The notes beneath the pieces were generated by a model, which worked only from the letters and a program-made list of their open reading frames with translations, was not told the DNA's origin and ran no database searches. A stretch of 64,000 nt of DNA from Candidatus Avigastranaerophilus sp. (GTDB taxonomy: Bacteria; Muiribacteriota; Ozemobacteria; Ozemobacterales; Ozemobacteraceae): contig JAZRWI010000080.1 of NCBI GenBank assembly GCA_045599645.1, forward strand, positions 15,735-79,734, written 5' to 3'. The translations under genes and the position numbers were made by a program. This document shows, piece by piece, positions 1-64,000 of this stretch (positions within the stretch are counted from its first letter, which is position 1; the number at the start of each line of letters is the position of its first letter).

Positions 1-30
1 TACAAGTAGTACCTTAGATAATTTTTTCTA

Positions 31-110
31 GAAGTGGGGAAGTGGAGAAGTGGGGAAGTGAGGAAGTGAGGAAGTGAGGAAGTGAGGAAGTGAGGAAGTG
101 AGGAAGTGGT
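31..110. repeat. Tandem octanucleotide repeat GAAGTGRG x10 (GAAGTGGG/GAAGTGGA/GAAGTGAG variants), ~120 bp upstream of lspA
   Basis: Read directly: ten contiguous 8-bp units at 31-110. The unit length is not a multiple of 3 and the tract is intergenic. Confidence 0.9.
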
Positions 111-231
111 TTTAGGCTTATAGCTAGTATTGAAGAAGGATAAAAACTTTTTATGAAAAAATACTTATTTTTCGTTTAAGAATTTTAGACAATTGCCGAA
201 TAGGGTCTAAGCTTCGCGTTGTTATGCAAAA

Positions 232-867
232 ATGACGCAAATTCAACTTCTAGGGATTTTAAACCAAATGAAGAAAGCATTGACCTGGTTATCTACTTTG
301 ATGAAAACCACATTCTACACGATTGCGGTTTATCCTGTGTTTGTCTTGAAGAACATTGGCTATCACTTGCGTTCTCCTTCAGTATTATTGTATGCAGCCA
401 TTTTCTTCTTCATAGACAGAATCACAAAGCTTATGATTGTAAATCACTCTCATGAGCTCCCCGTTAAGATTATTAAGGATTTCTTTACTATTACATATGT
501 CAAGAATCCTGGAGTAGCTTTCGGCTGGTTCCCAGACTGGAGACTGCCACCTATCCTGATGGCTCTCACAATGATCCTTATCATTACGTATTACAGTCTG
601 AAGCTTCCGGAAGAAGAAAGAATCACTAGATGGGCCTTAGCCTTACTTGTTGGTGGAGCTGTTGGTAATCTTTACGACAGAGTAGTCTATGGATTCGTAG
701 TAGACTTCTTCCTGTTCCGTTTCGGGACTTACGATTTCCCAGTATTCAACATTGCCGACATCATCATTGACTTAGGCGTGTTCATGTTATTCATTGATAT
801 ATTCTTCCTGTCACCAGACGATGACGATGAAGAAGAAGTTATCAGTGACGCAACAGCAGTAGCATAA
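232..867 (+). CDS. lspA: Lipoprotein signal peptidase (signal peptidase II), with acidic C-terminal tail (DDDDEEE)
   Basis: Multi-TM protein with LspA-type motifs (YVKNPGVAFG, GNLYDR, FPVFNIAD). It is followed by lgt genes, and lspA...rluD synteny is preserved. Confidence 0.85.
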   Translation: MTQIQLLGILNQMKKALTWLSTLMKTTFYTIAVYPVFVLKNIGYHLRSPSVLLYAAIFFFIDRITKLMIVNHSHELPVKIIKDFFTITYVKNPGVAFGWFPDWRLPPILMALTMILIITYYSLKLPEEERITRWALALLVGGAVGNLYDRVVYGFVVDFFLFRFGTYDFPVFNIADIIIDLGVFMLFIDIFFLSPDDDDEEEVISDATAVA

Positions 868-870
868 TTA

Positions 871-1656
871 ATGTATCCGGTTCTACTTTCAACCCCGTGG
901 TTTAATATATATAGCTATGGTTTCATGGTCGCCGTAGGTTATACGGTGGCTATGGTCCTGGCGATTTATCAAGCAAAAAGAAATGGCCTCGACACCGGGG
1001 CCATTTTTGACTTGATGCTTTTACAGCTTGTAGTAGGCATAATTGGTTCAAGACTTTTATTTGTTTTGGAATATGTTCCAGAAAAGTTATTGACCAAAGA
1101 CCTTCTTGCTTTTGAACAGGGCGGAATGACATTTTACGGCTCTGTTATTACAGGCTTCATATTTGATTTAATCTATTTAAAATTCAAACAGCTTCCATTC
1201 TGGAAGATAATGGACTGCATCGGCTTCGGAATGGGTCCTGGAATTGCAGTTGCCAGAATAGGCTGCTTCCTGAATGGCTGTTGCTATGGTAAAGCCTGTT
1301 CTGAAGCAATAGGCTTTCAATTTCACATTGCAGGTCCTGGCTATTTTCACGCCACACAGCTTTATGAAAGTTTTTTGTGCATAATAGCCTTTTTTATAGT
1401 ATTAAAGCTAAAAAAGCTTCAGACCCATCATGGACAGATCTTCCTTGGTTTTATCAGCATTTATGGCTTTTTCAGATTTTTTATCGAGTTCCTCAGAGCC
1501 GAAAACCCTGTATTCTTACTTGGAATGACTCTCTCACAGGTCTTAGGCATAGTATTCATCTCGGCAGCCGTTTTTACCTGGAAAAAGATTGTTAAAAATC
1601 AAGCTTTGCAAATTATGCCAGAAACCCAAGCAAAGGACCTCACAAACCTAAAATGA
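871..1656 (+). CDS. lgt: Prolipoprotein diacylglyceryl transferase (copy 1)
   Basis: Lgt-like polytopic membrane protein with GIAVARIGCFLNGCCYG and FFRFFIEFLRAENP motifs. Its end overlaps the next ORF start by 4 nt. Confidence 0.8.
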   Translation: MYPVLLSTPWFNIYSYGFMVAVGYTVAMVLAIYQAKRNGLDTGAIFDLMLLQLVVGIIGSRLLFVLEYVPEKLLTKDLLAFEQGGMTFYGSVITGFIFDLIYLKFKQLPFWKIMDCIGFGMGPGIAVARIGCFLNGCCYGKACSEAIGFQFHIAGPGYFHATQLYESFLCIIAFFIVLKLKKLQTHHGQIFLGFISIYGFFRFFIEFLRAENPVFLLGMTLSQVLGIVFISAAVFTWKKIVKNQALQIMPETQAKDLTNLK

Positions 1657-2441
1657 GCTCTCTTATCGGCATAGAATTACCTTTTTATACTTATGGCATT
1701 CTTATGGGAATAGCCTTTATTCTTGGAATATGGCTATTCAAATTCAATTCCAGAAATTCTTCTCTGCCTCGCCCACCCTTCATTGATTTAATATTAGTAT
1801 TATCTATATGTGGTGTTGCTGGAGCAAGAATTAACTATATTCTGCTTTTTCCCCAGTATTATCATAGCCTCAGGGATTGTCTCGCCCTACATGAAGGTGG
1901 TCTTGTATTTTACGGCGGTCTGATATTAGCAATTATTGGACTTCTTGTATATTGCAAGCTTAAGCATTATTCATTTGCCATGGTAGCAGACTATATGATT
2001 CCATCACTGGCCTTAGGGCACGCCATGGGACGCGTAGGCTGTCTTATAAACGATTGCTGCTATGGCGCTGTAACTGAAGCCATTAAAATATATCATCTAA
2101 AAAGAGACCCGGTAGGTGTTTTCAGGCACCCTACCCAATTATATGAAATAACATATCTAATTATATTAGCAATAATATTTACATTCATTCTGCGCAGCAA
2201 CTGGCAGGAAAAACCAGGCAACAGAGGCTGTGTTACTGCCAGTTATTTAATTTCCTATGCAATATTAAGATTTGGAAATGAATTTCTGAGAGCTGATTCA
2301 AGAGGTGGCTTCTTTACAATACTTCAACTGTCACCTGCTCAGATTACTTCACTTATACTATTAATATGTGGTATTTTATGGATAATAAATATAAAAAGAA
2401 AGAATCACAACGTTGATTGCGGAGAAATAAACAATGGATAA
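1653..2441 (+). CDS. lgt: Prolipoprotein diacylglyceryl transferase (divergent tandem paralog, copy 2)
   Basis: Carries GRVGCLINDCCYG and the Lgt signature-like GNEFLRADSRGG. The start overlaps copy 1 (ATGA) and the end overlaps rluD. Confidence 0.75.
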   Translation: MSSLIGIELPFYTYGILMGIAFILGIWLFKFNSRNSSLPRPPFIDLILVLSICGVAGARINYILLFPQYYHSLRDCLALHEGGLVFYGGLILAIIGLLVYCKLKHYSFAMVADYMIPSLALGHAMGRVGCLINDCCYGAVTEAIKIYHLKRDPVGVFRHPTQLYEITYLIILAIIFTFILRSNWQEKPGNRGCVTASYLISYAILRFGNEFLRADSRGGFFTILQLSPAQITSLILLICGILWIINIKRKNHNVDCGEINNG

Positions 2442-3360
2442 CATAGAAAACTGGATTGTAGAAGAAGATTATGCTGGTTTACGTTTAGATCAGGCAATCA
2501 ACAGAAAGTTCCCTGATATTTCAAGAACCGTTGCCCAGGATATGGTTAAAAACGGTGAAATTAAAGTCGCTGGCTCTACAGTAAAGCCTGGCTTGAAATT
2601 AAAAACAGGTGATTCGGTAGAAATAGTCATGAGAAGCGACGAACTGAGCACTGAAATTCAGCCTACAGAAATGAATTTTCCTATTCTTTATGAAGACGAC
2701 GACATCATTGTTATCAATAAGCCCTTTGGTCTTGTTGTTCATCCTGGTGCCGGGAATGAAAAGGAAACCGTTGTTTCTGCTGTTTTAAGCCATACTACTC
2801 TCAGCCCAATCGGTGCACCGGACAGACCCGGTGTTGTTCATCGTCTGGACAAGGAAACAAGCGGTATTATGGTTCTTGCCAAAAACAAGGAAGCCCATAA
2901 GAATCTTGCAGACCAGTTTGCCAGCCACGATTTGGAAAAGGAATACCTTGCAATTATCCAAGGCCATATAGTCAATAAAAAGGGACGTGTTCAGGTTGCT
3001 ATCGAACGTGACCCGAACCAGCGACAGCGCATGAAAGCAACTTCTGAAGATAATGGCAAAATGGCCATTTCTATTTTTGAAGTTGTTGAATATCTTAAAA
3101 ATGCAACCTTAGTAAGAGTAAAGATTTTAACCGGTAGAACTCACCAGATTAGAGTCCACATGTCATTTACAGGCCATCCTCTCATGGGTGACACAACCTA
3201 TGGAGGTTGCAAATTTGGTAAGGATGAGCATTTCCTGCATAGTGCGAAACTTGCATTCAAGCATCCTATCACTGGTAAGAACATGACATTCGAAGCAGAA
3301 ATACCACCTCGCTTCAAGGAAGTTCTAGAAGAATTAAGAGACGGAGCCTCAAAAAAATAA
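2434..3360 (+). CDS. rluD: RluA-family 23S rRNA pseudouridine synthase (RluD-like) with N-terminal S4 domain
   Basis: Motifs HRLDKETSGIMVLAKN (catalytic Asp) and GRTHQIRVHM. It sits downstream of lspA as in Firmicute lspA-rluD synteny. Confidence 0.85.
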   Translation: MDNIENWIVEEDYAGLRLDQAINRKFPDISRTVAQDMVKNGEIKVAGSTVKPGLKLKTGDSVEIVMRSDELSTEIQPTEMNFPILYEDDDIIVINKPFGLVVHPGAGNEKETVVSAVLSHTTLSPIGAPDRPGVVHRLDKETSGIMVLAKNKEAHKNLADQFASHDLEKEYLAIIQGHIVNKKGRVQVAIERDPNQRQRMKATSEDNGKMAISIFEVVEYLKNATLVRVKILTGRTHQIRVHMSFTGHPLMGDTTYGGCKFGKDEHFLHSAKLAFKHPITGKNMTFEAEIPPRFKEVLEELRDGASKK

Positions 3361-3722
3361 TGAATAATTCAGCTTCTTATAGCACACGTCACGGCGGTCT
3401 TGGACTTTACGCCATATTCCTTATTATAGTAGGTCTTGGTCTGGCACTGTTTGTTTTCATGCCGGAATACAATGAAGTCCAAAATGGTATCTACAACGTT
3501 TCCTGCGAAGACATCAGAGCCAAGATTCAAAGTGCAGTTGATGATTACAATGTCAACAACAGCAAGTCCTATGGCAAACCCAATCTTGTTGTGGACTTAG
3601 ATACACTTAAAGAAAAGGGTTACCTGAGAGAAATAAAGCTTTGCCCGCAAAAGGGTGTTTATATGTTTGATAAAAACAATAAAGTAATTTGTTCAATACA
3701 TACGAAAGGCCAAACCAAATGA
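3360..3722 (+). CDS. Small membrane-anchored hypothetical protein (one N-terminal TM helix)
   Basis: ORF beginning at the rluD stop. It has an N-terminal hydrophobic helix and no recognisable motif, and it is not a type IV prepilin (no G-F-x-x-x-E). Confidence 0.4.
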   Translation: MNNSASYSTRHGGLGLYAIFLIIVGLGLALFVFMPEYNEVQNGIYNVSCEDIRAKIQSAVDDYNVNNSKSYGKPNLVVDLDTLKEKGYLREIKLCPQKGVYMFDKNNKVICSIHTKGQTK

Positions 3723-4399
3723 CAAAATATAAAAGACACACCTACTTAATCAAAACAGGTCTTCAATTAAGATATATGGGCATTCTAGTAGTATGCATGC
3801 TCACTGTTGCTTTTGGCGTCGGTTGGATAATTTACCATACAACCTGGAGCCAGATTGCTCTTACACCTGATTTGAGCCTTGATAAACTTTACCTTATTTT
3901 TGAAGACGTAAATCATCAGCTTGTTTGGTGGGTTTTGGCCTTTATAGTTATTATTGGCTTTATTTCAGTATTTGTTTCACATAAAATTGCCGGTCCTGTT
4001 TATCGTCTTGAAGAAACAACAAAGCTTATTGCTGCAGGCGATTTAACTCATAAGGTCCATTTAAGACATGGCGACGAATTAGGCGATCTTCAAGATGCCT
4101 TTAACTCAATGTCTGATTCTCTTTGCAATATGGTCAAAAAAGACCGTGAAGTAATTGATAGACTTGGTAGGACAGGTGACTCGCTTCGTAAAAAAATAGA
4201 TTCCAAGAATCTAGATCAGGAAACCATGGAAGAAGTTGCTTACGAATTGAATGCTATTATTGAAGAATTAAAGCTTGTTACAAGCAACTTCAAGCTGCCT
4301 GAAAATCAATCTGCTTCCAATACCCCACAGATAAGTCAGGATTCATTAACAGAAGAAGATTCGCCAGTAGACCAAGATTCTCCAACAGAAGAAAATTGA
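3719..4399 (+). CDS. Membrane protein with two TM helices and a HAMP domain, acidic Ser/Asp/Glu-rich C-terminal tail
   Basis: HAMP-like segment IAGPVYRLEETTKLIAAGDL...GDELGDLQDAFNSM follows TM2. I moved the start to the ATG at 3719 (MTKYKRH), which overlaps the upstream TGA as ATGA; the ORF track listed 3689. Confidence 0.5.
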   Translation: MTKYKRHTYLIKTGLQLRYMGILVVCMLTVAFGVGWIIYHTTWSQIALTPDLSLDKLYLIFEDVNHQLVWWVLAFIVIIGFISVFVSHKIAGPVYRLEETTKLIAAGDLTHKVHLRHGDELGDLQDAFNSMSDSLCNMVKKDREVIDRLGRTGDSLRKKIDSKNLDQETMEEVAYELNAIIEELKLVTSNFKLPENQSASNTPQISQDSLTEEDSPVDQDSPTEEN

Positions 4400-4440
4400 T
4401 TTTACTAATTTTCATAGGAAATTGTGCCGATTAAATTGGT

Positions 4441-5268
4441 ATGAAAATCAAGAAACGTCACAATTATGCCATAACGGCCTGCTTATTTTTTGCAGCATTA
4501 ATCATATTTCTAACAGGTATGACCGTTAGAAAAAATCCTGAGCGCCGAAATCAGGATACAGCCGCCAAAGGTCGCCCTGTCTACGAAGAAATGTTCCGAG
4601 ATGGTAGACTTCGCATTGCTGTATTCTGGGGCTGGGACCACCCAAGAGATACTATAATGAATTCTTTCCCTGCCTTTGAAACCTTAAACGGGAAACGCTT
4701 ATATTATCAGGGAAGACCAGTGCAGATTGAAATTGGCATGATTACCCAAGTAAATAATAATCCAAAGGCTGTATTTAAAAGAGCTTTGGAAGATCCGAGC
4801 ATAGACATGATTATTTATTCAGGTCATGGTCGTTATGGTCGTGGCATGGCTTTTACAGACATGGAAGACATTTTCCATTGCGGAAACGGTGACGTTGTTG
4901 AAGACAGGCATGTTAAACCATACCGTAACATAAAAGCCACTTCTGAAGATTTAGATTCTACACGTTTTCCACAGACCTATAAGATTATCATGCTGAATAC
5001 CTGTGATTCTAATGGTCATTTCAGAGAAATCTGGACAAGACGCTTCCAGATGTGCAATTCACCAGTAGATCTTTTAACAGTTGAATACCCTGTTTTCAAC
5101 TATTACGATAATGTCCGTGTTTTAAATCTTATTCAAGATATTCTAAGCTTTGCAGACTGGAAAACAATAAAAAAACATTACGATTCAGAGGTGCATAAAC
5201 GCCAAAATAGGCTTATAATAGAACCAATATATGTGCCGGAAAGTAATAAATTTGCCAGCACCTATTGA
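4441..5268 (+). CDS. Membrane-anchored clan CD (caspase/clostripain/legumain-like) cysteine peptidase-like protein
   Basis: Two hydrophobic beta-strand blocks each end in a candidate catalytic residue: IDMIIYSGHG (His) and YKIIMLNTCDSNG (Cys), about 60 aa apart as in C14/C11/C13 peptidases. There is an N-terminal signal-anchor. Confidence 0.4.
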   Translation: MKIKKRHNYAITACLFFAALIIFLTGMTVRKNPERRNQDTAAKGRPVYEEMFRDGRLRIAVFWGWDHPRDTIMNSFPAFETLNGKRLYYQGRPVQIEIGMITQVNNNPKAVFKRALEDPSIDMIIYSGHGRYGRGMAFTDMEDIFHCGNGDVVEDRHVKPYRNIKATSEDLDSTRFPQTYKIIMLNTCDSNGHFREIWTRRFQMCNSPVDLLTVEYPVFNYYDNVRVLNLIQDILSFADWKTIKKHYDSEVHKRQNRLIIEPIYVPESNKFASTY

Positions 5269-5293
5269 TTTATTTAGACGAGGTGACTAGTTT

Positions 5294-5980
5294 ATGGGTA
5301 GAGAAACAAAGCTAACAGGTCTCGAAATTCCCTTGATTCTTGCAGTTATATCACTTTTCTGCTGGAATTCCCCTATTTTATTACCCGCAAAGCTCCTGAC
5401 CGTATTCTTCCATGAACTTTCGCATGGTCTGGCAGCAATTTTAACAGGCGGTCATATTTTAAGAATCACATTAAACATGCAGCAAGGCGGTCTCTGTTAT
5501 TCTACCGGCGGTTGGTTTTTAGTAACAGCGACAGCAGGTTATCTTGGAAGTCTTTTATGGGGTTCCGGCATTCTGCTTGCTTCCTTGAAAAAAGGAATCA
5601 GCCGTGGCTTAACCGAAGGCATAGGTGCTTTGCTTCTTATCACCGCTGCACTCTGGATTAGAGATTTTCAGGCACTGGCCATTACCATAACAACAGCTAT
5701 TGCTCTTATATATATAGCCTCTAAGCTTAAAGAAGTATATTGCGATATTTTCTTAAAGTATATAAGTCTGATTTCTTGCTTCTACGTTATTTTTGATATT
5801 AAAGACGACTTGTTAGACAGAAGCATACCTGCTTCTGATGCTTATCAGATTTCTTCACGCATATTTCCAAGTTTCATGACAGGTTTTGGCAGCTACATTA
5901 TTGGTCTATTATGGATGGCAGTTGCTATATATGTATTGTATAAAGTATTTAATTATGCTCTTAACCCCAACAGAAAGTAA
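5294..5980 (+). CDS. Polytopic membrane protein with intramembrane HExxH (Peptidase_M50B-like zinc metalloprotease)
   Basis: HELSHGLAAILTGGH lies within a predicted TM helix. Size (228 aa) and topology fit the M50B-like family. Confidence 0.45.
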   Translation: MGRETKLTGLEIPLILAVISLFCWNSPILLPAKLLTVFFHELSHGLAAILTGGHILRITLNMQQGGLCYSTGGWFLVTATAGYLGSLLWGSGILLASLKKGISRGLTEGIGALLLITAALWIRDFQALAITITTAIALIYIASKLKEVYCDIFLKYISLISCFYVIFDIKDDLLDRSIPASDAYQISSRIFPSFMTGFGSYIIGLLWMAVAIYVLYKVFNYALNPNRK

Positions 5981-5999
5981 TAATGAATAGGAAGCTTAT

Positions 6000-7619
6000 A
6001 TGGCGCTTAATTTCGAACAACTTCAAAAAATCTGGGATCTTCACAAAAGTCTTGATGACTTACTTGAAAGTCTTCAATTCGACCACAAGGATTTAAAAAC
6101 AGCATATGAAGATGTATATAAATTCCTTGAAAAAAAGATAGGTATATCTGCATTATTCATTGAAACAAAGAATGAAAAGCTCATTAATACCGTTTTTACC
6201 TATGGTGCCTGTAATGAAGATTTAAAGGTCAGAGCTCCCCAGCTTTCTGAAGTAAACGAAATAGTAAGCTTTACTACTCCTGGTGGTCTTTGGTTTGCCC
6301 AGCCTATCGATGTTGACAATCATATTATCGGGACTATTGCCATAGGCTTAAAGCTTAACCTGAGGGGTTCAGTATTACCAAGCACAGAATATTTCGCAGA
6401 AGTTCTCAATACCATAAGCGAACTTATAGATAGCTACACATACGCTATTCACTGCACAAGCATCAAGCACAGCATGATTATGGGTCTTCAGGAAGCTCTT
6501 GCAGATCAGGATATAATCTCATCTCTTGACAAAGCTACTCAGATACTTTTCCAGTCTTTAAAATTCAAGCATATGATGATTGTTTACACAGATCGTGAAA
6601 TAATCACTGAAAGCAAGAATATTAAATACGTATATTTCGAAGGAAATAAGCACCTATACGACAATATTGACAATCCATGGTCCATACTGGATAAGAAAGC
6701 CCGTAACCACAGCAATTTCCTGCAAATCACCCCAGATGAGTTGTGCAAACTGCTGGAATTAAAAAATTGCACTGTCACTTATCTTACAAAGGGCATGGAT
6801 GAAAACGATTCTATTGGTTTTATTGCAACAGAAGTCGGCGAAGGCGAAAAACTTTCAATCCTTTCACAGGACTTGCTTCAGATATTCTCTGAAGAATTGA
6901 GACAACGCCTCATAGACCTGAACCGCGAAAAAAATATTCTTCGCAAATACTTCCCTAACCCGGTAATTAATCAGTTAATCACAACCAGTAACTACGAAGA
7001 ACGCTATTTAAAAACCAGAGATGCAGAAATAGGTATTATTTTTGCCGATATTTCTGGCTTCACCAAAATGAGTGAACAGATTCTTAAATCTCCTGAAAGA
7101 ATCACAAACTTTGTCAACAAATGGGCTAAGGGTGTTGTTACAAGAGTATTCCCATTAGGCGCTACTCTCGACAAGCTTATCGGTGACTGTGCTATGTTCC
7201 TGTTTGGACCGCCATTCTATGAAACAAGCCCGGATGTATTAATAAAGCACATGCTGCAGGCATCCCAGCAAATTGTCAATTACACAAAGAACTACTTGAG
7301 ATTGCCAGAAAACGCTGATATCAGACGTCATCCTGATTTTGAAAAATTCGGTGTTTCTATCGGTGTAAACTACTGTCACTGCATCGTAGGTCTTATCGGA
7401 CCTAATCAGGATCTTACAGCCTTCAGTTCAGGCGTTAATATTACAGCCAGACTTCAAGGCCTCGCTGGAACAAACGAAATTTTTGTAACAGAAGCTGTTA
7501 AAGATATTGCAACACAACATTCCAAATCCTGGAAATTCTCAGACAAACAGACTGCTTCAGTAAAGAACGTTGAAAAGCCGGTAGCATACTATAAGCTATT
7601 GTCTGGCCGCCAGGAATGA
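6000..7619 (+). CDS. GAF-domain-containing class III adenylate cyclase
   Basis: The C-terminal cyclase core has metal-binding Asp motifs (IIFADISGFT, DKLIGDCAMFLFG) and TARLQG. Lys in K-L-I-G-D suggests adenine specificity. The N-terminal ~330 aa look GAF-like. Confidence 0.75.
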   Translation: MALNFEQLQKIWDLHKSLDDLLESLQFDHKDLKTAYEDVYKFLEKKIGISALFIETKNEKLINTVFTYGACNEDLKVRAPQLSEVNEIVSFTTPGGLWFAQPIDVDNHIIGTIAIGLKLNLRGSVLPSTEYFAEVLNTISELIDSYTYAIHCTSIKHSMIMGLQEALADQDIISSLDKATQILFQSLKFKHMMIVYTDREIITESKNIKYVYFEGNKHLYDNIDNPWSILDKKARNHSNFLQITPDELCKLLELKNCTVTYLTKGMDENDSIGFIATEVGEGEKLSILSQDLLQIFSEELRQRLIDLNREKNILRKYFPNPVINQLITTSNYEERYLKTRDAEIGIIFADISGFTKMSEQILKSPERITNFVNKWAKGVVTRVFPLGATLDKLIGDCAMFLFGPPFYETSPDVLIKHMLQASQQIVNYTKNYLRLPENADIRRHPDFEKFGVSIGVNYCHCIVGLIGPNQDLTAFSSGVNITARLQGLAGTNEIFVTEAVKDIATQHSKSWKFSDKQTASVKNVEKPVAYYKLLSGRQE

Positions 7620-7915
7620 TTATTATAGCAACAAAACCAGCCACAGAAATATCAAAGAACCCTGACGGCTGGGTTGTTTATATTTTAGAATGCTGTGATG
7701 GTTCTTTATATACTGGTATTACCAACAACCTGGACAACAGGATAAAAACCCATAACAGCGGCAAAGGTGCTAAGTTCACAAGAGCGCGACGTCCTGTGGT
7801 ATTACGTTATTTTGAAAACGTTGAAAGCAAAAGTGCTGCTCTTAAGCGGGAAATAGCTATAAAAAAGCTATCCCGCACCCAAAAACTGGAGCTTATTCAG
7901 CGACGATCCTTGTAG
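7616..7915 (+). CDS. GIY-YIG nuclease-family small protein (UPF0213/YhbQ-like)
   Basis: GWVVYILECCDGSLYTGITNNLDNRIKTHNSGKGAKFTRARRP is the GIY-YIG motif. The start overlaps the cyclase stop by 4 nt. Confidence 0.75.
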   Translation: MIIIATKPATEISKNPDGWVVYILECCDGSLYTGITNNLDNRIKTHNSGKGAKFTRARRPVVLRYFENVESKSAALKREIAIKKLSRTQKLELIQRRSL

Positions 7916-8724
7916 AAATCAGGCTCGAAATATTCATACCATTCTTCCTTCTGATTGGAAAGACCTACTCTCCAAGCTGTTAGAGGACCTAATTCAAGCT
8001 GTTCAAAATCTCTATAGGTTTCGCGCATAATATCATTAGGAAAATGCTTTTTAGCAAATTCAGCCTGAGTTTTATTGTGATCTGCTGCCAGATACAAATC
8101 CCAGGCACCAAAAATATGAAGTATTTCGTGAGCAATATTCTGCGGTGTGAAATCTTCGTATTTTCCATCTTTATACTTGGTGTATAAAATAGCCCAATCA
8201 AGGAATTTACCTTTATCTGCGCCATAATAGCATGGCTGAGAATAACCGGAACCATTTTTGTTCGCCAGGAATATCACAATAAAATTCTGGCAATCAGGAT
8301 TATCAAGCTTTGCCTTTTCTTCGTATGCATACATGTTTTTGTAGCCTAAGGCATTAAAAATCTTTATTCCAACCTGAAAATGCTCGCTATCAGAGCCTGT
8401 TCCGTCATGAATATTATCAATAATTATATCTTCATCTAAGCCTACGAAGCTGTTTTTAAACTCAATTTTATCCGCTTCATATTTATGAGCCTGCTTTTGA
8501 AGCCAATTTTCAGCCATTTCAAGATTAGGAATATACTTCTTCTTATCAGCAGCGTCCCATTTGCTTTCAGATACAAATACTGTCAGGATATGGGTTTTGC
8601 CGGTCAGGGTCTTAGCCATTCCTGTATTTGCTTCTTCATAAAAGCAAGGCTCTGAGAAGCAGATATTTGAATCAAAGGCCATAAAGCAGGCTAAGACCAA
8701 CAAAAAACAATTGATTTTTCCCAT
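7897..8724 (-). CDS. Secreted putative zinc metallopeptidase (HExxH)
   Basis: N-terminal signal peptide and an HEILHIFGAWDLY motif near the C-terminus. The family is not identifiable by eye. Confidence 0.4.
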   Translation of the reverse strand: MGKINCFLLVLACFMAFDSNICFSEPCFYEEANTGMAKTLTGKTHILTVFVSESKWDAADKKKYIPNLEMAENWLQKQAHKYEADKIEFKNSFVGLDEDIIIDNIHDGTGSDSEHFQVGIKIFNALGYKNMYAYEEKAKLDNPDCQNFIVIFLANKNGSGYSQPCYYGADKGKFLDWAILYTKYKDGKYEDFTPQNIAHEILHIFGAWDLYLAADHNKTQAEFAKKHFPNDIMRETYRDFEQLELGPLTAWRVGLSNQKEEWYEYFEPDFYKDRR

Positions 8725-8733
8725 ATATTATCT

Positions 8734-9624
8734 TTATTCACCAAGCTTAAAAATCTGGCGAAGCTTAGCTGAATTAATCATATCAGCAGCTTTTAAATCA
8801 GCCCAGTCATATTTTGTGTTAAAACCGGTTTCAAGACTTTCACGATTTTCTGGATTATATAATGCTGCTCTTACCAGACAGCTTTGGATAAGAACCTGTG
8901 ACATCTGCATTGCAGCTATGAAATTATCAGGGTCTATTTCAGTCAGCTTCACACCATTTTTATTCAAAGCTTCAGCAGGATACGTAAAGCAAGAAGCATT
9001 ATCAGCTATTTCTGAGTTAATCTTAATATTATCAAAAACAACGGTTGAATCACCCATATCAATAGTTAAGCTTTTAAATGGGAATGCAGATTTTGTATCA
9101 ATAACAGTAGTTTCCTTAGATTTCTGGCTGGTATAGCCAGTAATTTCAAGCAAACCATCTTTTTCAGTAGCAGCCATATTATCATCAGCCGGCTTGGCTA
9201 AATCAAGAAAGCTGACATTAATAGCATTTTCCTTTTCCTGTTCATTTGGTCTGTGATAGAAAACATTTGCTACAAGCTGAGCATTTTCATATATAATCTT
9301 AACAATATTAATATTGCCTGTGGCAAGCCATATCTGTTTAGACATAGCATCATAGAAAAGAGCCTTGTCATCTCTTATAACAAGAACAGGGGTTTTATCC
9401 TTATCAAAAAGATTAAAGCCAAAATGACCGCTGCTTTTATACCAGTTCTGAACTGTATAAACATCACCTTCATTTGTTATAGACAGCTGAAAATGGAAGG
9501 TTTCAATGTTTTTATCAGGTATGGAAATATTTGGAACATATTTTTCAAGAAGTTCCATTGGTGTCTGTGCATAGCAAGAGCATGCTGTAAAAATCAATAA
9601 AAATAAGGCGATAAATCTTTTCAT
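8734..9624 (-). CDS. Secreted lipoprotein, hypothetical
   Basis: I placed the start at the ATG at 9624 (MKRFIALFLLIFTACSC, lipobox FTAC, GGAGAA RBS 5 nt upstream); the ORF track extended it to 9714. There is a 9-nt gap to the downstream metallopeptidase gene. Confidence 0.45.
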   Translation of the reverse strand: MKRFIALFLLIFTACSCYAQTPMELLEKYVPNISIPDKNIETFHFQLSITNEGDVYTVQNWYKSSGHFGFNLFDKDKTPVLVIRDDKALFYDAMSKQIWLATGNINIVKIIYENAQLVANVFYHRPNEQEKENAINVSFLDLAKPADDNMAATEKDGLLEITGYTSQKSKETTVIDTKSAFPFKSLTIDMGDSTVVFDNIKINSEIADNASCFTYPAEALNKNGVKLTEIDPDNFIAAMQMSQVLIQSCLVRAALYNPENRESLETGFNTKYDWADLKAADMINSAKLRQIFKLGE

Positions 9625-9800
9625 GTTTTCTCCTAATATACAAGCGTTTGCCATACATCTATAATTCTTACAAAAGGGTCTATTTGTCAAGATTTGACTT
9701 TTATTATCCGGCAATTTATACTTAATTAATCAAGAAAAATGCGAGATTTAATAAGGCATGAAATGCTGGTATAACCTCAAGGTTCGTTGCCAGCCGTCAT

Positions 9801-10943
9801 TTGAGGAGTGGAGAATTGGCTGAAGGAAAACCATTTATTAAATGTGGCCAGCTTTTCGACCATACAGACGCTTTTGAATATACCCCTGAAACAGAGCAGC
9901 TTTTCGTTGATGCTATGAACGAAGCTTTGCGCTGGCATGCAAACCACTGTCCAGATTACAAAGCTTTTCTAGCAGAAAATGGCCTTGCTGATTTAAAACA
10001 AAAATATTCACCAGAACAGATTCCACCTCTATTAGTAAGCATATTCAAGGAATTTAAACTGGCTTCTGTGCCTGATAAGCAGGTAAAAATAGAATTAACC
10101 TCCTCAGAAACAGGTGGACGCAAAAGTGCAATAATACTGGATGCACGCTCATATAAAAGGATACTGAAAATAGTAGAAAATATTTTTGGTTCCCTTGGTC
10201 TGGTGGACCACAAGCAGAAGGTTAATTATCTTTGCTTCACATATGACCCCAAATACGCTGTCAATGTAGGAACAGCTTTTTCCTACAAGCTTTTGACAGA
10301 TTTAACAGCTCATAGAAGTGTTTATTATGCTATTAGATTCGATAAAAAGACAGGCGAATTCAATTTCGACGCAGAAGCAGCAGCAAAAAAACTGATTGAT
10401 TTCAGCACCCACCCTGAACCAGTCAGAATACTTGGTTTTCCTGCTTATCTATGGCAGGTCTGTGACTGGTTGGAAAAGAACAACATGGATTTGAAGCTTG
10501 GCAAGAAATCCTTCATCATCACTGGTGGCGGTTGGAAAATCCATAAAGACCTTGAAGTTACCAAGGATATTTTCAAAGATCGTGTAAATAAGATTCTTGG
10601 TATCCCACATGAAAATGTCAGAGACCTGTTCGGCATGGTTGAGCACGGCATTCCTTATGTTGACTGTGAATGTGGAAGGTTGCATGTTCCGATTTATGCC
10701 AGAGCAATGTGCGTAGACCCGGAAACCTTGTTCCAGGTAGAAGATGGCGAAGAGGGTCTTCTCTATCTTATGACGCCCTATATTTCAAGCTATCCGTCAA
10801 TATCACTGCTAACTACAGATAAAGCAGTCATAGAAGATAACTGCCCATGTGGCAGACCTGGCAAAACCTTCAGAATTATCGGAAGAGCCGGAATGGCAAA
10901 GCATAAAGGCTGCGCAATCAATGCACTGGAGCTTCTAAAATGA
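9801..10943 (+). CDS. LuxE-like acyl-protein synthetase (ANL/PaaK-like adenylating enzyme)
   Basis: ~380 aa with a P-loop-like TSSETGGRKS, GGGWK, and the C-terminal CPCGRPGKTFRIIGRAG motif typical of PaaK/LuxE. The exact start is uncertain. Confidence 0.55.
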   Translation: MRSGELAEGKPFIKCGQLFDHTDAFEYTPETEQLFVDAMNEALRWHANHCPDYKAFLAENGLADLKQKYSPEQIPPLLVSIFKEFKLASVPDKQVKIELTSSETGGRKSAIILDARSYKRILKIVENIFGSLGLVDHKQKVNYLCFTYDPKYAVNVGTAFSYKLLTDLTAHRSVYYAIRFDKKTGEFNFDAEAAAKKLIDFSTHPEPVRILGFPAYLWQVCDWLEKNNMDLKLGKKSFIITGGGWKIHKDLEVTKDIFKDRVNKILGIPHENVRDLFGMVEHGIPYVDCECGRLHVPIYARAMCVDPETLFQVEDGEEGLLYLMTPYISSYPSISLLTTDKAVIEDNCPCGRPGKTFRIIGRAGMAKHKGCAINALELLK

Positions 10944-12793
10944 TCAATAACAAGATTTTTGTTTTCGGACAGGAATTAGCATCAGATTGGCTTTGTGCAG
11001 AAACAGCAAACGAGCTGCTTGACGAAGCCTATGAAAAGTCTAAGCTTGCAGCTGAACCGGACATAGAATGCATATTAGAAATTTTTGATAATGTATCAAA
11101 AGCCTGGTCTGACCCAGAGTATAAGCTACGTAAAAAAGCAGTAGAAATATTGCCACAGCTCACTTCATTCAGTGCAGAAATGATTGAGGAAGGTTTAAAT
11201 GTTGTCAGCTCAATATGTTCAAGAAAGAGTCTTGAAAAGCGTTTATACAGTGAAATAGGCAGTCTGGAAGCCTTAAATGAAGGCGAAGAACGACCACATA
11301 ACAATTATAGATTAAAAGCACAACCAAGAGGAGTAGTTCTTCATATTAGCACTGGTAATGTGTTTGTAGACACTGTTGATAGTCTGATTTCCGGAATCAT
11401 AACAAAGAATGCCAACATTCTTAAAATGTCAGGAACGAACCCTGTTTTCCCTGTTCTGTTCCTGGAAAGCATAAAAGAGTTTGACCCAGCAGGTATCATA
11501 TGGGCAAATCAGGCAATTGTAGCCTGGAATGGCGGTAATAGAGCCATAGAAGATGTTCTTTTTAACGGAAAGCTGACACTTGTGTTCTGGGGCGAACGCA
11601 AAGCCTTAGATTCATTAAAGCCACGTTTAGGCCGACAAGTTAAGCTTATAGAAAACGAACCAAGGTATTCCTTTGCTGTAATAGAAGGCAAATGTCTGAA
11701 ACCCAATGCTCCAGAAAATGTTGTCAGAGGTCTGGCCTTAGATGTTTGCCGATGGAATCAGCAAGCCTGCTCATCTCCTCATGTGGTTTATGTCATAGAC
11801 AAGGATTTAAAAACATCACACCAGCTGATAGAAGCTCTGTTCGATGAAATGATTCAAGTCAGCGAGGAACTGCCTCACGGTAATTTAAGCTTTGATGAAA
11901 AGGTAGAAATCCGTAAAGTCCGCGAAATAGCACGCATGATGCAGGTTCGCAGTGAAGGAAGACTTGTTTGCCCGGAAGAATTTGATTTCACACTTGTTCT
12001 GGAATATGACCCTGCTTTCAAGATTTCATGCCTGAACAGAACATTATTCATAAAGCGTGTAACAAATATTGAAGACTTAATAGAGCAGCTTTCACCTATA
12101 TCTGATTATCTTCAGACAGCTGGTTTATGTTGTTCAACAGATTTTACAAATATCTTTGAGCATGAATTATTCAATCTTGGCGTTAAAAGAATCACAGATA
12201 TTGGTGGAATGACCGAAAGCCATGAAGGAGCCCCGCGTGAAGGTTATTTCATTTTACGTGACCTGGTTGAATGGGTTGCCGTTGAATATAAGAACGATTA
12301 TCAATCAAGAATAGAACGACTTCTTAAGAACCTCTGTTCTTCACCATATTACTGCCAGTTAATTGAAGAAGCAGGCGGCTGTAGTTATAACAGCTTTCTC
12401 AAGCTTCCTTTCCTTGATAAAGACAGTTTTTACAGAATTTCTCCACCAGAAGCCAACAACATTCCGAGCAGGCCTATGGCAGATACCTGTATCGATACAG
12501 GACTCGTAGGCTGGCAATGCGCCCACATTCCTGGAACTATACATCATGTTCCAGAGGAGTATTGCTATGTCGAAATTATTTCTACAAAAGACCAATCAAT
12601 TATTGAAGATGATACTCCGGGGGAAATAGTTGTAACCAACTTAGACCATAAGCTTCAGCCAATTATCCGCTATAGAACCGGTGACCTAGGCCGTTGGGTA
12701 GAAATAGAAAAATGCCCTTGCGGTTTTACAGGTAAATCCTTTGAATTGCTTGGCCGCTGTGACGACCTGATTGTAGAAAGAACAATCAAATAA
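10940..12793 (+). CDS. LuxC-like acyl-CoA reductase (ALDH-like fold) fused to a short PaaK-like C-terminal module
   Basis: The N-terminal ~440 aa are ALDH/LuxC-like with candidate catalytic Cys in WNQQACSSPH. The C-terminal ~175 aa carry LPFLDKDSFYRI...IRYRTGDLG...CPCGFTGKSFELLGRCDDL but no P-loop. It overlaps the upstream gene by 4 nt. Confidence 0.5.
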   Translation: MINNKIFVFGQELASDWLCAETANELLDEAYEKSKLAAEPDIECILEIFDNVSKAWSDPEYKLRKKAVEILPQLTSFSAEMIEEGLNVVSSICSRKSLEKRLYSEIGSLEALNEGEERPHNNYRLKAQPRGVVLHISTGNVFVDTVDSLISGIITKNANILKMSGTNPVFPVLFLESIKEFDPAGIIWANQAIVAWNGGNRAIEDVLFNGKLTLVFWGERKALDSLKPRLGRQVKLIENEPRYSFAVIEGKCLKPNAPENVVRGLALDVCRWNQQACSSPHVVYVIDKDLKTSHQLIEALFDEMIQVSEELPHGNLSFDEKVEIRKVREIARMMQVRSEGRLVCPEEFDFTLVLEYDPAFKISCLNRTLFIKRVTNIEDLIEQLSPISDYLQTAGLCCSTDFTNIFEHELFNLGVKRITDIGGMTESHEGAPREGYFILRDLVEWVAVEYKNDYQSRIERLLKNLCSSPYYCQLIEEAGGCSYNSFLKLPFLDKDSFYRISPPEANNIPSRPMADTCIDTGLVGWQCAHIPGTIHHVPEEYCYVEIISTKDQSIIEDDTPGEIVVTNLDHKLQPIIRYRTGDLGRWVEIEKCPCGFTGKSFELLGRCDDLIVERTIK

Positions 12794-14090
12794 AAATAAA
12801 ATAAGTTATCATTTCGGCTACCAGCATTGTTGCCCACACGCCACTCAGACCCCATAACTTCGATAGCAGCAGCAAAACCGGTATAGTGATTATTCCACCT
12901 CGGCAAGCAGAAAGCCAGAAGGACTTTCCAGGCTTGTCGCACGAAGCCAGAATCTGAGTATTAACAATATTACCTCCCCAGAAAATCATAGCCGTGAAAA
13001 AGATTTTTATTCCTAAGTCTGCTATGCCTATCAATTCAATATTATTTTCAAAATTAAATATATTGATTATTGGAGTTCGGAATACAAAAAGAATAAAATA
13101 AAGTAATATACTGATTGCTTTTGTAAGAGTATATGCCCAACCGGATATTTTTTTAACAAGCATCTGGTCCCCTTCACCATAGGAATAACTGACAAGGGGC
13201 TGAATACCCTGAGAAACGCCTGTAAATATAGCTGTAACCACAATAGCAATATTAGCAATAATACCATAAGCAGCAACACCAATATTTCCTGAGCATTTCA
13301 GGACAACCAGATTAAAAAATATCATTACAAAACCAGTAGAAAACTCAGTAATAAAGGAAGGGAAGCCTAGCGTTAAGATATCAATTATCCTTGAGAAATC
13401 AATTTTTGGTATTTCAAACTCAAATCTACCAAGATAAAAGCAATAAATTATTATCTGGAAGCCCAATGCAATAGCAGGAGCAACGCCAGAAGCCAAGGCA
13501 GCTCCCCAGATTCCGTAATTCAAAATATAAATGAAAATATAATCAAGAACCAGATTGCTAAAGCTGTTTATCAAAGCAGCTGTCATAGCAAACTTAGGAT
13601 GACCGGCGGCTCTATAAATACAGATCCCAAACCCATTAAGAATAATCATTAAACTGAATAAAAAGATAGTGCTTATGTATGTGCTGGAATAAGGCAGCAG
13701 TTTATCATCAGCACCCATCAGTTTCATAAGCTCATTACTGTTTAAATATCCGATGAATCCTATAAAACATCCCAAAACCACTGAAGTAAATACCCCAAGA
13801 ATAATTGCCTGTACAGCAGAATCCTTTCGCTTCTCACCTAAAAGTATTGAATATCTGACTGATGTTCCCATGCCAAGCATAATGCCAGTAGCTGACACAA
13901 GAAAGAAGAATGGTAAAGCGATATTTAAGCCGGCAAGAGCATTGAGACCAATTTTGGTAGCTATAAAATATGTATCAAAAAGAACATAAGCGGAAACACC
14001 GAGCATGCTCAAAACGTTCAATGATACATATTTTATAAAATCATGAAAAATATCTGAAAATTCTTTTTGATTGCTCAATATAGCTACCAA
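12786..14090 (-). CDS. MATE-family efflux transporter
   Basis: 434 aa, ~12 TM helices, overall MATE-like composition and size. Its end overlaps the LuxC-like stop by 8 nt (convergent). Confidence 0.7.
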   Translation of the reverse strand: MVAILSNQKEFSDIFHDFIKYVSLNVLSMLGVSAYVLFDTYFIATKIGLNALAGLNIALPFFFLVSATGIMLGMGTSVRYSILLGEKRKDSAVQAIILGVFTSVVLGCFIGFIGYLNSNELMKLMGADDKLLPYSSTYISTIFLFSLMIILNGFGICIYRAAGHPKFAMTAALINSFSNLVLDYIFIYILNYGIWGAALASGVAPAIALGFQIIIYCFYLGRFEFEIPKIDFSRIIDILTLGFPSFITEFSTGFVMIFFNLVVLKCSGNIGVAAYGIIANIAIVVTAIFTGVSQGIQPLVSYSYGEGDQMLVKKISGWAYTLTKAISILLYFILFVFRTPIINIFNFENNIELIGIADLGIKIFFTAMIFWGGNIVNTQILASCDKPGKSFWLSACRGGIITIPVLLLLSKLWGLSGVWATMLVAEMITYFIFI

Positions 14091-14115
14091 TTTTGCCTGA
14101 AGCTAACAGTCAGGT

Positions 14116-15249
14116 TCATTTCTTTTTATAAGTTGCAAATATTGCAGATGCAGGAAGCTTCTGAATTAACCAGTCTTTTTCGCCTTTTTCTTCAGCAAGC
14201 TTGATAATAGAATCTATTATCTTGTCTGCTTCTTCGTTTTTAACGCACATAATAGCATTTTCGTAGGTTGATGTTTTATTATCTGCACGTGGCTCATCAG
14301 CCAAACTGATATATCTCATGTTTATAAGAGTAGCACCAGCTGCACCGCCATCCATAGCTGTCTGAATATAATCATCGCTATGGCCGACAGGACAAATAAA
14401 ACTAATTTCCCTATGAGAGAAGGTTGTAGTTGAATTCAGAATTCTTTCACTACTATTTTCAAATGTGCGCTTTCGCCAATCAGTATTTTGCTTAAGATCA
14501 TCGATAGCAGCCACAATCTGTTCCATGCTGGCTGTCTGTGTTTGATTTCCAACTCTAATAAGCGGATCTACCAAGCCACAATTTACATGGGTCTGATACA
14601 TAAATCCACCACCAGGTCTATTCAGCTTACCTTTTTCAATAAGCATATTCTGCAAGCCATTGGCATCAAATGAAGGAACCAGCAGATAAGTCAATTCTTT
14701 TTCTGGTGTAATAGTGATTCTAAGCAAACCTAATCTATCTCTGATACCTGTTCCTTTGCCAAGGCTGACTGTTGGCAAACCAGCCCCGTGCCTCAATGCA
14801 ACCTTAGAAATATTATCACCTGTTGCAGAAAAGGACTGAATACCGGTAATCATTGTTAAATCATGAATAACATTACCCTTACACAAGCCTTCATCCATTT
14901 TCAAATCAGGAACGTCACTGCCACCTATTTCGAAAATATCCTGAGCCAGAACACTGCCTCGCCCCGGAATCCTTAAATCAAGCTTGTTAATCAGGTATAA
15001 TGCAACTGCTTCAGCTTTATCAAAAGCAACAATAAACCTGATAATATCGGTCGGGGAATCTTCAATCGGGTCTTCAAAACCAAGAATAGTCCAAATTGTA
15101 GGTTTTTCGTGAATACGAACAGTTCTTGCACTTTCAGCAAATACCGATTGGCAGCCAATAGACTTTATAACTTCCAAAGCCTGTTTCTGAAGGGCATGAT
15201 GAATCATCAGGGTAATACGTGATTTCTTACCATATTCTGTTTTATTCAT
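14116..15249 (-). CDS. Protein with two P-II (GlnB)-like domains flanking a central ~170-aa domain
   Basis: Residues ~10-100 and ~280-377 show P-II-like beta-alpha-beta-beta-alpha-beta patterning (e.g. ISFICPVGHSDDYIQTAMDGGAAGATLINMRY...ENAIMCVKNEEADKIIDSIIKLA). 4-nt overlap with the upstream membrane gene and a 25-nt gap to MATE. Confidence 0.4.
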   Translation of the reverse strand: MNKTEYGKKSRITLMIHHALQKQALEVIKSIGCQSVFAESARTVRIHEKPTIWTILGFEDPIEDSPTDIIRFIVAFDKAEAVALYLINKLDLRIPGRGSVLAQDIFEIGGSDVPDLKMDEGLCKGNVIHDLTMITGIQSFSATGDNISKVALRHGAGLPTVSLGKGTGIRDRLGLLRITITPEKELTYLLVPSFDANGLQNMLIEKGKLNRPGGGFMYQTHVNCGLVDPLIRVGNQTQTASMEQIVAAIDDLKQNTDWRKRTFENSSERILNSTTTFSHREISFICPVGHSDDYIQTAMDGGAAGATLINMRYISLADEPRADNKTSTYENAIMCVKNEEADKIIDSIIKLAEEKGEKDWLIQKLPASAIFATYKKK

Positions 15250-17396
15250 TTCTTAACCTCCCCATTATCACCCAGATGCCTATTCTGGCGTTTTCTGATT
15301 CTAATACCAAAAGCAAGCATTGTTATAATCGGGAACAAAGATGCCATTGAAACAATACCAAAGCCGTCAACAACATTGAGACCACCGCCAATACCAAGAC
15401 CCATGGCAAGAACGAGAGGAACAGTGATAGGACCGGTTGTAACTCCGCCTGAATCCCATGCAAGTCCAGTAAATTCCTCATCACAGAAATGTGTTAGAAC
15501 AAGCAAGGCTATATATCCAGGTATCAGTAACCAACAGGCAGGAATGTCATAAATAAGCTTTAACACTCCTACCAGAAGTCCTATTCCAACACCTATAGAA
15601 ACAGTTCCTACGACCTTTTTGCGTTTAACAGTACCAACAGTCATTTCTTCAACGGTAATACCCAAAGCATTAAGAGCAGGTTCTGCAACCGTTGAACCAT
15701 AGCCCATGCCGAAAGCAAAAAGACAAATCAGGAATATGCCTAATCTTGAAACCTTAGTTTTTGTAAAAAATCTAGCAACCTTTGTTGTCCATAAAACATC
15801 TTTCTGCTGAATGTATTCATAGGTTCCAGTTTCTTCGTTATACTTTGTTTTATCGAAAGCCACTGTTTTCAGATTATTTGACTTATCAGAGAAATAAAAA
15901 TACTTAGTCAGCTTACCTTGGCCATTGTAAGCAGATATCATAGAATTCTTATCAAAATTCTTAATAAGAACGCGTCCTTCTTCCTGGGTTTCACTCTTAT
16001 ACATGGTTGGAAGATTTTTACCAATCTGATTTCCTAAGGAAGACAGGCCTAACTGAATACCTGTTGTAAGTATTGCCATACCAAACAACGCTAATACTAT
16101 GCCAAGAATTACCTCATCAGCCTTTTTCAGTTTATCCCTAAGCAGGAATACAAGAACAAGCAGCAGTAATAAAACCAGAGGAACGACAGCAAATATAGCA
16201 TTATAAGCTTCTTCCTTGAATATTTTCTTTATATCATACTTATTGTTATCATATTCCCTATCATATTCTGCTGTTACTTTATTGATTTGTTCATCAGTTT
16301 CATACTCTTCTGCAATTTTTTGAGAAATCAACTGCTTTTCTTCTTCATTGGCTTTTGTGCGCAACCAATCAGTAAGAGAAACTGTTCCTAATAGTTTTGG
16401 ATTGTTTTCTTTTTCATTTATCAGTGACAAAACAGCTGCATGATATTTTTCCTGGTCATTATAGTAAGAAATTCTGCCTGCAGATGTGCCTCTCTGAAAA
16501 GCCAATGACTGCATAGCTTCTTCTGTCTTCATAGTTTCCAAGGCTTTTGCCCTATATGCCTGAGAGAAGAATTCTATTTCTGACATTGGCTTTGGTGTCG
16601 TTGTATTCAGATACATACCCATTACAAACACACCTAAAACAGGGAATAGAGATGCAAGTGTAACAACACCAAGTCCTGAAGCAGCAGCGCTGTTATTTTT
16701 ACCACTAGCCTTGCTAATACCAATACCCATGGCTAATACAAGAGGAACCGTAACCGGACCTGTTGTAACACCACCTGTATCCCAAGCAAGATTAATGATA
16801 TATTTCAGGTTTTCATCAAATGCAAAAACACCGGACATTACCAGCAATATAGGAACTAGAAAATATAGAAAAGGCTTGAGGGCCATTCCGAAATAAAAAC
16901 GAGCCATACCGGCAGCAACAGCTAAGCCAACGCCGCCACCGACAGCCCAAACAAGAAGGTTATTGTCTACTTCCAAAAATCTGTATAACAGCGGTGTAGC
17001 CCAAGGAGTCACACCTTCGCCTGCCATTCTCAAGGTAGATATGGACGGTTCTGCAAGGGTAGCACCAAAACCCAGCAAAAGCCCAAATATCATTATTACC
17101 CAGAAATTTGTTTTTTGTGGCAATTGAACACCGACTCTGTCGCCAAGTGGCATCAAACCAAGGAAAAGTCCTTCAAGGAAAGAAGCAAGACCCAAAACAA
17201 CGAGACCAACACCTATCGCCATCTGAATAGCAGATTCTGGGGCTGATTGTAATACTATAATCTTGAAAGCAATCAAGTATATAATAATAAAAGCGACAGC
17301 CTTTATCTGCTCTTTCAGCTTTATTTTTATATAATTAAGTACCATTGGTATTGATACTTTCAGAGGGAACTTCAAGTTTCTCGTTTTTGGCGCCAT
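15246..17396 (-). CDS. Membrane protein with internally duplicated DUF1538-like halves and a ~270-aa soluble/coiled-coil insert
   Basis: The two halves share DTGGVTTGPVTVPLVLAMGIGIS / DSGGVTTGPITVPLVLAMGLGIG and ASLFPV/ASLFPI motifs. The central region (~res 265-540) is charged and K/E-rich. Confidence 0.45.
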   Translation of the reverse strand: MAPKTRNLKFPLKVSIPMVLNYIKIKLKEQIKAVAFIIIYLIAFKIIVLQSAPESAIQMAIGVGLVVLGLASFLEGLFLGLMPLGDRVGVQLPQKTNFWVIMIFGLLLGFGATLAEPSISTLRMAGEGVTPWATPLLYRFLEVDNNLLVWAVGGGVGLAVAAGMARFYFGMALKPFLYFLVPILLVMSGVFAFDENLKYIINLAWDTGGVTTGPVTVPLVLAMGIGISKASGKNNSAAASGLGVVTLASLFPVLGVFVMGMYLNTTTPKPMSEIEFFSQAYRAKALETMKTEEAMQSLAFQRGTSAGRISYYNDQEKYHAAVLSLINEKENNPKLLGTVSLTDWLRTKANEEEKQLISQKIAEEYETDEQINKVTAEYDREYDNNKYDIKKIFKEEAYNAIFAVVPLVLLLLLVLVFLLRDKLKKADEVILGIVLALFGMAILTTGIQLGLSSLGNQIGKNLPTMYKSETQEEGRVLIKNFDKNSMISAYNGQGKLTKYFYFSDKSNNLKTVAFDKTKYNEETGTYEYIQQKDVLWTTKVARFFTKTKVSRLGIFLICLFAFGMGYGSTVAEPALNALGITVEEMTVGTVKRKKVVGTVSIGVGIGLLVGVLKLIYDIPACWLLIPGYIALLVLTHFCDEEFTGLAWDSGGVTTGPITVPLVLAMGLGIGGGLNVVDGFGIVSMASLFPIITMLAFGIRIRKRQNRHLGDNGEVKK

Positions 17397-17418
17397 TGCT
17401 AATTCCTTGTTTTATTTC

Positions 17419-18336
17419 TTAGTGCTTATTTGCAGATTTTAAGAACTTATAGAGATCAGATTCAGTGGAAATAACCAGCTTAAAGTTGTTTTTAACTGTT
17501 TTTTCCAATGCTTCCAATGATCTATAGAATTCATAAAATTCGGGGTCTTTGTTATATGCTTCTGCGTAGATGCGGGCTGCATCAGCATCAGCCTTACCCT
17601 TAATTTCTGCAGATTTTTTGAAGGCTTCTGAAGTGATTTTCTTCAGTTCCTTTTCCATTTCACCGAGAATTTCTGCCATAGTACCTTCACCTTCAGAACG
17701 ATACTGGGCAGCAACCTTATTACGTTCAGAAATCATGCGTTCGTAAACCTTTTCACGAACCTTATCAATGTAATTTATTCTCTTAATCTGGATATCAATA
17801 ATTTCAATACCATAGTCAGGAACGCTTACCTTAGCCTTTTCAAGCATTTCGGCAATGATTTCCTTGCGGCTTTTTCTTGGGCCGTCAAGCGTTTCGGTAT
17901 CTTCATCAGAAGAAGTATCCGGTTTGTAATTTTCGCCTCTGACTAAGTCAACAAGGTAATTTGAAGAAACAGAATCGCGGACTACAGAGTCGATAATATC
18001 GTCAAGTCTGCTGTGTGCACCTGAAACATTAGCAACAGTCCTGAAGAATTTCAGTGGATCCTTGATTTTCCATCTGGCAGTTGCATCAACCCATATATAT
18101 TTCTTTTCCTTAGTGGTAATCTGGTTCGGATCACCATCCCACTTAAGAATACGACTTTCAAAATAAAAAGCATCTTCAATAAAAGGAACCTTGAAATGCA
18201 AGCCAGGCATGCATATATCACCAACCGGCTTACCAAAACGGGTTACAATTGCCTGCTGTCCTTCATTGACAACAAAGAAGCTTCCACCAATAACACAAAG
18301 TAATAAAATGGCTATAACAGAAACAAAGTATTTCAT
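17419..18336 (-). CDS. hflC: SPFH/band-7 protein HflC
   Basis: N-terminal TM helix plus SPFH domain. The start overlaps the hflK stop by 4 nt, and the order hflK-hflC is conserved. Confidence 0.8.
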   Translation of the reverse strand: MKYFVSVIAILLLCVIGGSFFVVNEGQQAIVTRFGKPVGDICMPGLHFKVPFIEDAFYFESRILKWDGDPNQITTKEKKYIWVDATARWKIKDPLKFFRTVANVSGAHSRLDDIIDSVVRDSVSSNYLVDLVRGENYKPDTSSDEDTETLDGPRKSRKEIIAEMLEKAKVSVPDYGIEIIDIQIKRINYIDKVREKVYERMISERNKVAAQYRSEGEGTMAEILGEMEKELKKITSEAFKKSAEIKGKADADAARIYAEAYNKDPEFYEFYRSLEALEKTVKNNFKLVISTESDLYKFLKSANKH

Positions 18337-19334
18337 TTCTTATCACCTCCATTAGCAGCGCTGAACGCATTCAATGGCAGAAGGCTGGTTACGCCGTTAG
18401 CTTCATCAACTACAGTAACTTCCTTGATATATGGGAATACCTTTTCGATGGTTTCCAGATACAATCTGGTTCTGGTTACATTCTGATACTTTTTGTATTC
18501 TTCGTAGACAGAAAGGAATCTCTTTGCTTCGCCTTCTGCTTTATTAACACGTTCCAAAGCATAACCTTCAGCCTCCTGAATAGTCTTTTTGGCTTCACCC
18601 TTTGCCTTTGGTACCTGATTATTATATTGTTCTCTGGCTTTCTGAATAAGACTTTCCTTTTGCTGTTCTGCTTCATTTACTGCATTAAAAGCAGTCTTTA
18701 CACTTGCAGGTGGATTAACATCCTGGAATTTTACAGTTACAATATGAACACCTATATCATAGCTATCAAGGATGCTTTGAATTTCTTTGTGGATCATATC
18801 TGCAAGAACAGCACGTTCAGTGGTAAGAACATCACTGACGTTAGCATTGCCGATTATTTTTCTTGTAGATGCTTCAGCAACGTCTCTTATAGTAGAAACC
18901 GGGTCTTTAATATTGAACAAATATTTATAAGCATCGCAAACCTGGTATTGAACAATCCATTCAAGGTCACTGACATTTAAATCACCAGTGAGAACCAGAG
19001 ATTCATCGTCGAACTTTTGACTCGAATATGTTGTTCTACCACTTGAATTGGCAGTTCTGAAACCGAATTCTTCCTTTAAAATACGTTCAGTTTTTACAAG
19101 AAAAACTTCATCTATACCAAAAGGCAACTTCATATGAAGACCTGAGGTTTCCAGAGAATTGAATTTCCCAAGGCGCAGAACTACTGCGCTTTCTTCTGTA
19201 TCAACAGTATAAAAACATGCTGAAATTGTGATTAATACAAATACTACAACCACAAGCCAAGCATATTTAGCCCATAAGGACATGACGCCAACGATTTTTG
19301 CGTCTTCTGGCTTTTTGTTATTTTTCATAACCAA
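18333..19334 (-). CDS. hflK: SPFH/band-7 protein HflK
   Basis: N-terminal TM helix, SPFH domain and a C-terminal coiled coil. First gene of the minus-strand operon. Confidence 0.8.
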   Translation of the reverse strand: MVMKNNKKPEDAKIVGVMSLWAKYAWLVVVVFVLITISACFYTVDTEESAVVLRLGKFNSLETSGLHMKLPFGIDEVFLVKTERILKEEFGFRTANSSGRTTYSSQKFDDESLVLTGDLNVSDLEWIVQYQVCDAYKYLFNIKDPVSTIRDVAEASTRKIIGNANVSDVLTTERAVLADMIHKEIQSILDSYDIGVHIVTVKFQDVNPPASVKTAFNAVNEAEQQKESLIQKAREQYNNQVPKAKGEAKKTIQEAEGYALERVNKAEGEAKRFLSVYEEYKKYQNVTRTRLYLETIEKVFPYIKEVTVVDEANGVTSLLPLNAFSAANGGDKK

Positions 19335-19380
19335 CTCCGCTTTCAGATATAATTACAACATTTTAACAAAACCCTACTCT

Positions 19381-19407
19381 TTTGTCACATTATTTTAAGG
19401 TGACAAA
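19381..19407. promoter_or_regulatory. Perfect 8-bp inverted repeat TTTGTCAC-N11-GTGACAAA in the hflK / xerC divergent intergenic region
   Basis: Read directly from the sequence. Candidate operator for a dimeric regulator. Confidence 0.35.
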
Positions 19408-19505
19408 ATCCATAAAAACTATTTTTTTGGGGGGCTTGTACGGGGTCGGACATTGTGGTATTTTTATAAGAACGTACACCATTATTTGAAAAGAGGGAAT
19501 CAATT

Positions 19506-20411
19506 TTGTTTATAAAAGAGCTTATAGAGCAGTATTTAAGTTCTTTAGGGAAAGAACGGAACCTGTCACCTCAAACTATCAGAGGCTATCAGAATGACCT
19601 CAATTTTTTCGAACAGTGGTTGACCGCCAACAATATTAACGAAATAAGCAAAGCGGAAGCTCTCACACCAACCCAAATACGTGGTTTCTGGGCTGGTCGC
19701 AGAAAAGGCGGCTTATGTGCTGCCAGCATGCGAAGAGGACAATCTGCTTTACGCGGCCTATTCAAGTATGCCATGCGTCACGGTCTGGCAAATAAGAATC
19801 CAGTCGACATGATGGATTCTCCGAAGGTACAGCGTCCATTACCCAAAGCTCTCAGTCAGGAAGACGTGAATATGCTTCTAAATTCACCAGACTCCACTAC
19901 CCTTTTGGGAATGCGAGACAAAGCCATCTTAGAATTGCTTTACGGAAGCGGACTCCGTGTTTCAGAAGTTTCCAATTTAACCTCTGAAAACATCAACCTT
20001 GAAGCTCAGACTGTAATAGTAAGAGAAGGCAAAGGCGGCAAAGACAGAGTCGTTCCACTGACTCCTCTTTCCTGCCAGGCTATTTCTCTTTATATAAACA
20101 ATAGATTTTCCACAAAGCCGGAATGGCGCGAAGAAAAGCACATATTCCTGAACCACCTTGGCACACCTCTGACAACCAGAAGCATCGCCAGATTAATAGA
20201 TAAGTATGCGAGACAGCTGGCAATGATGATGAATATAACACCTCATCAGTTCAGACACAGCTTCGCCACTCACCTATTAAACAATGGCGCCGATATCAGA
20301 GCAGTCCAGGAAATGCTTGGACACGCAAGTCTCTCAACCACACAGATTTATACCCGTATAAGCAAGGAAAAGCTTCTACAGACCTATAGATCCTGTCACC
20401 CGAGAGCTTAA
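19506..20411 (+). CDS. Tyrosine site-specific recombinase XerC/XerD family
   Basis: C-terminal catalytic region RHSFATHLLNNGADIRAVQEMLGHASLSTTQIYTRI with R..H..R..Y residues. Located immediately upstream of flgB as in Firmicute codV-...-flgB synteny. Confidence 0.85.
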   Translation: MFIKELIEQYLSSLGKERNLSPQTIRGYQNDLNFFEQWLTANNINEISKAEALTPTQIRGFWAGRRKGGLCAASMRRGQSALRGLFKYAMRHGLANKNPVDMMDSPKVQRPLPKALSQEDVNMLLNSPDSTTLLGMRDKAILELLYGSGLRVSEVSNLTSENINLEAQTVIVREGKGGKDRVVPLTPLSCQAISLYINNRFSTKPEWREEKHIFLNHLGTPLTTRSIARLIDKYARQLAMMMNITPHQFRHSFATHLLNNGADIRAVQEMLGHASLSTTQIYTRISKEKLLQTYRSCHPRA

Positions 20412-20465
20412 GAAGACCTTTTTGAGATTATTTTCCAGAGATAACTACAAAAACAAAATATTTAC

Positions 20466-20493
20466 TAAATGTTTGTTAGATAGTTGTCGATAT
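20466..20493 (+). promoter_or_regulatory. Candidate sigma-28 (FliA/SigD)-type promoter for the flgB operon: TAAA-N16-GTCGATAT
   Basis: Compared by eye with the TAAA-N15-GCCGATAT consensus. It lies ~35 nt upstream of the flgB RBS (GGGAG). Confidence 0.35.
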
Positions 20494-20526
20494 TTATAGA
20501 AGAATAGAAAACAGGGAGTAAAGATT

Positions 20527-20949
20527 ATGTTTGAAAGACTGACTGGGACTGCGACTTTTAACCTTCTCGGCAAGGGTCTTGATGTTGCTGCAAAACGCAA
20601 CGCCGTTATATCCAACAATATCGCTAACGTAAACACTCCCTTATTCAAGCGACAGATTGTTACATTTGAAGATGAAATGGCAAAGGTTTTCGATGGCCAC
20701 GTAGACATTACCGGCCGCAGAGAAGACGACCGCCATATTCCCATAGGCGAAATCGATTACATGAACATTGGTCCTACAACAATCAAAGATCGTATCCATA
20801 TTATGAGAAACGACAAGAACAATGTAGATATCGATGTAGAAATGTCAGATTTGGCCAAGAACACAATGACCTATCAGATTCACGCTAATAGATTGGCTCA
20901 GATGTTTTCACAGCTAAACGATGTTATAAGTAGAGGTGCTAAGTCCTGA
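20527..20949 (+). CDS. flgB: Flagellar basal-body rod protein FlgB
   Basis: N-terminal SNNIANVNTPLFKRQ rod-protein motif, in flagellar operon context. Confidence 0.85.
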   Translation: MFERLTGTATFNLLGKGLDVAAKRNAVISNNIANVNTPLFKRQIVTFEDEMAKVFDGHVDITGRREDDRHIPIGEIDYMNIGPTTIKDRIHIMRNDKNNVDIDVEMSDLAKNTMTYQIHANRLAQMFSQLNDVISRGAKS

Positions 20950-21389
20950 TGAGTATGTTCAGAAGTATTGATATTTCAGCTAGTGGTCTTACAGCAGAAC
21001 GTCTACGCATGGATGTTATTTCAAACAACATCGCTAACGTAAACACTACCAGAACAGCAGACGGTGGTCCTTTCAGAAGAAAGATGGCCATTTTTGAAGC
21101 CCGTCATCATTACGGCCAGCGCGCATACCAGGATAGAATCAATCCTCAGGAACCAGGCCGCGGCGTTAGAGTTAATGCCATTATGGATGATATGACTCCA
21201 TTCAAGCTCGAATACGATCCAAGTCATCCAGATGCTGACCCAGATGGCTATGTAAGAAGACCAAACATTGATATCGTTCACGAAATGGTTGATATGATTA
21301 CAGCCACTCGTGCATACGAAGCCAATGTTACCTGCATCAGTTCTTCTAAGGACATAACCAATGCAGCTCTCAACATCAGTTCCAAGTAA
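20949..21389 (+). CDS. flgC: Flagellar basal-body rod protein FlgC
   Basis: SNNIANVNTTRT motif and C-terminal rod domain TATRAYEAN. Confidence 0.85.
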   Translation: MSMFRSIDISASGLTAERLRMDVISNNIANVNTTRTADGGPFRRKMAIFEARHHYGQRAYQDRINPQEPGRGVRVNAIMDDMTPFKLEYDPSHPDADPDGYVRRPNIDIVHEMVDMITATRAYEANVTCISSSKDITNAALNISSK

Positions 21390-21436
21390 TTAGCAGATAT
21401 TATAGATTATAGATAAAATAAGTTAGGGTAAACAAA

Positions 21437-21739
21437 ATGAGAATTAACGAAAACCATCCGTTGCATGGCGTTTTGAGTGATAAGCCCAGACGACCTTCCA
21501 CCAACGCAAAAGAGCAATGGGGCTCTTTTCTTGATACTTTACAAACCGCTATTGGTGAAGTAGACACTTTGGGCAAAGAATCAGAAAAACTCACACAAGA
21601 CGCAGTATTGGGCAGAGTTGAAAACTTGCATGACGTTATGATTGCTGCCGAAAAGGCTAAGACCGCCATGAACCTCACTATTGAAGTTCGCGGAAAGGTT
21701 TTGGAAGCCTATAAGGAAGTAATGCGCATGAATTTTTAA
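21437..21739 (+). CDS. fliE: Flagellar hook-basal body protein FliE
   Basis: 100 aa with a C-terminal ...VRGKVLEAYKEVMRMNF FliE signature. Confidence 0.8.
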   Translation: MRINENHPLHGVLSDKPRRPSTNAKEQWGSFLDTLQTAIGEVDTLGKESEKLTQDAVLGRVENLHDVMIAAEKAKTAMNLTIEVRGKVLEAYKEVMRMNF

Positions 21740-21861
21740 TTAGGCTCTTTACATATTTAGCTAGGTGTACTATAAATAAATAGATAATATAACAAACAGC
21801 TCCTGTAAAAAAATTATACATAGAACAAATCCACAGGAGTAAATTAGGGAGTGCAAGCAAA

Positions 21862-23760
21862 ATGAACGATTACCTCAGGCAACTGTGGGAACCGATTTCA
21901 AAGCTGACCAAAAAACAGCTCATTATTTTAGGGAGCGTTGTTGGTCTCGTTGTCATCGGCATTATCACAGCCACGATGTGGGGCACAGAAAAAGAGTATG
22001 TTCCTCTTTTCAAGGAACAATTGAAACTGGAAGACGCCAGTAAAATAGACGCTAAGCTTACCGAATTAGGCTTAGACCACAAAATTGGTTCAACCGCCAA
22101 TGAAATACTTGTTCCACTTACAGATAAAAGTAATGTATTGCTCAAGCTTGCCGAAGAAAAACTACTTCCTGAAGCCGATGCCGGTTGGAAGGAACTTGTT
22201 GATAACCGCTCCCTATTTCAAGGCACTACCCAGCAGGAATTCGACCTCAATTTTGTAAGAGGTCTCCAGGTTGAATTAGAAAAAACCTTAAAGAGAATGG
22301 ACCCTATCGAAGATGCAAGGGTCACCATTGTTAAGCCTAAAAAGCAGGTATTTGCAGAAGACCAGAAGGAATCCTCTGCAAGCGTAGTTATTAAGCTTAA
22401 ACCAGGCATGGTTGTAGACCAGAACCAGATCAGAGCTATCAGAGATTTAATCTGCTCTGCAGTTGAAGGACTTGAACCAGGCAATGTTAAGATTTCAGAC
22501 ACAACAGCCAGAGACTTAACCAGAATCATCGAAGATGAAGAATTAATGAGCCTGGATAAAGCCAAAACCATCCAGATGAGACTTACCAGAGACAATGAAA
22601 AGCATCTCAAGGGCAAGCTCCAGAGCATGCTTGAACAGATTCTCGGTGATGGTAAGGCTATTGTAAGCGTAAGTCTTGAAATGGACTTTGACCAGAAGGA
22701 AGCAGTCAGTGACGTAGTAGTTCCTCCAGAAGGTCTGGACCACGGTATTACAATTTCTGAAAAAACAGAAAGCGAACAATACGAAGGCCGCGATTTGATT
22801 GAAGACGGCGAACCAGGCGTAAACTCCAACCTTCCTCCAGGATCACCGGCATACCCTGGAACAGAAAATGGTGTATTAAACAAATACAAGCGTGACGGTG
22901 TAATTAAGAACTATGAAGTCACCAAATCAAAGGAAAAATTCGTTAAAGAGCAGGGCACAATCAAGCGTATGACTGCCTCGGTCATTATTGATGGCGACCC
23001 TGCAGAATATAAATCTATTGAAGACCAGATTCTTGCTATTGCTCAGACCGCCATTGGTTATAACAAACTACGTGGCGATAAAATGACCCTCTTAGTATAT
23101 AAATTCAGAAATGAAGATCTTGAACGCGCAAGACTTGAAATGGAAAATGAGAAGGAGCGGGAAAAACAAATGTTTATGATTATTATGGGACTGCTTTGTG
23201 GCTTCCCAATACTTCTCGGTATCATCTTTATGGTAGCCAGAATATCCAGAATGCGAGCTATGGTTCAAGAACAGAAGCGTCTTGAAGCCGCTGCAGCTGA
23301 AGCTGAAAGAATCCGTAAAGAAAGAGAAAAAGCTCTCCTTGAACAGAATGAACGCCAGTGGAAGGAATATGAACGTCGTTTCAGCGATACTAGAAACTGG
23401 TTCCCGGAAATCAAGGACGAAATGGAAAAGAAACGCAAGGTTCAGGACCTCAAGTTGGAAGCATGCAAATATGCTGCTGAACATGATGGTCTTCCAGCCG
23501 ATTTCGAAGAAATGTGCCCGGAAGAAAAATATGCTTATCGTGAAGCATTCCAGAAGAAGGCAGATGGTAAACTCGAAGACGAAATCAAGAGACTTGAAGA
23601 CATTATTGCTAAGCGCAATGCTGACAGACAGGATGAACTCAATAGTCTTGAAGCAGCTGCTAATGCTCGTGATGCTCTTGAAAAGCGTATCAGAGACCTT
23701 ATTACCGAACAGCCTGAAAATGCAATTCAGGTTATCAAGACCATGATTAACAGCAAATAA
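21862..23760 (+). CDS. fliF: Flagellar M-ring protein FliF (with extended K/E-rich coiled-coil C-terminus)
   Basis: N-terminal TM helix, periplasmic ring domains, a second TM at ~res 440-460, then ~170 aa of charged coiled coil. Confidence 0.85.
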   Translation: MNDYLRQLWEPISKLTKKQLIILGSVVGLVVIGIITATMWGTEKEYVPLFKEQLKLEDASKIDAKLTELGLDHKIGSTANEILVPLTDKSNVLLKLAEEKLLPEADAGWKELVDNRSLFQGTTQQEFDLNFVRGLQVELEKTLKRMDPIEDARVTIVKPKKQVFAEDQKESSASVVIKLKPGMVVDQNQIRAIRDLICSAVEGLEPGNVKISDTTARDLTRIIEDEELMSLDKAKTIQMRLTRDNEKHLKGKLQSMLEQILGDGKAIVSVSLEMDFDQKEAVSDVVVPPEGLDHGITISEKTESEQYEGRDLIEDGEPGVNSNLPPGSPAYPGTENGVLNKYKRDGVIKNYEVTKSKEKFVKEQGTIKRMTASVIIDGDPAEYKSIEDQILAIAQTAIGYNKLRGDKMTLLVYKFRNEDLERARLEMENEKEREKQMFMIIMGLLCGFPILLGIIFMVARISRMRAMVQEQKRLEAAAAEAERIRKEREKALLEQNERQWKEYERRFSDTRNWFPEIKDEMEKKRKVQDLKLEACKYAAEHDGLPADFEEMCPEEKYAYREAFQKKADGKLEDEIKRLEDIIAKRNADRQDELNSLEAAANARDALEKRIRDLITEQPENAIQVIKTMINSK

Positions 23761-23775
23761 TTGGAGCGCATATAA

Positions 23776-24831
23776 ATGAACGAAACTCAGTTGGCAGAAC
23801 AAGCGATAATCAAGCCGGAAGATTATCCACCACTAACTATTCCTGGCAAAGCCAAGGCGGCTATCTTACTTGTTTTCTTAGGTCCTGAAACAAGTGGTCC
23901 TATCATGCAGGCCCTTACAGATCAGGAAATAGAAACAATTACTATTGAAATTGCAAAACAAAGAAAGGTTTCTACAGAAGAAAAGCTTTCTGTTCTGCTT
24001 GAGTTTGAATCATTGTTCATGGCCAGGAAGTTTTATGCTGAAGGTGGTCTCGAAACCGCTAAGCGCTTGCTTGAAAAAACCGTTGGTCCCGGTAAAGCTT
24101 TGGAAATTCTTGCTAAAATGGGTACTTCATTACAGCTCCAACCATTTGAAGCAGCAAGAACTGCCGACCCAAGCCAATTGGCAACCCTTATTCAGAATGA
24201 ACAACCACAGCTTATTGCTATGATTATGGCTTATTTGCAGCCAGAAAAAGCAGCTGTTGTATTGCAGTCCATGGACCACGATACTCAGTTGGAAATAGCT
24301 AAGCGTCTAGCTCTTATGGATAAAACAAGTCCTGAAATCACACGTGAAGTCGAAAACTTCCTGGAAGAAAAGCTTTCTTCTATCGTTGGTCAGGACCTCA
24401 CATCTGTTGGTGGTATCGATACTGTCATCAGAGTATTGAATGCAGTAGACCGTTCTACCGAAAAGAACATCATCGAAACAATGGAAGTTCAGGAACCTGT
24501 TCTTGCCGAAGAAATCAAGAAGAAGATGTTCGTATTCGAAGACGTTGTTCTCATCGACGACCGCGGTTTGCAGCGCCTCTTCAAGGAAATCGACCAGAAA
24601 GACCTTTCTATCGCACTCAAGGGCGTTACAGACGAAGTCAAGGAAAAATTCTACAAGAATATGTCCAAGCGTGCAGCAGAAATGCTCAAGGAAGATATGG
24701 CCTACATGGGCGCAGTTCGTATGCGCGACGTAGACCAGGCTCAGCAGCGTATCGTCCAGTTGGTCAAGAAGCTGGAAGCCAAGGGCGAAATTATTGTAGC
24801 AAGACCAGGCGAGGAGGAAATGATTGGTTAA
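23776..24831 (+). CDS. fliG: Flagellar motor switch protein FliG
   Basis: 351 aa with FliG N/M/C domains and a C-terminal torque helix region (...MRDVDQAQQRIVQLVKKLE...). Confidence 0.85.
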   Translation: MNETQLAEQAIIKPEDYPPLTIPGKAKAAILLVFLGPETSGPIMQALTDQEIETITIEIAKQRKVSTEEKLSVLLEFESLFMARKFYAEGGLETAKRLLEKTVGPGKALEILAKMGTSLQLQPFEAARTADPSQLATLIQNEQPQLIAMIMAYLQPEKAAVVLQSMDHDTQLEIAKRLALMDKTSPEITREVENFLEEKLSSIVGQDLTSVGGIDTVIRVLNAVDRSTEKNIIETMEVQEPVLAEEIKKKMFVFEDVVLIDDRGLQRLFKEIDQKDLSIALKGVTDEVKEKFYKNMSKRAAEMLKEDMAYMGAVRMRDVDQAQQRIVQLVKKLEAKGEIIVARPGEEEMIG

Positions 24832-25273
24832 CCGAACTAGAAAAACGAATATCCTTGCAGATATTCTACAATTTTGTGATACAGAAACTCAGACCCGTCT
24901 GGTTACAGGCCTTACCCCAATTCTGAAAAAAGAAAACCGCTTAGATATTCTTCAGGAATTGAAAAACAAGATAGTTCTTTTTGAAGATTTGGCTTATGCC
25001 AATAGCTCAGGCGTAGCCATGCTTCTTAAGTATGTTACAATCCAGGACCTTGCCATGGCTTTTCATGGTGCCCCAGATGCTGTTGTAACCAATATAGCCC
25101 AGTCAATGTCCAAAAATATGTTCAGTGACCTCAAGGAAGAAATTGCTCTTCGCAAAAAAGCCACTAAGACAGACATTAACAATGCAAGAGAAAGAATACT
25201 TAAAGAAGTAAGACAGCTTATCAGTGAAAATCGTCTCTATATTGAAAAACCTGACGAAACCATGATTTATTAA
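24824..25273 (+). CDS. Stand-alone FliG C-terminal-domain-like protein (FliG_C paralog), apparent TTG start overlapping fliG stop
   Basis: IVLFEDLAYANSSGVAMLLKYVTIQDLAMAFHGAPDAVVTNIAQSMSKNMFSDLKEEIALRKKATKTDINNARERILKEVRQL aligns by eye with FliG MFVFEDVVLIDDRGLQRLFKEIDQKDLSIALKGVTDEVKEKFYKNMSKRAAEMLKEDMAYMGAVRMRDVDQAQQRIVQLVKKL. Confidence 0.5.
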   Translation: MVNRTRKTNILADILQFCDTETQTRLVTGLTPILKKENRLDILQELKNKIVLFEDLAYANSSGVAMLLKYVTIQDLAMAFHGAPDAVVTNIAQSMSKNMFSDLKEEIALRKKATKTDINNARERILKEVRQLISENRLYIEKPDETMIY

Positions 25274-25288
25274 AGGTAAAGCCAAGAC

Positions 25289-26419
25289 ATGTTTAGAATA
25301 TTAAAAGCCAGCCAAGTAAAAGCAGTCGAAAATCCATTTTCCGTTGACAATGGTCAAAAGGTTGAAAAACCTAAGGAACCGGATATCGACCCAAATGAAG
25401 ATGCTTTTGCTTCAGAAGCTTTTCAATTACTTTCTGGCGAAGAATTAGCCGGTGGACAAAAGATTTCAACAAAGAAACCCGCTAATCAGGCTCCAGATTC
25501 AAATCAAGCAGAATCAGACGCTTCAGCTGCACCTGAAGAAAAAACACCACCCAGGAAAGATGATGATTCTTTTCTTTCCCAGGCTGCAAGAAAATCAAGA
25601 CATGCCGCAGTTCTTGAAAAGCTTAAAATCAAAGAGCTTGAATTAGAAGCCCTTGAAGAAGAGCTTAGAGAATGGGAAGCACGTCTACAGCAGCAGGAAA
25701 GTGAATTATTACAGAAAGAACAGGAACTTTCCAAAGCTAATATTGAAAAGCGCCAGCAGATTGAAGCCGAATGTCAGCAAACCTTGAAAATGGCTAAGGA
25801 AGCAGCTGAATCAGTAAAAGCCGCTGCCAGGAATGAAGCTGAAACAATCAAAAAACAAGCTAAGATTGAAGTTGATTCAGTTAGAGAAAGCGCTTATAAA
25901 GAAGGCTTCGATTCAGGCGAAGAAAAAGGTCTTGCCCAAGGCGAAGCTGAAGGCCTGAAGGAAATAGAAATCGACTGGAAGAATATGATGAACGAATCAG
26001 AAATGATAGTCAATGAGCTTCAATCCAGCCGTATGGGTCTATTAAAAGCCTCAGAAGAAGAAATGCTCAGACTTGTAATAAGCTTTGCCAAGACTGTTCT
26101 TAAGGTTGAACCAACAGTTAACCAGGAAATCATCCTGAAAAACATTGATGAAGCCCTTAACAATATTATTGACGTTGATAAGGTTGTCATGCGCATAAAC
26201 CTTCGCGATAAAGCAATGTGCGAAGCTCACAAGGAAAGACTTCTTTCAAGACTTGGTAATATTTCAGAACTTCGCATAGTAGAAGACCCAAGCCTTAGCG
26301 CAGGTGGTGTAAAAATTGAAACTGGTGTAGGCACTATTGACGCAACTCTTGAAACTCAGGCAAGAGCCTTAGAAAGAGCTCTTTTAAACAAATTTGAAAG
26401 TTCAATGACTGGTTCATAA
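25289..26419 (+). CDS. fliH: Flagellar export apparatus protein FliH (long Pro/Ala/Glu-rich N-terminal extension)
   Basis: C-terminal FliH domain ending ...GGVKIETGVGTIDATLETQARALERAL, with coiled-coil middle. Positioned between fliG and fliI. Confidence 0.7.
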   Translation: MFRILKASQVKAVENPFSVDNGQKVEKPKEPDIDPNEDAFASEAFQLLSGEELAGGQKISTKKPANQAPDSNQAESDASAAPEEKTPPRKDDDSFLSQAARKSRHAAVLEKLKIKELELEALEEELREWEARLQQQESELLQKEQELSKANIEKRQQIEAECQQTLKMAKEAAESVKAAARNEAETIKKQAKIEVDSVRESAYKEGFDSGEEKGLAQGEAEGLKEIEIDWKNMMNESEMIVNELQSSRMGLLKASEEEMLRLVISFAKTVLKVEPTVNQEIILKNIDEALNNIIDVDKVVMRINLRDKAMCEAHKERLLSRLGNISELRIVEDPSLSAGGVKIETGVGTIDATLETQARALERALLNKFESSMTGS

Positions 26420-26421
26420 TC

Positions 26422-27735
26422 ATGGGTTTTGCTTTTTCTGACTATACAAACGTTATTGAAAATACAAATACAATCAGGGTTAACGGCCGCGTCACCCAGG
26501 TTGTAGGTCTCCTTATTGAAGCAACAGGCCCACAGAATCCAGTAGGTGACGTCTGCAATATCATAACTCCTAATGGTCCTCTTCCCTGTGAAATCGTAGG
26601 CTTCAGAAAAGATAGTGTTCTTTTAATGCCTTTGATTCATACAGAAGGAATCAGAAAAGGAGCAGAAGTAGTTCCTACAGGCCAGCCTTTAACCGCTCCG
26701 GCCGGTGATGAACTGCTTGGCAGATTATTGGACGGTTTAGGTAATCCAATTGACGAAAAGGGCGAATTTTCAGCCAGCATCCATAGAGTTCCACTTAACC
26801 GTGAACCACCTAACCCATTTACAAGAAAAAGAATTCTTGAACCAATGCCAACAGGTGTTAAGGTTCTTGACGGACTTCTTACCATAGGTAACGGCCAGAG
26901 ACTTGGTATTTTTGCAGGCTCTGGTGTTGGTAAAAGTACTTTACTAGGCATGATAAGCCGAACATCTAAGGCTGATGTAAACGTTCTAGCACTCATAGGT
27001 GAACGTGGTCGTGAAGTCAGAGAATTTTTGGAAAAAGACCTTGGGCCGGAAGGCATGAAGCGTTCCGTTATCGTTGTTGCAACATCTGACCAGCCTGCAC
27101 TCGTTAGAATTAAAGCTGCTTTTACAGCTACAGCTATCGCAGAATATTTCAGAGATCAGGGCAAAAACGTAATGCTGATGATGGATTCAGTAACTCGTTT
27201 TGCATTGGCACAGCGCGAAGTTGGTCTTGCAACCGGTGAACCACCTGCCACACGTGGTTACACCCCATCTGTTTTTGCTATGCTTCCAAAGCTGCTAGAA
27301 CGAGCAGGGACATCTCTCAAAGGTGCTATCACAGGCATTTATACAGTTCTTGTAGAAGGCGGTGACATGGACGAACCAGTTGCCGACGCCGTAAGAGGTA
27401 TTCTTGACGGTCACCTTATTCTCAGCCGTGACCTTGCTCATCAGAACATTTATCCTGCAATTGATATTCTGAGCAGTATTTCACGTCTTATGAACGAAAT
27501 AGCAGATAAGAATCATCTCGCCAATGCTGGTAAGCTGCGCAACATATATTCAACCTATATGAAAAATGTTGACGCCATTACACTTGGTGCTTATAAAGCT
27601 GGTTCTGACCCACGTATTGACGAAGCAATCAAAAAACAGCCTCTTATCGAAGCTTTTATAAAACAAGGAATTAACGAAGCTTGTCCATTCGAAGCCTCTG
27701 TTGCTGAAATAGCAAAAATAGCAGGCGGAAAGTGA
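26422..27735 (+). CDS. fliI: Flagellum-specific ATP synthase FliI
   Basis: Walker A GSGVGKST, Walker B MLMMDSVTRF. Overall F1/T3SS ATPase pattern. Confidence 0.9.
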   Translation: MGFAFSDYTNVIENTNTIRVNGRVTQVVGLLIEATGPQNPVGDVCNIITPNGPLPCEIVGFRKDSVLLMPLIHTEGIRKGAEVVPTGQPLTAPAGDELLGRLLDGLGNPIDEKGEFSASIHRVPLNREPPNPFTRKRILEPMPTGVKVLDGLLTIGNGQRLGIFAGSGVGKSTLLGMISRTSKADVNVLALIGERGREVREFLEKDLGPEGMKRSVIVVATSDQPALVRIKAAFTATAIAEYFRDQGKNVMLMMDSVTRFALAQREVGLATGEPPATRGYTPSVFAMLPKLLERAGTSLKGAITGIYTVLVEGGDMDEPVADAVRGILDGHLILSRDLAHQNIYPAIDILSSISRLMNEIADKNHLANAGKLRNIYSTYMKNVDAITLGAYKAGSDPRIDEAIKKQPLIEAFIKQGINEACPFEASVAEIAKIAGGK

Positions 27736-27744
27736 TAATCTGAA

Positions 27745-28197
27745 ATGGCATTTGAATTCAAATTGCGTCAGCTATTGCAGATAGCACTTCATGAAGAAAA
27801 TGAAGTGAAAAATCGTCTTGCCAAAAAAGACGCTCAAATAGCTGAGCTTGCAACTAAAATTCAAAGCTTTAAGGATCAGCAGACTCAGGCGCTTGCTGAG
27901 CAGCAGCAGGCAATGTTTTCCGGAGACCTGATGAAGGTTCAGATGTATCCGCCTTACATACAGTCATTGAAAAAATCAGAAGATTTTTACACCAATGAAA
28001 TGCAGCTTCAGCAGAAGCAACGTGCAAAGATAATGGCCGAATACGTTGAAAAGCAACGAAAACGAAAAACCTTCGAAAAGATGGAGGAAGTTGACAGAGC
28101 CAAATACATTAAGCAGATGCAGAAAAAGGAACAGGCCAGATTAGACGAATTTGGTGGAAGAAAAAGAAATACATTAATGGAGCCAGACAATGCTTGA
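27745..28197 (+). CDS. fliJ: Flagellar export protein FliJ (coiled-coil)
   Basis: 150-aa all-helical charged protein directly after fliI. Confidence 0.6.
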   Translation: MAFEFKLRQLLQIALHEENEVKNRLAKKDAQIAELATKIQSFKDQQTQALAEQQQAMFSGDLMKVQMYPPYIQSLKKSEDFYTNEMQLQQKQRAKIMAEYVEKQRKRKTFEKMEEVDRAKYIKQMQKKEQARLDEFGGRKRNTLMEPDNA

Positions 28198-28774
28198 AAA
28201 TATGAACAGACTTCTCGAAAAGATGGACGCTCTTAACAAGAGCCTCAGCATCTATGCCCCAAAGCATAATAGAAAAGCCAACAATGTTGATTTTCAAGCT
28301 CAGCTTGAAAAAGCCCAGAAAGGTCAGAATCTTTCATCCTGTTCACCGGCCACCACTGTAGAGAACGCTAATGATGTCCAATTCGCCAAGAATCTTAATG
28401 AAGAAGTTCAAGGTCTCATCGAAAAGTATTCAAAGGAATACAACGTTGACCCAGACCTCGTAAAGCAACTTATAACAGTAGCCTCAGGGAATAATCCCCA
28501 AGCTGTTGGCTCTAATGGTAACGTTGGCCTTATGCAGCTCAATCCATCTCTTTTAAGCACATATGGTATAACCAATCCATTTGATCCGGCCCAGAACATT
28601 TCCGCAGGAACTCAGCATCTTTCACAGTTGCTACAGAACAACAACGGAAACCTGCCGTTAGCTCTTGCCTCCTATAATACTGATCCATTAACAGTTAAGC
28701 GATTTGGTGGCGTTCCACCATACTTAGAAACCCAGAACTTTGTTAACCAGATTTTATCTGGCTTAGGCAAATAA
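28190..28774 (+). CDS. SLT (lytic transglycosylase) domain protein, flagellar operon-embedded; expected catalytic Glu appears replaced by Ala
   Basis: SLT-family motifs GNVGLMQLNP and ALASYNTDPLTVKRFGGVPPYLETQNFVNQIL. Position equivalent to the ES motif reads VASGNNP. 8-nt overlap with fliJ. Confidence 0.55.
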   Translation: MLENMNRLLEKMDALNKSLSIYAPKHNRKANNVDFQAQLEKAQKGQNLSSCSPATTVENANDVQFAKNLNEEVQGLIEKYSKEYNVDPDLVKQLITVASGNNPQAVGSNGNVGLMQLNPSLLSTYGITNPFDPAQNISAGTQHLSQLLQNNNGNLPLALASYNTDPLTVKRFGGVPPYLETQNFVNQILSGLGK

Positions 28775-28790
28775 ATAGAGGAAATCCAAA

Positions 28791-29726
28791 ATGCCTGATA
28801 ATAGACCCGACAACAAACCGGCTAACAATAAACAAGCAGAAGAAACTCAGCAATATAACGAAGAAGAACTGAATACTCCCGAAACACGGGAAGAACAGCA
28901 GGAAAGCTATAGAGAACCTTCCCCACTATTCAAGTTCTTCAGTACCATCTTCTATATTTTTTTACTTATCGCTGTAGGTATTGCATTAGTATTATTGCTC
29001 TTTTCTCTTGATTTTCTTAATATTTATACCTTCAGAAACAGCATTCCTGAATCTCTTAGAAAAGGCTGGCCTCTGGAAGCCTATTATGAATTCGTAAAGC
29101 TTCATCAGCTCCCTGAAGAAGAACGATATCAGCAGATGATGCATATAGAAAAAGACCGTTATAATCAGCTAATGAGCGACGGGAACAAGAGTCTTGAAGA
29201 CCGTGCAAAGGCTTTGGAAGAATCCTACAGAGCCTTAATCAGAACACAGAAAGAACAAAATAAATTAGACCAGGAAGCTATCCGTAAGAAACAGGAAGAG
29301 CTTGCACTGCAACAAAAAAAGCTTGAAGACAGTCTGGCTGACCTTGAAAAACGTAAGGCCGCTATTGATGATTTATCTAACCGTCTGGCTTCTGAAGCCA
29401 TGAATATAGAATCAAGCCTTATCAGATTTATGGAAAAAGAAAATAGACTTGATCAGGTTTGTGCAATTGCTGCTCAAATGGAACCCAAAGCTCTTGCCAG
29501 AGTATTTGACGAAGTTCCTGATGACCAGTTGATTTATGACATCATGGGCGGACTTCAGCCAAGTCATTCAGCAAAAACACTTGCCAATATGGACCCTGAA
29601 AAAGCAGGTAAGATTATGAAAATAAGCAACAATGCTCTGACATTACCTCCTCCAGGTCCATCAAGAAGCTATGTTCCTCAGTCTCTCACCAATCTGATAG
29701 ACGAAACTCAAGCCAATCGAAGATAA
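28791..29726 (+). CDS. MgtE-N/FliG-like domain flagellar protein (YlxF/MotE-like) with N-terminal TM helix and coiled coil
   Basis: C-terminal LDQVCAIAAQMEPKALARVFDEVPDDQLIYDIMGGLQPSHSAKTLANMDPEKAGKIMKI resembles the MgtE intracellular N domain. Its position after fliJ matches Bacillus ylxF. Confidence 0.5.
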   Translation: MPDNRPDNKPANNKQAEETQQYNEEELNTPETREEQQESYREPSPLFKFFSTIFYIFLLIAVGIALVLLLFSLDFLNIYTFRNSIPESLRKGWPLEAYYEFVKLHQLPEEERYQQMMHIEKDRYNQLMSDGNKSLEDRAKALEESYRALIRTQKEQNKLDQEAIRKKQEELALQQKKLEDSLADLEKRKAAIDDLSNRLASEAMNIESSLIRFMEKENRLDQVCAIAAQMEPKALARVFDEVPDDQLIYDIMGGLQPSHSAKTLANMDPEKAGKIMKISNNALTLPPPGPSRSYVPQSLTNLIDETQANRR

Positions 29727-29740
29727 TACAACGTAAATAA

Positions 29741-29772
29741 AAAGCCCTGGCTAATTGCCAGGGCTTTTTATT
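29741..29772. terminator. Bidirectional rho-independent terminator (AAAAAGCCCTGGCTAATTGCCAGGGCTTTTTAT) closing the flagellar operon and the convergent minus-strand lipoprotein operon
   Basis: Perfect GC-rich stem GCCCTGGC/GCCAGGGC, flanked by an A-run on one side and a T-run on the other. Confidence 0.8.
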
Positions 29773-29786
29773 TACGTTGTATTTGC

Positions 29787-30302
29787 TTACTGCAAGCTTG
29801 CTAACTGCTGATTGATTTCTTCAGATTCCAGCTTACTACTTCTTGTTGCCTGAAGAACACGCTGTCTCAGATTAGCGTAGAACAACTGCTTGTCTTCCGG
29901 GCTGTCTTCGATGATTACCTTAGGTGGTTCAATCATTGCAAAATCCTTGCTAGCACCGTAGAATCCATCGTCATCGCTTTCATGGAATAAAACAGTCATT
30001 GCTACATCAGAACGGTTTTCAAGATTTTCAACAATCTTTTCAGCCATTTCATCGCTCATAGGAATTTCTGCAACTGGTAAAATGCTTTCATCTGCTCTGT
30101 CCAAGATTAAATCAACTGCTTCTTCTTCACAGATAAGCTTTTCTTCTTCATCAGAATAAGTTCTGTGCTGAAACTGTTTAAGTCTTTCCTGAAGAGATTT
30201 AATCCTCAAATTCATGCTGTCTGTGCTGGAAATATCAGCATAAGCATTGCTACAGCACAGGCACAGGAATGCCATTCCCAGACTAAGAGCCAATTTACGC
30301 AT
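29787..30302 (-). CDS. Secreted acidic hypothetical protein
   Basis: Start placed at the ATG at 30302 (MRKLALSLGMAFLCLCCSNAYA signal peptide; GGAGG RBS at 30311-30315). Last gene of the beta-helix lipoprotein operon. Confidence 0.45.
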   Translation of the reverse strand: MRKLALSLGMAFLCLCCSNAYADISSTDSMNLRIKSLQERLKQFQHRTYSDEEEKLICEEEAVDLILDRADESILPVAEIPMSDEMAEKIVENLENRSDVAMTVLFHESDDDGFYGASKDFAMIEPPKVIIEDSPEDKQLFYANLRQRVLQATRSSKLESEEINQQLASLQ

Positions 30303-30376
30303 TATTTCTACCTCCGTCGACAAATAAAGTGTTCTATTACTTAATTCATCGGCATAAACAGGTGCTTTTATTAGTA

Positions 30377-32347
30377 TTATTCAGCACCATAAGCGCCAAT
30401 CTGGCCTTTATTTGAAGCTACATCAAGAAGTGGTGACCCGCTCTGCAGATGATAATCATATACATTCCCAATTTTTCCTTCGAACATTGGATCGACATTA
30501 TGTATCGGTGCACCGCTCTGAGTGCAATTGACTGTAGCTGTCTTAAAACCAAAAATATTATTATATGGGAAAGCAATACCGGAAGAATACATGTCTTCAA
30601 TACCATTACCGCTTCCGCTACTAGCCATATTCACAATAATGTTATTCTGGACTTTTGCGTCCATAGCTCCTTCAAGCTGAATTCCGTTAAGGGCATCAAT
30701 AGTCAGAAACTGTGCATCACAATTATCACCGCTTATTTCAAGACCCTTGGCAAGAGAATTGATAACACCGTTTCTTATTCTTGTATCAGCCTTGTCAAAA
30801 GCCTGAACTCCAGCCTTTTTGCAATTTCTAACATCAAAATAATTAAGTGTCAGACCTGTGTTGTTATTAAGAATAATGCCTACATCACAGCCTTCAGCCT
30901 TTACATCTGAAATATTACAATAATATGTATTTTCTACATTTATACCTGTTTCACAATCTTCTGTATAAATTCCAGAAATAGCTGTTCCACTAGCTGTAAT
31001 CAATGCAAAACCGGTTTTACAATATCTGGCTTTTACATTATCAATTTTCAGGTTACTGCTATAAAGCTTAAGCCCTGTATTTGCACCTGATATAACAACA
31101 TTACTGAACAAGCTTTCGTTTTCACCTATTCCAGCCATGAATCTTATGCCATCCCAGTCATTGTTCTGAGGTGTTGAGGACTGTGAAAGGAATTGAATTG
31201 GTTCTGCTTCGGTGCCACGGGCAATAATAACTCCTTCAACTACGAATTCACAGAGACTGTTTTTAAAAGTGTTATCCTTATTGCCATCAGTAAAGAATCT
31301 GATGCTAGTGCCAGGTTCAATAGTCAAAGTATATCTTGAAGGAATCGTAATATCACCACCCAAACTAATCGGGCTCCATTCCTTTTTCCAGACAATATCT
31401 TCATGGATTGTTCCTGTAGGAACAAAGCTTCTTACAGCAGGCAATTCAGAGAGATTACCTTCATAATCTACTGCATAAAGATTATAGGTATAATAGCGGC
31501 CTGGAGAAACCAGATCGTCAACAACAGACAACTGGCTGCTGAACATGTCGTTTTCATCTCTTAAAAGAGCGAGCTTTCCACCGTTTTCACTGCGATAAAT
31601 TCTAAATCCCCTGATTGGATCCGCACCGGCATATTGCCAAGAGAGCTGAGGACCATATATCGTCTGAGTAATATTGAAATCAATAGGAGTATCTGGCGCC
31701 CCTTCGATATCATACATGCTTACAGTCTTAAAGCTTGACTGTTCTGTAGTAAAGGTGCGGCCGTCAGATGTAGTTCCTGTTACAGAAAAATAATAGGTTG
31801 AATCAGGATAAAGATTATTAAGTGTAATTCTATGCTGAGTAGCTTTTGCATCTGGTGTTGTAGTGCTTGGCATATTGCTTAATTCGCGATATGTAACCGA
31901 AACACTCATTTCTTCATGACAATTAATATCAAGAACAACACTTGTTTTTTCCTTTACTGCAACATTAGCCTTTATCATCTTTTCCATGCTATCAACAACG
32001 ATTGTAACGTCATTAATAACCTGACCATACCCTAATTCTATTGTTGCAGAGCCAAGATAAAATCCGTCACGTTCGACTGTTAAATTATGATGTCCTTCAT
32101 CTAATGAAGTAAACATGAAACGGCCCATTTCATCTGTTTCAGCTTTGTAAAGAGAACGATTTGATGTAATTATTGCTCCGGAGACAGCTAGTTTATTAGA
32201 ATCAATAACAATGCCAGATACGCTGCCACGCTGAGTATCAAGAACATGATCCTCGTCTCTTACACAGCCAACAGTGAAAATAATAAATAAGGAAACAACG
32301 AATATGAGTATGTTTCTTATCCAAAGCTTAGTATTTTCGTTTCTCAT
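30377..32347 (-). CDS. Surface lipoprotein paralog 1: CarboxypepD_reg-like + FN3-like + right-handed parallel beta-helix repeats
   Basis: Lipobox FTVGC. N-terminal SGIVIDSNKLAVSGAIITSN (carboxypeptidase-regulatory-like beta-sandwich), then multiple PbH1-type repeats. Conserved C-terminal DP.F...Y.Y.L...SP motif shared with the two paralogs. Confidence 0.55.
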   Translation of the reverse strand: MRNENTKLWIRNILIFVVSLFIIFTVGCVRDEDHVLDTQRGSVSGIVIDSNKLAVSGAIITSNRSLYKAETDEMGRFMFTSLDEGHHNLTVERDGFYLGSATIELGYGQVINDVTIVVDSMEKMIKANVAVKEKTSVVLDINCHEEMSVSVTYRELSNMPSTTTPDAKATQHRITLNNLYPDSTYYFSVTGTTSDGRTFTTEQSSFKTVSMYDIEGAPDTPIDFNITQTIYGPQLSWQYAGADPIRGFRIYRSENGGKLALLRDENDMFSSQLSVVDDLVSPGRYYTYNLYAVDYEGNLSELPAVRSFVPTGTIHEDIVWKKEWSPISLGGDITIPSRYTLTIEPGTSIRFFTDGNKDNTFKNSLCEFVVEGVIIARGTEAEPIQFLSQSSTPQNNDWDGIRFMAGIGENESLFSNVVISGANTGLKLYSSNLKIDNVKARYCKTGFALITASGTAISGIYTEDCETGINVENTYYCNISDVKAEGCDVGIILNNNTGLTLNYFDVRNCKKAGVQAFDKADTRIRNGVINSLAKGLEISGDNCDAQFLTIDALNGIQLEGAMDAKVQNNIIVNMASSGSGNGIEDMYSSGIAFPYNNIFGFKTATVNCTQSGAPIHNVDPMFEGKIGNVYDYHLQSGSPLLDVASNKGQIGAYGAE

Positions 32348-34323
32348 TTCCTTGTTACCCCATATCTACCAAGTTCAAGTCCGAATTCATCGTTTATACG
32401 GCAGAGAGAAGATTCACTAAGATTGTAATCATATGGACTTCCACCGACAAAAGCTGGATCCAGAGCCACTGATAATGTTCCAACATCGCAGCCATAAACA
32501 GCATTCGCAAAGCCATAAATATCGTTATAGCAGTAGGTTGGATACTGGCTTTCATTCATATATGCAATACCAGTTGCACCGGCATTGGAGGTATTAGTGA
32601 AAATATTGTTAGTCAGGTAGAGAGAACCAGTAGCAATAATCAAGGCTCTATCAGCATCAACAGTAACATGGTCTATTATATTGCCACCATCATTCCTGAG
32701 GATATTAGTGTAATTGATACCTTCTGGACTGACTACGAGGGTATTTGTAATAATGCTATTTGCAAAGGTTCCTCTTATACCCGTATTGTATGCATAAATA
32801 TCTGTATTACGGATGAATGTCTGGTCATAAATGCTATCTGTGAAGTTTTCAAGACCAACAGAGGTATTTGTTATTCTTGAATTCTTCAAAGTCATATGGA
32901 AACATTTATTGATTGAAACTGCTACTGATGAAATATCATCAAAATAACAATTTTCAAGTTCAACAGCCTGAGTTACCCCTTCAAAGCGTAAGCCGCCAAC
33001 GGAATGCTTAACAGTAATGCCACTTACAGCAACATTTACAGATTTAACATTAATAGTATAGCCACTGCAGCCAAAAATTTCTGCATTCCTGATAGCTGAA
33101 ATACCTGTCTGAGAAGAAAGAATTGTAATTCCAGCCCAGTGTTCACGTTTACCTGAACCATCAAGAGGACTGAAAATAACCGGTTCAGCTTCTGTGCCAT
33201 TAACAGTGAGTGAGCCATGAACCAGTATTTCTACTCTATCTGTATCAAAGCCAGATTTGAAGGAATCATTTTCGCTGATCTGGAATTCTGTTCCAGCTTC
33301 AACAGTCATATTGACACCCATGGGAACAATAAGGTCTGCTGTTATCTTTACAGGAGAATCCAGTTTACTTATGTTAATATCGTTCTTAACTACGCCAGGA
33401 ACGAAAACTAAGTCAGAGACCATCTTATCAGATTCAGCACCTACATTGTTTACAGCAGTAACTGCATAACGGCAGAAAACACCTGTTTCTGCTTCCACAT
33501 CGCTGTAACTGCAACCCTTAGTAATAACTGTTCCGTTGCAACGAACCCAGGCACCGCCCTTTTTCTGGCGATAAACATTATAGCCTGCAACAGAAAGCTT
33601 TGTTTCAGGAGCAGTCCAGGTCAAAGGCACTACACCAAGCTCAGTCATATCTGCTATCTTTATAGAAGATGGCTTATATGGCGCTTCGCCACTGGCAGTT
33701 CTAAAAGTATAATCGAAGGAAGAATAACTATTAGAAAATTCATCAAGATATTGAATCTTGAAATGATATACAGTTTCTGGGGTTAGACCGGTTAAGAGGT
33801 AATAATGTATTTTATTTGGGCGTTCTTCTGCAACATAGCTACCATAGCTCATATCTTTGCCATAATGGATGTTACAGCAGATATCCTTGTAGGTCTGCCA
33901 ATTAATTTCAACAGTAGTTGATGAAACCTGGCCAATAACAACTTTAGAAATTCTGTTACTGGCGCTCAAGCGGTCTAATCGGATAAAATCAACTTTTGTT
34001 TCCTGATCAGATTTTACTTCAGACTGATACTGTTCAAGCGCAAAATCGCTGTGCTGAATAATAATATTATTAAGGCCAGCAGGGAGTTCTGGCAGTCTGA
34101 AAGAACCGTCCAGACCGGAATAAACAATCTGGTCATCTGCAAACAGAGAAAAACATTTTGCATTAATTACTGCGTCGCCTTTTTCATCGATTAATCTGCT
34201 GCTAAAGCTGCCAGTATTGGACTGACGGCTTCCACAGCCTGTAAGCAGAGCAGTTAATAGCAAAACTGCCAGCAAAAAAGCTGGCACTATTTTCCTTCTG
34301 TCAATTTGGAACATCTTCTGCAC
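32344..34323 (-). CDS. Surface lipoprotein paralog 2 (same architecture)
   Basis: Lipobox LLTGC. 4-nt overlap with paralog 1. Beta-helix repeats and C-terminal DPAFVGGSPYDYNLSESS. Confidence 0.55.
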   Translation of the reverse strand: MQKMFQIDRRKIVPAFLLAVLLLTALLTGCGSRQSNTGSFSSRLIDEKGDAVINAKCFSLFADDQIVYSGLDGSFRLPELPAGLNNIIIQHSDFALEQYQSEVKSDQETKVDFIRLDRLSASNRISKVVIGQVSSTTVEINWQTYKDICCNIHYGKDMSYGSYVAEERPNKIHYYLLTGLTPETVYHFKIQYLDEFSNSYSSFDYTFRTASGEAPYKPSSIKIADMTELGVVPLTWTAPETKLSVAGYNVYRQKKGGAWVRCNGTVITKGCSYSDVEAETGVFCRYAVTAVNNVGAESDKMVSDLVFVPGVVKNDINISKLDSPVKITADLIVPMGVNMTVEAGTEFQISENDSFKSGFDTDRVEILVHGSLTVNGTEAEPVIFSPLDGSGKREHWAGITILSSQTGISAIRNAEIFGCSGYTINVKSVNVAVSGITVKHSVGGLRFEGVTQAVELENCYFDDISSVAVSINKCFHMTLKNSRITNTSVGLENFTDSIYDQTFIRNTDIYAYNTGIRGTFANSIITNTLVVSPEGINYTNILRNDGGNIIDHVTVDADRALIIATGSLYLTNNIFTNTSNAGATGIAYMNESQYPTYCYNDIYGFANAVYGCDVGTLSVALDPAFVGGSPYDYNLSESSLCRINDEFGLELGRYGVTRK

Positions 34324-36310
34324 CTATGTCTTCACCAGAATCATAACCAGCCTTTTTCAAAGTGCTGCCTGATTTTGGAGTGTAGCTGAAATTAGAATCT
34401 GTTAAAGCATCTATAAATGGGTCACCGCCAGTTAAAGCCGGCCCTGAAGATGAACTAAATGCCAGGTCACCACTTACAGCTAATGCATTTCCAGAGGAAT
34501 TGCCATACTTCATAGCTGGAACAGTCTGATTCCAAACACCATTATTCTGAATAGAGATATCAGTAGATGAAGTATTATTGCTTACATAAAGCAGACCCAT
34601 GCTATTGCGGTTTTTATCAGCCAACATGAGATTGCTTCTGATAAATGTCTTTGCAGTATCTTTTACCTGAATACAAAGAGGTGCCTGAATAGTATTTCTG
34701 CGGATTTCATCAAAACCGTTGCAAACGATACCTATTCCGCCAGTTCCCCACCCTATTGTATTGCGGTAAACCATAGAAGCAGAATTGTTAGCATTAACTT
34801 CAATAGCGGTAATTACATTAGCCTTGATTTTATTACCAGTAATCTGGTTCAGTTCATTATTCATAGCTCTAATGGCATATGAACAACCACTGAAGGTATT
34901 ATCTGAAATTTTAATAACAGCATTGCTATCACTTATATCAATACCAGTAATACAAGAAACAAAGCTATTGTTATCTATTTCAATATCATTTTCTGATTTA
35001 TTTGCATATATAGCAGCATCAGAGCAGTTGCTAAACCAGCATCCACTGATTTTTGGCAAACCATTTTCACCAACAACACCCTTTTCTGCAAATTGTATCT
35101 TTAAGCCTTCAAGAGATGATGCAGACAGGTCTGCAGATTCTTTGAAGGTAATACCTTCCCAGTCACCATTCTCTGGAACTGCTTCTGCCGATGTAATACA
35201 GACTGGCTGACTTTCAGTTCCCTGAACAAGCAAAGTACCAAGAACAGTTATACCAACCTTGTCTATTCCAACTCCGTCTGCATCCCACTTATCGATACCT
35301 GCAGCACGGATTTCTGTGCCTTTTGCAATAATAAGGCTTGCACCCTGAGCAATGATTAAATCCCCAGTGAGTTCATAAGGTGATCCCTGAGGATTCCAAA
35401 CAACGTTAGTATTTATTGTTCCAGGCATAACCATTGATACAACGGCAGAAGGTGAACTTTCATCGCCACTGCCTGCAATTCTGGTTACTCTATAAAAATA
35501 TTTTTCACCAACCTTAATACCCATATCAACATATGAAGCCTGCTGAACAATACCTGTGTTTATTTTTTCAAATACACCATCAATGCTGGAAGAACGATAA
35601 ACATTAAAGCCTGCAAAATCAGCACTCGCATCTGCATTCCAAGCAAGAGAAAAAGCTGAATTTCCATAATTTTTTGAAATGGTCAGGCCTGTTGGAGGTT
35701 CACTTCTAGCTGCTACAGAGGTTGTAAAGGTTTTAACTTCTGAAGTAAGAGCTCTGTTAAACTTATCTGTTCCTAGACACTGGAATACATATGTAGTAGA
35801 TGGAACAAGACCAGTAAGCTCAAAAATGTGAGTATATTTCTTAGCTGAACTGCTTGGCAATACCTTATCCATCTGGGAATTACTGCCATAAGCAATCTTG
35901 GTATCAGCTTCAAATTTTGTTTTAAAGCTGATGGTAGCCTTTGTTGAAGTAACTTCAGAGACAACTATGTCATATATTTCGCCTGCTGACGGAAGCTGGA
36001 ATGTGATATTTTCGACAATCATACCACTCTGAACTTCGTAGCTCTTTGATTGACTCTGATAATTTTCCTTGCTGGCTACAAATTCATATATCTGTGGTTC
36101 TAAGTCTTCAATATTCCACTTACCATAGTAGTCAGTAACAGCACTACGGCCGCCAACTGATACAACAGCTCCACTTAAAGCCTTAGCGTTTGTATCTAAT
36201 ACGATACCGCTGGCCCCACCCGAAGCAGCATCGTTGGAACCCATGCAGCCAATCAGGCTCATGACGGAAAATACAAGGATAAAAATTGTCATCAATCTAA
36301 AGTTTTTCAT
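34301..36310 (-). CDS. Surface lipoprotein paralog 3 (same architecture)
   Basis: Lipobox SLIGC, SGIVLDTNAKALSGAVVSVGG, beta-helix repeats. 23-nt overlap with paralog 2. Confidence 0.55.
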   Translation of the reverse strand: MKNFRLMTIFILVFSVMSLIGCMGSNDAASGGASGIVLDTNAKALSGAVVSVGGRSAVTDYYGKWNIEDLEPQIYEFVASKENYQSQSKSYEVQSGMIVENITFQLPSAGEIYDIVVSEVTSTKATISFKTKFEADTKIAYGSNSQMDKVLPSSSAKKYTHIFELTGLVPSTTYVFQCLGTDKFNRALTSEVKTFTTSVAARSEPPTGLTISKNYGNSAFSLAWNADASADFAGFNVYRSSSIDGVFEKINTGIVQQASYVDMGIKVGEKYFYRVTRIAGSGDESSPSAVVSMVMPGTINTNVVWNPQGSPYELTGDLIIAQGASLIIAKGTEIRAAGIDKWDADGVGIDKVGITVLGTLLVQGTESQPVCITSAEAVPENGDWEGITFKESADLSASSLEGLKIQFAEKGVVGENGLPKISGCWFSNCSDAAIYANKSENDIEIDNNSFVSCITGIDISDSNAVIKISDNTFSGCSYAIRAMNNELNQITGNKIKANVITAIEVNANNSASMVYRNTIGWGTGGIGIVCNGFDEIRRNTIQAPLCIQVKDTAKTFIRSNLMLADKNRNSMGLLYVSNNTSSTDISIQNNGVWNQTVPAMKYGNSSGNALAVSGDLAFSSSSGPALTGGDPFIDALTDSNFSYTPKSGSTLKKAGYDSGEDIGAEDVPN

Positions 36311-36466
36311 AGCGTCTTCTTTGAATTTCGGCTATTTGTCTTCAAAAGCTTAGATTTTTATATGACATCAAGAACAGATATTCCCTAAAATCGAAAAGGC
36401 ACTCCATGCCGCTTCCTGAGCTCAGTATGGTGGTGCCTTTTTGCTTGAATGCTTAGCAGTTTGTTT

Positions 36467-36715
36467 TTATGCTACTTCTTCAAGATTAATTGTAGAATCT
36501 TCGCACTGGCTGGCAAGATCAATCTTACCGTTGCTCATGTCAAAGAGTCTCTGCTGAATTCTGGCCTGAACGATTTCAAGACCGTTTGGCAGGTCGAGCA
36601 GGTTGATGTCTTTTCCTAAGACTTCGCCGTAGTTTTCTTTAATATGCTGAATCATACGAATTCTGAATTCAGCATCTGTCTTGGCCTGATACAATGGAGT
36701 ATTAGGTAGAATCAC
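36467..36715 (-). CDS. Small hypothetical protein (82 aa)
   Basis: ORF only. A hairpin plus U-run (36391-36440) follows on the minus strand. Confidence 0.3.
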   Translation of the reverse strand: MILPNTPLYQAKTDAEFRIRMIQHIKENYGEVLGKDINLLDLPNGLEIVQARIQQRLFDMSNGKIDLASQCEDSTINLEEVA

Positions 36716-36892
36716 GATTTACCCCCTGGAATGTGATTTAGATACAGTTCACACTACTTATCGGCAAGACTGAATATTCCCTTAATGCTTTTTTTATATC
36801 TCAGAAAAATAGCAACTTTATAACTTGCCCAAAAGAAGATATCCCAAAACTAGAAATCTATAAAAATCCCGATGTACAGTAGATTCCTAAAA

Positions 36893-37067
36893 CCTCCCTT
36901 TTTAAGGGAGGGTAGGGAGGGTTTTGATTTTAGAAAGAACTTGTTTTGAATGCATAAAATCGAGTTTTCAGACAGCCTCTTTAAGGGAGGGTAGGGAGGG
37001 TTTTGATTTTAGAAAGAACTTGTTTTGAATGCATAAAATAGAGTATTCAGACAGCCTCCAAAGAGGC
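36893..37067. repeat. Two tandem ~80-bp direct repeats, each with a perfect hairpin (CCTCCCTT-TTT-AAGGGAGG in copy 1) followed by a G-quadruplex motif GGGAGGGTAGGGAGGG and ...GGTTTTGATTTTAGAAAGAACTT...; a GCCTC-CAAA-GAGGC hairpin at the 3' edge
   Basis: Read directly. Copy 1 is 36893-36975 and copy 2 is 36976-37054 (~95% identical). G4 motifs at 36906-36921 and 36985-37000. Confidence 0.85.
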
Positions 37068-37117
37068 TTAAGCCACTTATAATGTAGGTTTACTAAAATT
37101 TACATTTAAAATATTGC

Positions 37118-37720
37118 ATGCATAATTTGCATAGAGTAAAATCCCGCATCATGCAAAATTTGTATCAGAAAATACAGAAGATAGAAAGTCTTCAAGCCGC
37201 TGCTGACCGCGCAACAGCAGCTTTCAAAAAACGTTACAACGTTGATTGTTTACAACACTGCGCAGAATGTTGCAAATACAATGATATCAATGCCTCACCC
37301 TTGGAATTCCTTCCAATGGCATGGCATCTTTATAAAACAGGACAATTAGAGGATTTCTTCGAGAAAATATCAAAAACTGATTCCAAACAATGTATTTTTT
37401 CTGTTTTTAAAGACGATAGATGGGGTTGCACCTGCTATCCTAGCCGTGGCATGATATGCAGATTGTTTGGTTTTGCCTGCACCAAGAACAAGCTTGGGAA
37501 ACCAGCATTCGCAGCCTGTCACACTCTCAAGCACAGCTTCCCAGATAAAATAAATGCTATTTGCCAAAAAGTAACTATCAGCAAAAGAGTACCAGTTATA
37601 GCTGATTTTTATCAAAAGCTTTCCATGCTTGATCTAAGCTTAGGTGAAGAACTCATACCCATCAACCAAGCCATAAAAGAAGCTTGTGAAATCGTCTATA
37701 TGCACACCGCTTATAAATAA
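37118..37720 (+). CDS. YkgJ/UPF0153-family putative Fe/Zn-binding protein (CxxCxxCC)
   Basis: CLQHCAECCKYND motif plus a second Cys cluster (CTCYPSRGMICRLFGFAC). The start may be the internal ATG (MQNLYQ). Confidence 0.5.
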   Translation: MHNLHRVKSRIMQNLYQKIQKIESLQAAADRATAAFKKRYNVDCLQHCAECCKYNDINASPLEFLPMAWHLYKTGQLEDFFEKISKTDSKQCIFSVFKDDRWGCTCYPSRGMICRLFGFACTKNKLGKPAFAACHTLKHSFPDKINAICQKVTISKRVPVIADFYQKLSMLDLSLGEELIPINQAIKEACEIVYMHTAYK

Positions 37721-37733
37721 AGCGAGTCCACAG

Positions 37734-38483
37734 TCATGAATTAATATCAATGCCTGTTCTGAGGCCGACGAAGCTGTCCATCTGGCTGAGAGCCATGGCA
37801 ATGCCTGGCATAAAGCAATCTCTGTTGATTGTATCGTGTCTTATAGTGAGAGTCTGGCCCAAGTCACCGAAAATTACTTCCTGATGAGCAACCAAACCAG
37901 GTAATCTTACTGAGTGCATAGGAATTACATCGGGATTATTTTCTTCATCAAGCTTTCCAATGGCTTCAAGCATGCCTTTTCTAGTCTTGATTGCAGTTCC
38001 AGAAGGCTTATCAACCTTCTGGTCATGATGTAGTTCAATAATTTCAGCTTTCTTCATAAACTTAGCTGCTATCTTGGCAAAATTCATCATTAAAATAGCG
38101 CCAATGGCAAAGTTTGGAACAATCATAATAGCTGTTTTATTCTTCCGGGCTAATTCATCTAGCATTTTCATATTTTCAGAAGAAATGCCGGTAGTTCCAA
38201 TAAGAATAGGAGTCTTGGAATTAAGGCAGGTTATGGCATTTCCAACAACTGCAGAAGGAGCTGTAAAATCGATTACAACGTCTACCTTTGCGCTTGCAAG
38301 TCCTTCCTGCATTGTTCCGCAGACAATAATATCGCTATCGATGCCTGCAACCTTGTTCAAAGGAGCATCGCAGTGCTTTGGATCAACACCTGCTACCAAT
38401 TTATAATCAGGAAGATTGCTAATATAATTGCAGACAGTCTTCCCCATCTTTCCGCCACAACCAGAAACTAATACGTTCTTCAT
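37734..38483 (-). CDS. dapB: 4-hydroxy-tetrahydrodipicolinate reductase
   Basis: N-terminal Rossmann VLVSGCGGKMGK and a DapB-like C-terminal domain (HHDQKVDKPSGTA; E-L/I-H-H..K-D-APSGTA). Stop overlaps the dut start. Confidence 0.85.
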   Translation of the reverse strand: MKNVLVSGCGGKMGKTVCNYISNLPDYKLVAGVDPKHCDAPLNKVAGIDSDIIVCGTMQEGLASAKVDVVIDFTAPSAVVGNAITCLNSKTPILIGTTGISSENMKMLDELARKNKTAIMIVPNFAIGAILMMNFAKIAAKFMKKAEIIELHHDQKVDKPSGTAIKTRKGMLEAIGKLDEENNPDVIPMHSVRLPGLVAHQEVIFGDLGQTLTIRHDTINRDCFMPGIAMALSQMDSFVGLRTGIDINS

Positions 38484-38911
38484 TATTTAACTCCTGTTGA
38501 ACCGAAACCGCCAGCTCCTCTGGCTGTATCGTCTAATACTTCAACCTGTTCAAAAGCCACCTGAGTTACATGAGCAAACACCATCTGTGCAATACGCATA
38601 CCTGGTTCAATAACAAAATCATTCTTACCGTGATTAATTAAAATCACACAGATTTCGCCGCGATAATCACTATCAATAGTGCCTGGAGCATTAAGAACTG
38701 TCACCCCATGCTTTGCAGCAAGACCGGAACGAGGTCTGATCTGTGCTTCCAAACCCATAGGCATGGCTATCCTGATTCCGGTCGGAACCTTTTCAAACTC
38801 ACCTGCTTTAATAGTAACAGCCTGTGATGCGCACAAATCATAGCCTGCAGAACCTGCAGTTGCCATTTCTGGCATCTTAGAGTCAGTAATCTGAATAAAA
38901 ACCTTTTCCAA
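38483..38911 (-). CDS. dut: dUTP diphosphatase
   Basis: dUTPase motifs [24 protein letters not shown]. Apparent TTG start with an AAGGAG RBS located inside the first repeat unit. Confidence 0.85.
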
Positions 38912-38920
38912 TGTTTTCTC

Positions 38921-39244
38921 CTTTATAGCGGGTAGGATAAATCCCCCCTGCCCCCTTTAACAAAGGGGGTTTTAGAAAGTTTCTACTTTATAGCGGGTAG
39001 GATAAATCCCCCCTGCCCCCCTTTAACAAAGGGGGTTTTAGAAAGTTTCTCCTTTATAGCGGGTAGGATAAATCCCCCCTGCCCCCCTTTAACAAAGGGG
39101 GTTTTAGAAAGTTTCTACTTTATAGCGGGTAGGATAAATCCCCCCTCCCCCCCTTTAACAAAGGGGGTTTTAGAAAGTTCCTACTTTATAGCGGGTAGGA
39201 TAAATCCCCCCTGCCCCCCTTTAACAAAGGGGGTTTTAGAAAGT
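38921..39244. repeat. Five tandem 65-66-bp direct repeats (CTTTATAGCGGGTAGGATAAATCCCCCCTGCCCCC(C)TTTAACAAAGGGGGTTTTAGAAAGTTTCTMC), each with a perfect hairpin CCCCCTTT-AAC-AAAGGGGG followed by TTTT
   Basis: Read directly. Units begin at 38921, 38986, 39052, 39118 and 39184, with no spacers, so this is not CRISPR. It shares a GG(G)TTTTAGAAAG core and C-run/hairpin/G-run architecture with the 36.9-kb repeat. Confidence 0.9.
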
Positions 39245-39290
39245 GATTAATTTCTATTAGACAAAGATTATATCATTTTATAATAAAATA

Positions 39291-39330
39291 AGGCACCCTT
39301 CTTTTAGAGAAAGGTGCCTTAGCGTTTTTT
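39291..39330. terminator. Hairpin (GGCACCCTT...AAAGGTGCC) with flanking T/A runs downstream of the aminotransferase gene
   Basis: Imperfect ~9-bp stem with TTTTTT on the plus side and a U-rich tract on the minus side. Confidence 0.45.
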
Positions 39331-39343
39331 GCTGCCCTAGATT

Positions 39344-40561
39344 TTATGCTGCCATATCAAGAGTTTCAAACAGCTGATACTCTCTGATAGCTTCACCAAG
39401 CACTTCCATGGCTCTCGCTATCTTTGCAGAATCAATGGTATAGCTTAAGCGGATTTCGTTTGTTCCAAGGCCTGGCGTTGCATAAAAGCCCTGGGCTGGT
39501 GCTACTAGAACAGTGTCACCATCATAATCAAAATCAGTAAGCATCCATTTTGCAAATTCTTCGGCATTCTTTATCGGAAGCTTTACAATGCAATAGAAAG
39601 CTCCGCCTGGTGTTTCGCATACAACTCCTGGAATCTTAGAAAGGCCTTCCATCAAAACATTTCTGCGGTGTTCGTATTCTTCAAGTATAGGCTGGAAATA
39701 AGATGGATCCATCATTACACCAGCTACTGCAGCCTTCTGTTCCAATGTTGGGGAACAAAGTCGGCACTGAGCAAACTTGATACAAGCTTCCATAACCTTC
39801 TTGTTCCAGCTTCCAATCATACCAATACGGGCGCCACAGGCAGAATAACGCTTTGAAATACTGTCAATTACGATAGCGTTGCTGCGTGCTTCGCGAACCT
39901 GCATTATTGAAGTATACTGATGACCGTCATAAATAAATTCCCTATAAACTTCATCAGAGAGGATATACAGATTATGAACCTTGGCAATCAATGCAAGACG
40001 GCGAAGTTCATCCTTTGTATAAACTGTTCCGGTAGGATTATTAGGATTGCAGATGAGAATACCTTTTGTTCGTGGTGTGATAGCTTCTTCAATTACTTCA
40101 TTTGAGGGAAGGTGAAAACCATTTTCCGGATATGTTCTGACAGCTTTGAGGTTAATTCCTGCTTCGGTGGCAATACCATTATAGTTTGTGTAGAATGGTT
40201 CAAAAACCAGTAATTCATCGCCAATATCGCAGGTTGCTAAGAATGCAAAATAAACAGCCTCTGTGCCTGATGTAGTTACAACAATATCCTCCGGCTTAAG
40301 ATTTATATTCATTCTGTTGTAATACATTGAAAAGGCTTCCAATAAGGAATCTTCACCCTGAGACGGGCTATAAGCCAAAATCTTCTTATCGAAGTTCTTT
40401 ATTTCTTCCATAATCGGAGCTGGTGTTGGAATATCTGGCTGTCCGATGTTCAGTGGTATTACATTAATCCCCTGTTCCTCTGCTTTATTTGCAAGAGGAA
40501 TTAGCTTACGGATAGGAGAGGCCTGCATTTGCCTTGCTCTGTTAGATACGTTCTGCATCAT
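39344..40561 (-). CDS. Pyridoxal-phosphate-dependent aminotransferase, class I (aspartate/aromatic aminotransferase-like)
   Basis: 405 aa, fold-type I pattern, with the PLP-binding Lys in SISKRYSACGARIG (SxSK motif). Confidence 0.8.
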   Translation of the reverse strand: MMQNVSNRARQMQASPIRKLIPLANKAEEQGINVIPLNIGQPDIPTPAPIMEEIKNFDKKILAYSPSQGEDSLLEAFSMYYNRMNINLKPEDIVVTTSGTEAVYFAFLATCDIGDELLVFEPFYTNYNGIATEAGINLKAVRTYPENGFHLPSNEVIEEAITPRTKGILICNPNNPTGTVYTKDELRRLALIAKVHNLYILSDEVYREFIYDGHQYTSIMQVREARSNAIVIDSISKRYSACGARIGMIGSWNKKVMEACIKFAQCRLCSPTLEQKAAVAGVMMDPSYFQPILEEYEHRRNVLMEGLSKIPGVVCETPGGAFYCIVKLPIKNAEEFAKWMLTDFDYDGDTVLVAPAQGFYATPGLGTNEIRLSYTIDSAKIARAMEVLGEAIREYQLFETLDMAA

Positions 40562-40691
40562 TAACTGTCCTTTTTTAATCCGTTTCCTTGTTTTTTATTT
40601 ATACTATTTGTGCTTTTCACACCTATCATCGTACTGTTTCGGCATTTCTTTGCATTTTGCTTAGTTAGTAGTAAAATATGCTTAAAAGCTT

Positions 40692-41471
40692 TTGCATTTT
40701 GGGGGAATCATGGCAAAACTACTGTATTTAAAACAACTAAACACTGTTCAGGTCGAAGAGCTTCTTCAAAAGGAAGCACCACTATTTATTCCTGTAGGCA
40801 CACTTGAACCGCATGGTCGGCATCTTCCTGTAGGAACAGACACATACTGCGCTGAAAAAGTTGCGGAAAAACTCAGTGAAGCCTTTGACGGAGTAATTGC
40901 CCCATCAGTCGAATATGGCCTTACCAACGTATTTGCCCAGACCTCCCCGTCAAGCTTTTTCCCTGTTGATTTATATCAGGCCTTTATGGAACAGATCGTA
41001 AGAACCTTTTATAAGCAAGGTTTTAAAAAAATAATTATAATCAACGGACATGGCGGTAATAAAGATGCTCTGAAGCCATTACTCCGTAAAATAACAAGAG
41101 AAGCTCCTATAGCTTTATCAATCATCAACTGGTGGATGTTTGCAGAAGAATTTGTTGAACCTATTTATCAGACTCAGCCAGGCGGACATGCTGCAGTAGA
41201 AGAAACAGCAGCAATATTATATGCTCACCCAGAGCTTGTAACCAAAGCGAATTACAAACCAAGCATCGATGACTGTGTTCCTAATGATGCACTCTGGCTT
41301 TACCCACCAGTAGGAGAAGTCCTGCTTAATGAACCAAACAAGGGTCAGCCATGCTTTGACAAAGACAAAGCAGACAAATTCATGGAAACAGTTATTTCTA
41401 ATCTTGAAAGCCGCTTAAACAAGTGGTTCAAATCATTCAAAAGACTTCAGGGAGGCTTAAGACCAGAATAA
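40692..41471 (+). CDS. Creatininase-family amidohydrolase
   Basis: LFIPVGTLEPHGRHLPVGTDT and IINGHGGN motifs of the creatinine amidohydrolase family. The start may be the ATG at 40710. Confidence 0.7.
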   Translation: MHFGGIMAKLLYLKQLNTVQVEELLQKEAPLFIPVGTLEPHGRHLPVGTDTYCAEKVAEKLSEAFDGVIAPSVEYGLTNVFAQTSPSSFFPVDLYQAFMEQIVRTFYKQGFKKIIIINGHGGNKDALKPLLRKITREAPIALSIINWWMFAEEFVEPIYQTQPGGHAAVEETAAILYAHPELVTKANYKPSIDDCVPNDALWLYPPVGEVLLNEPNKGQPCFDKDKADKFMETVISNLESRLNKWFKSFKRLQGGLRPE

Positions 41472-41770
41472 TGCCGGAAGCAATAGTAAATACCGCTACC
41501 ACAACAGTTGTAGCTTCAACTACATCAGTAGCCTCTGCTACTAAGCAAATTCCAGAAGTCTCACCATGGGTCAGCTATGGCGTAGACATAGTTTTGGTTA
41601 TAGTATTCCTATACATACTATTGTTCACAAAAGCAGAAAAGACCAACGGTGAAGAATTAACACCAGAAGAAATGCCTAATGAACTGGAACAGGTTATACG
41701 CACTGATCCGGAAGATTCTGAAACCGAAGCAACAGAAGCCGAAACAGTTGAAAAAAAAGAAAAAGACTGA
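41471..41770 (+). CDS. Small single-TM membrane protein with acidic C-terminal tail
   Basis: Start ATG overlaps the upstream TAA by 1 nt. Thr-rich N-terminus, one TM helix, acidic tail. The ORF track extended it to 41423. Confidence 0.35.
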   Translation: MPEAIVNTATTTVVASTTSVASATKQIPEVSPWVSYGVDIVLVIVFLYILLFTKAEKTNGEELTPEEMPNELEQVIRTDPEDSETEATEAETVEKKEKD

Positions 41771-41800
41771 TTTGCAGAAAACAGTATTGAACGCATTACT

Positions 41801-41837
41801 GGAATAGATTTTATAAATCTATTCCAATGCTTTTTTT
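41801..41837 (+). terminator. Rho-independent terminator: 11-bp perfect stem GGAATAGATTT-TAT-AAATCTATTCC followed by TTTTTTT
   Basis: Read directly. It overlaps the 3' end of the convergent aat gene. Confidence 0.6.
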
Positions 41838-42457
41838 AGCATTTCAAGATATTCATCACGGGCAATCTCTTTTGCGCCAAGATATCTTGTATGGTCGTTA
41901 ATAACCTGAGAATCAAAGAGTGTAAAACCATTCTCATTTAAAAATGTCATCAGATACTTTAAAGCAAAGGTTGAAGCATTAGTTTCTGTATGAAACATGG
42001 ATTCCCCTGCAAAAAGCTTTTTTAAAGCGACTCCATAAACTCCACCAACAAGCTTTCCATCAAGCCAGGCCTCACAGCTATGGGCAAGATTGAGCCTATG
42101 CAATTCACAGTAAGCCTCAATAAAATTTTCATCTATCCAAGAGTCATCGCTGCCATGTCGAACAGCCTTTGAACAACCTGTTATTACGCCTCTGAAATCA
42201 GTATCGAAAGAGAATTTCATTTTTGTATTTTTATAGGCACGTTCCATACGGGAAGACAGCTTAAATTCTGCAGGAATAAAGATTGCCCTAGGATCAGGTG
42301 ACCACCAGCTTACTACCGGATCAGAAGTCCATGGGAAAATACCATGGGTATATGCAGCAACAAGCATATCCGGTTTTAAATCACCGCCAACAGCTACTAA
42401 TCCTTCATCGTCAGCCAGTCTTGGGTCTGGAAAGGTTATATTACGAAAAGTATTCAT
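41819..42457 (-). CDS. aat: Leucyl/phenylalanyl-tRNA--protein transferase
   Basis: 212 aa matching Aat end to end (AYTHGIFPW, WWSPDPR, GESMFH). Confidence 0.85.
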   Translation of the reverse strand: MNTFRNITFPDPRLADDEGLVAVGGDLKPDMLVAAYTHGIFPWTSDPVVSWWSPDPRAIFIPAEFKLSSRMERAYKNTKMKFSFDTDFRGVITGCSKAVRHGSDDSWIDENFIEAYCELHRLNLAHSCEAWLDGKLVGGVYGVALKKLFAGESMFHTETNASTFALKYLMTFLNENGFTLFDSQVINDHTRYLGAKEIARDEYLEMLKKALE

Positions 42458-42927
42458 TAGCTCATTTTAACTTTGGTTAATCTTATAATTTCTTCTTTTA
42501 AGCGTGAGACAGCTTCATTAACTTCATCAATACCAAGAACAGCTTTATCCATAGGACAAATGTCTGTATTTGTTCTGTTTCTGATTTCATCTGCTAGAGT
42601 TCCATAGGCAGCTTCAACAGAATGCTCAGTAAGAAGCTTAACAGCGCCTTTACTCATCGTTTCGCCATAAACAGCTTTTATACCAAAAGAAATAGCAATG
42701 AATGACGCGGCTCTGCCAATGATTTTGTCTGCCAGCACAGCCTCTTTTGCTGTTTCTATATTAGCATTGCAAACTTCCATCAGGGGTTTTATTCCCCTAC
42801 CCTTAGCAGTAGCAAATATTTGTCCATTAGCTATGAGCGCACAAGCAATCTCGTTCTGACCAATCAGAGCAATAGCATCATTAAGGGCTTCAGAATCATA
42901 TTGTTTATTTGTAAATATTTCATTCAT
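42457..42927 (-). CDS. Hypothetical protein, possibly DUF1893 (TM1506-like)
   Basis: 156 aa. Stop overlaps the aat start (ATGA), so it is co-transcribed. Family assignment is from memory only. Confidence 0.35.
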   Translation of the reverse strand: MNEIFTNKQYDSEALNDAIALIGQNEIACALIANGQIFATAKGRGIKPLMEVCNANIETAKEAVLADKIIGRAASFIAISFGIKAVYGETMSKGAVKLLTEHSVEAAYGTLADEIRNRTNTDICPMDKAVLGIDEVNEAVSRLKEEIIRLTKVKMS

Positions 42928-43069
42928 AATTATATTTGTATCTCAATATTTCTTATCAAGCAAGTATAAGTTATCACATCACATTTCTATCCTATATTAT
43001 CACTTGCATTTTTAGTTAAATACTGCTTAAATAGGGCCATACAAAATTTATTTTAGAAGGGGTTAAAAC

Positions 43070-45025
43070 ATGTCTAACCAAACAACATACGAATTTAAAA
43101 CCGAAGCCAAACAACTTCTAAACCTGATGATAAATTCAGTATATTCCCAGAAGGAAATATTCCTGAGAGAATTGATTTCAAACGCCTCTGATGCTCTCGA
43201 CAAATTGAGATTCGCATCTTTGACCGACGAAAATCTTCGTAAGCTCACAGACGACCTTTACATCAGATTAACACCTGATAAAGAAAAGAATACTCTTACC
43301 ATCTACGATAATGGTATCGGTATGAATCACGATGACCTTGTTAACTACATTGGTACAATCGCCAAATCAGGAACCAGCGAATTTGCTGAAATGCTCAAGA
43401 AAGCAAATGAAGCAAAAGAAAGCTCTCCAGAACTGATTGGTCAGTTCGGTGTTGGTTTCTATTCAAGCTATATGGTAGCAGATGAAGTAGAAATCATTTC
43501 CCGCAAGGCTGGTGAAGAACAGGCATGGAAATGGACCTCAAAGGGTGAAGGCAGTTATACTCTTGAAGAAGCTACCCGCAGCTCTCAGGGCACTAGCATT
43601 ATTCTCCATCTCAAACCAATTGATAAAGAAGATTCTGAAGCTCAGGACTTCACAGAAGAATGGACTCTCAAATCAATCGTTAAGAAATATTCTGACTTTG
43701 TTGCTTATCCTGTAAAGATGCAGGTTTCTCACACCCATATCGAACGTGACGAAAACGGCAAGCCCAAAGAAGGCGCTAAGGAAGAAACTGTTGTTGAAGA
43801 CCAGACCCTCAACTCAATGAAGGCAATCTGGCTGCGCCCAGAAAAAGAAGTTAAGGAAGAAGAATACAAAGACTTCTACAAGCACCTCAGCCATGATTGG
43901 AACGACCCATTGAAGTGGATTTCCTTCAAAGCTGAAGGCACAACCAATGAATTCAATTCATTGCTTTTCATTCCTTCTAAACCAGGCTTCGACCTGTTCA
44001 TGCCAGATTCAAAGCATGGTATCAGCCTTTATGTAAAACGCGTATTCATCATGAATGACTGCGAAGAACTCATTCCTGAATATCTGCGCTTTGTAAAGGG
44101 TGTTGTTGATTCTGAAGATCTTTCACTCAACATCAGCCGCGAAATTTTGCAGCATGACAGACAGATTCAGACTATCCGCAAGACTGTTACCAAGAAGACT
44201 CTTGATTGCCTCAAGAAGCTTTACAAAGACGACAGAGACAAATACATTGATTTCTGGAAGCAGTTTGGCGCTGTTATCAAAGAAGGTCTCTTCAAGGAAA
44301 CCGACAACAAAGACAGAATCTTTGATTGCTGTCTCTTCCAGAGCACTATTTCTCCAACAGACCATTACACTCTCTCTGAATACATTGAACGCATGAAACC
44401 AGAACAGGATGCAATCTACTACCTGACTGGCGAATCACGCGAAATCCTTGAAAACAGCCCACATCTTGAAGCCTTCAAGCAGAAAGGCTATGAAGTTCTC
44501 CTTCTTACAGACCCGGTTGACGAAGTTTGGGTTCAGTACACAAGCGAATACAAAGACAAGAAGTTCAAATCAGCAGCTGGTGCCGCTACAGAACTCGGCA
44601 ACGAAGAAGAACGCAAGAAGACAACTGAAACCCTGAAGAAGAAAGAAGAAGAATGGAAGTCACTTCTTGAACTCATTCAGAGCAAGCTTGATAAATATGT
44701 TAAGTCTGTTAAGCTTTCAGGCCGCCTGAGCACTTCAGCTGCCTGCATCGTTTGTGAACAGGGCGAACTCACTCCTCACCTTGAAGCTCTTCTTAAAGCC
44801 TCAGGCAAAGAAGTTCCAGCCAACAAACGCACATTGGAACTCAACCCAACTCATCCACTCATGAGCAAAATGTATGAAATGTTCACTGCAGACAAGAACA
44901 ACCCCAAGCTTGGCGATTACGCTGAACTCCTTTATGGTCAGGCTCTTCTTGCTGAAGGCGGTCAGATCCCTGATCCAGCCAGTTTCAACACAAAAGTTGC
45001 TGAATTGATGGTTGGTGCTCTCTAA
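43070..45025 (+). CDS. htpG: Molecular chaperone HtpG (Hsp90)
   Basis: GHKL ATPase motifs (ELISNASDALDK, GQFGVGFYS), middle and C-terminal Hsp90 domains; 651 aa. Confidence 0.95.
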   Translation: MSNQTTYEFKTEAKQLLNLMINSVYSQKEIFLRELISNASDALDKLRFASLTDENLRKLTDDLYIRLTPDKEKNTLTIYDNGIGMNHDDLVNYIGTIAKSGTSEFAEMLKKANEAKESSPELIGQFGVGFYSSYMVADEVEIISRKAGEEQAWKWTSKGEGSYTLEEATRSSQGTSIILHLKPIDKEDSEAQDFTEEWTLKSIVKKYSDFVAYPVKMQVSHTHIERDENGKPKEGAKEETVVEDQTLNSMKAIWLRPEKEVKEEEYKDFYKHLSHDWNDPLKWISFKAEGTTNEFNSLLFIPSKPGFDLFMPDSKHGISLYVKRVFIMNDCEELIPEYLRFVKGVVDSEDLSLNISREILQHDRQIQTIRKTVTKKTLDCLKKLYKDDRDKYIDFWKQFGAVIKEGLFKETDNKDRIFDCCLFQSTISPTDHYTLSEYIERMKPEQDAIYYLTGESREILENSPHLEAFKQKGYEVLLLTDPVDEVWVQYTSEYKDKKFKSAAGAATELGNEEERKKTTETLKKKEEEWKSLLELIQSKLDKYVKSVKLSGRLSTSAACIVCEQGELTPHLEALLKASGKEVPANKRTLELNPTHPLMSKMYEMFTADKNNPKLGDYAELLYGQALLAEGGQIPDPASFNTKVAELMVGAL

Positions 45026-45027
45026 CA

Positions 45028-46122
45028 ATGACTGCTACCCAAAACGGAATCTGCAAAATCAAACTTATAGTCACACTCAAGGCAGAAATGCCAAAAAGCG
45101 ATTCCCTTTATATTTCGGGCAATCTTCTTGAATTAGGTGATTGGAATCCTGCCGGCAAAAAGTTGACTCAATCAGTTGACGGCACTTACTACATTGAATT
45201 CAATGCCCGAATGGGTAGCGTCGTTCAGTGCAAGTTTACGCGCGGAACATGGAAAAGTCAGGCTATCATTGACGAAAACGATGTTCCGCCGAACAATCTT
45301 GTAATAAAAGTAAACAAAAGCAAAGATGTCAAAGTAGAAATACTGCAGTTTATGGACCAGAGACCTATAGTTTCTGACCCGGTTCAAGGCAAATTAATTG
45401 CTTTTGACATCTTTGAATGCAAAAATCTCGAATATAAAAGACCTATCACAGTCTGGTTTCCAGATTCATATTCAGAAAAATCTGAACCGAACGCTGTAAT
45501 TTACATGCATGATGGGCAGAATCTTTTTGAACCCTCTGCCTCTTTTGCCGGCAACGACTGGAAGGTAGATGAAACACTTACTAAGCTATTAAAAGCCAAG
45601 CAGATTAAGAATTGCATCGTTGTTGGCATTCCAAATTCACCTGAAAGAATGAAGGAATTGAATCTTGAAAGCAAGCTTGGCAGAGCATATGCTGAGTTCG
45701 TCATAAATGAAGTAATGCCATTCATTAATGGCAAATTTAATACCAGCAAAAAGCCTGAAGATAACGTTATCGCAGGTTCATCAATGGGTGGTCTGATGTC
45801 TTTCCAGATGGCTATGGAATACCCGGAAGTGTTTGGTAAAGCAGCTTGTTTTTCTTCAGCATTCCCATATACCTTCAGCCAGATTATGGGTAAGGTTTCT
45901 AAGGCCAAGGATTTACCTTTTAATTCAAAAATTTATATCGATGCTGGCGATTTAGAAGACTCAATAACCACCAGCTACCACGAAATGTATGATCTTCTGA
46001 TAAAGAAGGGCTTTGTTGAAGGCAAGAATCTTATGGGTTACCTTGATAAAGATGCAATCCACACAGAAAGCGCCTGGGCCAACCGCTTCCACATCCCCAT
46101 GAAGTTCCTACTTGGAATATAA
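45028..46122 (+). CDS. Esterase-family alpha/beta hydrolase (enterochelin-esterase-like) with N-terminal Ig/CBM-like domain
   Basis: IYMHDGQN and serine nucleophile GSSMGG in the putative-esterase family. The N-terminal ~100 aa form a beta-sandwich. Confidence 0.65.
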   Translation: MTATQNGICKIKLIVTLKAEMPKSDSLYISGNLLELGDWNPAGKKLTQSVDGTYYIEFNARMGSVVQCKFTRGTWKSQAIIDENDVPPNNLVIKVNKSKDVKVEILQFMDQRPIVSDPVQGKLIAFDIFECKNLEYKRPITVWFPDSYSEKSEPNAVIYMHDGQNLFEPSASFAGNDWKVDETLTKLLKAKQIKNCIVVGIPNSPERMKELNLESKLGRAYAEFVINEVMPFINGKFNTSKKPEDNVIAGSSMGGLMSFQMAMEYPEVFGKAACFSSAFPYTFSQIMGKVSKAKDLPFNSKIYIDAGDLEDSITTSYHEMYDLLIKKGFVEGKNLMGYLDKDAIHTESAWANRFHIPMKFLLGI

Positions 46123-46160
46123 TTATACCAAGCTAGTATAACGTCTGTTCCAATATTTAA

Positions 46161-46181
46161 TTCATAATTCATAATTCATAA
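46161..46181. repeat. (TTCATAA)x3 microsatellite
   Basis: Read directly. Confidence 0.8.
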
Positions 46182-46225
46182 TGCATTAGGTTATAGCACT
46201 AACACCCGCCAAGCAGCACCAACCT

Positions 46226-46365
46226 CCTAAGACCTAAGACCTAAGACCTAAGACCTAAGACCTAAGACCTAAGACCTAAGACCTAAGACCTAATACCTAA
46301 GACCTAAGACCTAATACCTAAGACCTAAGACCTAAGACCTAATACCTAATACCTAAGACCTAGTA
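46226..46365. repeat. Heptanucleotide tandem repeat CCTAAGA x~19 (with CCTAATA/CCTAGTA variants), ~65 bp upstream of the 46429 operon
   Basis: Read directly: ~135 bp of perfect or near-perfect 7-bp units. Confidence 0.9.
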
Positions 46366-46428
46366 TCTAATTTTAATTAATTTTGCTTTATTATTATTCG
46401 AAAAGCCTCTATAATATTAATGAAATGA

Positions 46429-48666
46429 TTGGAGGCAATGACCTTGAGAAAGCTTTTACGACACAGCATACTATGTCTTTTATATATATTATCAGTTGCA
46501 ACTGCTAATGCAGCAGTTATTACGACCTCTTCCGGAAAGCCAATAGAAGCTTCTTCTATTTCTTATAAAGACAGCCAGCTATATTTCAACACCGGCTCAG
46601 AAACCAAGTCCTTAGACAGACGGGATATAAGAGATATCAGTTTTTCTGCCAAGACCCAGAAGAAAGAAATCTCTTCAACAGAAATAGGTGATCTGGCTGA
46701 ATATGTTGATAAAGCCCAAAAGCTCATTGCTAAGTATCCTGATGCTCAGTCTGTATTAGTATATACAGAACGCAATCACCGCCATCGCCACGATGGTTCA
46801 AACATTTCCAGACATAGAAGCATAACATACGTTGCCAAAGAAGAAGCACTCTGGGCTGCTCATGTATCAGTTTCATTCGACCCGAACCGTGAAAAGGTTA
46901 AAATTCTTCATGCAAGATGCTTAACCCCGGAGGGTGAAGTTCATACCGTAAAGCCTGACCAGATAAAGATTTCAAAGGGCACCTCCGGTAGTGTTGATTT
47001 TTCAGAAGAACAGGACATGAGCTTCAGTATTCCCGGTGTTACTGTTGGAAGCCTTGTAGACTATAGCTATGAAATCGAAGAATACAATCCTTTTGATTCC
47101 AATCTTTTCAGTGGTGTAAGCTTCTTTCAGCTTACTCGCCCAATCGGTGAAGCAGTGCTTCGTGTTAGCGTCCCGATAGACCAGAAGCTTTACCATATTG
47201 CAAGAAATATCCCCGAAGAACAGTCAAACCCAACAATCATTGAAGCCGTTGACTCTGTTCTCTACACATGGAAAATGGAAGACATGCCGCCAGTTATTTC
47301 AGAACCTCGCATGCCACCTATCCGTGACGTACTTCCTTCAATTTTCTACAGCATCCAGAAAGATCACAAGTATATGCATGCCAAGCTCAAGCCCATGTAT
47401 GATAAGCGCTTTGAGCTTACCGATGATGTAAAAGCCAAGGTTGATGAACTGATAAAAGATTGCAAAAATACTAAAGAAAAAATAGCAAAACTTTATTATT
47501 TCTGCCAGCAGGAAATACGTTATATTTCCATAAAATCTAATCTTGCCAGCAATCAGGTTGGTCATCCGGCAGATGAAACCCTAAAAAATAAATACGGCGA
47601 TTGTACAGACAAAGGTATGCTGCTTTCCGTTATGCTTAAACACATTGGTGTAGAAGCATATCCAGTAACAATACTTACAAATAATGCAGGTAAAGCAGTC
47701 AGAGAATTAGGTATCTTTGACAGCAACCATTGTATAACAGAAGTTCATCTTGATGGCCGCGTATTCTATCTTGATGCTACAGCAACAGATTTCAGGTATC
47801 CATATTTCCGCTCAGATGACCACGATACTGATGCTTTGAACATTATGCTGGGAACCCAGAATAAAGTTCCACTGCCACCACCGGAAGACAATTCTACAAC
47901 TTCAGTCCGTAAGATTAGCTTAGAACCGGACGGCACAACTCATATTGACGTAGAAACAACATGCAATGGCCCGACAGAGGCATCTCTCCGCGGTTATGCA
48001 CGTAATCTGAAGCCGGAAGAATATGAAAAACTGGTCAGACGTTCTATTTCTGCTCAGACAGCTGATTACGTTCTTGAAATAGCCACCCATACCAATCCTC
48101 TTGATTTTGACACTCAATACAAGAGTCATTCAGCATATACTCTTAACAGATTTGCTACAAAATCAGGAAAATACATGATTTTCTCTGTTCCTTACTTTGA
48201 AATCACATTTCCAGAAGTAAGCCTTGAAAAGAGAAATTATGCTATTCAACATGCAACCTCCCGTCAGCAGACAGATCAGCTTTCAATCAAGCTACCGGAA
48301 GGCTATGCTGTAAAATATCTTCCACCGGCCCTCAGAGTTCAAAGTCCATATGTAGAATTTGAAATTATTTATGACCAGCAGGGTGACGAAATAGAAATTA
48401 CACGTAAAATGGCTTTTCCACGAAGATATATACCTGTTGAAGACTACGAAAGCTATAAAGCTGACGCAGAAAAGATTGCACATTCTTCCAAGCAAAAGAT
48501 TTTCTTAGAAAAAATAGAAAAGGAAGAAAGCGAGCCAATCGCTAATGCCTCTGAAACAGTCAATATCAACAATCCTGTTCCTGACACACAAGAAAACTCT
48601 ACTGAAAAAACTCTGGAAGGAACAGCTTCTACTACCGTAGAAGTTCAGGAAGGAGCACAAAAATGA
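46429..48666 (+). CDS. Secreted DUF3857 + transglutaminase-like cysteine protease-fold protein (catalytic Cys/His/Asp present)
   Basis: Signal peptide. Transglutaminase-like core YGDCTDKGMLLSVMLKHIGVEAYPV (Cys), SNHCITEVHLDGRVFYLDATA (His/Asp). The start codon is uncertain: TTG at 46429 or ATG at 46438. Confidence 0.55.
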   Translation: MEAMTLRKLLRHSILCLLYILSVATANAAVITTSSGKPIEASSISYKDSQLYFNTGSETKSLDRRDIRDISFSAKTQKKEISSTEIGDLAEYVDKAQKLIAKYPDAQSVLVYTERNHRHRHDGSNISRHRSITYVAKEEALWAAHVSVSFDPNREKVKILHARCLTPEGEVHTVKPDQIKISKGTSGSVDFSEEQDMSFSIPGVTVGSLVDYSYEIEEYNPFDSNLFSGVSFFQLTRPIGEAVLRVSVPIDQKLYHIARNIPEEQSNPTIIEAVDSVLYTWKMEDMPPVISEPRMPPIRDVLPSIFYSIQKDHKYMHAKLKPMYDKRFELTDDVKAKVDELIKDCKNTKEKIAKLYYFCQQEIRYISIKSNLASNQVGHPADETLKNKYGDCTDKGMLLSVMLKHIGVEAYPVTILTNNAGKAVRELGIFDSNHCITEVHLDGRVFYLDATATDFRYPYFRSDDHDTDALNIMLGTQNKVPLPPPEDNSTTSVRKISLEPDGTTHIDVETTCNGPTEASLRGYARNLKPEEYEKLVRRSISAQTADYVLEIATHTNPLDFDTQYKSHSAYTLNRFATKSGKYMIFSVPYFEITFPEVSLEKRNYAIQHATSRQQTDQLSIKLPEGYAVKYLPPALRVQSPYVEFEIIYDQQGDEIEITRKMAFPRRYIPVEDYESYKADAEKIAHSSKQKIFLEKIEKEESEPIANASETVNINNPVPDTQENSTEKTLEGTASTTVEVQEGAQK

Positions 48667-50756
48667 AAAAGCTATTATTCACACTTTGTTTTATATGTGC
48701 TGTAAATGCAGCCTCTGCAGACGTGCTCTTTCTGAATGAAGGCGAAGAACATATAGGTAACCTGATAAGCATAGAAGGCAACAACATAAGCTTTAAAAAT
48801 CTTAACGCCACCGATAGTCAGGTTTTCGATACTAAGGATGTCGCACATATACTGATTTCCAAAAACAGAACTGGTGATGACATTAATTCAATAGACAAAT
48901 TAACAGACCCCATTGCTGTCAATGTCTTGAACAATCTGCCAGACCCTTCTCAATTTCAGGATTCTGACTACATCACACTTTATCGTCACATGGATTATGA
49001 ATATGTTTCTGAAAACGAAATGATTTGTAAAACACGTGAAATAACCCAGATTCTAAGAGAACCTGGCTTGGACTGTGCAAACCAGTCCTTCTATTACAAT
49101 GTAGACAATACAGACTGCCAGATTGAATTTGCTCATACATATTCACCGGATGGTAAAGTTTACCATCTGACTGATGATGCACTTTCCAACGAATCTCTTA
49201 ATACAACAACCCCTGAATATGCCAAGCTGAAAAAGATTAAAATCGCTATGAAAAAAGTGGATCTTGGCAGCATTATTGACTATTCAGTAGTAAAGCGAAT
49301 AAAGAATATAGACTCATTGAATCCTAAGGTTCTTCGTAATACCTTTGGAGAACGCGAGCCTGTTATTCATGAAGAAATGACCTTCGCTTTCCCGTCTAAT
49401 CTGAAATTCAATAAGCTTGAACTTCAATGGGAAAATAACACTCCGAAATTCACAGAAAAAATCGAAGGCAACAAAACAGTCTGGAATTGGAAATTCTCTG
49501 ACCCGGTCGGATTCATAGCAGAGCAAAACATGCTTCCAATAAGCCGTATTTTCCCAAGAATCGTAATTTTTAACGAATACGATAAAACAACAACGGCTCA
49601 ACAGCTAGCCCAAGCATATCAGGAATGCGCGCCAGACGAAAAACAGCTTAAAGATTTCATGGCAAAAATATGTTTTGAAGACAGTGATACTGATTATGAA
49701 AAGGTCTGCAAGGTTTACAATTTCTTAAATAAAGAAATCAATACTGTTGCCATGGATGCAGACGATATGGGCACATTCAAACCTGTTTCTGCCAATGTTA
49801 CAATTAGCAAGAAATATGCGAACGAACAAGCTTTACATGCCTTAATGCAGGCAATACTAAGTAAATTAGGCATAAAATCTTATGTTGGTTTCACAGCAAG
49901 CAAACGTGAAAAGGTTACTTTTCTTAACCATGCCAATCTGAATTTTGCAACAATACCTGTATTAAAGGTAGTTATTGATGGTAAATCATATTTTACTGAT
50001 GGCGGCTCTATTTATACTCCGTTCTCAGTAATTTCTACAGCTATACAAGGTTCAGAAGCAACATTCCTTGATCAGGATAAGAAAGAATTCTTCACAGAAA
50101 TTCTTCCTCTTCAGACCTATAACTGGAACACAAATACAGAAACAATTCATGTAAAAATACTTGAAGACGGTTCTATGGAAGTAAACGAAACCCAGCTATA
50201 TCGTGGTCCATTCGAAGAAGGCATCAGAGAACTTAAGTCCATTAAAGAAAAAGAAAAGAGCAATTATGCAGAAAGACGTGTTAAACATGTCCATCCAAAT
50301 GCCATTCTTAAATCATACGGCTTTACTGATATGGCTGATTTGAATGCTCCTGCAGTTTACAATATTTCATACACTATTCCTCAAGCTGCTCAAAAGGCTT
50401 CAGACAAAATCATGACCTTCACGAACTTCTGGATAAATTATAATTCTTCCTCTGCAAGCTTGAAAAAGCGCAAGTATCCAATGAAATACTGGGCAACAGA
50501 ATGTACTTCAAAAACCATTATATTTGAGCTTCCAGAAGGCTTTAACTGGGTAAAGTGGGATAAACAGTATAAATACTGCACACCAAATCTGACCTTTACC
50601 TCTAACATCAGCCAGAATAATCGCCAGATTATTTATTCTGATAGATTTGAAGCCAATACAGATGAATTCTTAGACGACAAATCTTACCAGAACTATCGCC
50701 AGTGTATTCTTACAATGAGCGAATTAGCCAACCAGTGGATAATAATTGAAAAGTAA
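48663..50756 (+). CDS. Secreted paralog of the DUF3857/transglutaminase-like protein, catalytic Cys absent (likely pseudo-enzyme)
   Basis: The equivalent core reads YANEQALHALMQAILSKLGIKSYVGF, with no Cys. 4-nt overlap with the upstream gene. Confidence 0.5.
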   Translation: MKKLLFTLCFICAVNAASADVLFLNEGEEHIGNLISIEGNNISFKNLNATDSQVFDTKDVAHILISKNRTGDDINSIDKLTDPIAVNVLNNLPDPSQFQDSDYITLYRHMDYEYVSENEMICKTREITQILREPGLDCANQSFYYNVDNTDCQIEFAHTYSPDGKVYHLTDDALSNESLNTTTPEYAKLKKIKIAMKKVDLGSIIDYSVVKRIKNIDSLNPKVLRNTFGEREPVIHEEMTFAFPSNLKFNKLELQWENNTPKFTEKIEGNKTVWNWKFSDPVGFIAEQNMLPISRIFPRIVIFNEYDKTTTAQQLAQAYQECAPDEKQLKDFMAKICFEDSDTDYEKVCKVYNFLNKEINTVAMDADDMGTFKPVSANVTISKKYANEQALHALMQAILSKLGIKSYVGFTASKREKVTFLNHANLNFATIPVLKVVIDGKSYFTDGGSIYTPFSVISTAIQGSEATFLDQDKKEFFTEILPLQTYNWNTNTETIHVKILEDGSMEVNETQLYRGPFEEGIRELKSIKEKEKSNYAERRVKHVHPNAILKSYGFTDMADLNAPAVYNISYTIPQAAQKASDKIMTFTNFWINYNSSSASLKKRKYPMKYWATECTSKTIIFELPEGFNWVKWDKQYKYCTPNLTFTSNISQNNRQIIYSDRFEANTDEFLDDKSYQNYRQCILTMSELANQWIIIEK

Positions 50757-52515
50757 ATTAATATCTATATTTGTCATATTCGTTATTCCGCTGCTATATT
50801 TCTATGACGAAACCCTAGCAACAACCCTGACCGCCTTAGCAGCTTCGGGTTTTGCTGCTGGTTACGCCCTTGAACAGCAAAAGAAACGACAATTATTACC
50901 AACAAAACTGTTTTTTACAATAGGTTTCATTATTTTTGCATGGCTTTTGCTTGTGGGAAGAAGTGTATGGGTTTCCTGCTCTGAATACGCATCCTGGCCT
51001 GTTTTCATAAAGCTTTGTTCCTTATTGCTGCTAACCTGCTCTGTAGCTTACGAATTAGCTATTAATCCCAAAGGCTTTACAGCTTTTTACAGAATAGCCG
51101 CCTTAACAGGTCTATTGCAAGGAATAATGGCTATAGCAGAATACATTGAAGCCCCACCTATTCCGGCAACCTGGCTAGACCCAGCCTCTAAGGAATTGTT
51201 CAGAACCCGCTGCTGTGGGATAATGACAGACCCCAACCTGTTTGCCGCATTTATGTCTGTTTTATTTATATTAACAATTACTTTAATAATCAAAACAGAT
51301 AATAAAAAAGAACAAATCCTGGCCGCCATTTCACTAATCCTCTGTGGGACAGGCATATTCATGACTTTAAGCCGTGGTGGCTGGGTAGCGTTAGTCGCTG
51401 CTTTAATTGCCTACGGTATTTCCCTTTACATTTCCAAGAAAAAGCTTACAACTTTTGCTACAAAGACCCTAGCAATTACTGCTATTGCCCTTCTAGTAAT
51501 ATTCTTCTCTGGTTCGTTTAAATACAGATTATTTTCCATAACACAACCATTTGACATGACCTTTGCCCAGAGAACCTTGATAAATAAAGGTATTTTTGCA
51601 TCATTAGACAAACTTCCTATCACCGGGCACGGGCTTCATACATTTATTCAGGTATATCCTGTTTATCGTGCAGTCGGCGGCGATTATCCTATGTATGCCC
51701 ACAATGAATACCTGCAGACAATGATAGAAACAGGTTTCCTATCAAGTCTCTTATTGTTTGCAATCACAATTTACCTCTTGCGAATAGCCTATAAATCTGC
51801 AAAGAATAGAAATCTGGATTGTATTGCCTTTTCTTCAGCTTTTGTTTCGTTGCTCGTTCAAAATTTAAGTGGCTTTTCTTCAAGAATGATGCCGACATCT
51901 GTATTGATTGCAATTACAGTTGGAGCAATGCTATCCAGCCAGTTAAAAAAATCTGCTAATCAAAGAAACTACCCGATTATTACTTATACGAATTACGCCA
52001 TTCTAGCCATGTCTGTACTAGTAGTATTCAGCTCAGCCAATATATTCGTAATTCAGAATAAATTTAAACAGGCCAATCAATATCTTGCTTCAAGCGATAT
52101 AAATTCAGCTGCACAAAAATTTGAAGAGATCTTAAAATGGCAGCCGGATAATTCAAGTGCCGCATCTACTCTTGGCATGATTATGTTAATAACCAAACAA
52201 CCCCAAAAAGCAGCTGATATATGGGAAAAAGCCTCTGAACAGAATAAATATGAAGCCAACTTCCCAATAAGTCTCGCCAGATTATATGCTTCAACTAACC
52301 CTGAATTATCTGAAATGTATTACCAAAAAGCCTTAGAATTAGACCCAGCATCAGAAAATTTCAGGGTTGAATATGCAAAATTCTTGATTAGCTTAGACAA
52401 AAAAACTGAAGCAAAAGCTATATTAGAAAAAGGATTAACCTATTCTCCCGGCTTCCACAACGTCTATAAGGGTTTCTTAGAAATCGAACAAATCCTTGCT
52501 GAACTTGGTTCTTAA
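50746..52515 (+). CDS. Polytopic membrane protein with O-antigen-ligase (Wzy_C)-like core and C-terminal TPR repeats
   Basis: ~10 TM helices, a periplasmic loop with the MTLSRGGWVALVAALIAYG Wzy_C-like segment, and a C-terminal TPR region. 11-nt overlap with the upstream gene. Confidence 0.5.
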   Translation: MKSKLISIFVIFVIPLLYFYDETLATTLTALAASGFAAGYALEQQKKRQLLPTKLFFTIGFIIFAWLLLVGRSVWVSCSEYASWPVFIKLCSLLLLTCSVAYELAINPKGFTAFYRIAALTGLLQGIMAIAEYIEAPPIPATWLDPASKELFRTRCCGIMTDPNLFAAFMSVLFILTITLIIKTDNKKEQILAAISLILCGTGIFMTLSRGGWVALVAALIAYGISLYISKKKLTTFATKTLAITAIALLVIFFSGSFKYRLFSITQPFDMTFAQRTLINKGIFASLDKLPITGHGLHTFIQVYPVYRAVGGDYPMYAHNEYLQTMIETGFLSSLLLFAITIYLLRIAYKSAKNRNLDCIAFSSAFVSLLVQNLSGFSSRMMPTSVLIAITVGAMLSSQLKKSANQRNYPIITYTNYAILAMSVLVVFSSANIFVIQNKFKQANQYLASSDINSAAQKFEEILKWQPDNSSAASTLGMIMLITKQPQKAADIWEKASEQNKYEANFPISLARLYASTNPELSEMYYQKALELDPASENFRVEYAKFLISLDKKTEAKAILEKGLTYSPGFHNVYKGFLEIEQILAELGS

Positions 52516-52655
52516 TCATTTACCTTTACCTCAAAAACACGCTTAAAATGCCAATATAAATCTTGAAAAAAAGCCGATTTTAAGCTATTCTAATTTGGCG
52601 GTGTACACAACTGCGTTGCATCAAATATAAAATATATACCGGAAAGAAATGAAGA

Positions 52656-54248
52656 ATGAATATTGATAATGAGCTTGTAGCCCAAATCATCAAGATTAAT
52701 AGTGCTGTAAAGGATTTCGTTTGGGGCCCTTATATGCTTATCCTGATGGTAGGCACAGGAATTTATTTAAGCATCCGTCTTGCATTCCCACAATTTAAGC
52801 ATTTTGCTTTCGCCATTAAAAATACTATTGGCAAAATGTTCAACAAGGATGAAGCTGTAAAAGGCGCAATGACACCGTTCCAGGCAGTATCTACTGCATT
52901 GGCTTCAACAGTTGGGACAGGCAATATTGCAGGTGTTACCGGTGCAATCATTCTTGGCGGTCCTGGTGCAGTATTCTGGATGTGGCTTTCTGGTATATTC
53001 GGCATGTGTACAAAATACTGTGAAGTAACTCTTGCCCTTAAGCATCGTGAAAAGAATGCCAAAGGCGACTGGGTTGGCGGGCCAATGTATTACATAAAAA
53101 ACGGTCTCCATCCAAGAATGAAGTTCCTTGGAACACTCTTCGCTCTTTTTGGCGCTCTCTGTTGTTTTGGTATTGGTAATCTTGCACAGATTAACTCAAT
53201 TTCAACTCAGGTTCTTAATGTAATTAACGCTTTCACAGACTCTAACTATACCTACAACGAAGGAACAGGCTATTATATAGCATTATCAATAGGAATCATT
53301 GTTTCATTCTTTGCAGCTTTCTGCCTTATTGGTGGTATTTCCAAAATAGGTGCAGTAACAGAAAGAATGGTTCCTTCAATGGTAGCCATTTATCTGATTT
53401 GCGCAATCGTTGTTGTAATTGCAAATATCAAACAGGTTCCACAGGTTCTGTATGATATTTTCTATTATGCCTTTAACCCGGATGCAATAAAAGGCGGTGT
53501 AGTAGGAATTACAATAATGACCTGTATCCGCAATGGTGTTGCACGCGGTGTTTTCTCAAATGAAGCAGGCTTAGGTTCTGCTCCAATGGCACACGCCACA
53601 TCTTCAGAAACCAAACCTCACAAACAAGGCTTATATGGTATTTTTGAAGTATTCGTATCGACAATCTGCATCTGCACACTTACAGCTTTTGTAGTTCTTA
53701 CTTCTGGTGTAGCTTATAAGCATTTCGGTGACCCGGCAATGGCAGATTCCAAAACTACAGCCATAGCTTTCCAATCTGTATTCGGCAATAAAGCAGGCTC
53801 ATTAATACTTGCTACAGCATTATTCATGTTTGCTGCTTCAACAATTTTGGGTTGGGCCCTTTACGGTGTAAGATGCGCAGAATATCTCTTTGGCCCTAAA
53901 GTAATCAGACCATACGAAATTGTTTTCTGTGCAGTTATAGTCTTAGGTTCTGTAACTAACTTAACTGTTGTTTGGGATATTGCAGACACTCTTAACGGCC
54001 TGATGGCTATACCAAATCTGATTGCTTTACTTATGCTATCGCCTTGGCTTGCCAAATATTCAAAGTCATATTTTAATAAATATGATAACTACTATAAAAA
54101 GGTAGCAGATGCCAAGGACCTTTCCGCTGAAAAAGCTATTGAAGATGCAGAAAGAGCTATTTTTGAAGCTCAAAAGGCAGCAATGATGGCTGAGGATTCT
54201 ATAGAGGAAGCTTCAAAAGAGCTTAAAGATGACGGTGACGACAATTAA
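52656..54248 (+). CDS. Alanine/glycine:cation symporter (AGCS family)
   Basis: TPFQAVSTALASTVGTGNIAGV signature. ~11 TM helices plus a C-terminal charged tail. Confidence 0.85.
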   Translation: MNIDNELVAQIIKINSAVKDFVWGPYMLILMVGTGIYLSIRLAFPQFKHFAFAIKNTIGKMFNKDEAVKGAMTPFQAVSTALASTVGTGNIAGVTGAIILGGPGAVFWMWLSGIFGMCTKYCEVTLALKHREKNAKGDWVGGPMYYIKNGLHPRMKFLGTLFALFGALCCFGIGNLAQINSISTQVLNVINAFTDSNYTYNEGTGYYIALSIGIIVSFFAAFCLIGGISKIGAVTERMVPSMVAIYLICAIVVVIANIKQVPQVLYDIFYYAFNPDAIKGGVVGITIMTCIRNGVARGVFSNEAGLGSAPMAHATSSETKPHKQGLYGIFEVFVSTICICTLTAFVVLTSGVAYKHFGDPAMADSKTTAIAFQSVFGNKAGSLILATALFMFAASTILGWALYGVRCAEYLFGPKVIRPYEIVFCAVIVLGSVTNLTVVWDIADTLNGLMAIPNLIALLMLSPWLAKYSKSYFNKYDNYYKKVADAKDLSAEKAIEDAERAIFEAQKAAMMAEDSIEEASKELKDDGDDN

Positions 54249-54269
54249 TCATCGCCGCCACCTATAAAA

Positions 54270-55451
54270 TCATTTGAATTCCTTCGCAATTCGTTCAAAA
54301 GCTTCTAAGCAGATTGCCCTAGGCGAAGCCAGACAGGCTCTGTGAATCTGTTTTCCTCTCTTGTCGTCAAAGAACAGACCAGAATTCATAACAACGCCTG
54401 CCTTAGAGTAGATTCTATCAACTACTTCATTGTCCGGCAAACCATAACCAGAAAAATCAACATTTAATGAATAACCACCTTCTGGTCTCCAGACAGTAGC
54501 CATAGGCAAATACTTACGTATATAAGCAATACAATCATCAATGCTTCGATCTAAGTATTTGTTCAAAGCATCCAACCAGGCAGCACCCTTAGTGTAAGCA
54601 GATATTACAGCTTGAATACCAAATGGAGAAGGCATTACAAAATAATCCTTCATAGCTGAATGTAACTTAGGGTCACTGATAATTGCATTTGTCATCGCCA
54701 AGCCTGCTACATTAAATGTTTTATTAACAGCAGTGCATGAAATAAGCCCCTTAGGACCACACGCCTTCATCATTGGCTCAAAGCTCTGACCTTCCCTGAT
54801 AATATCAGAATGAACTTCATCACAGACAATCAGAACATTATTAGCACGGCAGATATCTGCTATCTTTACAAGCTCGTCATGTGTAAACACACGCCCAGTC
54901 GGATTATGAGGGTGGCACATAATCAGCATTGTATTATTTGCGTCCTGACAAGCCTTTTCTAATGCTGCATAATCCACAGTAAAATACTCTTTACCATCAT
55001 TTATCAATTCGACAGTAACATACCTTCTATTATTACCATCAACATCAGAATGGAAGCCGTAGCATGGAGTTAAAACAATAACACCTTCACCCGGCTTTGT
55101 ATAGCGTTTTACACATTGCGAAACAGCTTCATGGGTTCCAGGGAAATAATAAATATCATCTAAGTCAAATTCCCAGTTCTGGCGTGTTTTATACCAGTTG
55201 CAAACAGCTTTTGTGTATTCTTCAGTATAGAGAGAATAGCCAAAAATACCATGCTGAGAAAGCTTAACAAAGTCTTCAATTATTTCAGGTGCGACCCTGA
55301 AATCCATGTCAGCAGTTTCAAGATAAATAGCATCTTCCCTTAAATTCTTTACTCCTAAGGAATCCAAAATATACCAGGGAGACTGCCACTTCGCAGAATA
55401 AGAATATTTTTCGTGTTTTCTATCTATTATTTCATCAAAATTGTAATTCAT
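54270..55451 (-). CDS. PLP-dependent C-S lyase / aminotransferase class I-II (MalY/PatB-like cystathionine beta-lyase)
   Basis: 393 aa with a fold-type I pattern, including the TFNVAG and PHNPTGRVF motifs typical of PatB/MalY. Confidence 0.7.
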   Translation of the reverse strand: MNYNFDEIIDRKHEKYSYSAKWQSPWYILDSLGVKNLREDAIYLETADMDFRVAPEIIEDFVKLSQHGIFGYSLYTEEYTKAVCNWYKTRQNWEFDLDDIYYFPGTHEAVSQCVKRYTKPGEGVIVLTPCYGFHSDVDGNNRRYVTVELINDGKEYFTVDYAALEKACQDANNTMLIMCHPHNPTGRVFTHDELVKIADICRANNVLIVCDEVHSDIIREGQSFEPMMKACGPKGLISCTAVNKTFNVAGLAMTNAIISDPKLHSAMKDYFVMPSPFGIQAVISAYTKGAAWLDALNKYLDRSIDDCIAYIRKYLPMATVWRPEGGYSLNVDFSGYGLPDNEVVDRIYSKAGVVMNSGLFFDDKRGKQIHRACLASPRAICLEAFERIAKEFK

Positions 55452-55460
55452 AATTGTCCA

Positions 55461-56396
55461 TTAAAGCTTTCCAAATTTAATTATTGCAGGTGCTATACAA
55501 CCAATATAGAACATCTGCAGGAAAGGCTTAATCAAGGTTCCGGCTTCCTTTGGGAAATGGCTTGCTACAGCAGGATTAATAACTAATGTTAATACCTGGA
55601 ACAGCATGAAACAGATAAAGAAACGCTTAATTTTTTGTTCTACAGTGCCTTCTACAGAGAAGTTAATAAAACGCTTTTCTATAATCCAACCTAGCAGAAT
55701 ACCAAAACAATAACCAAGATTCTTGTATGAATCCAATACCATCTTTGCAGGGTCTACAATCAGTTTGCCTGCAGAATCATAATCTAATGGATAGCTTTTA
55801 TTGGCAGTATATAGGAGAATTAATATACAACCTAACAACCCACAACCGGAAATCCATAAATCAGAATTTGGCTTATCATAGTATTTATCTAATAACTTCT
55901 GAATTCCAAATAAAACTAAGGTTGTTGTTGTAAAAGCAACTATAACATCCTGAGGAGTGTGAACACCAATATAATTTCTACTAAAAGCAACCAACAAAGC
56001 ACAAATCCATAAAACTATGCATAAAGCTTTTTGGCAACCACCATTCAAAGCAAAGCCCCCAAAACAGGACACAGCATTTGTTGTATGCCCGCTTGGGAAA
56101 GAATACCCTGTTGCTGTCTTGGTTCCTCCGCCCATTGGAATTACTCTCGGATCTTTAATCCATGGACGATAAACGCAAAAAACAACCTTCAATAAACCAT
56201 TTAACATTCTGCTAAAACCAAGGCTTATAAGCATATATTCACCGGCCTTTTTGTTAATGCACCAGTAAATCATGCAAAACAATGCAAACAAACCAGCCAT
56301 TTCACCATAGGTAGTTACGTAGCCAAAAAATTTATCAAAAATACCATTAGTGCTGTCTCTTAAAGACTGCAAAAACAAAAGATAAGAAATATCCAT
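55461..56396 (-). CDS. PAP2-family membrane phosphatase
   Basis: PAP2 motifs: KxxxxxxRP-like, YSFPSGHTT (PSGH), SRNYIGVHTPQDV (SRxxxxxHxxxD). Confidence 0.7.
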   Translation of the reverse strand: MDISYLLFLQSLRDSTNGIFDKFFGYVTTYGEMAGLFALFCMIYWCINKKAGEYMLISLGFSRMLNGLLKVVFCVYRPWIKDPRVIPMGGGTKTATGYSFPSGHTTNAVSCFGGFALNGGCQKALCIVLWICALLVAFSRNYIGVHTPQDVIVAFTTTTLVLFGIQKLLDKYYDKPNSDLWISGCGLLGCILILLYTANKSYPLDYDSAGKLIVDPAKMVLDSYKNLGYCFGILLGWIIEKRFINFSVEGTVEQKIKRFFICFMLFQVLTLVINPAVASHFPKEAGTLIKPFLQMFYIGCIAPAIIKFGKL

Positions 56397-56600
56397 TATT
56401 TCCTCGCATGCATATTATGATTAGGTGAGCAATTTTAACATAATTCAGTTAAATATTGAATTTATCTCAATTGAAAGTTATTTGCAAACTTCTTTTCAAC
56501 ACAACATACTATTCTAAGCCTTTAAGAAAAAGCTTTTAGATATGGCACAACTCAATAATAGTGTTATAATACTACTGTAACTTTTAAAGGAAGCCGTAAC

Positions 56601-57071
56601 ATGACAATTAGATTAGCATTAGACAAGGATTTACCAGAAATTAAAAACCTGCTGTTCCAGGTAAACAACGTTCACGCCAAAGGTAGGCCTGATATTTTTA
56701 TTAAGGATGCTAGAAAATATAAAGACGAAGAAATACTAGCTCAGCTTCACGACGACACCAAAATTATATTTGCTTATACCAATGAAGATGACAGATTGAT
56801 TGGATATGCGTTCTGCCAGATTCAACCTCATGAAGGCATTACCAATATGCATGCAATAAAAACTCTCTATATAGACGACTTATGCGTAGATGAAAATCAT
56901 CGTCGCCAGCATATTGGACAAAGCCTGCTTAAACACGTAGAAAACTGGGCCAAAACCAATAATTTCTATAATATTTCCCTGAACGTCTGGGAATGTAACT
57001 CAAGTGCCAAAGCCTTTTATGAAAAAATGAACCTGCAAATCCAAAAGACCACTCTTGAAAAGCTGTTGTAA
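56601..57071 (+). CDS. GNAT-family N-acetyltransferase
   Basis: 156 aa. Acetyl-CoA-binding motif region LCVDENHRRQHIGQSLL. Preceded by an extended -10 TGTTATAAT. Confidence 0.75.
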   Translation: MTIRLALDKDLPEIKNLLFQVNNVHAKGRPDIFIKDARKYKDEEILAQLHDDTKIIFAYTNEDDRLIGYAFCQIQPHEGITNMHAIKTLYIDDLCVDENHRRQHIGQSLLKHVENWAKTNNFYNISLNVWECNSSAKAFYEKMNLQIQKTTLEKLL

Positions 57072-57146
57072 CTATATCAACGACAACGTAATACGGAATG
57101 TAACTATGGAATCAACAGAATTTCTTCAATAAAAGGCTTAAAGCTC

Positions 57147-58334
57147 TTATCTCTGATCTGCAAATGGGTCGTAAATAGCACTAACACGTCTTACATTTCC
57201 GTAAGGCTTATACTGAGGCTGTAAACATCTGCCACCAGACATAGTGCTAGCCATTTTTTCTGTAGTTACAAACTTGCCATCGTGCAAGCAGTCACACCAC
57301 ATTGGAACGCCATTCTGCAAACCAGCATACATAAACCAGTGATGAGCATTAGTGCTTGGATTATAAGCCGGGTCTTTGTCATAAGCGACTTTTACGTGAA
57401 CAAGCTGGCCTGGAAGAATCTTACCCTGTAAAGCAGGCTTCTTAAGATCTTTAATCAAGTAACCTCTGAAGGTCTTCATTGGCTTGTAGCAGTTGTGAGG
57501 ATAAATACAATCTGACTGTTTAACCTTAGCACCAGCATAGTAAGCAACAGTGCCGATATACTGCAAGCACTTATCGTTAGTGGTAAACCATTTGGTTTTC
57601 TTGGCCTTAGGTATAGCATTCTTTATGCAATCAGGAATATCCGGGCCATTTATAGCTGCGCCAGAAAGATTGCTGTTATCGTTTTCGTAATCTTCGCTGT
57701 CGTCATCTGCTTCTGCAACTTCTGTATCAGTAGAGCCAAGTATAGATGCCTTAGTGGCTATCTTAGAATTGGTGTTCTTACCGAAATTATTTTTTGCAGC
57801 CAGTTCGCAGGAAATAACGTATTCGTCGCTATATGGATATTCATGAATACCGTCATAAGCTGGAGCATACTTTGTATCAACAAGTGAATAATGCAAATAT
57901 GCAAAGCCACCATTGCCATTGTATTCAATCTTATACCAGTCGCCTTCTTTGGCAACGATTGTAACCTTTGTGCCAGTCTTATAGGTTGTCATTATTGTGC
58001 CCCATGGGGATTTTCTGACGTTCTGGCCATATTTCACATTACAACTGCCTTCACATGGGTAGAGAGACTGATCATTAAGATTAATATCTTTATAATAGCA
58101 GGTTTCAATATTATAAGTGGTATCTGGTTTTACAGTATTAACTGTTTCATCTTCTTTAACGCTTACTGCAGCCTCAGATTTACCTTCTGTTGCCTGAAAT
58201 TCAGTAGACAACAAAACAGCTGGAGACATTGAAACACCATCCTCAAACGGATTAGCTTCAGCACAAATATTGGTATTTGAGAGAATACAATAAAGCATTG
58301 CTCCCAAAGCAGCAGCCTTACTATAAAACTTCAT
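57147..58334 (-). CDS. Secreted protein with SH3b-like domain and Cys/His-containing C-terminal domain (possible cell-wall hydrolase)
   Basis: Signal peptide, an SH3b-like segment (KVTIVAKEGDWYKIEYNG), an acidic linker, and a C-terminal domain with conserved-looking Cys (KCLQYIGTVAYYAG) and His (HHWFMYAG). Confidence 0.35.
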   Translation of the reverse strand: MKFYSKAAALGAMLYCILSNTNICAEANPFEDGVSMSPAVLLSTEFQATEGKSEAAVSVKEDETVNTVKPDTTYNIETCYYKDINLNDQSLYPCEGSCNVKYGQNVRKSPWGTIMTTYKTGTKVTIVAKEGDWYKIEYNGNGGFAYLHYSLVDTKYAPAYDGIHEYPYSDEYVISCELAAKNNFGKNTNSKIATKASILGSTDTEVAEADDDSEDYENDNSNLSGAAINGPDIPDCIKNAIPKAKKTKWFTTNDKCLQYIGTVAYYAGAKVKQSDCIYPHNCYKPMKTFRGYLIKDLKKPALQGKILPGQLVHVKVAYDKDPAYNPSTNAHHWFMYAGLQNGVPMWCDCLHDGKFVTTEKMASTMSGGRCLQPQYKPYGNVRRVSAIYDPFADQR

Positions 58335-58472
58335 AAAAGCACCTCACATCAATATAGCTATGTACATTATACCAATATTTTTCTTAATAGTTTAAGAATT
58401 TTTAACGCAAATATGAGTAAAAATTAAATTAATTTGTCCATCAGGCCGATAACTTAACTGAAAAATAATATT

Positions 58473-61400
58473 ATGAAAAAGCAAATCATACAGGCAACAA
58501 TCCTATCCTTAATGTTATCTGCTCCGCTTATGCAAGCTGGTGCGGCTTCTGTTGATTCTCTTTATGCAGACTCAATCGCCCGTAATCTTGCACAAATGGA
58601 AGAATTCTACCGTCAAGGCAGATGGGATGATGCGATGCATCTTGGTCGCGGTATTCTCAAGGACGCTCCGAAAGATTCCAAAGAAGCAAGCAGAGCTCAG
58701 GATTTGATTGTTCTCTCTATAGATGGCAAAAATCAGGAAATGCTGGCTAATGCAGCCAGAGAACGCAAACGTCAACAGGAAGACAGCGCTGCAGGTTATG
58801 TAACCGAAGGCAATGCACTTCTCGCTCAGAATAATTATTCTGGTGCTGCAGACAAATTTTCCAAGGCTCTCAAGAATAATGGTGGCGACGCTCAAACCTG
58901 GTTCCTTTCTGGTTATGCCTCTTTGAAGGCAGGTCGCAGAAAAGAAGCCTATAATGCTTTAAAAAAGTGCCTAAGCTTAGACCCGAAGCATGAACGTGCG
59001 CTTTTTCATATTGCCGGCTTGAGCTACGAATTCAATCATAGCACAGAAGCTGAAGAATACTCCAAAAAGCTTATTGAAGTCATTGAAAAGAAGCTTGAAG
59101 AATACAAGCAGATTTTCTCTGGCCAAAAAACCAAAGGCTTAAATGACAAAGCCATGGCAACCACAAGAAAGATTACTGCGTTGCAGAACAATCTATCTCA
59201 GGCTTGCAGTATGCATGGTATTCTTGCCCAGAATCGCAAAGCCTATAAAGAAGCCTTGCCTTCATTAGACAAAGCAGCAAAATTGAATCCTGAGAATTCA
59301 GAAAACTGGTTCAGATTAGGGAACTGCTATCTAAGCCTTAAGGTTTATCATCAGGCCTCAGTAGCCCTTGAACAGGCTGTTCTCCTGAGAGAAAACAAGC
59401 TCAAGGAATGTTCTGATTCTGCTAACCAGCTACTAAAGGCCGGAAAGAGCGATGAAGCTGTAAGTGCGGAATTAGAAACCAGAAAGCTTAAGCAGGATAC
59501 TGCCCAGGCTCTTTACGCATTGGCCTTAACAAATGCTAAGGTAAACGACAATCGCACAGCATTAAAGAATATTGATGAAGCTTTAAGATTAAAGCCTGAC
59601 TTTATTCAGGCTAGATACAACAGAGCTTTGATTCTTGCCCAGAACAATGAACTGGATGATGCTCTTGATGAAATGCGTAAGGTTCTGAAGGACTGCCCAC
59701 CTAACAGCCAACAGGCTAAAAACGCTATTAAAACCATCAAAATCATGATGGATCAGATAGCAAGACGTGATTCACCAGTTGAATATGCTACAGCACAGAA
59801 GCCAAGCAAGATGGTCGAAGTTGATAAATACGTCAAGGATATGCATGGTCTCGGTGGAAAGTCCGCTGAAAACCAGCTTGAAGATGTTTTCCCAAGACTT
59901 CGTGAAATAGCCAAGCTCGTAAAACTTCGCAATTATGATGAAGCCATAAGAAGACTTATCTATCTTAGAAGCAGCCATCCTGAAATTGCTGACATTCATT
60001 CTATATTGGCCCAGTGCTACATGGAATTGAACCGTTTAAATGAAGCAGAAAAGAGCTTTGATCAGGCTTTGGCAATTCAGCCAAATCACGATGAAGCTCT
60101 TAATGGACTTGCATATATTTATGCAACTAGAGAAGAAAAGCTTGATGTTGCATTAAAGTATGCCAATAAAGCTGTTTCTTTAAACGAAACAAAAGCAGAA
60201 TTCCATCATACTCTTGGTTGGGTTCTTTTTAAATCAGGTGAAGTCCAGAATTCCATACCATCCTTCAAACGAGCCTTGGATTTGAATTCTGACTATCTCA
60301 TAGCCAGATATAATCTTGGTTTGGCTTATTATCTTACCAAAGATTATCGCCAAGCTCTCGAAGCTTTCAATTATGTATTGGAAATCAATCCAACTCATGA
60401 TAAAGCTTTGATGTTCAAGGCTATTGCTCTTGCCAAGACTAATAATGCCGAAGAAGCACTGGCTACTCTTGATAAGCTCAAGAAAAATACCATTGCAAAC
60501 TCTGCCCTGAACAAGGTTGTCAGCAATCTTCACACCAAAATAAGACTTGCTTATGACCGTCACACAGATCTTCCTGTTCCGGAAATCAAATCTCCAGCTC
60601 CTATTGAAAAGCTCATGGCTGAAGGTAATGAATTCCGCAAAAATGGTCTGGTTAACAGAGCTAAGGAAAAGTATCTTGAATGCCAGCGCTTAGCTCCTGA
60701 CCGCTATGAACCATACGAAGCCCTTGGGGAAATGTATGCAGAATCAGGTCTTAATATTCCAGCACTGTCTGCCTTTGAAAAAGCTTACAAGCTTAATCCT
60801 GATAATTACGAAATTACAATGAATATTGGTCGTATGCATCAGAAGCTTAATCGCCCGGAACATGCCAAGAGCTTCTTTGCCAGAGCTGAAGCTCTTAGAT
60901 ATGACGAAGCAGAACCGAAATATTATCTTGGTCTCATTGCTTATGAAACCAAGGACTTCGAAGGTGCTGAAAGCTATGCTCTTGATGCTATCCGCGTAAA
61001 TCCAAATTACCACAAGGCTATGGCTCTCTGTGGTATGGCCAGAATGAGACTTAACCGCCTCAAACCAGCTAGAGATATTTACGAAAGCCTCTACGCCAAA
61101 GCTCCCGCCAATTCTTCAATCAAACGTCATGCACGTCAGAAAATCTGGGAAATCACCAAAATGATGGCCCCTGCTCAGTATCCTTCTGTTGAAGACGCTA
61201 TGGATGTTAAAGAACAGCTTGTTAGAAAGGTCACTGACAGTGATACCTCTAAGATTGTTCCAGACACTAAGAATGCCAGCGCAATAGAAGAATACGGCAA
61301 AAATACCATGACTCCTGAAGACAAGATGTGGGTATTGCGCCAGCTTGACAAATTCGGTTCAGTAAAGACTCCTACACTTACTGCTCCTTTGAAGGCAAAC

Positions 61401-62207
61401 GTCAGCAACCAGACACTTACCAGTCAGGAAAAGAAATGGGTTGTTGATAAGCTTCAGAACTTCAATGAACATAGCAGCAAATATGCTTTGCCTGATGATC
61501 TGAAGGCCGGTAACAAGTATGCAATAAAAGCTACAGAAAAGAAGTCTGATAGACAACCAGACCAGGCAGATGCTGTCATTAGCTCTGGTCTTGCAAAAGC
61601 AGAAAAAGGCTTGATAGCACAGGCTCTTGAGGACTTCAGAAAAGCAGCTTCCATTTCCCCGACAAATACAGAAGCACTCGTAAATCTTGGATTTATGAAC
61701 ACTATGCAGGGGAACTTCAAGGACGCTTTCGATGCTTATGCAAAGCTTACAGTATCACATCCGGAAGAACCTCTTGGTCATCTTGGCCTCGGCAACCTTT
61801 ACTGGCTTGGTGGCCAGGCTGAAAAAGCTGTAGATCAGTGGAGTCTTATTAAGGGTGAATTCGAAGTTAACTCTACATACAACATTCTTGCCCTCAATGA
61901 AAGAGTATGGTCTAGAATGCTTGAAGTAGACCCGGTTGATACAGAAGCACACTCAAATCTTGGTCTTGTCTACATGTTCAATGGCCAATACAAAAAGGCT
62001 CTTGCCGAATTTCAGGCTGTTAATCAGCTCGAACAGGGTCACCCGGAACATCAGTTCTATCAGGCACAGATTTACGCTTTGCTCTATACTCAGAACAAAA
62101 CCAAGTCTCACAAAAAAGAAGCCCAGGATATTCTCGAAATCCTTGCTCAGGGTCCACAGCCCTTCCCACATAGCGAACGCTTGAAGAAGTATTTAGCCAA
62201 ATTATGA
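58473..62207 (+). CDS. Large secreted tetratricopeptide-repeat (TPR) protein, 1244 aa
   Basis: Signal peptide followed by >20 TPR-like 34-aa repeats (W-LG-Y-A-F-P patterning throughout). Confidence 0.7.
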   Translation: MKKQIIQATILSLMLSAPLMQAGAASVDSLYADSIARNLAQMEEFYRQGRWDDAMHLGRGILKDAPKDSKEASRAQDLIVLSIDGKNQEMLANAARERKRQQEDSAAGYVTEGNALLAQNNYSGAADKFSKALKNNGGDAQTWFLSGYASLKAGRRKEAYNALKKCLSLDPKHERALFHIAGLSYEFNHSTEAEEYSKKLIEVIEKKLEEYKQIFSGQKTKGLNDKAMATTRKITALQNNLSQACSMHGILAQNRKAYKEALPSLDKAAKLNPENSENWFRLGNCYLSLKVYHQASVALEQAVLLRENKLKECSDSANQLLKAGKSDEAVSAELETRKLKQDTAQALYALALTNAKVNDNRTALKNIDEALRLKPDFIQARYNRALILAQNNELDDALDEMRKVLKDCPPNSQQAKNAIKTIKIMMDQIARRDSPVEYATAQKPSKMVEVDKYVKDMHGLGGKSAENQLEDVFPRLREIAKLVKLRNYDEAIRRLIYLRSSHPEIADIHSILAQCYMELNRLNEAEKSFDQALAIQPNHDEALNGLAYIYATREEKLDVALKYANKAVSLNETKAEFHHTLGWVLFKSGEVQNSIPSFKRALDLNSDYLIARYNLGLAYYLTKDYRQALEAFNYVLEINPTHDKALMFKAIALAKTNNAEEALATLDKLKKNTIANSALNKVVSNLHTKIRLAYDRHTDLPVPEIKSPAPIEKLMAEGNEFRKNGLVNRAKEKYLECQRLAPDRYEPYEALGEMYAESGLNIPALSAFEKAYKLNPDNYEITMNIGRMHQKLNRPEHAKSFFARAEALRYDEAEPKYYLGLIAYETKDFEGAESYALDAIRVNPNYHKAMALCGMARMRLNRLKPARDIYESLYAKAPANSSIKRHARQKIWEITKMMAPAQYPSVEDAMDVKEQLVRKVTDSDTSKIVPDTKNASAIEEYGKNTMTPEDKMWVLRQLDKFGSVKTPTLTAPLKANVSNQTLTSQEKKWVVDKLQNFNEHSSKYALPDDLKAGNKYAIKATEKKSDRQPDQADAVISSGLAKAEKGLIAQALEDFRKAASISPTNTEALVNLGFMNTMQGNFKDAFDAYAKLTVSHPEEPLGHLGLGNLYWLGGQAEKAVDQWSLIKGEFEVNSTYNILALNERVWSRMLEVDPVDTEAHSNLGLVYMFNGQYKKALAEFQAVNQLEQGHPEHQFYQAQIYALLYTQNKTKSHKKEAQDILEILAQGPQPFPHSERLKKYLAKL

Positions 62208-63136
62208 AAATAAAGAATCTAATACTAGCAATAACACTAGCCCTGCTTGCAACAGCTACTGGGTCCAATGCTCAGTATCTAGATTACAACGACTACGAAA
62301 TATATTCTCAAGCGCAGACTAATCCCTATGCCTACAGTAAGGTTGGTCCGGAAAAGAAGTTATTTACACTCACCCCACGCAATGCAATCAATTCAAGCGG
62401 TCTTGGTGGCTTGTTTGTTGCTGAAACTGCGGAACAGCTCACAGCAAACCAGATGGTTCTCAGCACCAGATATAAATACCATGAAATCACTTCAACAAAG
62501 GGACAAGCCTTCTATTCCTCTGAAGAAGGCAGTGTTTCAAGCTTTGAAACCTCTATTACATGGCTCGGGAAATGGGCTGAATGGGCTATTACTGTTCCTA
62601 TACAAAAATGGGATTTAAGCGCCCCACGCACCTTCAGAACTCATTCGGATTCCAATAATGGTCTGGGGAACCTGAGTGTGGGCTTCAAATACACAGACCT
62701 TCCCGATCATAGCTATTACAGATTTGCCTGGGGTGCTGTATGCAGTGTTAATACCGGTAATTCTAACGATATGACACCCGCTGGCTCAAATGATGAAACA
62801 TCAACAAAAATTTTCGGCTGCTTTACTACCAAGGAAACAGATAAAGCCACAGCAAATCTTGAACTTGGTGCTTTATTGAATAAAGAAGACGAGGATTGGC
62901 TTGTCTACAACTTTGGTATCACCTACGAAGTTACTGATGTAGCTTCTTTCATAGGTGAATTAGCCGGCGAAGTTGCAGGCGGAGACGACAAAGACAATCT
63001 GGATATGGTTATTGGGCTCAGACTGGCCCCAACCAAGGATTTCACTGCAGAATTTGCCTATTACAGAAATCTTAGAACTTATCGCCAATACGGCTGGGAT
63101 AATCAATTTCAGATTGGTGGCACTTTTAAGTGGTAA
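62204..63136 (+). CDS. Putative outer-membrane beta-barrel protein
   Basis: Signal peptide, alternating amphipathic beta-strand pattern, C-terminal ...QIGGTFKW ending in an aromatic residue. 4-nt overlap with the TPR gene. Confidence 0.5.
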   Translation: MKIKNLILAITLALLATATGSNAQYLDYNDYEIYSQAQTNPYAYSKVGPEKKLFTLTPRNAINSSGLGGLFVAETAEQLTANQMVLSTRYKYHEITSTKGQAFYSSEEGSVSSFETSITWLGKWAEWAITVPIQKWDLSAPRTFRTHSDSNNGLGNLSVGFKYTDLPDHSYYRFAWGAVCSVNTGNSNDMTPAGSNDETSTKIFGCFTTKETDKATANLELGALLNKEDEDWLVYNFGITYEVTDVASFIGELAGEVAGGDDKDNLDMVIGLRLAPTKDFTAEFAYYRNLRTYRQYGWDNQFQIGGTFKW

Positions 63137-63142
63137 TAAAAA

Positions 63143-63895
63143 TTATCTGACTCTCTTAGAGAGTTCGTCTACCATATCCTTGGCAACAGCCTGTTCCTTT
63201 GAACCTGATGGAGCAGAATTCATAACCTTCTGATAGCGTGACAAAGCCATTTTGCCTGCTTCATTGTCACCCTTAAGCAAAAGCATGTCTGCATAAGCAT
63301 TTGCACTCTTCATCAAAAGTTCAATATTGTCTGGTTCTTTACTCAAACCAGCTTCAAGAACAGCTATAGCGTCTGTATGACGACTTTCCCTGCTCAATCT
63401 GTCAGCTTCCTGAATAATCTGTTCAATATCCATTCGCTTAAGAACATAATCACTTGGTCTTGCAACTTCTGCTTCTGCAATATTAGCTGAGGAAGATGCC
63501 GCAGCAGCTTCAGAAGCCTGCTGTGCTGCCAAAGCAGCTGCTGCTCTTTCTCTTTCTAAGGCAGCCATAGCTTCCTTTTCTTCTTCATAGCGTTCAACAA
63601 CACGCTTTGCTTCATCAATATACTGGCTTATAGAAGAAGCTTTTTCGCTGTCTTTATTGATTTCTAAGAAGTTCTTCAAATCTGCAACAGCCAGTTCAAG
63701 ATGACCAGAAATATAAATGAGTATGCCTCTGAAAAACATACCATTAGGCATTCTGTTAGGTCTGTCCTTCAAAAAAGTCAGCCCCTGTCTGATAATCCCG
63801 TTTTCGGGTTCAGAAAGCAATTCCCTTTCTGCAATAATTGAATTTACATACAATTCAATTGCAAGCTCTGTTTTACCAGCTTCAAGAGCATCCAT
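63143..63895 (-). CDS. TPR-repeat protein with Ala/Glu-rich coiled-coil segment (N-terminus may extend beyond listed start / window)
   Basis: TPR-like repeats. The reading frame stays open upstream of the listed Met toward the window edge. Confidence 0.45.
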   Translation of the reverse strand: MDALEAGKTELAIELYVNSIIAERELLSEPENGIIRQGLTFLKDRPNRMPNGMFFRGILIYISGHLELAVADLKNFLEINKDSEKASSISQYIDEAKRVVERYEEEKEAMAALERERAAAALAAQQASEAAAASSSANIAEAEVARPSDYVLKRMDIEQIIQEADRLSRESRHTDAIAVLEAGLSKEPDNIELLMKSANAYADMLLLKGDNEAGKMALSRYQKVMNSAPSGSKEQAVAKDMVDELSKRVR

Positions 63896-64000
63896 AGCCT
63901 GATTGAAAACAACAGCCGCCGGACCTTTACGGGTAGTTCTATGCTTTGTGGCTGTATTTTTCTTTTTGTCTTTTTCTTTCTGTAAACGTTCAGATACCTT

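Follow-up and report, generated by a model that had tools for sequence, protein, structure and literature searches.

A fliJ-overlapping SLT-fold protein of Candidatus Riflebacteria that lacks the catalytic glutamate is a likely flagellar pseudo-enzyme

The window, which is the whole 64,000-nucleotide stretch of DNA that was analysed, contains a flgB-fliJ flagellar operon in which the penultimate gene encodes a protein with an SLT domain (Table 1). The reading frame of 194 codons overlaps the 3′ end of fliJ by 8 nt (ATGCTTGA), as given in the preliminary description of this DNA, and we confirm both its limits and its length. A GGAG Shine-Dalgarno sequence is found 7 nt 5′ of the ATG and, together with the overlap, indicates that translation of the SLT gene is coupled to that of fliJ. 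An alternative start at Met5 (28202) was rejected because the spacing of the GGAG fits Met1 and because the residues M1-L2-E3-N4-M5 are invariant. Orthologous loci that carry an SLT gene in the flagellar operon are L001, L003, L005 and L006; the overlap with fliJ is 8 nt in L001, L005 and L006 and 4 nt in L003. The gene order flgB-flgC-fliE-fliF-fliG-(FliG_C)-fliH-fliI-fliJ-SLT-FlbB-like is kept down to 51% identity, which bears out the earlier proposal that the gene belongs to the export-apparatus operon as a dedicated flagellar component. The 311-residue protein encoded downstream has a transmembrane (TM) segment at about residues 52-73 and a coiled coil, and its match to NCBIfam collar_FlbB (1.4e-4) is under the cut-off; the spirochaete locus L004 has a genuine FlbB gene in the same slot (164 bits; cut-off 110). 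Neither the window nor the orthologous locus L001, over its 20 kb, was found to contain a second SLT gene.

Table 1. Positions in the window of the operon genes and of the features of the SLT gene and its product.
Feature	Position	Strand	Basis
flgB	20527-20949	+	Pfam scan
flgC	20949-21389	+	Pfam scan
fliE	21437-21739	+	ORF; Pfam FliE assigned on the L001/L005 equivalents, not on the window ORF
fliF	21862-23760	+	Pfam scan
fliG	23776-24831	+	Pfam scan
FliG_C-only paralogue	24824-25273	+	Pfam scan
fliH	25289-26419	+	Pfam scan
fliI	26422-27735	+	Pfam scan
fliJ, upstream of and overlapping the SLT gene	27745-28197	+	Pfam FliJ 1.2e-11; TIGR02473 2e-16
GGAG ribosome-binding site within the fliJ 3′ end	28179-28182	+	Direct sequence reading
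Ala-type SLT-fold gene	28190-28774	+	ATG start, 194-aa ORF
N-terminal amphipathic helix, residues 3-20, MLENMNRLLEKMDALNKSL	28196-28249	+	AF2 helix 3-20
Second short conserved helix, residues 35-43	28292-28318	+	AF2; F35 invariant
SLT/goose-lysozyme-like domain, residues 70-192	28397-28765	+	AF2, Foldseek, profile matches
Catalytic-Glu position, codon GCC (Ala98)	28481-28483	+	Alignments; C-terminal end of helix 88-99
AVS Ser position (MltE Ser73), codon GGC (Gly107)	28508-28510	+	Counts in clade versus relatives
Motif II, G113-L-M-Q116, kept	28526-28537	+	G, L, M 78/78; Q 76/78
Motif III, Y162-N-T-D165-P	28673-28687	+	Clade alignment
Motif IV, E180-T-Q-N-F184-V185	28727-28744	+	Aligned to LtgA 'SETRDYV'
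FlbB/YlxF-like 311-aa bitopic membrane protein, last operon gene	28791-29726	+	Weak similarity
Bidirectional intrinsic terminator closing the operon	29732-29776	.	20-bp stem, AAAAAGCCCTGGC...GCCAGGGCTTTTT

The protein matches Pfam SLT (PF01464) over residues 76-171 (E = 5.3e-21; 74.8 bits for a gathering score of 21.3), and the profile matches of the domain include Slt70, LtgA and MltE. An AlphaFold2 (AF2) model made from 49 close orthologues was poor (pLDDT 54), whereas a diverse alignment of 107 sequences gave a pLDDT of 81, with values above 90 over residues 70-190. A Foldseek search with the model returned Pseudomonas aeruginosa Slt, MltC, MltE, MltF, MltD and Slt70, all with a probability of 1.0 (r.m.s.d. 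of 2.3-3.9 Å for the best entries). By this model and the profile matches, the protein has a bona fide SLT, or family-1 lytic-transglycosylase (LT), fold, in line with the earlier reading of its motifs. The domain is preceded by two predicted helices and by a linker, extending to about residue 60, that is variable and modelled with low confidence (pLDDT of less than 50 at residues 47-56). The N-terminal helix is common to the clade of Ala-type proteins and to the Glu-type flagellar family described below; M1, L2, E3, N4, M5 and L15 vary little or not at all, and pN is 0.037 over residues 1-22. This helix is a candidate export or docking module.

Motif I of the protein reads V97-A98-S99-G100, with Ala98-Ser99 opposite E64-S65 of MltE and E478-S479 of Slt70, and Ala98 also aligns with E580 of BB0259. 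The preliminary description had proposed that Ala replaces the catalytic Glu, with the caveat that its offset might be wrong. Alignments with MltE ('AIESGGNPNAVS' against 'TVASGNNPQAVG'), with Slt70 ('rqESawnpkvkS..GasGLMQ' against 'vASgnnpeavg..GelGLmq', and 'AAYNAGPGRV' against 'aaYntdpatv') and with LtgA ('PFSETRDYVKKV' against 'Pfadtqnfvsqi') place the residues as it had done. Ala98 lies at the end of its helix in the same way as the catalytic Glu of family-1 LTs (PMC5951611). The motifs of these enzymes are quoted as ES, GLMQ and AYNAG (PMC8517470), and it is GLMQ that is retained. The Ser of the AVS motif is replaced by Gly in 61/78 members of the Ala clade and by Asp in 11 (Ser is found in four), compared with Ser in 114/114 Glu-type relatives. 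Motif III, within A160-S-Y-N-T-D-P166, keeps Tyr162 in 78/78 and Asn163 in 66/78 clade members, but the Ala-Gly of AYNAG, present in 114/114 relatives, has become (T/S)-Asp (T/S164 in 78/78 and Asp165 in 77/78); in the AF2 model Asp165 is located between helices 155-163 and 166-172. In motif IV, position 184 is Phe in 78/78 clade members and Tyr in 113/114 relatives, while position 180, Glu in 109/114 relatives, has lost its constraint in the clade (46 Asp, 15 Glu and 15 Ser). Met118, like Glu180, is variable in the clade and (near-)invariant in the active relatives.

The catalytic site of MltE is taken to include Ser73 and Tyr192 (PMC5841429), and an E-to-Q change at the catalytic Glu abolishes the function of the flagellar LT BB0259 (PMC8517470). 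The PDB entries 6ghy (MltE E64Q) and 6fc4 (P. aeruginosa Slt E503Q) are both described as an 'inactive mutant'. As replacement affects not just the catalytic Glu but also the Ser of AVS, the Gly of AYNAG and the Tyr of motif IV, and as two more positions have become variable, the pattern suggests a pseudo-enzyme rather than an enzyme with a relocated acid. Among the acidic residues considered as substitutes, D132 was discarded as part of the generic 'NPFDP' motif of active SLTs, and D72, in a helix before the SLT core, gives no specific evidence. Asp165 is the sole candidate.

The clade comprises 78 full-length orthologues with 46-99% identity, and those that are named are Candidatus Riflebacteria. 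All 78 have Ala-Ser at the catalytic position; the 26 non-orthologous SLT matches all have Glu-Ser. The Ala codon differs by lineage (GCC, GCA or GCT), and the GCC of the window is at least two substitutions away from GAA or GAG, which excludes a single-base sequencing error. A comparison with the L005 copy gives a pN of 0.134 and a pS of 0.709, a ratio of about 0.19. Synonymous sites are saturated in this comparison, and a Jukes-Cantor correction gives a nominal dN/dS of about 0.07. FliH and FliJ are both less conserved than this protein, and the clade alignment has 30 invariant columns. The gene is under strong purifying selection. In a neighbour-joining tree of the SLT domain, the Ala clade is monophyletic with a long stem; the domain is short and the tree does not separate the flagellar Glu-type proteins from generic SLTs, and it was used solely for the monophyly of the clade. 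The sister of the clade, P0111, retains Glu-Ser and AYNAGP and is encoded in an identical operon slot, including the lineage-specific FliG_C-only gene. The changes shared across the clade are E to A, S to G, AG to (T/S)D and Y to F, with GLMQ, Tyr162 and the N-terminal module kept. The ranges of charge and pI of the Ala-type and Glu-type SLT domains overlap.

Judged by sequence and gene order, the protein has its positional orthologues in a widespread family of signal-less flagellar LTs that spans Spirochaetota, Armatimonadota, Chloroflexota, Synergistota and Melainabacteria. The members of this family have about 185-210 residues and no signal peptide, and are annotated solely as 'lytic transglycosylase domain-containing protein'. 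They start with a helix of the pattern M(L/I)E(N/S/D)M..RIxEIxxRF, followed by a second F..L helix, a linker and the SLT domain. The window protein falls within this size range and shows the N-terminal pattern (M(L/I)E.M..R(I/V)..(I/L)...F and the second F..L helix), and the Ala-clade profile matches the Glu-type proteins from residue 1. All of the Glu-type counts are based on the 114 top members of the family; every one of these has an intact catalytic Glu, AVS Ser, LMP and AYNAG, and 113/114 have the motif-IV Tyr. The two groups thus share length, architecture, the slot after fliJ and the lack of a Sec signal, and differ in their motifs, which are Glu-Ser, AVS, LMP and AYNAG in the Glu-type family and Ala-Ser, AVG, (T/S)D and Phe in the window protein and its orthologues. 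Since its catalytic set (E, S, AG and Y) is not intact, the window protein is best classified as a degenerate offshoot of the family and not as a typical member.

The order fliI-fliJ-SLT is found in L002 (the relatives of which are named Armatimonadota), in L004 and L009 (Spirochaetota), in L011 (Synergistaceae) and in L056 and L060 (Anaerolineae), and L023 (Thermomicrobiales) and L085 (Bellilinea, with a match to fliI only) fit it more loosely. In L004 the Glu-type SLT gene is followed by FlbB and then by the end of the operon, as in the window. The Melainabacteria locus L007 has the order SLT-flgF-flgG-flgA-flgH-flgI-FlgJ(N-only). A profile scan of genomes yielded mostly generic SLT matches (Bacillaceae and Acidobacteriota) together with six further loci with fliI upstream of the SLT gene, in five of which fliJ is directly 5′ of it. 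Our literature search found no description of a fliJ-adjacent, signal-less SLT family, although absence there is no proof of absence.

A hydropathy scan detected neither a Sec signal peptide nor a TM segment in the window protein. A 15-residue Kyte-Doolittle window of more than 1.8 within the first 60 residues is found in 0/78 Ala-type proteins, 0/114 Glu-type proteins and 17/26 generic SLT matches, hydropathy being a crude proxy for the absence of a Sec signal. The sequence 'L-S-S-C' at residues 47-51 was considered as a lipobox and rejected, as no hydrophobic stretch precedes it and the Cys is present solely in the closest relatives. The lack of a hydrophobic N-terminus throughout the family, the operon position and the requirement that the active relatives gain access to peptidoglycan (PG) point to the flagellar type III secretion system (fT3SS), by which the protein is probably exported.

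Several dedicated flagellar PG enzymes invite comparison. The best NCBIfam match for the window protein and for its Glu-type relatives is NF047373, the profile of Borrelia burgdorferi BB0259 (LTase-Bb), which likewise is a flagellum-dedicated family-1 SLT domain; the window protein scores 38.1 bits against a cut-off of 234, and over the SLT part solely. BB0259 is much longer, with about 705-717 residues (NCBIfam profile 705; SLT domain 559-717) compared with 194, and it has a Sec signal that is required for function and needs Glu580, whereas the window protein has no signal and an Ala at this position (PMC8517470). The E580Q phenotype of BB0259 is that of the deletion (PMC8517470). Rhodobacter sphaeroides SltF, which occurs with a single-domain FlgJ, and Caulobacter PleA resemble the window protein in being separate, flagellum-dedicated proteins of LT fold; both are encoded in a flagellar operon, in hosts in which FlgJ has no hydrolase domain (PMC7277832, PMC13584718). 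SltF, however, is an active enzyme that is exported via Sec and modulated by rod proteins, while the window protein lacks both a signal peptide and the catalytic Glu. Salmonella FlgJ, a rod cap with a GH73 glucosaminidase, shares the logic of a PG-directed domain that travels via the flagellar T3SS with no Sec signal, but the GH73 catalytic fold is unrelated to that of the window protein. The hydrolytic activity of this FlgJ is reported to be dispensable for assembly (PMC13584718). The likeness to the rod-binding N-domain of FlgJ that had been drawn earlier holds as an analogy only, as the window protein has no Rod-binding (PF10135) or GH73 Pfam match at E<=0.01 and the precomputed Pfam assignments of its relatives are solely SLT families.

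On balance, we favour the explanation that the window protein is a pseudo-enzyme derived from a dedicated flagellar LT and retained for a flagellar role that is independent of catalysis, for example docking to PG or to the rod. Its most likely function is in the assembly of the flagellum, with no cleavage of the cell wall. A role of this kind is made plausible by the Salmonella FlgJ catalytic mutants, which still assemble flagella, by B. subtilis, which needs no dedicated hydrolase (PMC13584718), and by tandem-SLT proteins with one Glu-less copy. The preliminary description had left the choice between an inactive PG-binding scaffold and an enzyme with a non-canonical acid; the loss of further active-site residues favours the former, and we infer both that lytic activity is lacking and that the protein binds PG or a partner. 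Glycan binding is not guaranteed, given the cleft changes at S107, M118, H143 and F184, and the partner could be a protein. Of the earlier label 'PG-remodelling factor', the dedication to the flagellum stands, but remodelling is unjustified if the protein is inactive.

The strongest case for retained activity would be that of a PG glycosidase or transglycosylase with its acid relocated, most plausibly to Asp165 in the remodelled motif III (AYN-T-D). The clade-specific Asp, found where the relatives have Gly, suggests that Asp165 arose together with the loss of the Glu. In family-1 LTs, the active-site region is lined by motif III, one of the motifs quoted in PMC8517470; catalytic residues that have 'migrated' are on record for pseudo-enzymes in general (PMC10211241), and for the phiKZ gp144 transglycosylase a second active site of non-canonical type has been proposed (PMC5406664). 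However, the helpers of the canonical mechanism (the equivalents of MltE Ser73 and Tyr192) are gone too, and the variability of two more formerly invariant cleft positions indicates relaxed catalytic constraint and not re-optimisation. Asp165 is at the junction with helix 166-172 and is part of an (S/T)-D-P sequence of the kind usual at helix N-caps, which is a sufficient structural explanation for its presence. We know of no family-1 LT that uses an Asp at this site as the acid, and we consider this explanation quite unlikely. The idea that the protein is a decaying relic or nascent pseudogene, or that the Ala is an artefact of assembly or sequencing, would account for the missing catalytic residue and for the long stem branch of the clade. 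It is scarcely credible given the recurrence of the Ala, in three codons, across 78 independent metagenome and genome sequences, and it is refuted by these together with the intact reading frame, the conserved start and ribosome-binding site, the low pN/pS and a conservation above that of FliH and FliJ.

Alternatively, the protein might remain cytoplasmic and serve the export gate as an accessory that binds, for example, FliJ, FliI or FlhA via its N-terminal helices, with the SLT fold as a protein-protein scaffold. The lack of a signal peptide and TM segment, the translational coupling to fliJ in every lineage examined and the many altered residues of the sugar cleft are all consistent with this. 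So is a single FliJ-SLT fusion ORF (P0134, with Pfam FliJ and SLT matches), but this lies on a 2-kb metagenome contig and may represent a missed stop codon. The Glu-type orthologues share the N-terminal module and the lack of a signal, yet their catalytic residues are invariant (114/114), which argues that the family must reach PG. The Ala clade conserves the N-terminal module to the same degree, and GLMQ and Tyr162/Asn163 are still present in the window protein. A cytoplasmic role therefore appears unlikely.

For a pseudo-enzyme, the following course of events can be proposed. The ancestor would have been a protein of about 190-200 residues with the two-helix N-terminal module, a variable linker, an SLT domain with the full catalytic set and no Sec signal. 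A single ancient event in the Riflebacteria lineage would have removed the catalytic Glu, now Ala98, together with the Ser of AVS, the Gly of AYNAG and the Tyr of motif IV, while the fold, GLMQ, Tyr162/Asn163 and the N-terminal module would have been held by strong purifying selection. In the cell, synthesis of the protein would be stoichiometrically coupled with that of FliJ. It would then be recognized via the N-terminal module as an early, rod-stage substrate of the flagellar type III apparatus, and would act in the periplasm without cleavage of glycan strands. There it may dock on or mark the PG, the rod or the neighbouring FlbB-like membrane protein, or it may instead recruit or regulate a housekeeping hydrolase, by analogy with the degenerate LytM factors or with the scaffold role of FlgJ.

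More tentatively, and with some doubt on our part, the signal-less SLTs near fliJ or rod genes could be an unrecognised, phylum-spanning class of PG enzymes exported by the fT3SS, with the Riflebacteria 'dSLT' revealing an essential, catalysis-independent role at the rod or collar. If so, the class would correspond, among LTs, to the hydrolase domain of FlgJ, and the 'dSLT' would be a natural 'dead-enzyme' mutant akin to the dLytM factors; the role could be PG docking, rod capping or the recruitment and activation of a housekeeping hydrolase. How the rod passes through PG is being re-examined: FlgJ catalysis is reported to be dispensable in Salmonella, and B. subtilis needs no dedicated hydrolase (PMC13584718). 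Here, strong selection maintains a flagellar LT across a whole phylum-level clade in which the catalytic Glu, Ser and Tyr have been lost, while the active form occupies the same operon slot in sister lineages and in distant phyla. The two forms make a matched active and inactive pair with which to study what flagellar PG enzymes do apart from catalysis, and the comparison brings out the widespread family of flagellar LTs without a Sec signal.

The protein would also add an SLT fold to the short list of pseudo-enzymes derived from cell-wall hydrolases, so far mostly degenerate LytM domains. Glycosidase-derived pseudo-enzymes include alpha-lactalbumin and the chi-lectins. In the degenerate LytM factors EnvC, NlpD, ActS and DipM, the catalytic residues are lost and the hydrolase fold is kept as a regulator or binder (PMC12772221, PMC10336132), although that fold is of the metallopeptidase type and the window protein is lysozyme-like. 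A literature search for a catalytically inactive SLT or a flagellar pseudo-LT found the degenerate LytM examples alone, which is not proof that there are no others. Closer in fold are the tandem-SLT proteins (for example P0105, with 736 residues), in which one SLT copy has no Glu (VAS, KS or QS) and often has Phe for the motif-IV Tyr. These carry an active Glu-Ser copy in the same polypeptide, whereas the window protein is a stand-alone dead copy. P0105, the single tandem-SLT protein for which the neighbourhood was examined, is encoded among flagellar genes.

The open reading frame that follows fliJ (assigned by Pfam FliJ and TIGR02473 matches) begins with an ATG that is preceded by GGAG, read in the sequence 7 nt upstream. 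The window sequence confirms the 194-residue length of its product, here called the Ala98 protein, and the 8 nt overlap with the fliJ stop codon given in the preliminary description. Residues 76-171 match the Pfam SLT profile (5.3e-21). Sequence alignment with solved lytic transglycosylases (LTs) places Ala98 exactly opposite the catalytic Glu of MltE (MltE AIESGGNPNAVS; Ala98 protein TVASGNNPQAVG) and of Slt70 (rqES...GasGLMQ with vAS...GelGLmq); further downstream, AAYNAGPGRV of Slt70 aligns with aaYntdpatv and SETRDYV of LtgA aligns with adtqnfv. AlphaFold2 modelling from close orthologues only was poor (pLDDT of 54), whereas a diverse 107-sequence alignment gave pLDDT values above 90 for residues 70-190. 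In the latter model Ala98 is at the C-terminal end of helix 88-99, the place occupied by the catalytic Glu in LTs (PMC5951611). A Foldseek search of the PDB with the model returned only family-1 LTs (Slt, MltC, MltE, MltF, MltD and Slt70; probability 1.0). The alignments, the model and the Foldseek matches therefore bear out the original proposal that Ala replaces the catalytic Glu, with the residue offset correct.

Coordinates of features in the window and, where a locus is named, in related loci
Feature	Location	Strand	Description
XerC-like recombinase gene	19506-20411	+	before flgB
FliG_C-only gene	24824-25273	+	149 aa; Pfam FliG_C 2.5e-17
Ala98 protein gene	28190-28774	+	ATG start, 194 aa
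FlbB-like gene	28791-29726	+	311 aa; last gene of the operon
Terminator	29732-29776	both	strong, bidirectional; operon end
Three tandem paralogues	30377-36310	-	about 660 aa each; CarboxypepD_reg, fn3 and right-handed beta-helix/NosD-like
hslV-hslU arrangement	L001 1-2365		hslV-hslU between XerC-like gene and flgB
FlbB gene, spirochaete	L004 7607-8209		collar protein FlbB
P0111 gene	L006 4308-4937		nearest Glu-type sequence
P0105 gene	L008 6001-8211		multi-SLT protein

The substitution is conserved. The protein database yielded 78 full-length orthologues (46-99% identity), the named ones all from Candidatus Riflebacteria/Rifleibacteriota. All 78 have (V/I/T)-Ala-Ser, against Glu-Ser in all 26 non-orthologous SLT matches of the same search. 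The Ala98 codon varies by lineage (GCC in the window and locus L001, GCA in L003, GCT in L005), and 30 alignment columns are invariant. Comparison with the L005 orthologue (78% identical) gives a pN of 0.134 and a saturated pS of 0.709; the protein is better conserved than FliH or FliJ of the same operon, with still tighter constraint on its first 22 residues (pN of 0.037). Orthologous loci with as little as 51% identity keep the order xerC-(hslVU)-flgB-flgC-fliE-fliF-fliG-FliG_C-only-fliH-fliI-fliJ-SLT-TM protein and also the fliJ overlap (8 nt; 4 nt in L003). An artefact or a decaying gene is refuted by the universal Ala-Ser, the clade-wide residue counts (see below) and the pN/pS comparison.

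When 1.84 billion representative proteins were searched with a profile of this Ala clade, many proteins 185-210 aa long matched, with the match beginning at residue 1. Common to them are an N-terminal helix, M(L/I)E(N/S/D)M..R(I/V)xE(I/L)xxxF, then another short helix (F..L), a linker that varies and a catalytically intact SLT domain. A second search with a profile of this Glu-type family gave 114 new top matches, the named ones being Spirochaetota, Armatimonadota and Melainabacteria. The family is annotated only generically, and our search of the searchable literature library found no paper on it. Its member nearest to the Ala clade, P0111, comes from an operon that shares the FliG_C-only gene and the 8 nt fliJ overlap with Riflebacteria, and in a neighbour-joining tree it is the sister of a monophyletic, long-stemmed Ala clade. 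The shared operon arrangement and the sister position make the Ala98 protein a positional orthologue of an active flagellar LT and show that the Glu was lost once, in an old event. P0111 keeps Glu-Ser, AVS, LMP and AYNAGP, but motif IV already has Phe (ETQQFV), which suggests that Tyr had given way to Phe before Glu was lost.

Residues at cleft and motif positions in the two groups (number of sequences)
Position	Glu-type (of 114)	Ala clade (of 78)
98	Glu 114	Ala 78
107	Ser 114	Gly 61, Asp 11, Ser 4
118	Met 114	variable: Lys 37, Asn 33, Gln 6
143	mostly Tyr (75)	mostly His (67)
164-165	Ala-Gly 114	(Thr/Ser)-Asp 77-78
180	Glu 109	Asp 46, Glu 15, Ser 15
184	Tyr 113	Phe 78

Positions 98, 107 and 184 correspond to Glu64, Ser73 and Tyr192 of MltE, which with Ser75 are the side chains taken as the catalytic site in a QM/MM study (PMC5841429) and which were individually mutated for crystallography (PDB entries 6ghy, 6gi3 and 6ghz). 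In the flagellar LT BB0259, E580Q phenocopies deletion (PMC8517470). Ser99, GLMQ, Tyr162, Asn163 (66 of 78), Thr181 and the hydrophobic core are kept in the Ala clade. Loss of the acid, of its helpers and of constraint at two more cleft positions is a pseudo-enzyme signature. A relocated acid could in principle preserve catalysis, and Asp165 is both specific to the Ala clade and nearly invariant. In the model, however, it lies at the junction leading into helix 166-172, and this position within (S/T)-D-P suggests helix capping; that Ser and Tyr were lost in parallel speaks against preserved activity, and we consider this explanation unlikely.

The Ala98 protein has the SLT fold and falls phylogenetically within a flagellar LT family, but lacks the family-1 features of motif I (Glu), motif III (Gly) and motif IV (Tyr). 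It scores 38 bits against the BB0259 model (cut-off of 234), from which its architecture also differs, and a Pfam scan found no FlgJ domains in it. On sequence grounds it is best described as a degenerate SLT protein derived from a flagellar LT. Nine multi-SLT proteins (P0105, P0108, P0110, P0113, P0114, P0116, P0118, P0121 and P0153) combine one canonical Glu-Ser copy with one or two Glu-less copies (VAS, KS, QS or CS), in which motif IV has usually changed from Tyr to Phe; dead SLT domains may thus recur as a module. The P0105 gene adjoins flgK, flgM, an FlhB-C-like gene and a PilZ gene.

The Glu-type genes are flagellar. The order fliI-fliJ-SLT occurs in Spirochaetes (L009), Synergistaceae (L011), Anaerolinea (L056) and Anaerolineae (L060), and continues as fliK-flgD-flgE-motAB in L002 (relatives named Armatimonadota) and as FlbB at the operon end in the spirochaete locus L004. 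A short Thermomicrobiales contig (L023) has FliI and FliJ profile matches just 5' of the SLT gene, and Bellilinea (L085) has a fliI match there without a FliJ profile match. The Melainabacteria locus L007 reads SLT-flgF-flgG-flgA-flgH-flgI-FlgJ (Rod-binding only)-flgN-flgK. The FlbB-like gene directly after the Ala98 gene encodes a bitopic membrane/coiled-coil protein with weak FlbB similarity (1.4e-4), and the same slot in L004 holds a bona fide FlbB (164 bits; cut-off of 110); the SLT-FlbB pairing at the operon end is thus common to both phyla. One 320-residue protein on a 2 kb JGI contig, P0134, fuses a FliJ domain (Pfam, 8e-8) to the Glu-type N-terminal helix and SLT domain (3.9e-27). It can be read as a Rosetta-stone hint that FliJ and the SLT protein interact, or else as an overlooked stop codon.

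The Ala98 protein has no hydrophobic stretch anywhere (maximum 15-residue Kyte-Doolittle mean of 0.62). None of the 78 Ala-type or 114 Glu-type sequences has one in its first 60 residues either, whereas 17 of the 26 generic SLT matches have a signal- or anchor-like segment. SltF (PMC7277832) and BB0259 (PMC8517470), in contrast, are Sec-dependent. The complete catalytic site of the Glu-type members means that they must reach peptidoglycan (PG). As they have no hydrophobic segment and their genes belong to operons for the export apparatus or the rod, export by the flagellar type III secretion system, as for FlgJ, is the most economical inference. The missing signal, the fliJ coupling and the P0134 fusion would also suit a protein that works in the cytoplasm at the export gate, but such a role is hard to reconcile with intact catalytic sites in Glu-type orthologues that share the N-terminal module, and we regard it as unlikely.

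The mechanism that we favour, and judge moderately probable, is that synthesis of the Ala98 protein is coupled to FliJ, that it would be exported early by the flagellar apparatus through its conserved N-terminal module, and that it would act in the periplasm without cutting glycan strands. It might act as a docking or spacing factor for PG or the rod, team up with the FlbB-like membrane protein encoded next to it, or serve a housekeeping hydrolase as adaptor or regulator. A non-cutting role is plausible because FlgJ catalysis is dispensable for flagellar assembly in Salmonella and no dedicated hydrolase is needed in B. subtilis (PMC13584718). Degenerate LytM factors offer a precedent, and the tandem-SLT proteins with a Glu-less and an active copy add to the plausibility, the single neighbourhood examined (P0105) being flagellar. 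The finding brings no new principle; judged by sequence, the Ala98 and Glu-type proteins provide a clean natural inactive/active pair for a live question in flagellar assembly.

The FliG_C-only gene, between fliG and fliH and overlapping the fliG stop, is kept in L001, L003, L005 and the Glu-type sister locus L006, but the spirochaete and Armatimonadota-like loci lack it. Its rate of evolution exceeds that of its neighbours (pN of 0.32 against L005), and its product may be a second torque-helix or stator-interface subunit. The tandem paralogues are convergent with the flagellar operon; in L005, too, the trio lies 3' of the operon, and L001 has one copy nearby. The hslVU genes are missing between the XerC-like gene and flgB in the window and in L005; their presence there in L001 gives the codV-clpQ-clpY-...-flgB order of B. 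subtilis and Borrelia.

Follow-up and report, generated by a model that had tools for sequence, protein, structure and literature searches.

A phylum-wide operon of three divergent beta-helix lipoproteins with motility-type promoter-like elements in Riflebacteria

We find that a four-gene operon, A-B-C-D, in a Riflebacteria genome encodes three divergent, putative beta-helix lipoproteins and a small secreted protein. With motility-type promoter-like elements and an unchanged operon, A-B-C-D looks like fixed cell-envelope equipment rather than a set of variable adhesins. Riflebacteria are uncultured, and many of their genes are of unknown role (PMC10849945). The window (the whole 64,000-nucleotide stretch analyzed, from Candidatus Avigastranaerophilus sp.) contains all four ORFs, which confirms a preliminary description of three consecutive minus-strand paralogs plus a small secreted protein. 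The features concerned are as follows.

29787-30302, minus strand: gene D, 171 aa, with a signal peptide
30377-32347, minus strand: gene C, 656 aa putative lipoprotein, lipobox TVGC
32344-34314, minus strand: gene B, 656 aa putative lipoprotein, lipobox LTGC
34301-36310, minus strand: gene A, 669 aa putative lipoprotein, lipobox LIGC
30346-30374, minus strand: promoter-like element of sigma-28 type between C and D, CTAA-N18-CCGA; -10 sequence GCCGATGA
36326-36353, minus strand: bipartite promoter-like element of gene A, CTAAG-N-GCCGAAA, found by pattern search
26422-29726, plus strand: flagellar operon fliI-fliJ-SLT-FlbB-like, convergent with A-D
29732-29776, no strand: bidirectional intrinsic terminator with a 20-bp stem, common to the A-D and flagellar operons
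36389-36446: hairpin of the upstream small ORF
36467-36715: upstream small ORF
36897-37054: two copies of a 79-nt repeat

Genes B and C meet in an ATGA overlap, in agreement with the 4 nt previously described. Gene B most likely starts at ATG 34314 (MFQIDRR..., matching its orthologs), with an AGGTG Shine-Dalgarno-like sequence upstream, though its ORF can be extended to GTG 34323; with the start at 34314, the A-B overlap is 14 nt, not the 23 nt given before. Translational coupling of A, B and C is conserved. The small ORF, hairpin and repeats noted upstream are all present and lie outside the operon, the repeat-bearing segment being an insertion that is missing from the closest relatives. No Rfam family scored above threshold, and the sub-threshold matches at 29726-29808 correspond to the terminator hairpin.

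A, B and C share one layout: a lipobox, a CarboxypepD_reg-like domain, two FN3-like domains (where one had been described) and a right-handed beta-helix. In gene A these domains span residues 31-106 (CarboxypepD_reg-like), 112-197 and 205-294 (FN3-like) and about 297-605 (beta-helix), followed by a conserved C-terminal tail. Pfam models for CarboxypepD_reg, fn3/Pur_ac_phosph_N and Beta_helix/NosD score above the gathering cut-off in A and C; B gives only weak fn3 matches. The Beta_helix cut-off (PF13229) is 25.9 bits, which A (39.7 bits) and C (37.8 bits) exceed and B on its own does not reach. Profile-profile comparison nevertheless aligns the three over their full length (100% probability, E 1e-53 to 1e-71, 593-632 columns), and the predicted 3D fold is a three-stranded right-handed beta-helix, so the fold expected earlier is borne out. 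The paralogs are only 22-28% identical, with values of 23-26% in direct pairwise alignment; they are divergent, and neither near-identity nor a different fold, either of which would have told against the preliminary description, is found. The lipobox G-C, preceded by a hydrophobic stretch, is invariant in 89/89 A, B and C orthologs, which identifies all three as putative lipoproteins; in a diderm bacterium, a lipobox leaves the membrane and its face unspecified. The P, Y, S and G columns of the C-terminal motif are likewise conserved. In a Foldseek search, the PDB structures matched were all tandem-FN3 and aligned with the stalk, which is uninformative on function.

We compared 31 species-level loci from Riflebacteria. 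The A-B-C order is identical in 31/31, as far as contigs extend, with 1:1:1 orthology, one locus per genome and constant copy number. Ortholog identity ranges over 35-88% (A), 36-90% (B) and 35-84% (C). Judging from dN/dS of 0.06-0.10 in every domain of all four genes, measured against an 88% ortholog, A, B, C and D are under strong purifying selection, and conservation is even along the length, with no hypervariable domain. Orthologs were used because dS between paralogs is saturated at 25% identity, which makes paralog dN/dS meaningless. By these comparisons, the triplication is older than the radiation of Riflebacteria. Among named matches, the full architecture of about 660 aa occurs in Riflebacteria only, always as the A-B-C trio, and a profile of the helix domain found almost nothing outside Riflebacteria in a word-indexed protein database. 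The helix module as such belongs to a huge, generic and unannotated family: an exhaustive search of representatives gave 12,365 relatives with E<=0.001. Among the 150 top-scoring ones, many are giant multi-repeat proteins, and the relatives scanned pair the helix with CARDB, FN3 or CarboxypepD_reg.

Gene A is preceded by CTAA-N18-[CT]CGA in 29/30 Riflebacteria loci, with a variable spacer sequence. This element lies 12-17 nt from the ATG, mostly 13 (for two loci the distance came out as 9 nt, counted from a TTG start that is doubtful), and a Shine-Dalgarno-like sequence is seen in just one of the 30 loci. The preliminary description overlooked all of this, as it did the gene D element described below and the phylum-wide conservation. 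Sigma-28 promoters have the elements TCTAAAG/GCCGATAA, arranged as TAAA-N15-GCCGATAA (PMC12784957). The gene A element resembles this consensus, both consensus and element positions being those of PMC12784957; its -10 is CCGA[AG]A rather than CCGATA, with one nucleotide more in the spacer than is canonical. A neighboring gene, orf82, has the canonical TAAA-N15-G[CT]CGATA in most of 22 loci and [CT]CGATA in all 22, so Riflebacteria very probably have a sigma-28-type factor that recognizes the usual sequence. The gene A element itself could instead serve a different sigma factor or some other DNA-binding protein. A second CTAA-N-CCGAAA match, at 40637-40664 before the aminotransferase gene, is no more than chance would give, has no conserved counterpart at other loci and was set aside.

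Gene D begins at ATG 30302, preceded by GGAGG, a Shine-Dalgarno sequence found in 21/21 loci. A -10 of the form G[CT]CGATA lies about 35-40 nt before the ATG in 19/21, with a variable -35; the exceptions are GCCGATG, in the window and in L020, and GCCGATT, reported for two loci. The protein has a cleavable signal peptide (AYA|D) and three conserved segments (N.RI.ALR.RL..YQ, E.LE.R.DVA.TVLFHD and Y..LR..V..ATR), and is predicted to be helical without a stable fold alone (AF2, low confidence: pLDDT 60, pTM 0.20). Its description as small and secreted stands; the acidity (pI 4.4 in the window) is restricted to the gut clade, orthologs ranging from pI 4.4 to 9.6. Six lineages lack gene D (L007, L019, L021, L026, L029, L035), and in seven the operon has no adjacent flagellar genes (L007, L019, L021, L022, L026, L029, L035). 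All of these keep A-C together with the gene A promoter element.

We tentatively propose, at somewhat less than an even chance, that A-B-C-D is a motility-co-regulated envelope module in which three non-redundant beta-helix lipoproteins jointly bind or process a glycan. Each paralog consists of a putative lipid anchor, three Ig-like domains that form a stalk, and a rigid right-handed beta-helix. A, B and C are probably made from one translationally coupled transcript, followed by the Sec-exported, helical D. Transcription would start from the sigma-28-like promoter, so near the gene A ATG that the mRNA would be leaderless or nearly so. Gene D would have an additional, canonical sigma-28-type promoter, and with such promoters at both A and D, the module would be switched on together with late motility genes, next to whose cluster the operon lies. 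This adjacency may be only inherited gene order, since synteny extends across the whole conserved neighborhood (DapB, dUTPase, aminotransferase, NadE and the flagellar genes); in most lineages NadE separates the two. The three helices would act together, probably as a hetero-oligomer, a reading that comes only from their coupling and co-retention, with D as a partner or assembly factor. Each paralog has its own invariant polar residues on the same helix coils (A D534/E535/R537/R538/R558; B D551/H552/D556; C T549/D551), which suggests diverged yet functional surfaces. Their target would be a polysaccharide made for the envelope or matrix of the cell itself, which they would cut, epimerise or bind as a scaffold; they would not serve in nutrient harvest. 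Counting against the proposal are the unusual -10 and spacer of gene A, the lineages that keep A-C without D or without adjacent flagellar genes, and the absence from the operon of genes for making, exporting or importing glycan. The organism is a flagellated diderm, in which A-B-C-D would be a fixed envelope module specific to Riflebacteria.

Whatever its role, the operon is an invariant, phylum-specific feature of Riflebacteria, encoding what look like abundant envelope lipoproteins, and A-B-C shows cleanly how an ancient triplication can become fixed as a whole. The generic annotation "beta-helix repeat protein" can be replaced by a defined four-gene module with a testable link to motility, and the alignments give comparative evidence for sigma-28-type promoters and a putatively leaderless first gene in Riflebacteria. 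Should the proposed connection with flagella, or with remodelling of envelope glycan, prove true, A-B-C would represent a new protein class in motility-associated envelope machinery.

The earlier suggestion of polysaccharide-active or adhesin-like proteins names the right broad class, as befits lipoproteins with a pectate-lyase/CASH-type beta-helix. It is conceivable, if rather unlikely, that A, B and C are three separate envelope-anchored enzymes (lyase, hydrolase or epimerase) of differing specificities acting on external or matrix polysaccharide. C has a weak Pect-lyase_RHGA_epim match, and in A the patch of acidic and arginine residues named above (D534/E535/R537/R538/R558) is invariant. 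Against separate enzymes, identity is just 13-16%, and comparing the profile with PDB sequences brought up no enzyme at a significant level (best E 0.0086, across 43 residues), the best sequence match to a solved lyase having E 0.077. The orthologs conserve neither GH28 nor AlgG motifs. DPHD or D.HD occurs in the helix region of 0/89, and the GH28 motifs NTD, G(Q)DD, GHG and RIK are absent or sporadic (NTD in 12/30 B orthologs only, the rest in at most 2). The central helix coils contain no charged residue common to A, B and C. Carbohydrate-active enzyme repertoires usually differ between lineages, unlike this set, which is fixed at three in every lineage. Finally, neither transporter nor glycan-utilisation genes are adjacent.

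It is also possible, though unlikely, that the lipoproteins and D form a non-catalytic ring, disk or cage in the periplasm or at the outer membrane, a structural flagellar accessory with a role like that of FlgP/FlgT/PflA-type embellishments or of the spirochaete collar. The sigma-28-like elements upstream of A and D, the absence of catalytic residues common to the paralogs and the phylum-wide retention of three coupled subunits of equal length, as in a machine, are in its favor. So is the location: the A-D operon adjoins a fliF-fliG-fliH-fliI-fliJ cluster and converges with its fliI-fliJ-SLT-FlbB-like operon. In the seven lineages listed above, on the other side, the operon is not next to flagellar genes. 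Late sigma-28 genes usually encode filament, stator or chemotaxis proteins, not basal-body parts; we know of no beta-helix flagellar component; and A-D have no similarity to flagellar families in Pfam or NCBIfam. A bolder version, in which a heterotrimeric or ring-forming A/B/C assembly with D is a new flagellar envelope component or a motility-coupled glycan-remodelling machine, strikes us as a long shot. If true, A-D would give flagellar function its first link to a set of beta-helix proteins, one specific to Riflebacteria and made from a leaderless sigma-28 transcript.

NosD-like periplasmic accessory proteins, serving a metalloenzyme or docking onto an ABC transporter, are very improbable: for TIGR04247, whose cut-off is 300 bits, A scores 18.6 and C 20.0, the conserved neighborhood has no nosZ/F/Y/L-like genes, and PF05048, which does match, is a generic beta-helix model that also matches thousands of unrelated surface proteins. 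The least credible reading, antigenic or functional diversification of variable surface adhesins like chlamydial Pmp arrays, is contradicted by the single, constant 1:1:1 locus in all lineages, its fixed order, the low dN/dS, the even conservation and the age of the triplication. A defense system and a prophage tailspike were also considered and rejected, since PADLOC and PHROGs gave zero matches.

The preferred reading, a motility-co-regulated, glycan-directed envelope module, can be set beside several known systems. Chlamydial Pmp-type families vary in copy number, evolve fast or under positive selection and have hypervariable regions, none of which is seen in A-B-C. The generic "right-handed parallel beta-helix repeat-containing" proteins of uncultured bacteria and archaea (PF13229/PF28492) lend the orthologs their NCBI name; A, B and C differ in being compact, at about 660 aa, and always a trio. 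From NosD (PF05048, TIGR04247; PDB 7o0y) they are set apart by scores more than 10-fold under the NCBIfam cut-off and by the lack of nos genes nearby. At the sequence level they do not group with the beta-helix lyase families (Pel9A of PL9, PL6 alginate lyases, Vibrio cholerae RbmB, phage K1/K5 enzymes), and no conserved Ca-site-plus-base constellation is common to A, B and C. PL1/PL3/PL6/PL9 enzymes have a Ca-binding acidic cluster and a Lys/Arg base in consecutive coils; the acidic-plus-Arg set of A is kept by A alone and is not shared by B or C. The AlgG/AlgE-type mannuronan C5-epimerases, with a periplasmic CASH beta-helix (PDB 4nk8, 2pyg), show 16% identity. Their DPHD motif is missing from all 89 orthologs and an alginate operon is absent here; the A/B/C helix, moreover, follows a putative lipid anchor and three Ig-like domains, and exists as a fixed set of three paralogs. 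Bacillus subtilis, of the Terrabacteria lineage, has in lytABC a sigma-D/sigma-28 operon for a lipoprotein and proteins that act on envelope glycan. A-D share neither sequence nor fold with lytABC, and their sigma-28 dependence is inferred from promoter-like elements; the likeness would lie in the arrangement, a lipoprotein and envelope-glycan operon placed under the motility sigma factor.

The four ORFs A, B, C and D lie consecutively on the minus strand in the ORF listing of the window, and we conclude that they form a real, well-defined and phylum-specific operon. Its parts are as follows.

34301–36310, minus: A, beta-helix lipoprotein, 669 aa
32344–34323, minus: B, longest ORF; most likely ATG start at 34314 (MFQIDRR...), giving 656 aa
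30377–32347, minus: C, 656 aa
30346–30353, minus: GCCGATGA, promoter-like element in the C–D spacer
29787–30323, minus: D, TTG ORF; ATG start at 30302, after GGAGG, giving 171 aa
29732–29776: bidirectional terminator with a 20-bp stem, between D and a convergent flagellar operon

Ortholog agreement and an upstream AGGTG/AGGAG Shine-Dalgarno sequence make 34314 the most likely start of B. From there, B overlaps A by 14 nt, not by 23 nt as first described; the 4-nt overlap of B and C (ATGA) stands. The convergent operon encodes flgB/C-like genes, fliF, fliG, fliH, fliI, fliJ, an SLT lytic transglycosylase and an FlbB/MotE-like protein.

The small ORF, hairpin and repeat region upstream of A, which the preliminary description counted among the operon's surroundings, are present yet lie outside it. 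The small gene orf82 (36467–36715, minus) has its own promoter (~36758–36786) and a terminator-like hairpin (36389–36446), and in most lineages it sits ~2.5 kb away on the opposite strand. Its product (79–82 aa) begins MILPNTPLYQAKTDAEFRIRMIQHIK, ends in LAA/VAA resembling a ClpX degron, and is 68–95% identical across the phylum, versus 35–88% for A. It has no match in Pfam, NCBIfam or the PDB, and may regulate the motility regulon as a small protein whose level is set by proteolysis. The repeat, likewise outside the operon, comprises two tandem copies of a 79-nt unit (36897–37054; 96% identical); in each copy, a T run comes directly after a CCCTCCC...GGGAGGG hairpin. It lies inside a ~270-nt insertion that is not found in the closest relatives, L005 and L008, and no further copy of the unit occurs within the window.

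Full-length homologs of A (42–100% identity) come solely from Candidatus Riflebacteria; outside this phylum, matches are at the domain level only. Our survey, with a single genome for each GTDB species, yielded 31 loci, every one of them from Riflebacteria or from an evidently mislabelled MAG. The order A-B-C holds in every locus as far as the contig extends, and by BLAST every protein falls unambiguously into one of three ortholog groups (A–A identity 35–88%, and comparable values within B and within C). Three 1:1:1 groups in constant order indicate that the triplication predates the sampled radiation of the phylum, the A-B-C set being frozen since. D is present in 21 lineages, with a D-like ORF additionally in L022; it was not found after C in six. 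In one of the loci that lack D (L007, 16069–18888), C is followed by genes for a secreted protein of 644 aa and for a protein of the prepilin type; in L019/L021 (15985–20907), an Smr-like ORF comes after C, together with genes for two secreted proteins, each >700 aa.

The neighbourhood is also kept: on one side the operon is flanked by orf82, DapB, dUTPase and an aminotransferase, and on the other by (NadE)-FlbB-like-SLT-FliJ-FliI. Within the gut clade to which the window belongs, the aminotransferase-dUTPase-DapB block (37734–40561) is inverted relative to most Riflebacteria (compared with L003, 7407–9861), and NadE (NAD synthase), which elsewhere sits between D and the flagellar operon, is missing. 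Complete Riflebacteria-type A-B-C-D operons with syntenic neighbours also occur in MAGs labelled Candidatus Avigastranaerophilus (L005, JAZUDR010000012.1), Erysipelotrichia (L015, SABV01000055.1) and Candidatus Methylomirabilis (L018, DYKG01000009.1), so these records are probably mis-binned or mislabelled. Elsewhere in the window, two tandem DUF3857 paralogs (46429–52515, plus), the first of which additionally has a transglutaminase core, precede an O-antigen-ligase-like TPR membrane protein; and a LuxE-like acyl-protein synthetase lies beside a LuxC-like acyl-CoA reductase (9801–12793, plus), in a non-luminous anaerobe lineage.

Pfam matches above threshold on A and C cover CarboxypepD_reg, fn3/Pur_ac_phosph_N and Beta_helix/NosD; B gives weak fn3 matches only. 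Profile-profile alignment of the ortholog sets nevertheless shows A, B and C to be homologous over their whole length (100% probability, E 1e-53 to 1e-71). AF2 models A (mean pLDDT 87) as four successive parts, followed by a C-terminal tail at lower confidence.

N-terminus: signal helix
31–106: beta-sandwich
112–197 and 205–294: two FN3-like domains
297–605: beta-helix of ~13 coils

The Pfam domains, the modelled helix of A and a between-group identity of 22–28% bear out the divergent, tandem beta-helix paralogs noticed at the outset. The helix module itself is common (12,365 representatives at E<=0.001). Many of the best 150 are giant and contain it several times, and the relatives scanned pair it with CARDB, FN3 or CarboxypepD_reg domains; among named members, the ~660-aa architecture is limited to Riflebacteria. 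In Syntrophales (L036, DATJBN010000249.1, 629–9345), a remote relative of the helix domain is joined to a GNA1162-like lipoprotein domain and clusters with proteins of three kinds, FlgT_N-like, TPR-CsgG and FN3; here the same module is used by a different envelope lipoprotein system.

D carries a predicted signal peptide, with cleavage expected at an AXA site, in line with the small acidic secreted protein first proposed; the acidity is restricted to the gut clade and is not a general trait. Three segments are conserved (N.RI.ALR.RL..YQ, E.LE.R.DVA.TVLFHD and Y..LR..V..ATR). Homologs come from Riflebacteria only, and D has no match in Pfam, NCBIfam, PHROG or PADLOC. Its AF2 model consists of separate helices at low confidence (pLDDT 60, pTM 0.20), a result compatible with D acquiring its fold on a partner.

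In 29 of 30 lineages, the region upstream of A has one layout: an invariant CTAA, 18 nt of variable spacer, and then CCGA, which is invariant but for TCGA in one lineage. In L006, GACGA replaces CCGA. Two conserved blocks around a variable spacer of fixed length are the signature of a sigma-factor site. The ATG of A follows CCGA by 12–17 nt (13 in most lineages; 36311–36325 in the window). A Shine-Dalgarno-like sequence precedes A in just one of 30 lineages, versus 21 of 27 for C, and GGAGG precedes D in all 21. The short distance and the lack of a Shine-Dalgarno sequence in 29 lineages would imply leaderless or near-leaderless initiation at A, and we infer that in most lineages transcription starts 0–3 nt ahead of its ATG. 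For comparison, the Pseudomonas fliC promoter has TCTAAAG (-36 to -30) and GCCGATAA (-15 to -8) as its sigma-28 elements (PMC12784957). The A element, TCTAAG...nCCGAAA, resembles these with a spacer longer by 1 nt, the consensus coming from outside Riflebacteria. G[CT]CGATA occurs in the C–D spacer in 19 of 21 lineages, ~35–40 nt before the ATG of D, and [CT]CGATA lies upstream of orf82 in 22 of 22, mostly with TAAA ~15 nt further up.

A canonical sigma-28-type site, TAAA-N16-GCCGATAA, is found at 58425–58452 (plus), 21 nt before the gene for a TPR-repeat protein of 1244 aa that has a signal peptide (58473–62207), itself followed by a predicted outer-membrane beta-barrel of the Phenol_MetA_deg family (62204–63136); the two are another candidate motility-regulon envelope pair. 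Judging from the [CT]CGATA sites before D, orf82 and the TPR gene, a sigma-28-type factor of canonical specificity very probably operates in the phylum. Measured against the Pseudomonas consensus, D appears to belong to the regulon of this factor, and A less certainly so.

We tentatively interpret A-B-C-D as a motility-co-regulated envelope module, whose beta-helices, probably in a hetero-oligomer that includes D, would bind or process a polysaccharide of the envelope or matrix. The proteins would be fixed, non-redundant subunits acting jointly in the envelope. Three equal-length paralogs with predicted lipid anchors, translational coupling that is conserved, strict co-retention, purifying selection that is strong, helix surfaces that are diverged yet individually conserved, and a small exported partner all point this way, and together fit joint subunits better than variable adhesins or enzymes for nutrient degradation. 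Expression of the operon with late motility genes is suggested by its sigma-28-like elements and by the adjoining flagellar cluster; in a sigma-28/leaderless model, D would have its own transcription start ~7 nt after GCCGATNA. Several points weaken this reading: the -10 element and spacer of A are non-canonical, some lineages are without D or without nearby flagellar genes, and synteny is conserved generally, which makes the position beside the flagellar cluster count for less.

That A, B and C are instead three independent polysaccharide enzymes seems rather unlikely. The three ortholog groups each keep a different selection of polar residues without variation, located in corresponding coils:

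A: D534, E535, R537, R538, N539, R558, N560, D565
B: N548, D551, H552, T554, D556
C: T549, D551, N568, N573

Ortholog alignments reveal no charged residue common to A, B and C in the central coils; columns common to all three groups are mostly structural (G, P, W, Y, L and a few Asn/Thr/Ser typical of helix ladders). A motif search of the helix orthologs did not find the AlgG/AlgE DPHD motif, and the GH28 motifs were lacking or at most scattered, so the GH28-like residues raised in the preliminary description are not borne out. Searched against PDB sequences, the helix profile gave nothing significant (best E 0.0086, across 43 residues). The modelled fold places the trio in the glycan-binding/processing (CASH) class, with enzyme activity predicted neither way. 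A purely structural flagellar accessory we consider unlikely. A NosD-like accessory is highly improbable, as the proteins score ~20 bits against a family cut-off of 300 and no nos genes lie nearby. Least probable of all are variable adhesins: dN/dS against the 88%-identical L005 orthologs is 0.065 for A, 0.063 for B, 0.100 for C and 0.058 for D, at most 0.115 in every domain, and column conservation is uniform along A, B and C, which contradicts the antigenic or adaptive diversification originally envisaged.

Beta-helix envelope proteins with CASH domains have been described, and A-B-C is of this kind; what sets it apart is a frozen trio of hetero-paralogs, predicted to be lipid-anchored and apparently under sigma-28-type control.

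Follow-up and report, generated by a model that had tools for sequence, protein, structure and literature searches.

Gene Context and Layout of the Repeat Arrays

The window analysed here is a stretch of DNA of 64 kb, and two intergenic regions within it carry tandem repeats (Table 1). Array 1 had been described in an earlier sequence-only reading as lying between two minus-strand genes. However, a minus-strand open reading frame of 82 aa (36467-36715) was identified on one side and a plus-strand gene with a CxxCxxCC domain (37118/37151-37720) on the other. Array 2 is located upstream of dut and dapB, which are organized as an operon on the minus strand, and its first unit overlaps the ribosome-binding site of dut. 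On the far side of array 2, TGATATAAT is a candidate extended -10 promoter for dut-dapB, as judged from the sequence, and in L036, L037 and L038 the same position reads TGTTATAAT. If this candidate is used, array 2 becomes part of the transcript as its 5' leader. At its distal end, the dut leader region is bounded by the terminator of the upstream aminotransferase gene.

Table 1: Features of the two repeat arrays and of their surroundings in the 64-kb window.
Feature	Position	Strand	Description and source
228-nt segment containing array 1	36838-37065	.	Pairwise alignment with L005; orthologous spacer of L036; blastn coordinates
Array 1	36897-37058	+	Tandem duplication, 2.1 x 79 bp; Tandem Repeats Finder, repeat search, sequence
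Intact class II motif, array 1	36893-36923	+	8/8 triplets; covariance model 44.9 bits; G-quadruplex pattern
Pyrimidine (Y) arm of intact motif	36893-36900	+	CCTCCCTT, then loop TTT
Purine (R) arm of intact motif	36904-36911	+	AAGGGAGG, then loop GTAG
Mirror (reverse-Hoogsteen) arm of intact motif	36916-36923	+	GGAGGGTT
Degenerate second copy, array 1	36976-37002	+	Covariance model 12.2 bits; Y arm cut to CCTCTTT
dut-dapB operon	37734-38911	-	Downstream of array 2; open reading frames and Pfam
dapB	37734-38483	-	Pfam DapB_N and DapB_C
dut	38483-38911	-	TTG start 38911; SD GGAG 38918-38921; Pfam dUTPase 1.6e-38
Array 2	38915-39244	-	5.0 x 66 bp tandem units; Tandem Repeats Finder, unit-by-unit listing, alignment
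Array 2 unit 1 motif, dut-proximal	38940-38969	-	CCCCCTTT-GTT-AAAGGGGG-CAG-GGGGGATT; covariance model 51.2 bits
Array 2 unit 2 motif	39005-39035	-	CCCCCTTT-GTT-AAAGGGGG-GCAG-GGGGGATT; triplet scan, covariance model
Array 2 unit 3 motif	39071-39101	-	Triplet scan, covariance model
Array 2 unit 4 motif	39137-39167	-	Second loop GGAG; triplet scan, covariance model
Array 2 unit 5 motif, distal	39203-39233	-	Triplet scan, covariance model
Candidate extended -10 promoter for dut-dapB	39267-39275	-	TGATATAAT; upstream of array 2; read from sequence
Intrinsic terminator of the upstream aminotransferase gene	39289-39321	-	14-bp stem and T-run; terminator scan, repeat search
31-nt cores as oligonucleotides			d(CCCCCTTTGTTAAAGGGGGGCAGGGGGGATT), d(CCTCCCTTTTTAAGGGAGGGTAGGGAGGGTT)

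Both arrays were confirmed by Tandem Repeats Finder, array 1 with a period of 79 and 2.1 copies (96% matches) and array 2 with a period of 66 and 5.0 copies (97% matches). The unit junction in array 1 lies at a CCTC microhomology. In array 2, each unit consists of one triplex motif, as described below, and about 35 nt of the dut leader, including the SD-like sequence AAAG(G/T)AGAAAC; the units follow each other at a spacing of 66 nt and are told apart by a few SNPs and a single change in G-run length (G5/G6). Since the units of both arrays are joined head-to-tail and unique spacers are absent, the arrays are not CRISPR, as had been proposed from the start. An invertible segment or composite transposon bounded by the two arrays was likewise rejected, because the synteny of dut-dapB is conserved and array 1 is absent from relatives.

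The two arrays had been thought to share one architecture in the same orientation. However, the best inter-array alignment pairs 36884-36924 of the plus strand with the minus strand of array 2 (41 nt ungapped, 78% identity) and the same-strand alignment is inferior, so that the relative orientation had to be reversed. The perfect hairpins reported previously were found as CCTCCCTT-TTT-AAGGGAGG (36893-36911) and, in five copies, as CCCCCTTT-AAC-AAAGGGGG, but the hairpin in the second unit of array 1 is imperfect, because its pyrimidine arm is truncated. For GGTTTTAGAAAG, which had been taken as the conserved core, five exact copies were identified in array 2 and two copies of the one-mismatch form GATTTTAGAAAG in array 1 (0.6 expected). 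It is a same-strand flank match of only 10-11 nt and no feature of the family, because copies found by patterns not forcing GGTTTTAGAAAG lack it.

Architecture of the Repeat Core

The core of each array is tripartite: the pyrimidine arm is joined by the purine arm that pairs with it in Watson-Crick fashion, and by a further purine run, which mirrors that purine arm with G opposite G and A or T opposite A. This mirroring of the hairpin purine arm by the second G-run is the organizing principle of the unit, and by definition it makes the unit a class II intrastrand triplex motif. Class II purine-motif intrastrand triplexes have been named PIT, BoxC-like or TM (Holder et al. 2015, Nucleic Acids Res 43:10126, PMC4666352), and potential intrastrand triplex (PIT) elements are credited there to a first description by Hoyne et al. 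2000.

A sequence-agnostic scan of both strands of the whole window for perfect 8-triplet motifs of class I or II returned exactly six, namely unit 1 of array 1 and the five units of array 2, compared to 0 in 100 block shuffles. The architecture is thereby unique to the two arrays within the window. All six copies show the domain order Y-loop-R-loop-RH on one strand (36893-36923 on the plus strand, five copies in 38940-39233 on the minus strand) and a Watson-Crick stem with 8/8 pairs, and the first loop is 3 nt and the second 3-4 nt long. These values lie inside the limits of the class, which are a stem of 6-15 nt with at most one mismatch and, by the ITxF criteria, loops of 1-6 nt; a weak copy in L016 needs a second loop of 9 nt and lies outside them. 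In the degenerate second copy of array 1, the purine arm (36983-36990) and the mirror arm (36995-37002) are both intact. When the window and 127 kb of DNA from relatives were searched with a covariance model built on the core, additional copies were not detected.

In the 21 members of the family, a sample biased to hairpins, pairing was seen in 97% of cells, with 3 compensated pairs; the hairpin covariation is partly circular, because a perfect hairpin was required in the searches that yielded the members of the window lineage and some others. In all copies of the window lineage, including those in L005 and L036, the mirror rule gives 8/8 triplets with second loops of 3-5 nt, whereas a direct-repeat rule scores 5-7/8, except for array 1, which does not discriminate between the two since both rules give 8/8. 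The copy in L005 and L036 does discriminate, because its arm AAGGAGGG is accompanied by the adjacent run GGGAGGTT, which is the mirror, whereas a direct copy would be GGAGGG.

The same comparison was made on hairpin-anchored samples from IMG/VR, which were picked without regard to the third arm. Here, a perfect mirror arm was identified at 29 and 7 strand-sites, compared to 0 for a perfect direct arm, and A or T was found opposite the interrupting A. For hairpins of the type C5TT-N3-AAG5, the extra run was located on the correct side in 36 of 104 distinct sequences and on the wrong side in none of the 104, and two control patterns gave 0 hits versus 16. The hairpin-anchored comparison of mirror and direct arms is a simple test which does not presuppose the triplex rule; extended to whole databases, it could address whether the ability to form a triplex is itself under selection.

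Relation to Known Triplex Motifs

Holder et al. 2015 described the class as intergenic, with inverted pairs, and as abundant in Enterobacteria and Cyanobacteria; the single strand was shown by CD and NMR to form a stable triplex, and intergenic variability between E. coli strains was significantly raised (PMC4666352). The literature also records that polymerases are blocked in vitro and that such motifs are unstable in E. coli. The in vitro folding of the single strand has been demonstrated for the E. coli motif only; its duplex DNA gave no triplex signal, and in vivo DMS footprinting found none (PMC4666352).

The cores in the window resemble the PIT/TM elements in having the same order of Y arm, loop, R arm, loop and antiparallel mirror arm, the triplets G·G-C and A/T·A-T, and stems of 8 nt with loops of 3-4 nt within the published limits. 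They are likewise intergenic with occasional inverted pairs and with no linked transposase found in the window, and they lie in intergenic DNA that varies strongly between close relatives; the cyanobacterial abundance of the class is matched by near-identical cores found there. They differ in their host, an uncultured Riflebacteria-like lineage of about 39% G+C, in the amplification of motif segments into head-to-tail arrays of 5 x 66 bp and 2 x 79 bp, and in the position of one array inside a 5' leader, where an SD-like sequence is duplicated with it. The changes catalogued by Holder et al. 2015 are mostly deletions or mutations of motifs, and tandem amplification is absent from that catalogue. 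With BoxC/TM_ECO (5'-CCCTCNCCC N3-6 GGGNGAGGG N3 GGGNGAGGG), the cores share the structural class, a length of about 31-37 nt and the inverted pairs. However, they belong to another sequence family, with stems of 8 nt ending in T/A compared to the C/G-rich stems of 9 nt in TM_ECO, and the pattern CCCTCNCCC N3-6 GGGNGAGGG N3 GGGNGAGGG has 0 matches in the window. Searches of the literature with the core, both in its DNA form and translated into peptides, revealed nothing relevant.

Variation among Relatives and Distribution

A segment of 228 nt containing array 1 is absent from L005 and L036, in which the flanks align at about 91-96% identity; the orthologous spacer of L036 holds no element, and for the part of the segment outside the motifs no relatives were found by blastn. 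A comparison of copy number at the dut leader, as had been recommended, revealed five tandem units in the window versus a different set in L036, a relative at about 91% nucleotide identity, with two tandem copies, one inverted copy and one further copy. The motif of unit 1 of array 2 has an orthologous copy in both L005 and L036. An extra copy was identified in L036 at a third locus, the spacer downstream of an esterase gene, where it shares 35 identical nt with a copy from the dut leader of L036 but is flanked by unrelated sequence. By this qualitative comparison, all three loci known in the lineage differ between genomes at about 91% identity, in line with the instability between strains that has been reported for such motifs in E. 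coli.

The identical 35-nt copy at two unlinked loci in one relative is evidence of dispersal. Inverted motif pairs occur in relatives, and near-identical cores were identified in Cyanobacteria, a Desulfobacterota MAG, metagenomes and viral contigs. The proposal of a dispersed REP/BIME-like family therefore holds in the broad sense of structured elements that are neither CRISPR nor IS, but finds no support in the sense of REPs linked to a RAYT. Four related contigs end within the motifs, and short-read assemblies are broken by motifs of this kind.

Alternative Explanations

The copies upstream of dut might be a selected cis-regulatory leader, with 5' stem-loops that stabilise or attenuate the dut-dapB mRNA and a copy number that tunes expression. 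Array 2 indeed lies in sense orientation between the conserved candidate extended -10 and the SD sequence of dut, and at least one to three sense copies are kept upstream of dut in the window, L005 and L036; in the more distant relative L017/L019, unrelated hairpin repeats of 27 nt occupy the dut spacer. A consensus scan flagged weak terminator-like alternative pairings in the sense direction, in which the inverted copy of L036/L005 is a hairpin followed by UUUUAG. However, this explanation is unlikely, as array 1 is located outside any leader, with the promoter of the CxxCxxCC-domain gene downstream of it and conserved in relatives without the array, and elements of this kind are missing upstream of dut in relatives at 72-76% identity. 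RNA also gives the mirror arm no role, since it does not adopt the purine-motif triplex (PMC4666352), and E. coli members were without promoter or terminator activity in the work of Hoyne and Maher, as reported in PMC4666352. An attenuator model, in which the pyrimidine arm pairs with the second G-run, showed covariation not beyond that of shuffles. The folds of single units have z-scores of just -0.7 to -2.0; with the whole array included the range is -0.7 to -3.0, which is uninformative for G/C runs of low complexity. In Rfam, no family reached the gathering threshold in the whole window and nothing came near it (best local hits 23 bits versus thresholds of 54-65), and PyrG-leader and PyrR, considered from a local E-value scan, were far below threshold. 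The persistence of sense copies in the dut leader of all three close relatives sampled could still reflect selection on the RNA and not neutrality.

It appears quite unlikely that the copies are selfish elements of the REP/REPIN or MITE type, moved in trans, for example by a RAYT, with an incidental triplex symmetry. The identical copies at unlinked loci, the presence/absence polymorphism at three loci, the near-identical cores in distant hosts and the folding of inverted pairs into long REPIN-like hairpins would suit such elements, and the copies resemble REP/BIME and REPIN in being palindromic, extragenic, dispersed sequences of about 35 nt, sometimes in inverted doublets and variable between strains. 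REPs number tens to hundreds of dispersed extragenic copies per genome, and in the 64 kb covered here two motif loci were found, with no further covariance-model matches. However, no transposase or Y1 (RAYT) domain was identified in the 37 open reading frames of the window scanned with Pfam, whereas REPs have a cognate RAYT. The polymorphic segments are 214-228 nt long and consist otherwise of unrelated sequence, and they do not look like neat insertions of 35 nt bordered by target duplications. REPs lack a third, mirrored arm, and the A-or-T mirror rule is no property of theirs; they are lineage-specific, whereas this core is near-identical across phyla. For the E. coli motif, no association with mobile elements was found (PMC4666352). 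Support is lacking for readings as REP/RAYT elements or as riboswitches.

The suggestion that the arrays are G-quadruplex regulatory repeats, or intrinsic terminators or insulators, is very improbable. In array 1, the purine arm, loop and mirror arm can also be read as the canonical short-loop G-quadruplex motif GGGAGGGTAGGGAGGG, which was found twice (0 expected) and is unique to array 1 in the 64 kb, and Xanthomonas and Nostoc are known to carry G-rich quadruplex repeats between their genes (PMC4692102). In array 2, the G5-6/G6 runs noted before are present, but each unit has only two of them and the four-tract motif is absent; moreover, both the pyrimidine arm and the mirrored A/T positions are left unexplained by a G-quadruplex. 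The G-quadruplex motif is probably incidental. On the plus strand, the hairpins of array 2 are followed by TTTT, but no gene is transcribed into either array on the strand with this T-run. Read in the sense direction, a G-run comes after the hairpin, and the terminator scan gave nothing beyond weak alternative stems rich in G-U. Just 6-8 of 104 comparable hairpins are flanked by T or A runs; such runs are entirely absent, as T-runs, from the high-GC copies, and PIT elements had no terminator activity according to Hoyne and Maher, as cited in PMC4666352.

Intrastrand Triplex Motifs and the Probable Origin of the Arrays

The array cores probably represent the known class of potential intrastrand triplex motifs, and the arrays themselves secondary local tandem duplications. 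As such, the arrays are a new example within a described class and no new kind of element. The motif strand presents the pyrimidine arm, a loop of 3 nt, the complementary purine arm, a loop of 3-4 nt and the mirror third arm. When replication, repair or transcription leaves this strand transiently single, a hairpin can form from the first two arms, and the third arm can then lie antiparallel in its major groove, held by triplets of the types G·G-C, A·A-T and T·A-T. Many bacteria carry motifs of this class as dispersed intergenic repeats. Segments of 79 bp and 66 bp, each by chance holding one motif, were probably duplicated locally, most likely when replication stalled at the folded motif and slipped or switched template, with hypervariable intergenic DNA as the outcome. 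We infer that triplex-induced slippage produced both arrays; the link between motif and duplication is correlative and comes from two loci in the window.

Array 1, between two divergent promoters, is probably neutral. In the 5' leader of dut-dapB, the RNA copies of array 2 would form only the hairpin part of the motif, and these hairpins may incidentally affect mRNA stability or read-through. The A-or-T mirror covariation, which was seen in many unrelated genomes and viral contigs, might even be evidence of a triplex that is formed and selected in vivo, with the dut-leader array as a contingency locus; there is an outside chance that this holds. If so, triplex-driven slippage would alter the number of leader hairpins and decoy SD sequences and in this way tune the expression of dut-dapB.

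By this assignment, two puzzling arrays are placed in a described but little-known class of non-B-DNA repeats, and the class is extended to an uncultured Riflebacteria-like lineage. The arrays are a natural example in which a triplex motif is central to tandem amplification and to gain and loss between close relatives, and their variability agrees with the proposal that triplex motifs destabilise intergenic DNA.

Certain heptamer repeats (the quadruplex-forming GGGNATC type in Xanthomonas and Nostoc, Rehm et al. 2015, PMC4692102; TAACTGA, MacGregor 2015, PMC4679880) are comparable to these motifs in being intergenic, G-rich or short, of variable copy number and oddly distributed across phyla. 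However, they are simple tandem repeats without hairpin or mirror arm, and a four-tract motif is found here only in array 1. Heptamer arrays were also identified adjoining triplex motifs in the window lineage (L016, L036) and in the viral contig L027.

Two arrays in inverted orientation

Two tandem arrays were found where the sequence-only reading had placed them, and its perfect hairpins, G-tracts and TTTTAGAAAG string were recovered; within the 64 kb these are confined to the arrays, with a chance expectation near zero. The observation holds up and is far from what chance would give. The arrays had been described as lying in the same orientation, but the shared segment aligns best when inverted, 36884-36924 (+), TTCCTAAAACCTCCCTTTTTAAGGGAGGGTAGGGAGGGTTT, matching each array 2 unit on its minus strand, TTTCTAAAACCCCCTTTGTTAAAGGGGGGCAGGGGGGATTT, in an ungapped 41-nt alignment of 78% identity. 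Array 1 is bordered by a minus-strand 82-aa ORF on one side and a plus-strand gene for a CxxCxxCC-domain protein on the other, and not, as had been stated, by two minus-strand genes. Its unit junction is a CCTC microhomology, and its second unit has partly lost the pyrimidine arm. On the minus strand throughout, array 2 separates the terminator of an aminotransferase gene from the start of dut-dapB, and the dut Shine-Dalgarno sequence lies inside its first unit.

Features of the window discussed in the text
Feature	Position	Strand	Details
Array 1	36897-37058	+	period 79, 2.1 copies, 96% matches
Array 2	38915-39244	-	period 66, 5.0 copies, 97% matches
Candidate extended -10 element, conserved, upstream of the dut motifs	39267-39275		TGATATAAT
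Segment missing from L005 and L036	36838-37065		228 nt
82-aa ORF	36467-36715	-	no Pfam match
CxxCxxCC-domain ORF	37118-37720	+	start probably ATG at 37151
Promoter-like TTTACA-16-CATAAT	37099-37126
Site without NUDIX hydrolase gene	37720-37734
Two adjacent, overlapping lgt paralogues	871-1656; 1653-2441	+	prolipoprotein diacylglyceryl transferase
Three tandem ORFs	30377-36310	-	~660 aa each
Short tandem repeats	46226-46362; 46158-46186; 31-108		CCTAAGA x19.6; TAATTCA x4; GAAGTGAG x9.8

The third arm mirrors the purine arm

The core was searched with degenerate patterns, and near-identical copies were identified in Spirulina genomes, a Desulfatirhabdium MAG, metagenome contigs (34-59% G+C) and IMG/VR contigs (56-65% G+C). 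Some copies from unrelated sources fall within long ORFs. In 19 of 22 copies, an A/T dinucleotide comes directly after the second G-run, although it was required by no search pattern. Control patterns in which a C-run or a GC-alternating run replaced the extra run gave 0 matches, compared to 16. Among 104 distinct C5TT-N3-AAG5 hairpins sampled regardless of their flanks, an extra same-sense run was present on the correct side in 36 and on the wrong side in none. Both results indicated that the extra run is specific.

Whether this run is a mirror image or a direct copy was settled by hairpins with asymmetrically interrupted arms, which served as the discriminating test. For CCCTCCTT-N3-AAGGAGGG hairpins, the neighbouring run GGGG[A/T]GGT mirrors the purine arm instead of copying it directly, and CCTCCCTT-N3-AAGGGAGG hairpins follow the identical rule. 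With G scored opposite G, and A or T opposite A, perfect third arms (8/8) were obtained at 29 and 7 strand-sites under the mirror rule and at none under the direct rule. The copies of the window's lineage score 8/8 under the mirror rule, among them the discriminating inverted copy of L005 and L036, contigs from relatives (arm AAGGAGGG, third arm GGGAGGTT). An antiparallel purine-motif triple helix has this same base-triplet code. Run over the whole window for perfect 8-triplet motifs of class I or II, a sequence-agnostic scan returned exactly six matches, which are the intact copies of both arrays; the same scan on 100 shuffles found none. The sequence-only reading was right in broadly proposing a family of structured repeats, but not in the architecture, relative orientation and functions that it gave them.

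Motif copies were also observed inside ORFs elsewhere. The viral contig L033 (IMG/VR UViG 3300032160_001195, 60% G+C) carries at least 11 C7TT-CGC-AAG7-CA-G7 triplex motifs within 8 kb (4062-11351), three of them exactly 198 nt apart in a 347-aa ORF, each in frame as PPFARGGQGGSG. On cyanobacteria-like contigs, the core lies in sense orientation within long ORFs (L013 4370-4402; L012 1161-1195; L002 4344-4470) encoding ...PLIKGGRGD... or similar, which looks like in-frame carriage of the motif.

Relation to known triplex motifs

Intrastrand triplex motifs have been catalogued in 5246 prokaryotic genomes and plasmids, with class II (Y-R-reverse-Hoogsteen) being the commonest class (Holder et al. 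2015, PMC4666352). Compared with scrambled genomes, G/C-rich motifs showed strong enrichment, above all in Enterobacteria and in Cyanobacteria such as Microcystis, Anabaena and Nostoc. The E. coli motif, designated BoxC, PIT or TM_ECO, is strictly intergenic without strand or gene-class bias, and BoxC occurs in five inverted pairs and lacks an association with mobile elements (PMC4666352). As an isolated single strand it forms a very stable triplex by CD and NMR; the duplex contains none, and none was detected by in vivo DMS footprinting (PMC4666352). In 56 strains, the surrounding intergenic DNA is markedly more variable than control spacers or random hairpins, and earlier work showed that PIT elements block DNA polymerase in vitro and have no promoter or terminator activity (both in PMC4666352).

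The window elements agree with class II motifs in every sequence-level feature, but do not belong to the E. coli sequence family. The architecture is already described, and they are further members of the class; tandem amplification and the mirror covariation test are a modest addition.

Variability among relatives

Among named proteins, those closest to DapB and the aminotransferase come from Candidatus Riflebacteria and Ozemobacteraceae MAGs (55-69% identity), and metagenomic proteins match at up to 98%; placement in a Riflebacteria-like lineage is therefore tentative. The region is covered by two contigs from relatives at ~91% nucleotide identity, L005 and L036. Relatives at ~72-76% are represented by L007, L008 and L015-L019.

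A 228-nt segment containing array 1 is missing from L005 and L036, where its flanks align almost perfectly, including the promoter-like sequence upstream of the CxxCxxCC gene. The dut leader of L036 contains two units in the window's 66-nt register, then a diverged inverted copy and a proximal copy; in L005, the inverted and proximal copies are visible before the contig ends, and contigs L037 and L038 terminate within the first or second copy. At a third locus, the spacer downstream of an esterase gene, L036 carries an additional copy within a ~214-nt insertion relative to the window; over its 35 nt this copy is identical to an L036 dut-leader copy, with unrelated flanks. No such element was found upstream of dut in more distant relatives, and L016 has a single weak copy amid heptamer repeats. 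The dispersed unit therefore comprises ~31-35 nt, the arrays arose secondarily by local duplication, and each of the three loci is unstable.

We interpret the arrays as by-products of how the motif behaves as DNA. The motif would fold transiently on the single-stranded template and stall replication, and slippage or template switching at short homologies could then duplicate or delete it with its neighbourhood. Architecture, uniqueness in the window and variability were observed directly; folding and polymerase blockage would carry over by analogy with the E. coli motif, and the step from folding to duplication or deletion is one that we infer.

At the dut locus, the candidate extended -10 element upstream of the motifs is conserved (TGTTATAAT in L036-L038), and the motifs would therefore be part of a transcribed leader. 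RNA does not support purine-motif triplexes (PMC4666352); only the hairpins could form there, and they might influence dut-dapB expression. The main alternative is a dedicated regulatory role, which explains neither array 1 nor the mirror arm, nor why slightly more distant relatives lack the elements. REP/RAYT-type mobility and the G-quadruplex and terminator functions proposed in the sequence-only reading are weaker.

Neighbouring genes and other repeats

In the ~91% relatives, a NUDIX hydrolase gene lies between dapB and the CxxCxxCC gene (L005 1282-1845; L036 8668-9222), and is absent from the window. More distant relatives have neither gene, the 82-aa ORF directly following dapB. Because the presence of these genes differs, the spacer adjoining array 1 is a gene-content hot spot. 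In every relative the 82-aa ORF comes after dapB, and no stretch of the region is better conserved (77-80% nucleotide identity, compared to 67-76% for neighbouring genes); it probably encodes a small conserved protein. The later start of the CxxCxxCC ORF gives 189 aa, matching the L005 and L036 gene calls, and the promoter-like sequence overlaps the start of the longer ORF.

In L017 (9344-9525) and L019 (1591-1732), from a ~72% relative, the aminotransferase-dut spacer contains unrelated 27-nt tandem hairpin repeats, GGTCGCC-AAA-GGCGACC followed by GACTTCATTAG, with a ~40-nt indel between the two contigs. The accumulation of structured repeats in this spacer extends beyond a single lineage.

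One scanned ~660-aa ORF contains beta-helix, fn3 and CarboxypepD_reg domains, and the L005 counterparts are similar by contig annotation. The lineage's intergenic spacers are full of 7-9-nt tandem repeats, also in L016 (AGAATTA x9, AGAACTG/TAACTGA x6; 3106-3171, 3404-3446 and others), which resemble cyanobacterial STRR repeats and cross-phylum TAACTGA repeats (PMC4679880). Such arrays adjoin triplex motifs in L016, L036 (120-240) and the viral contig L027.
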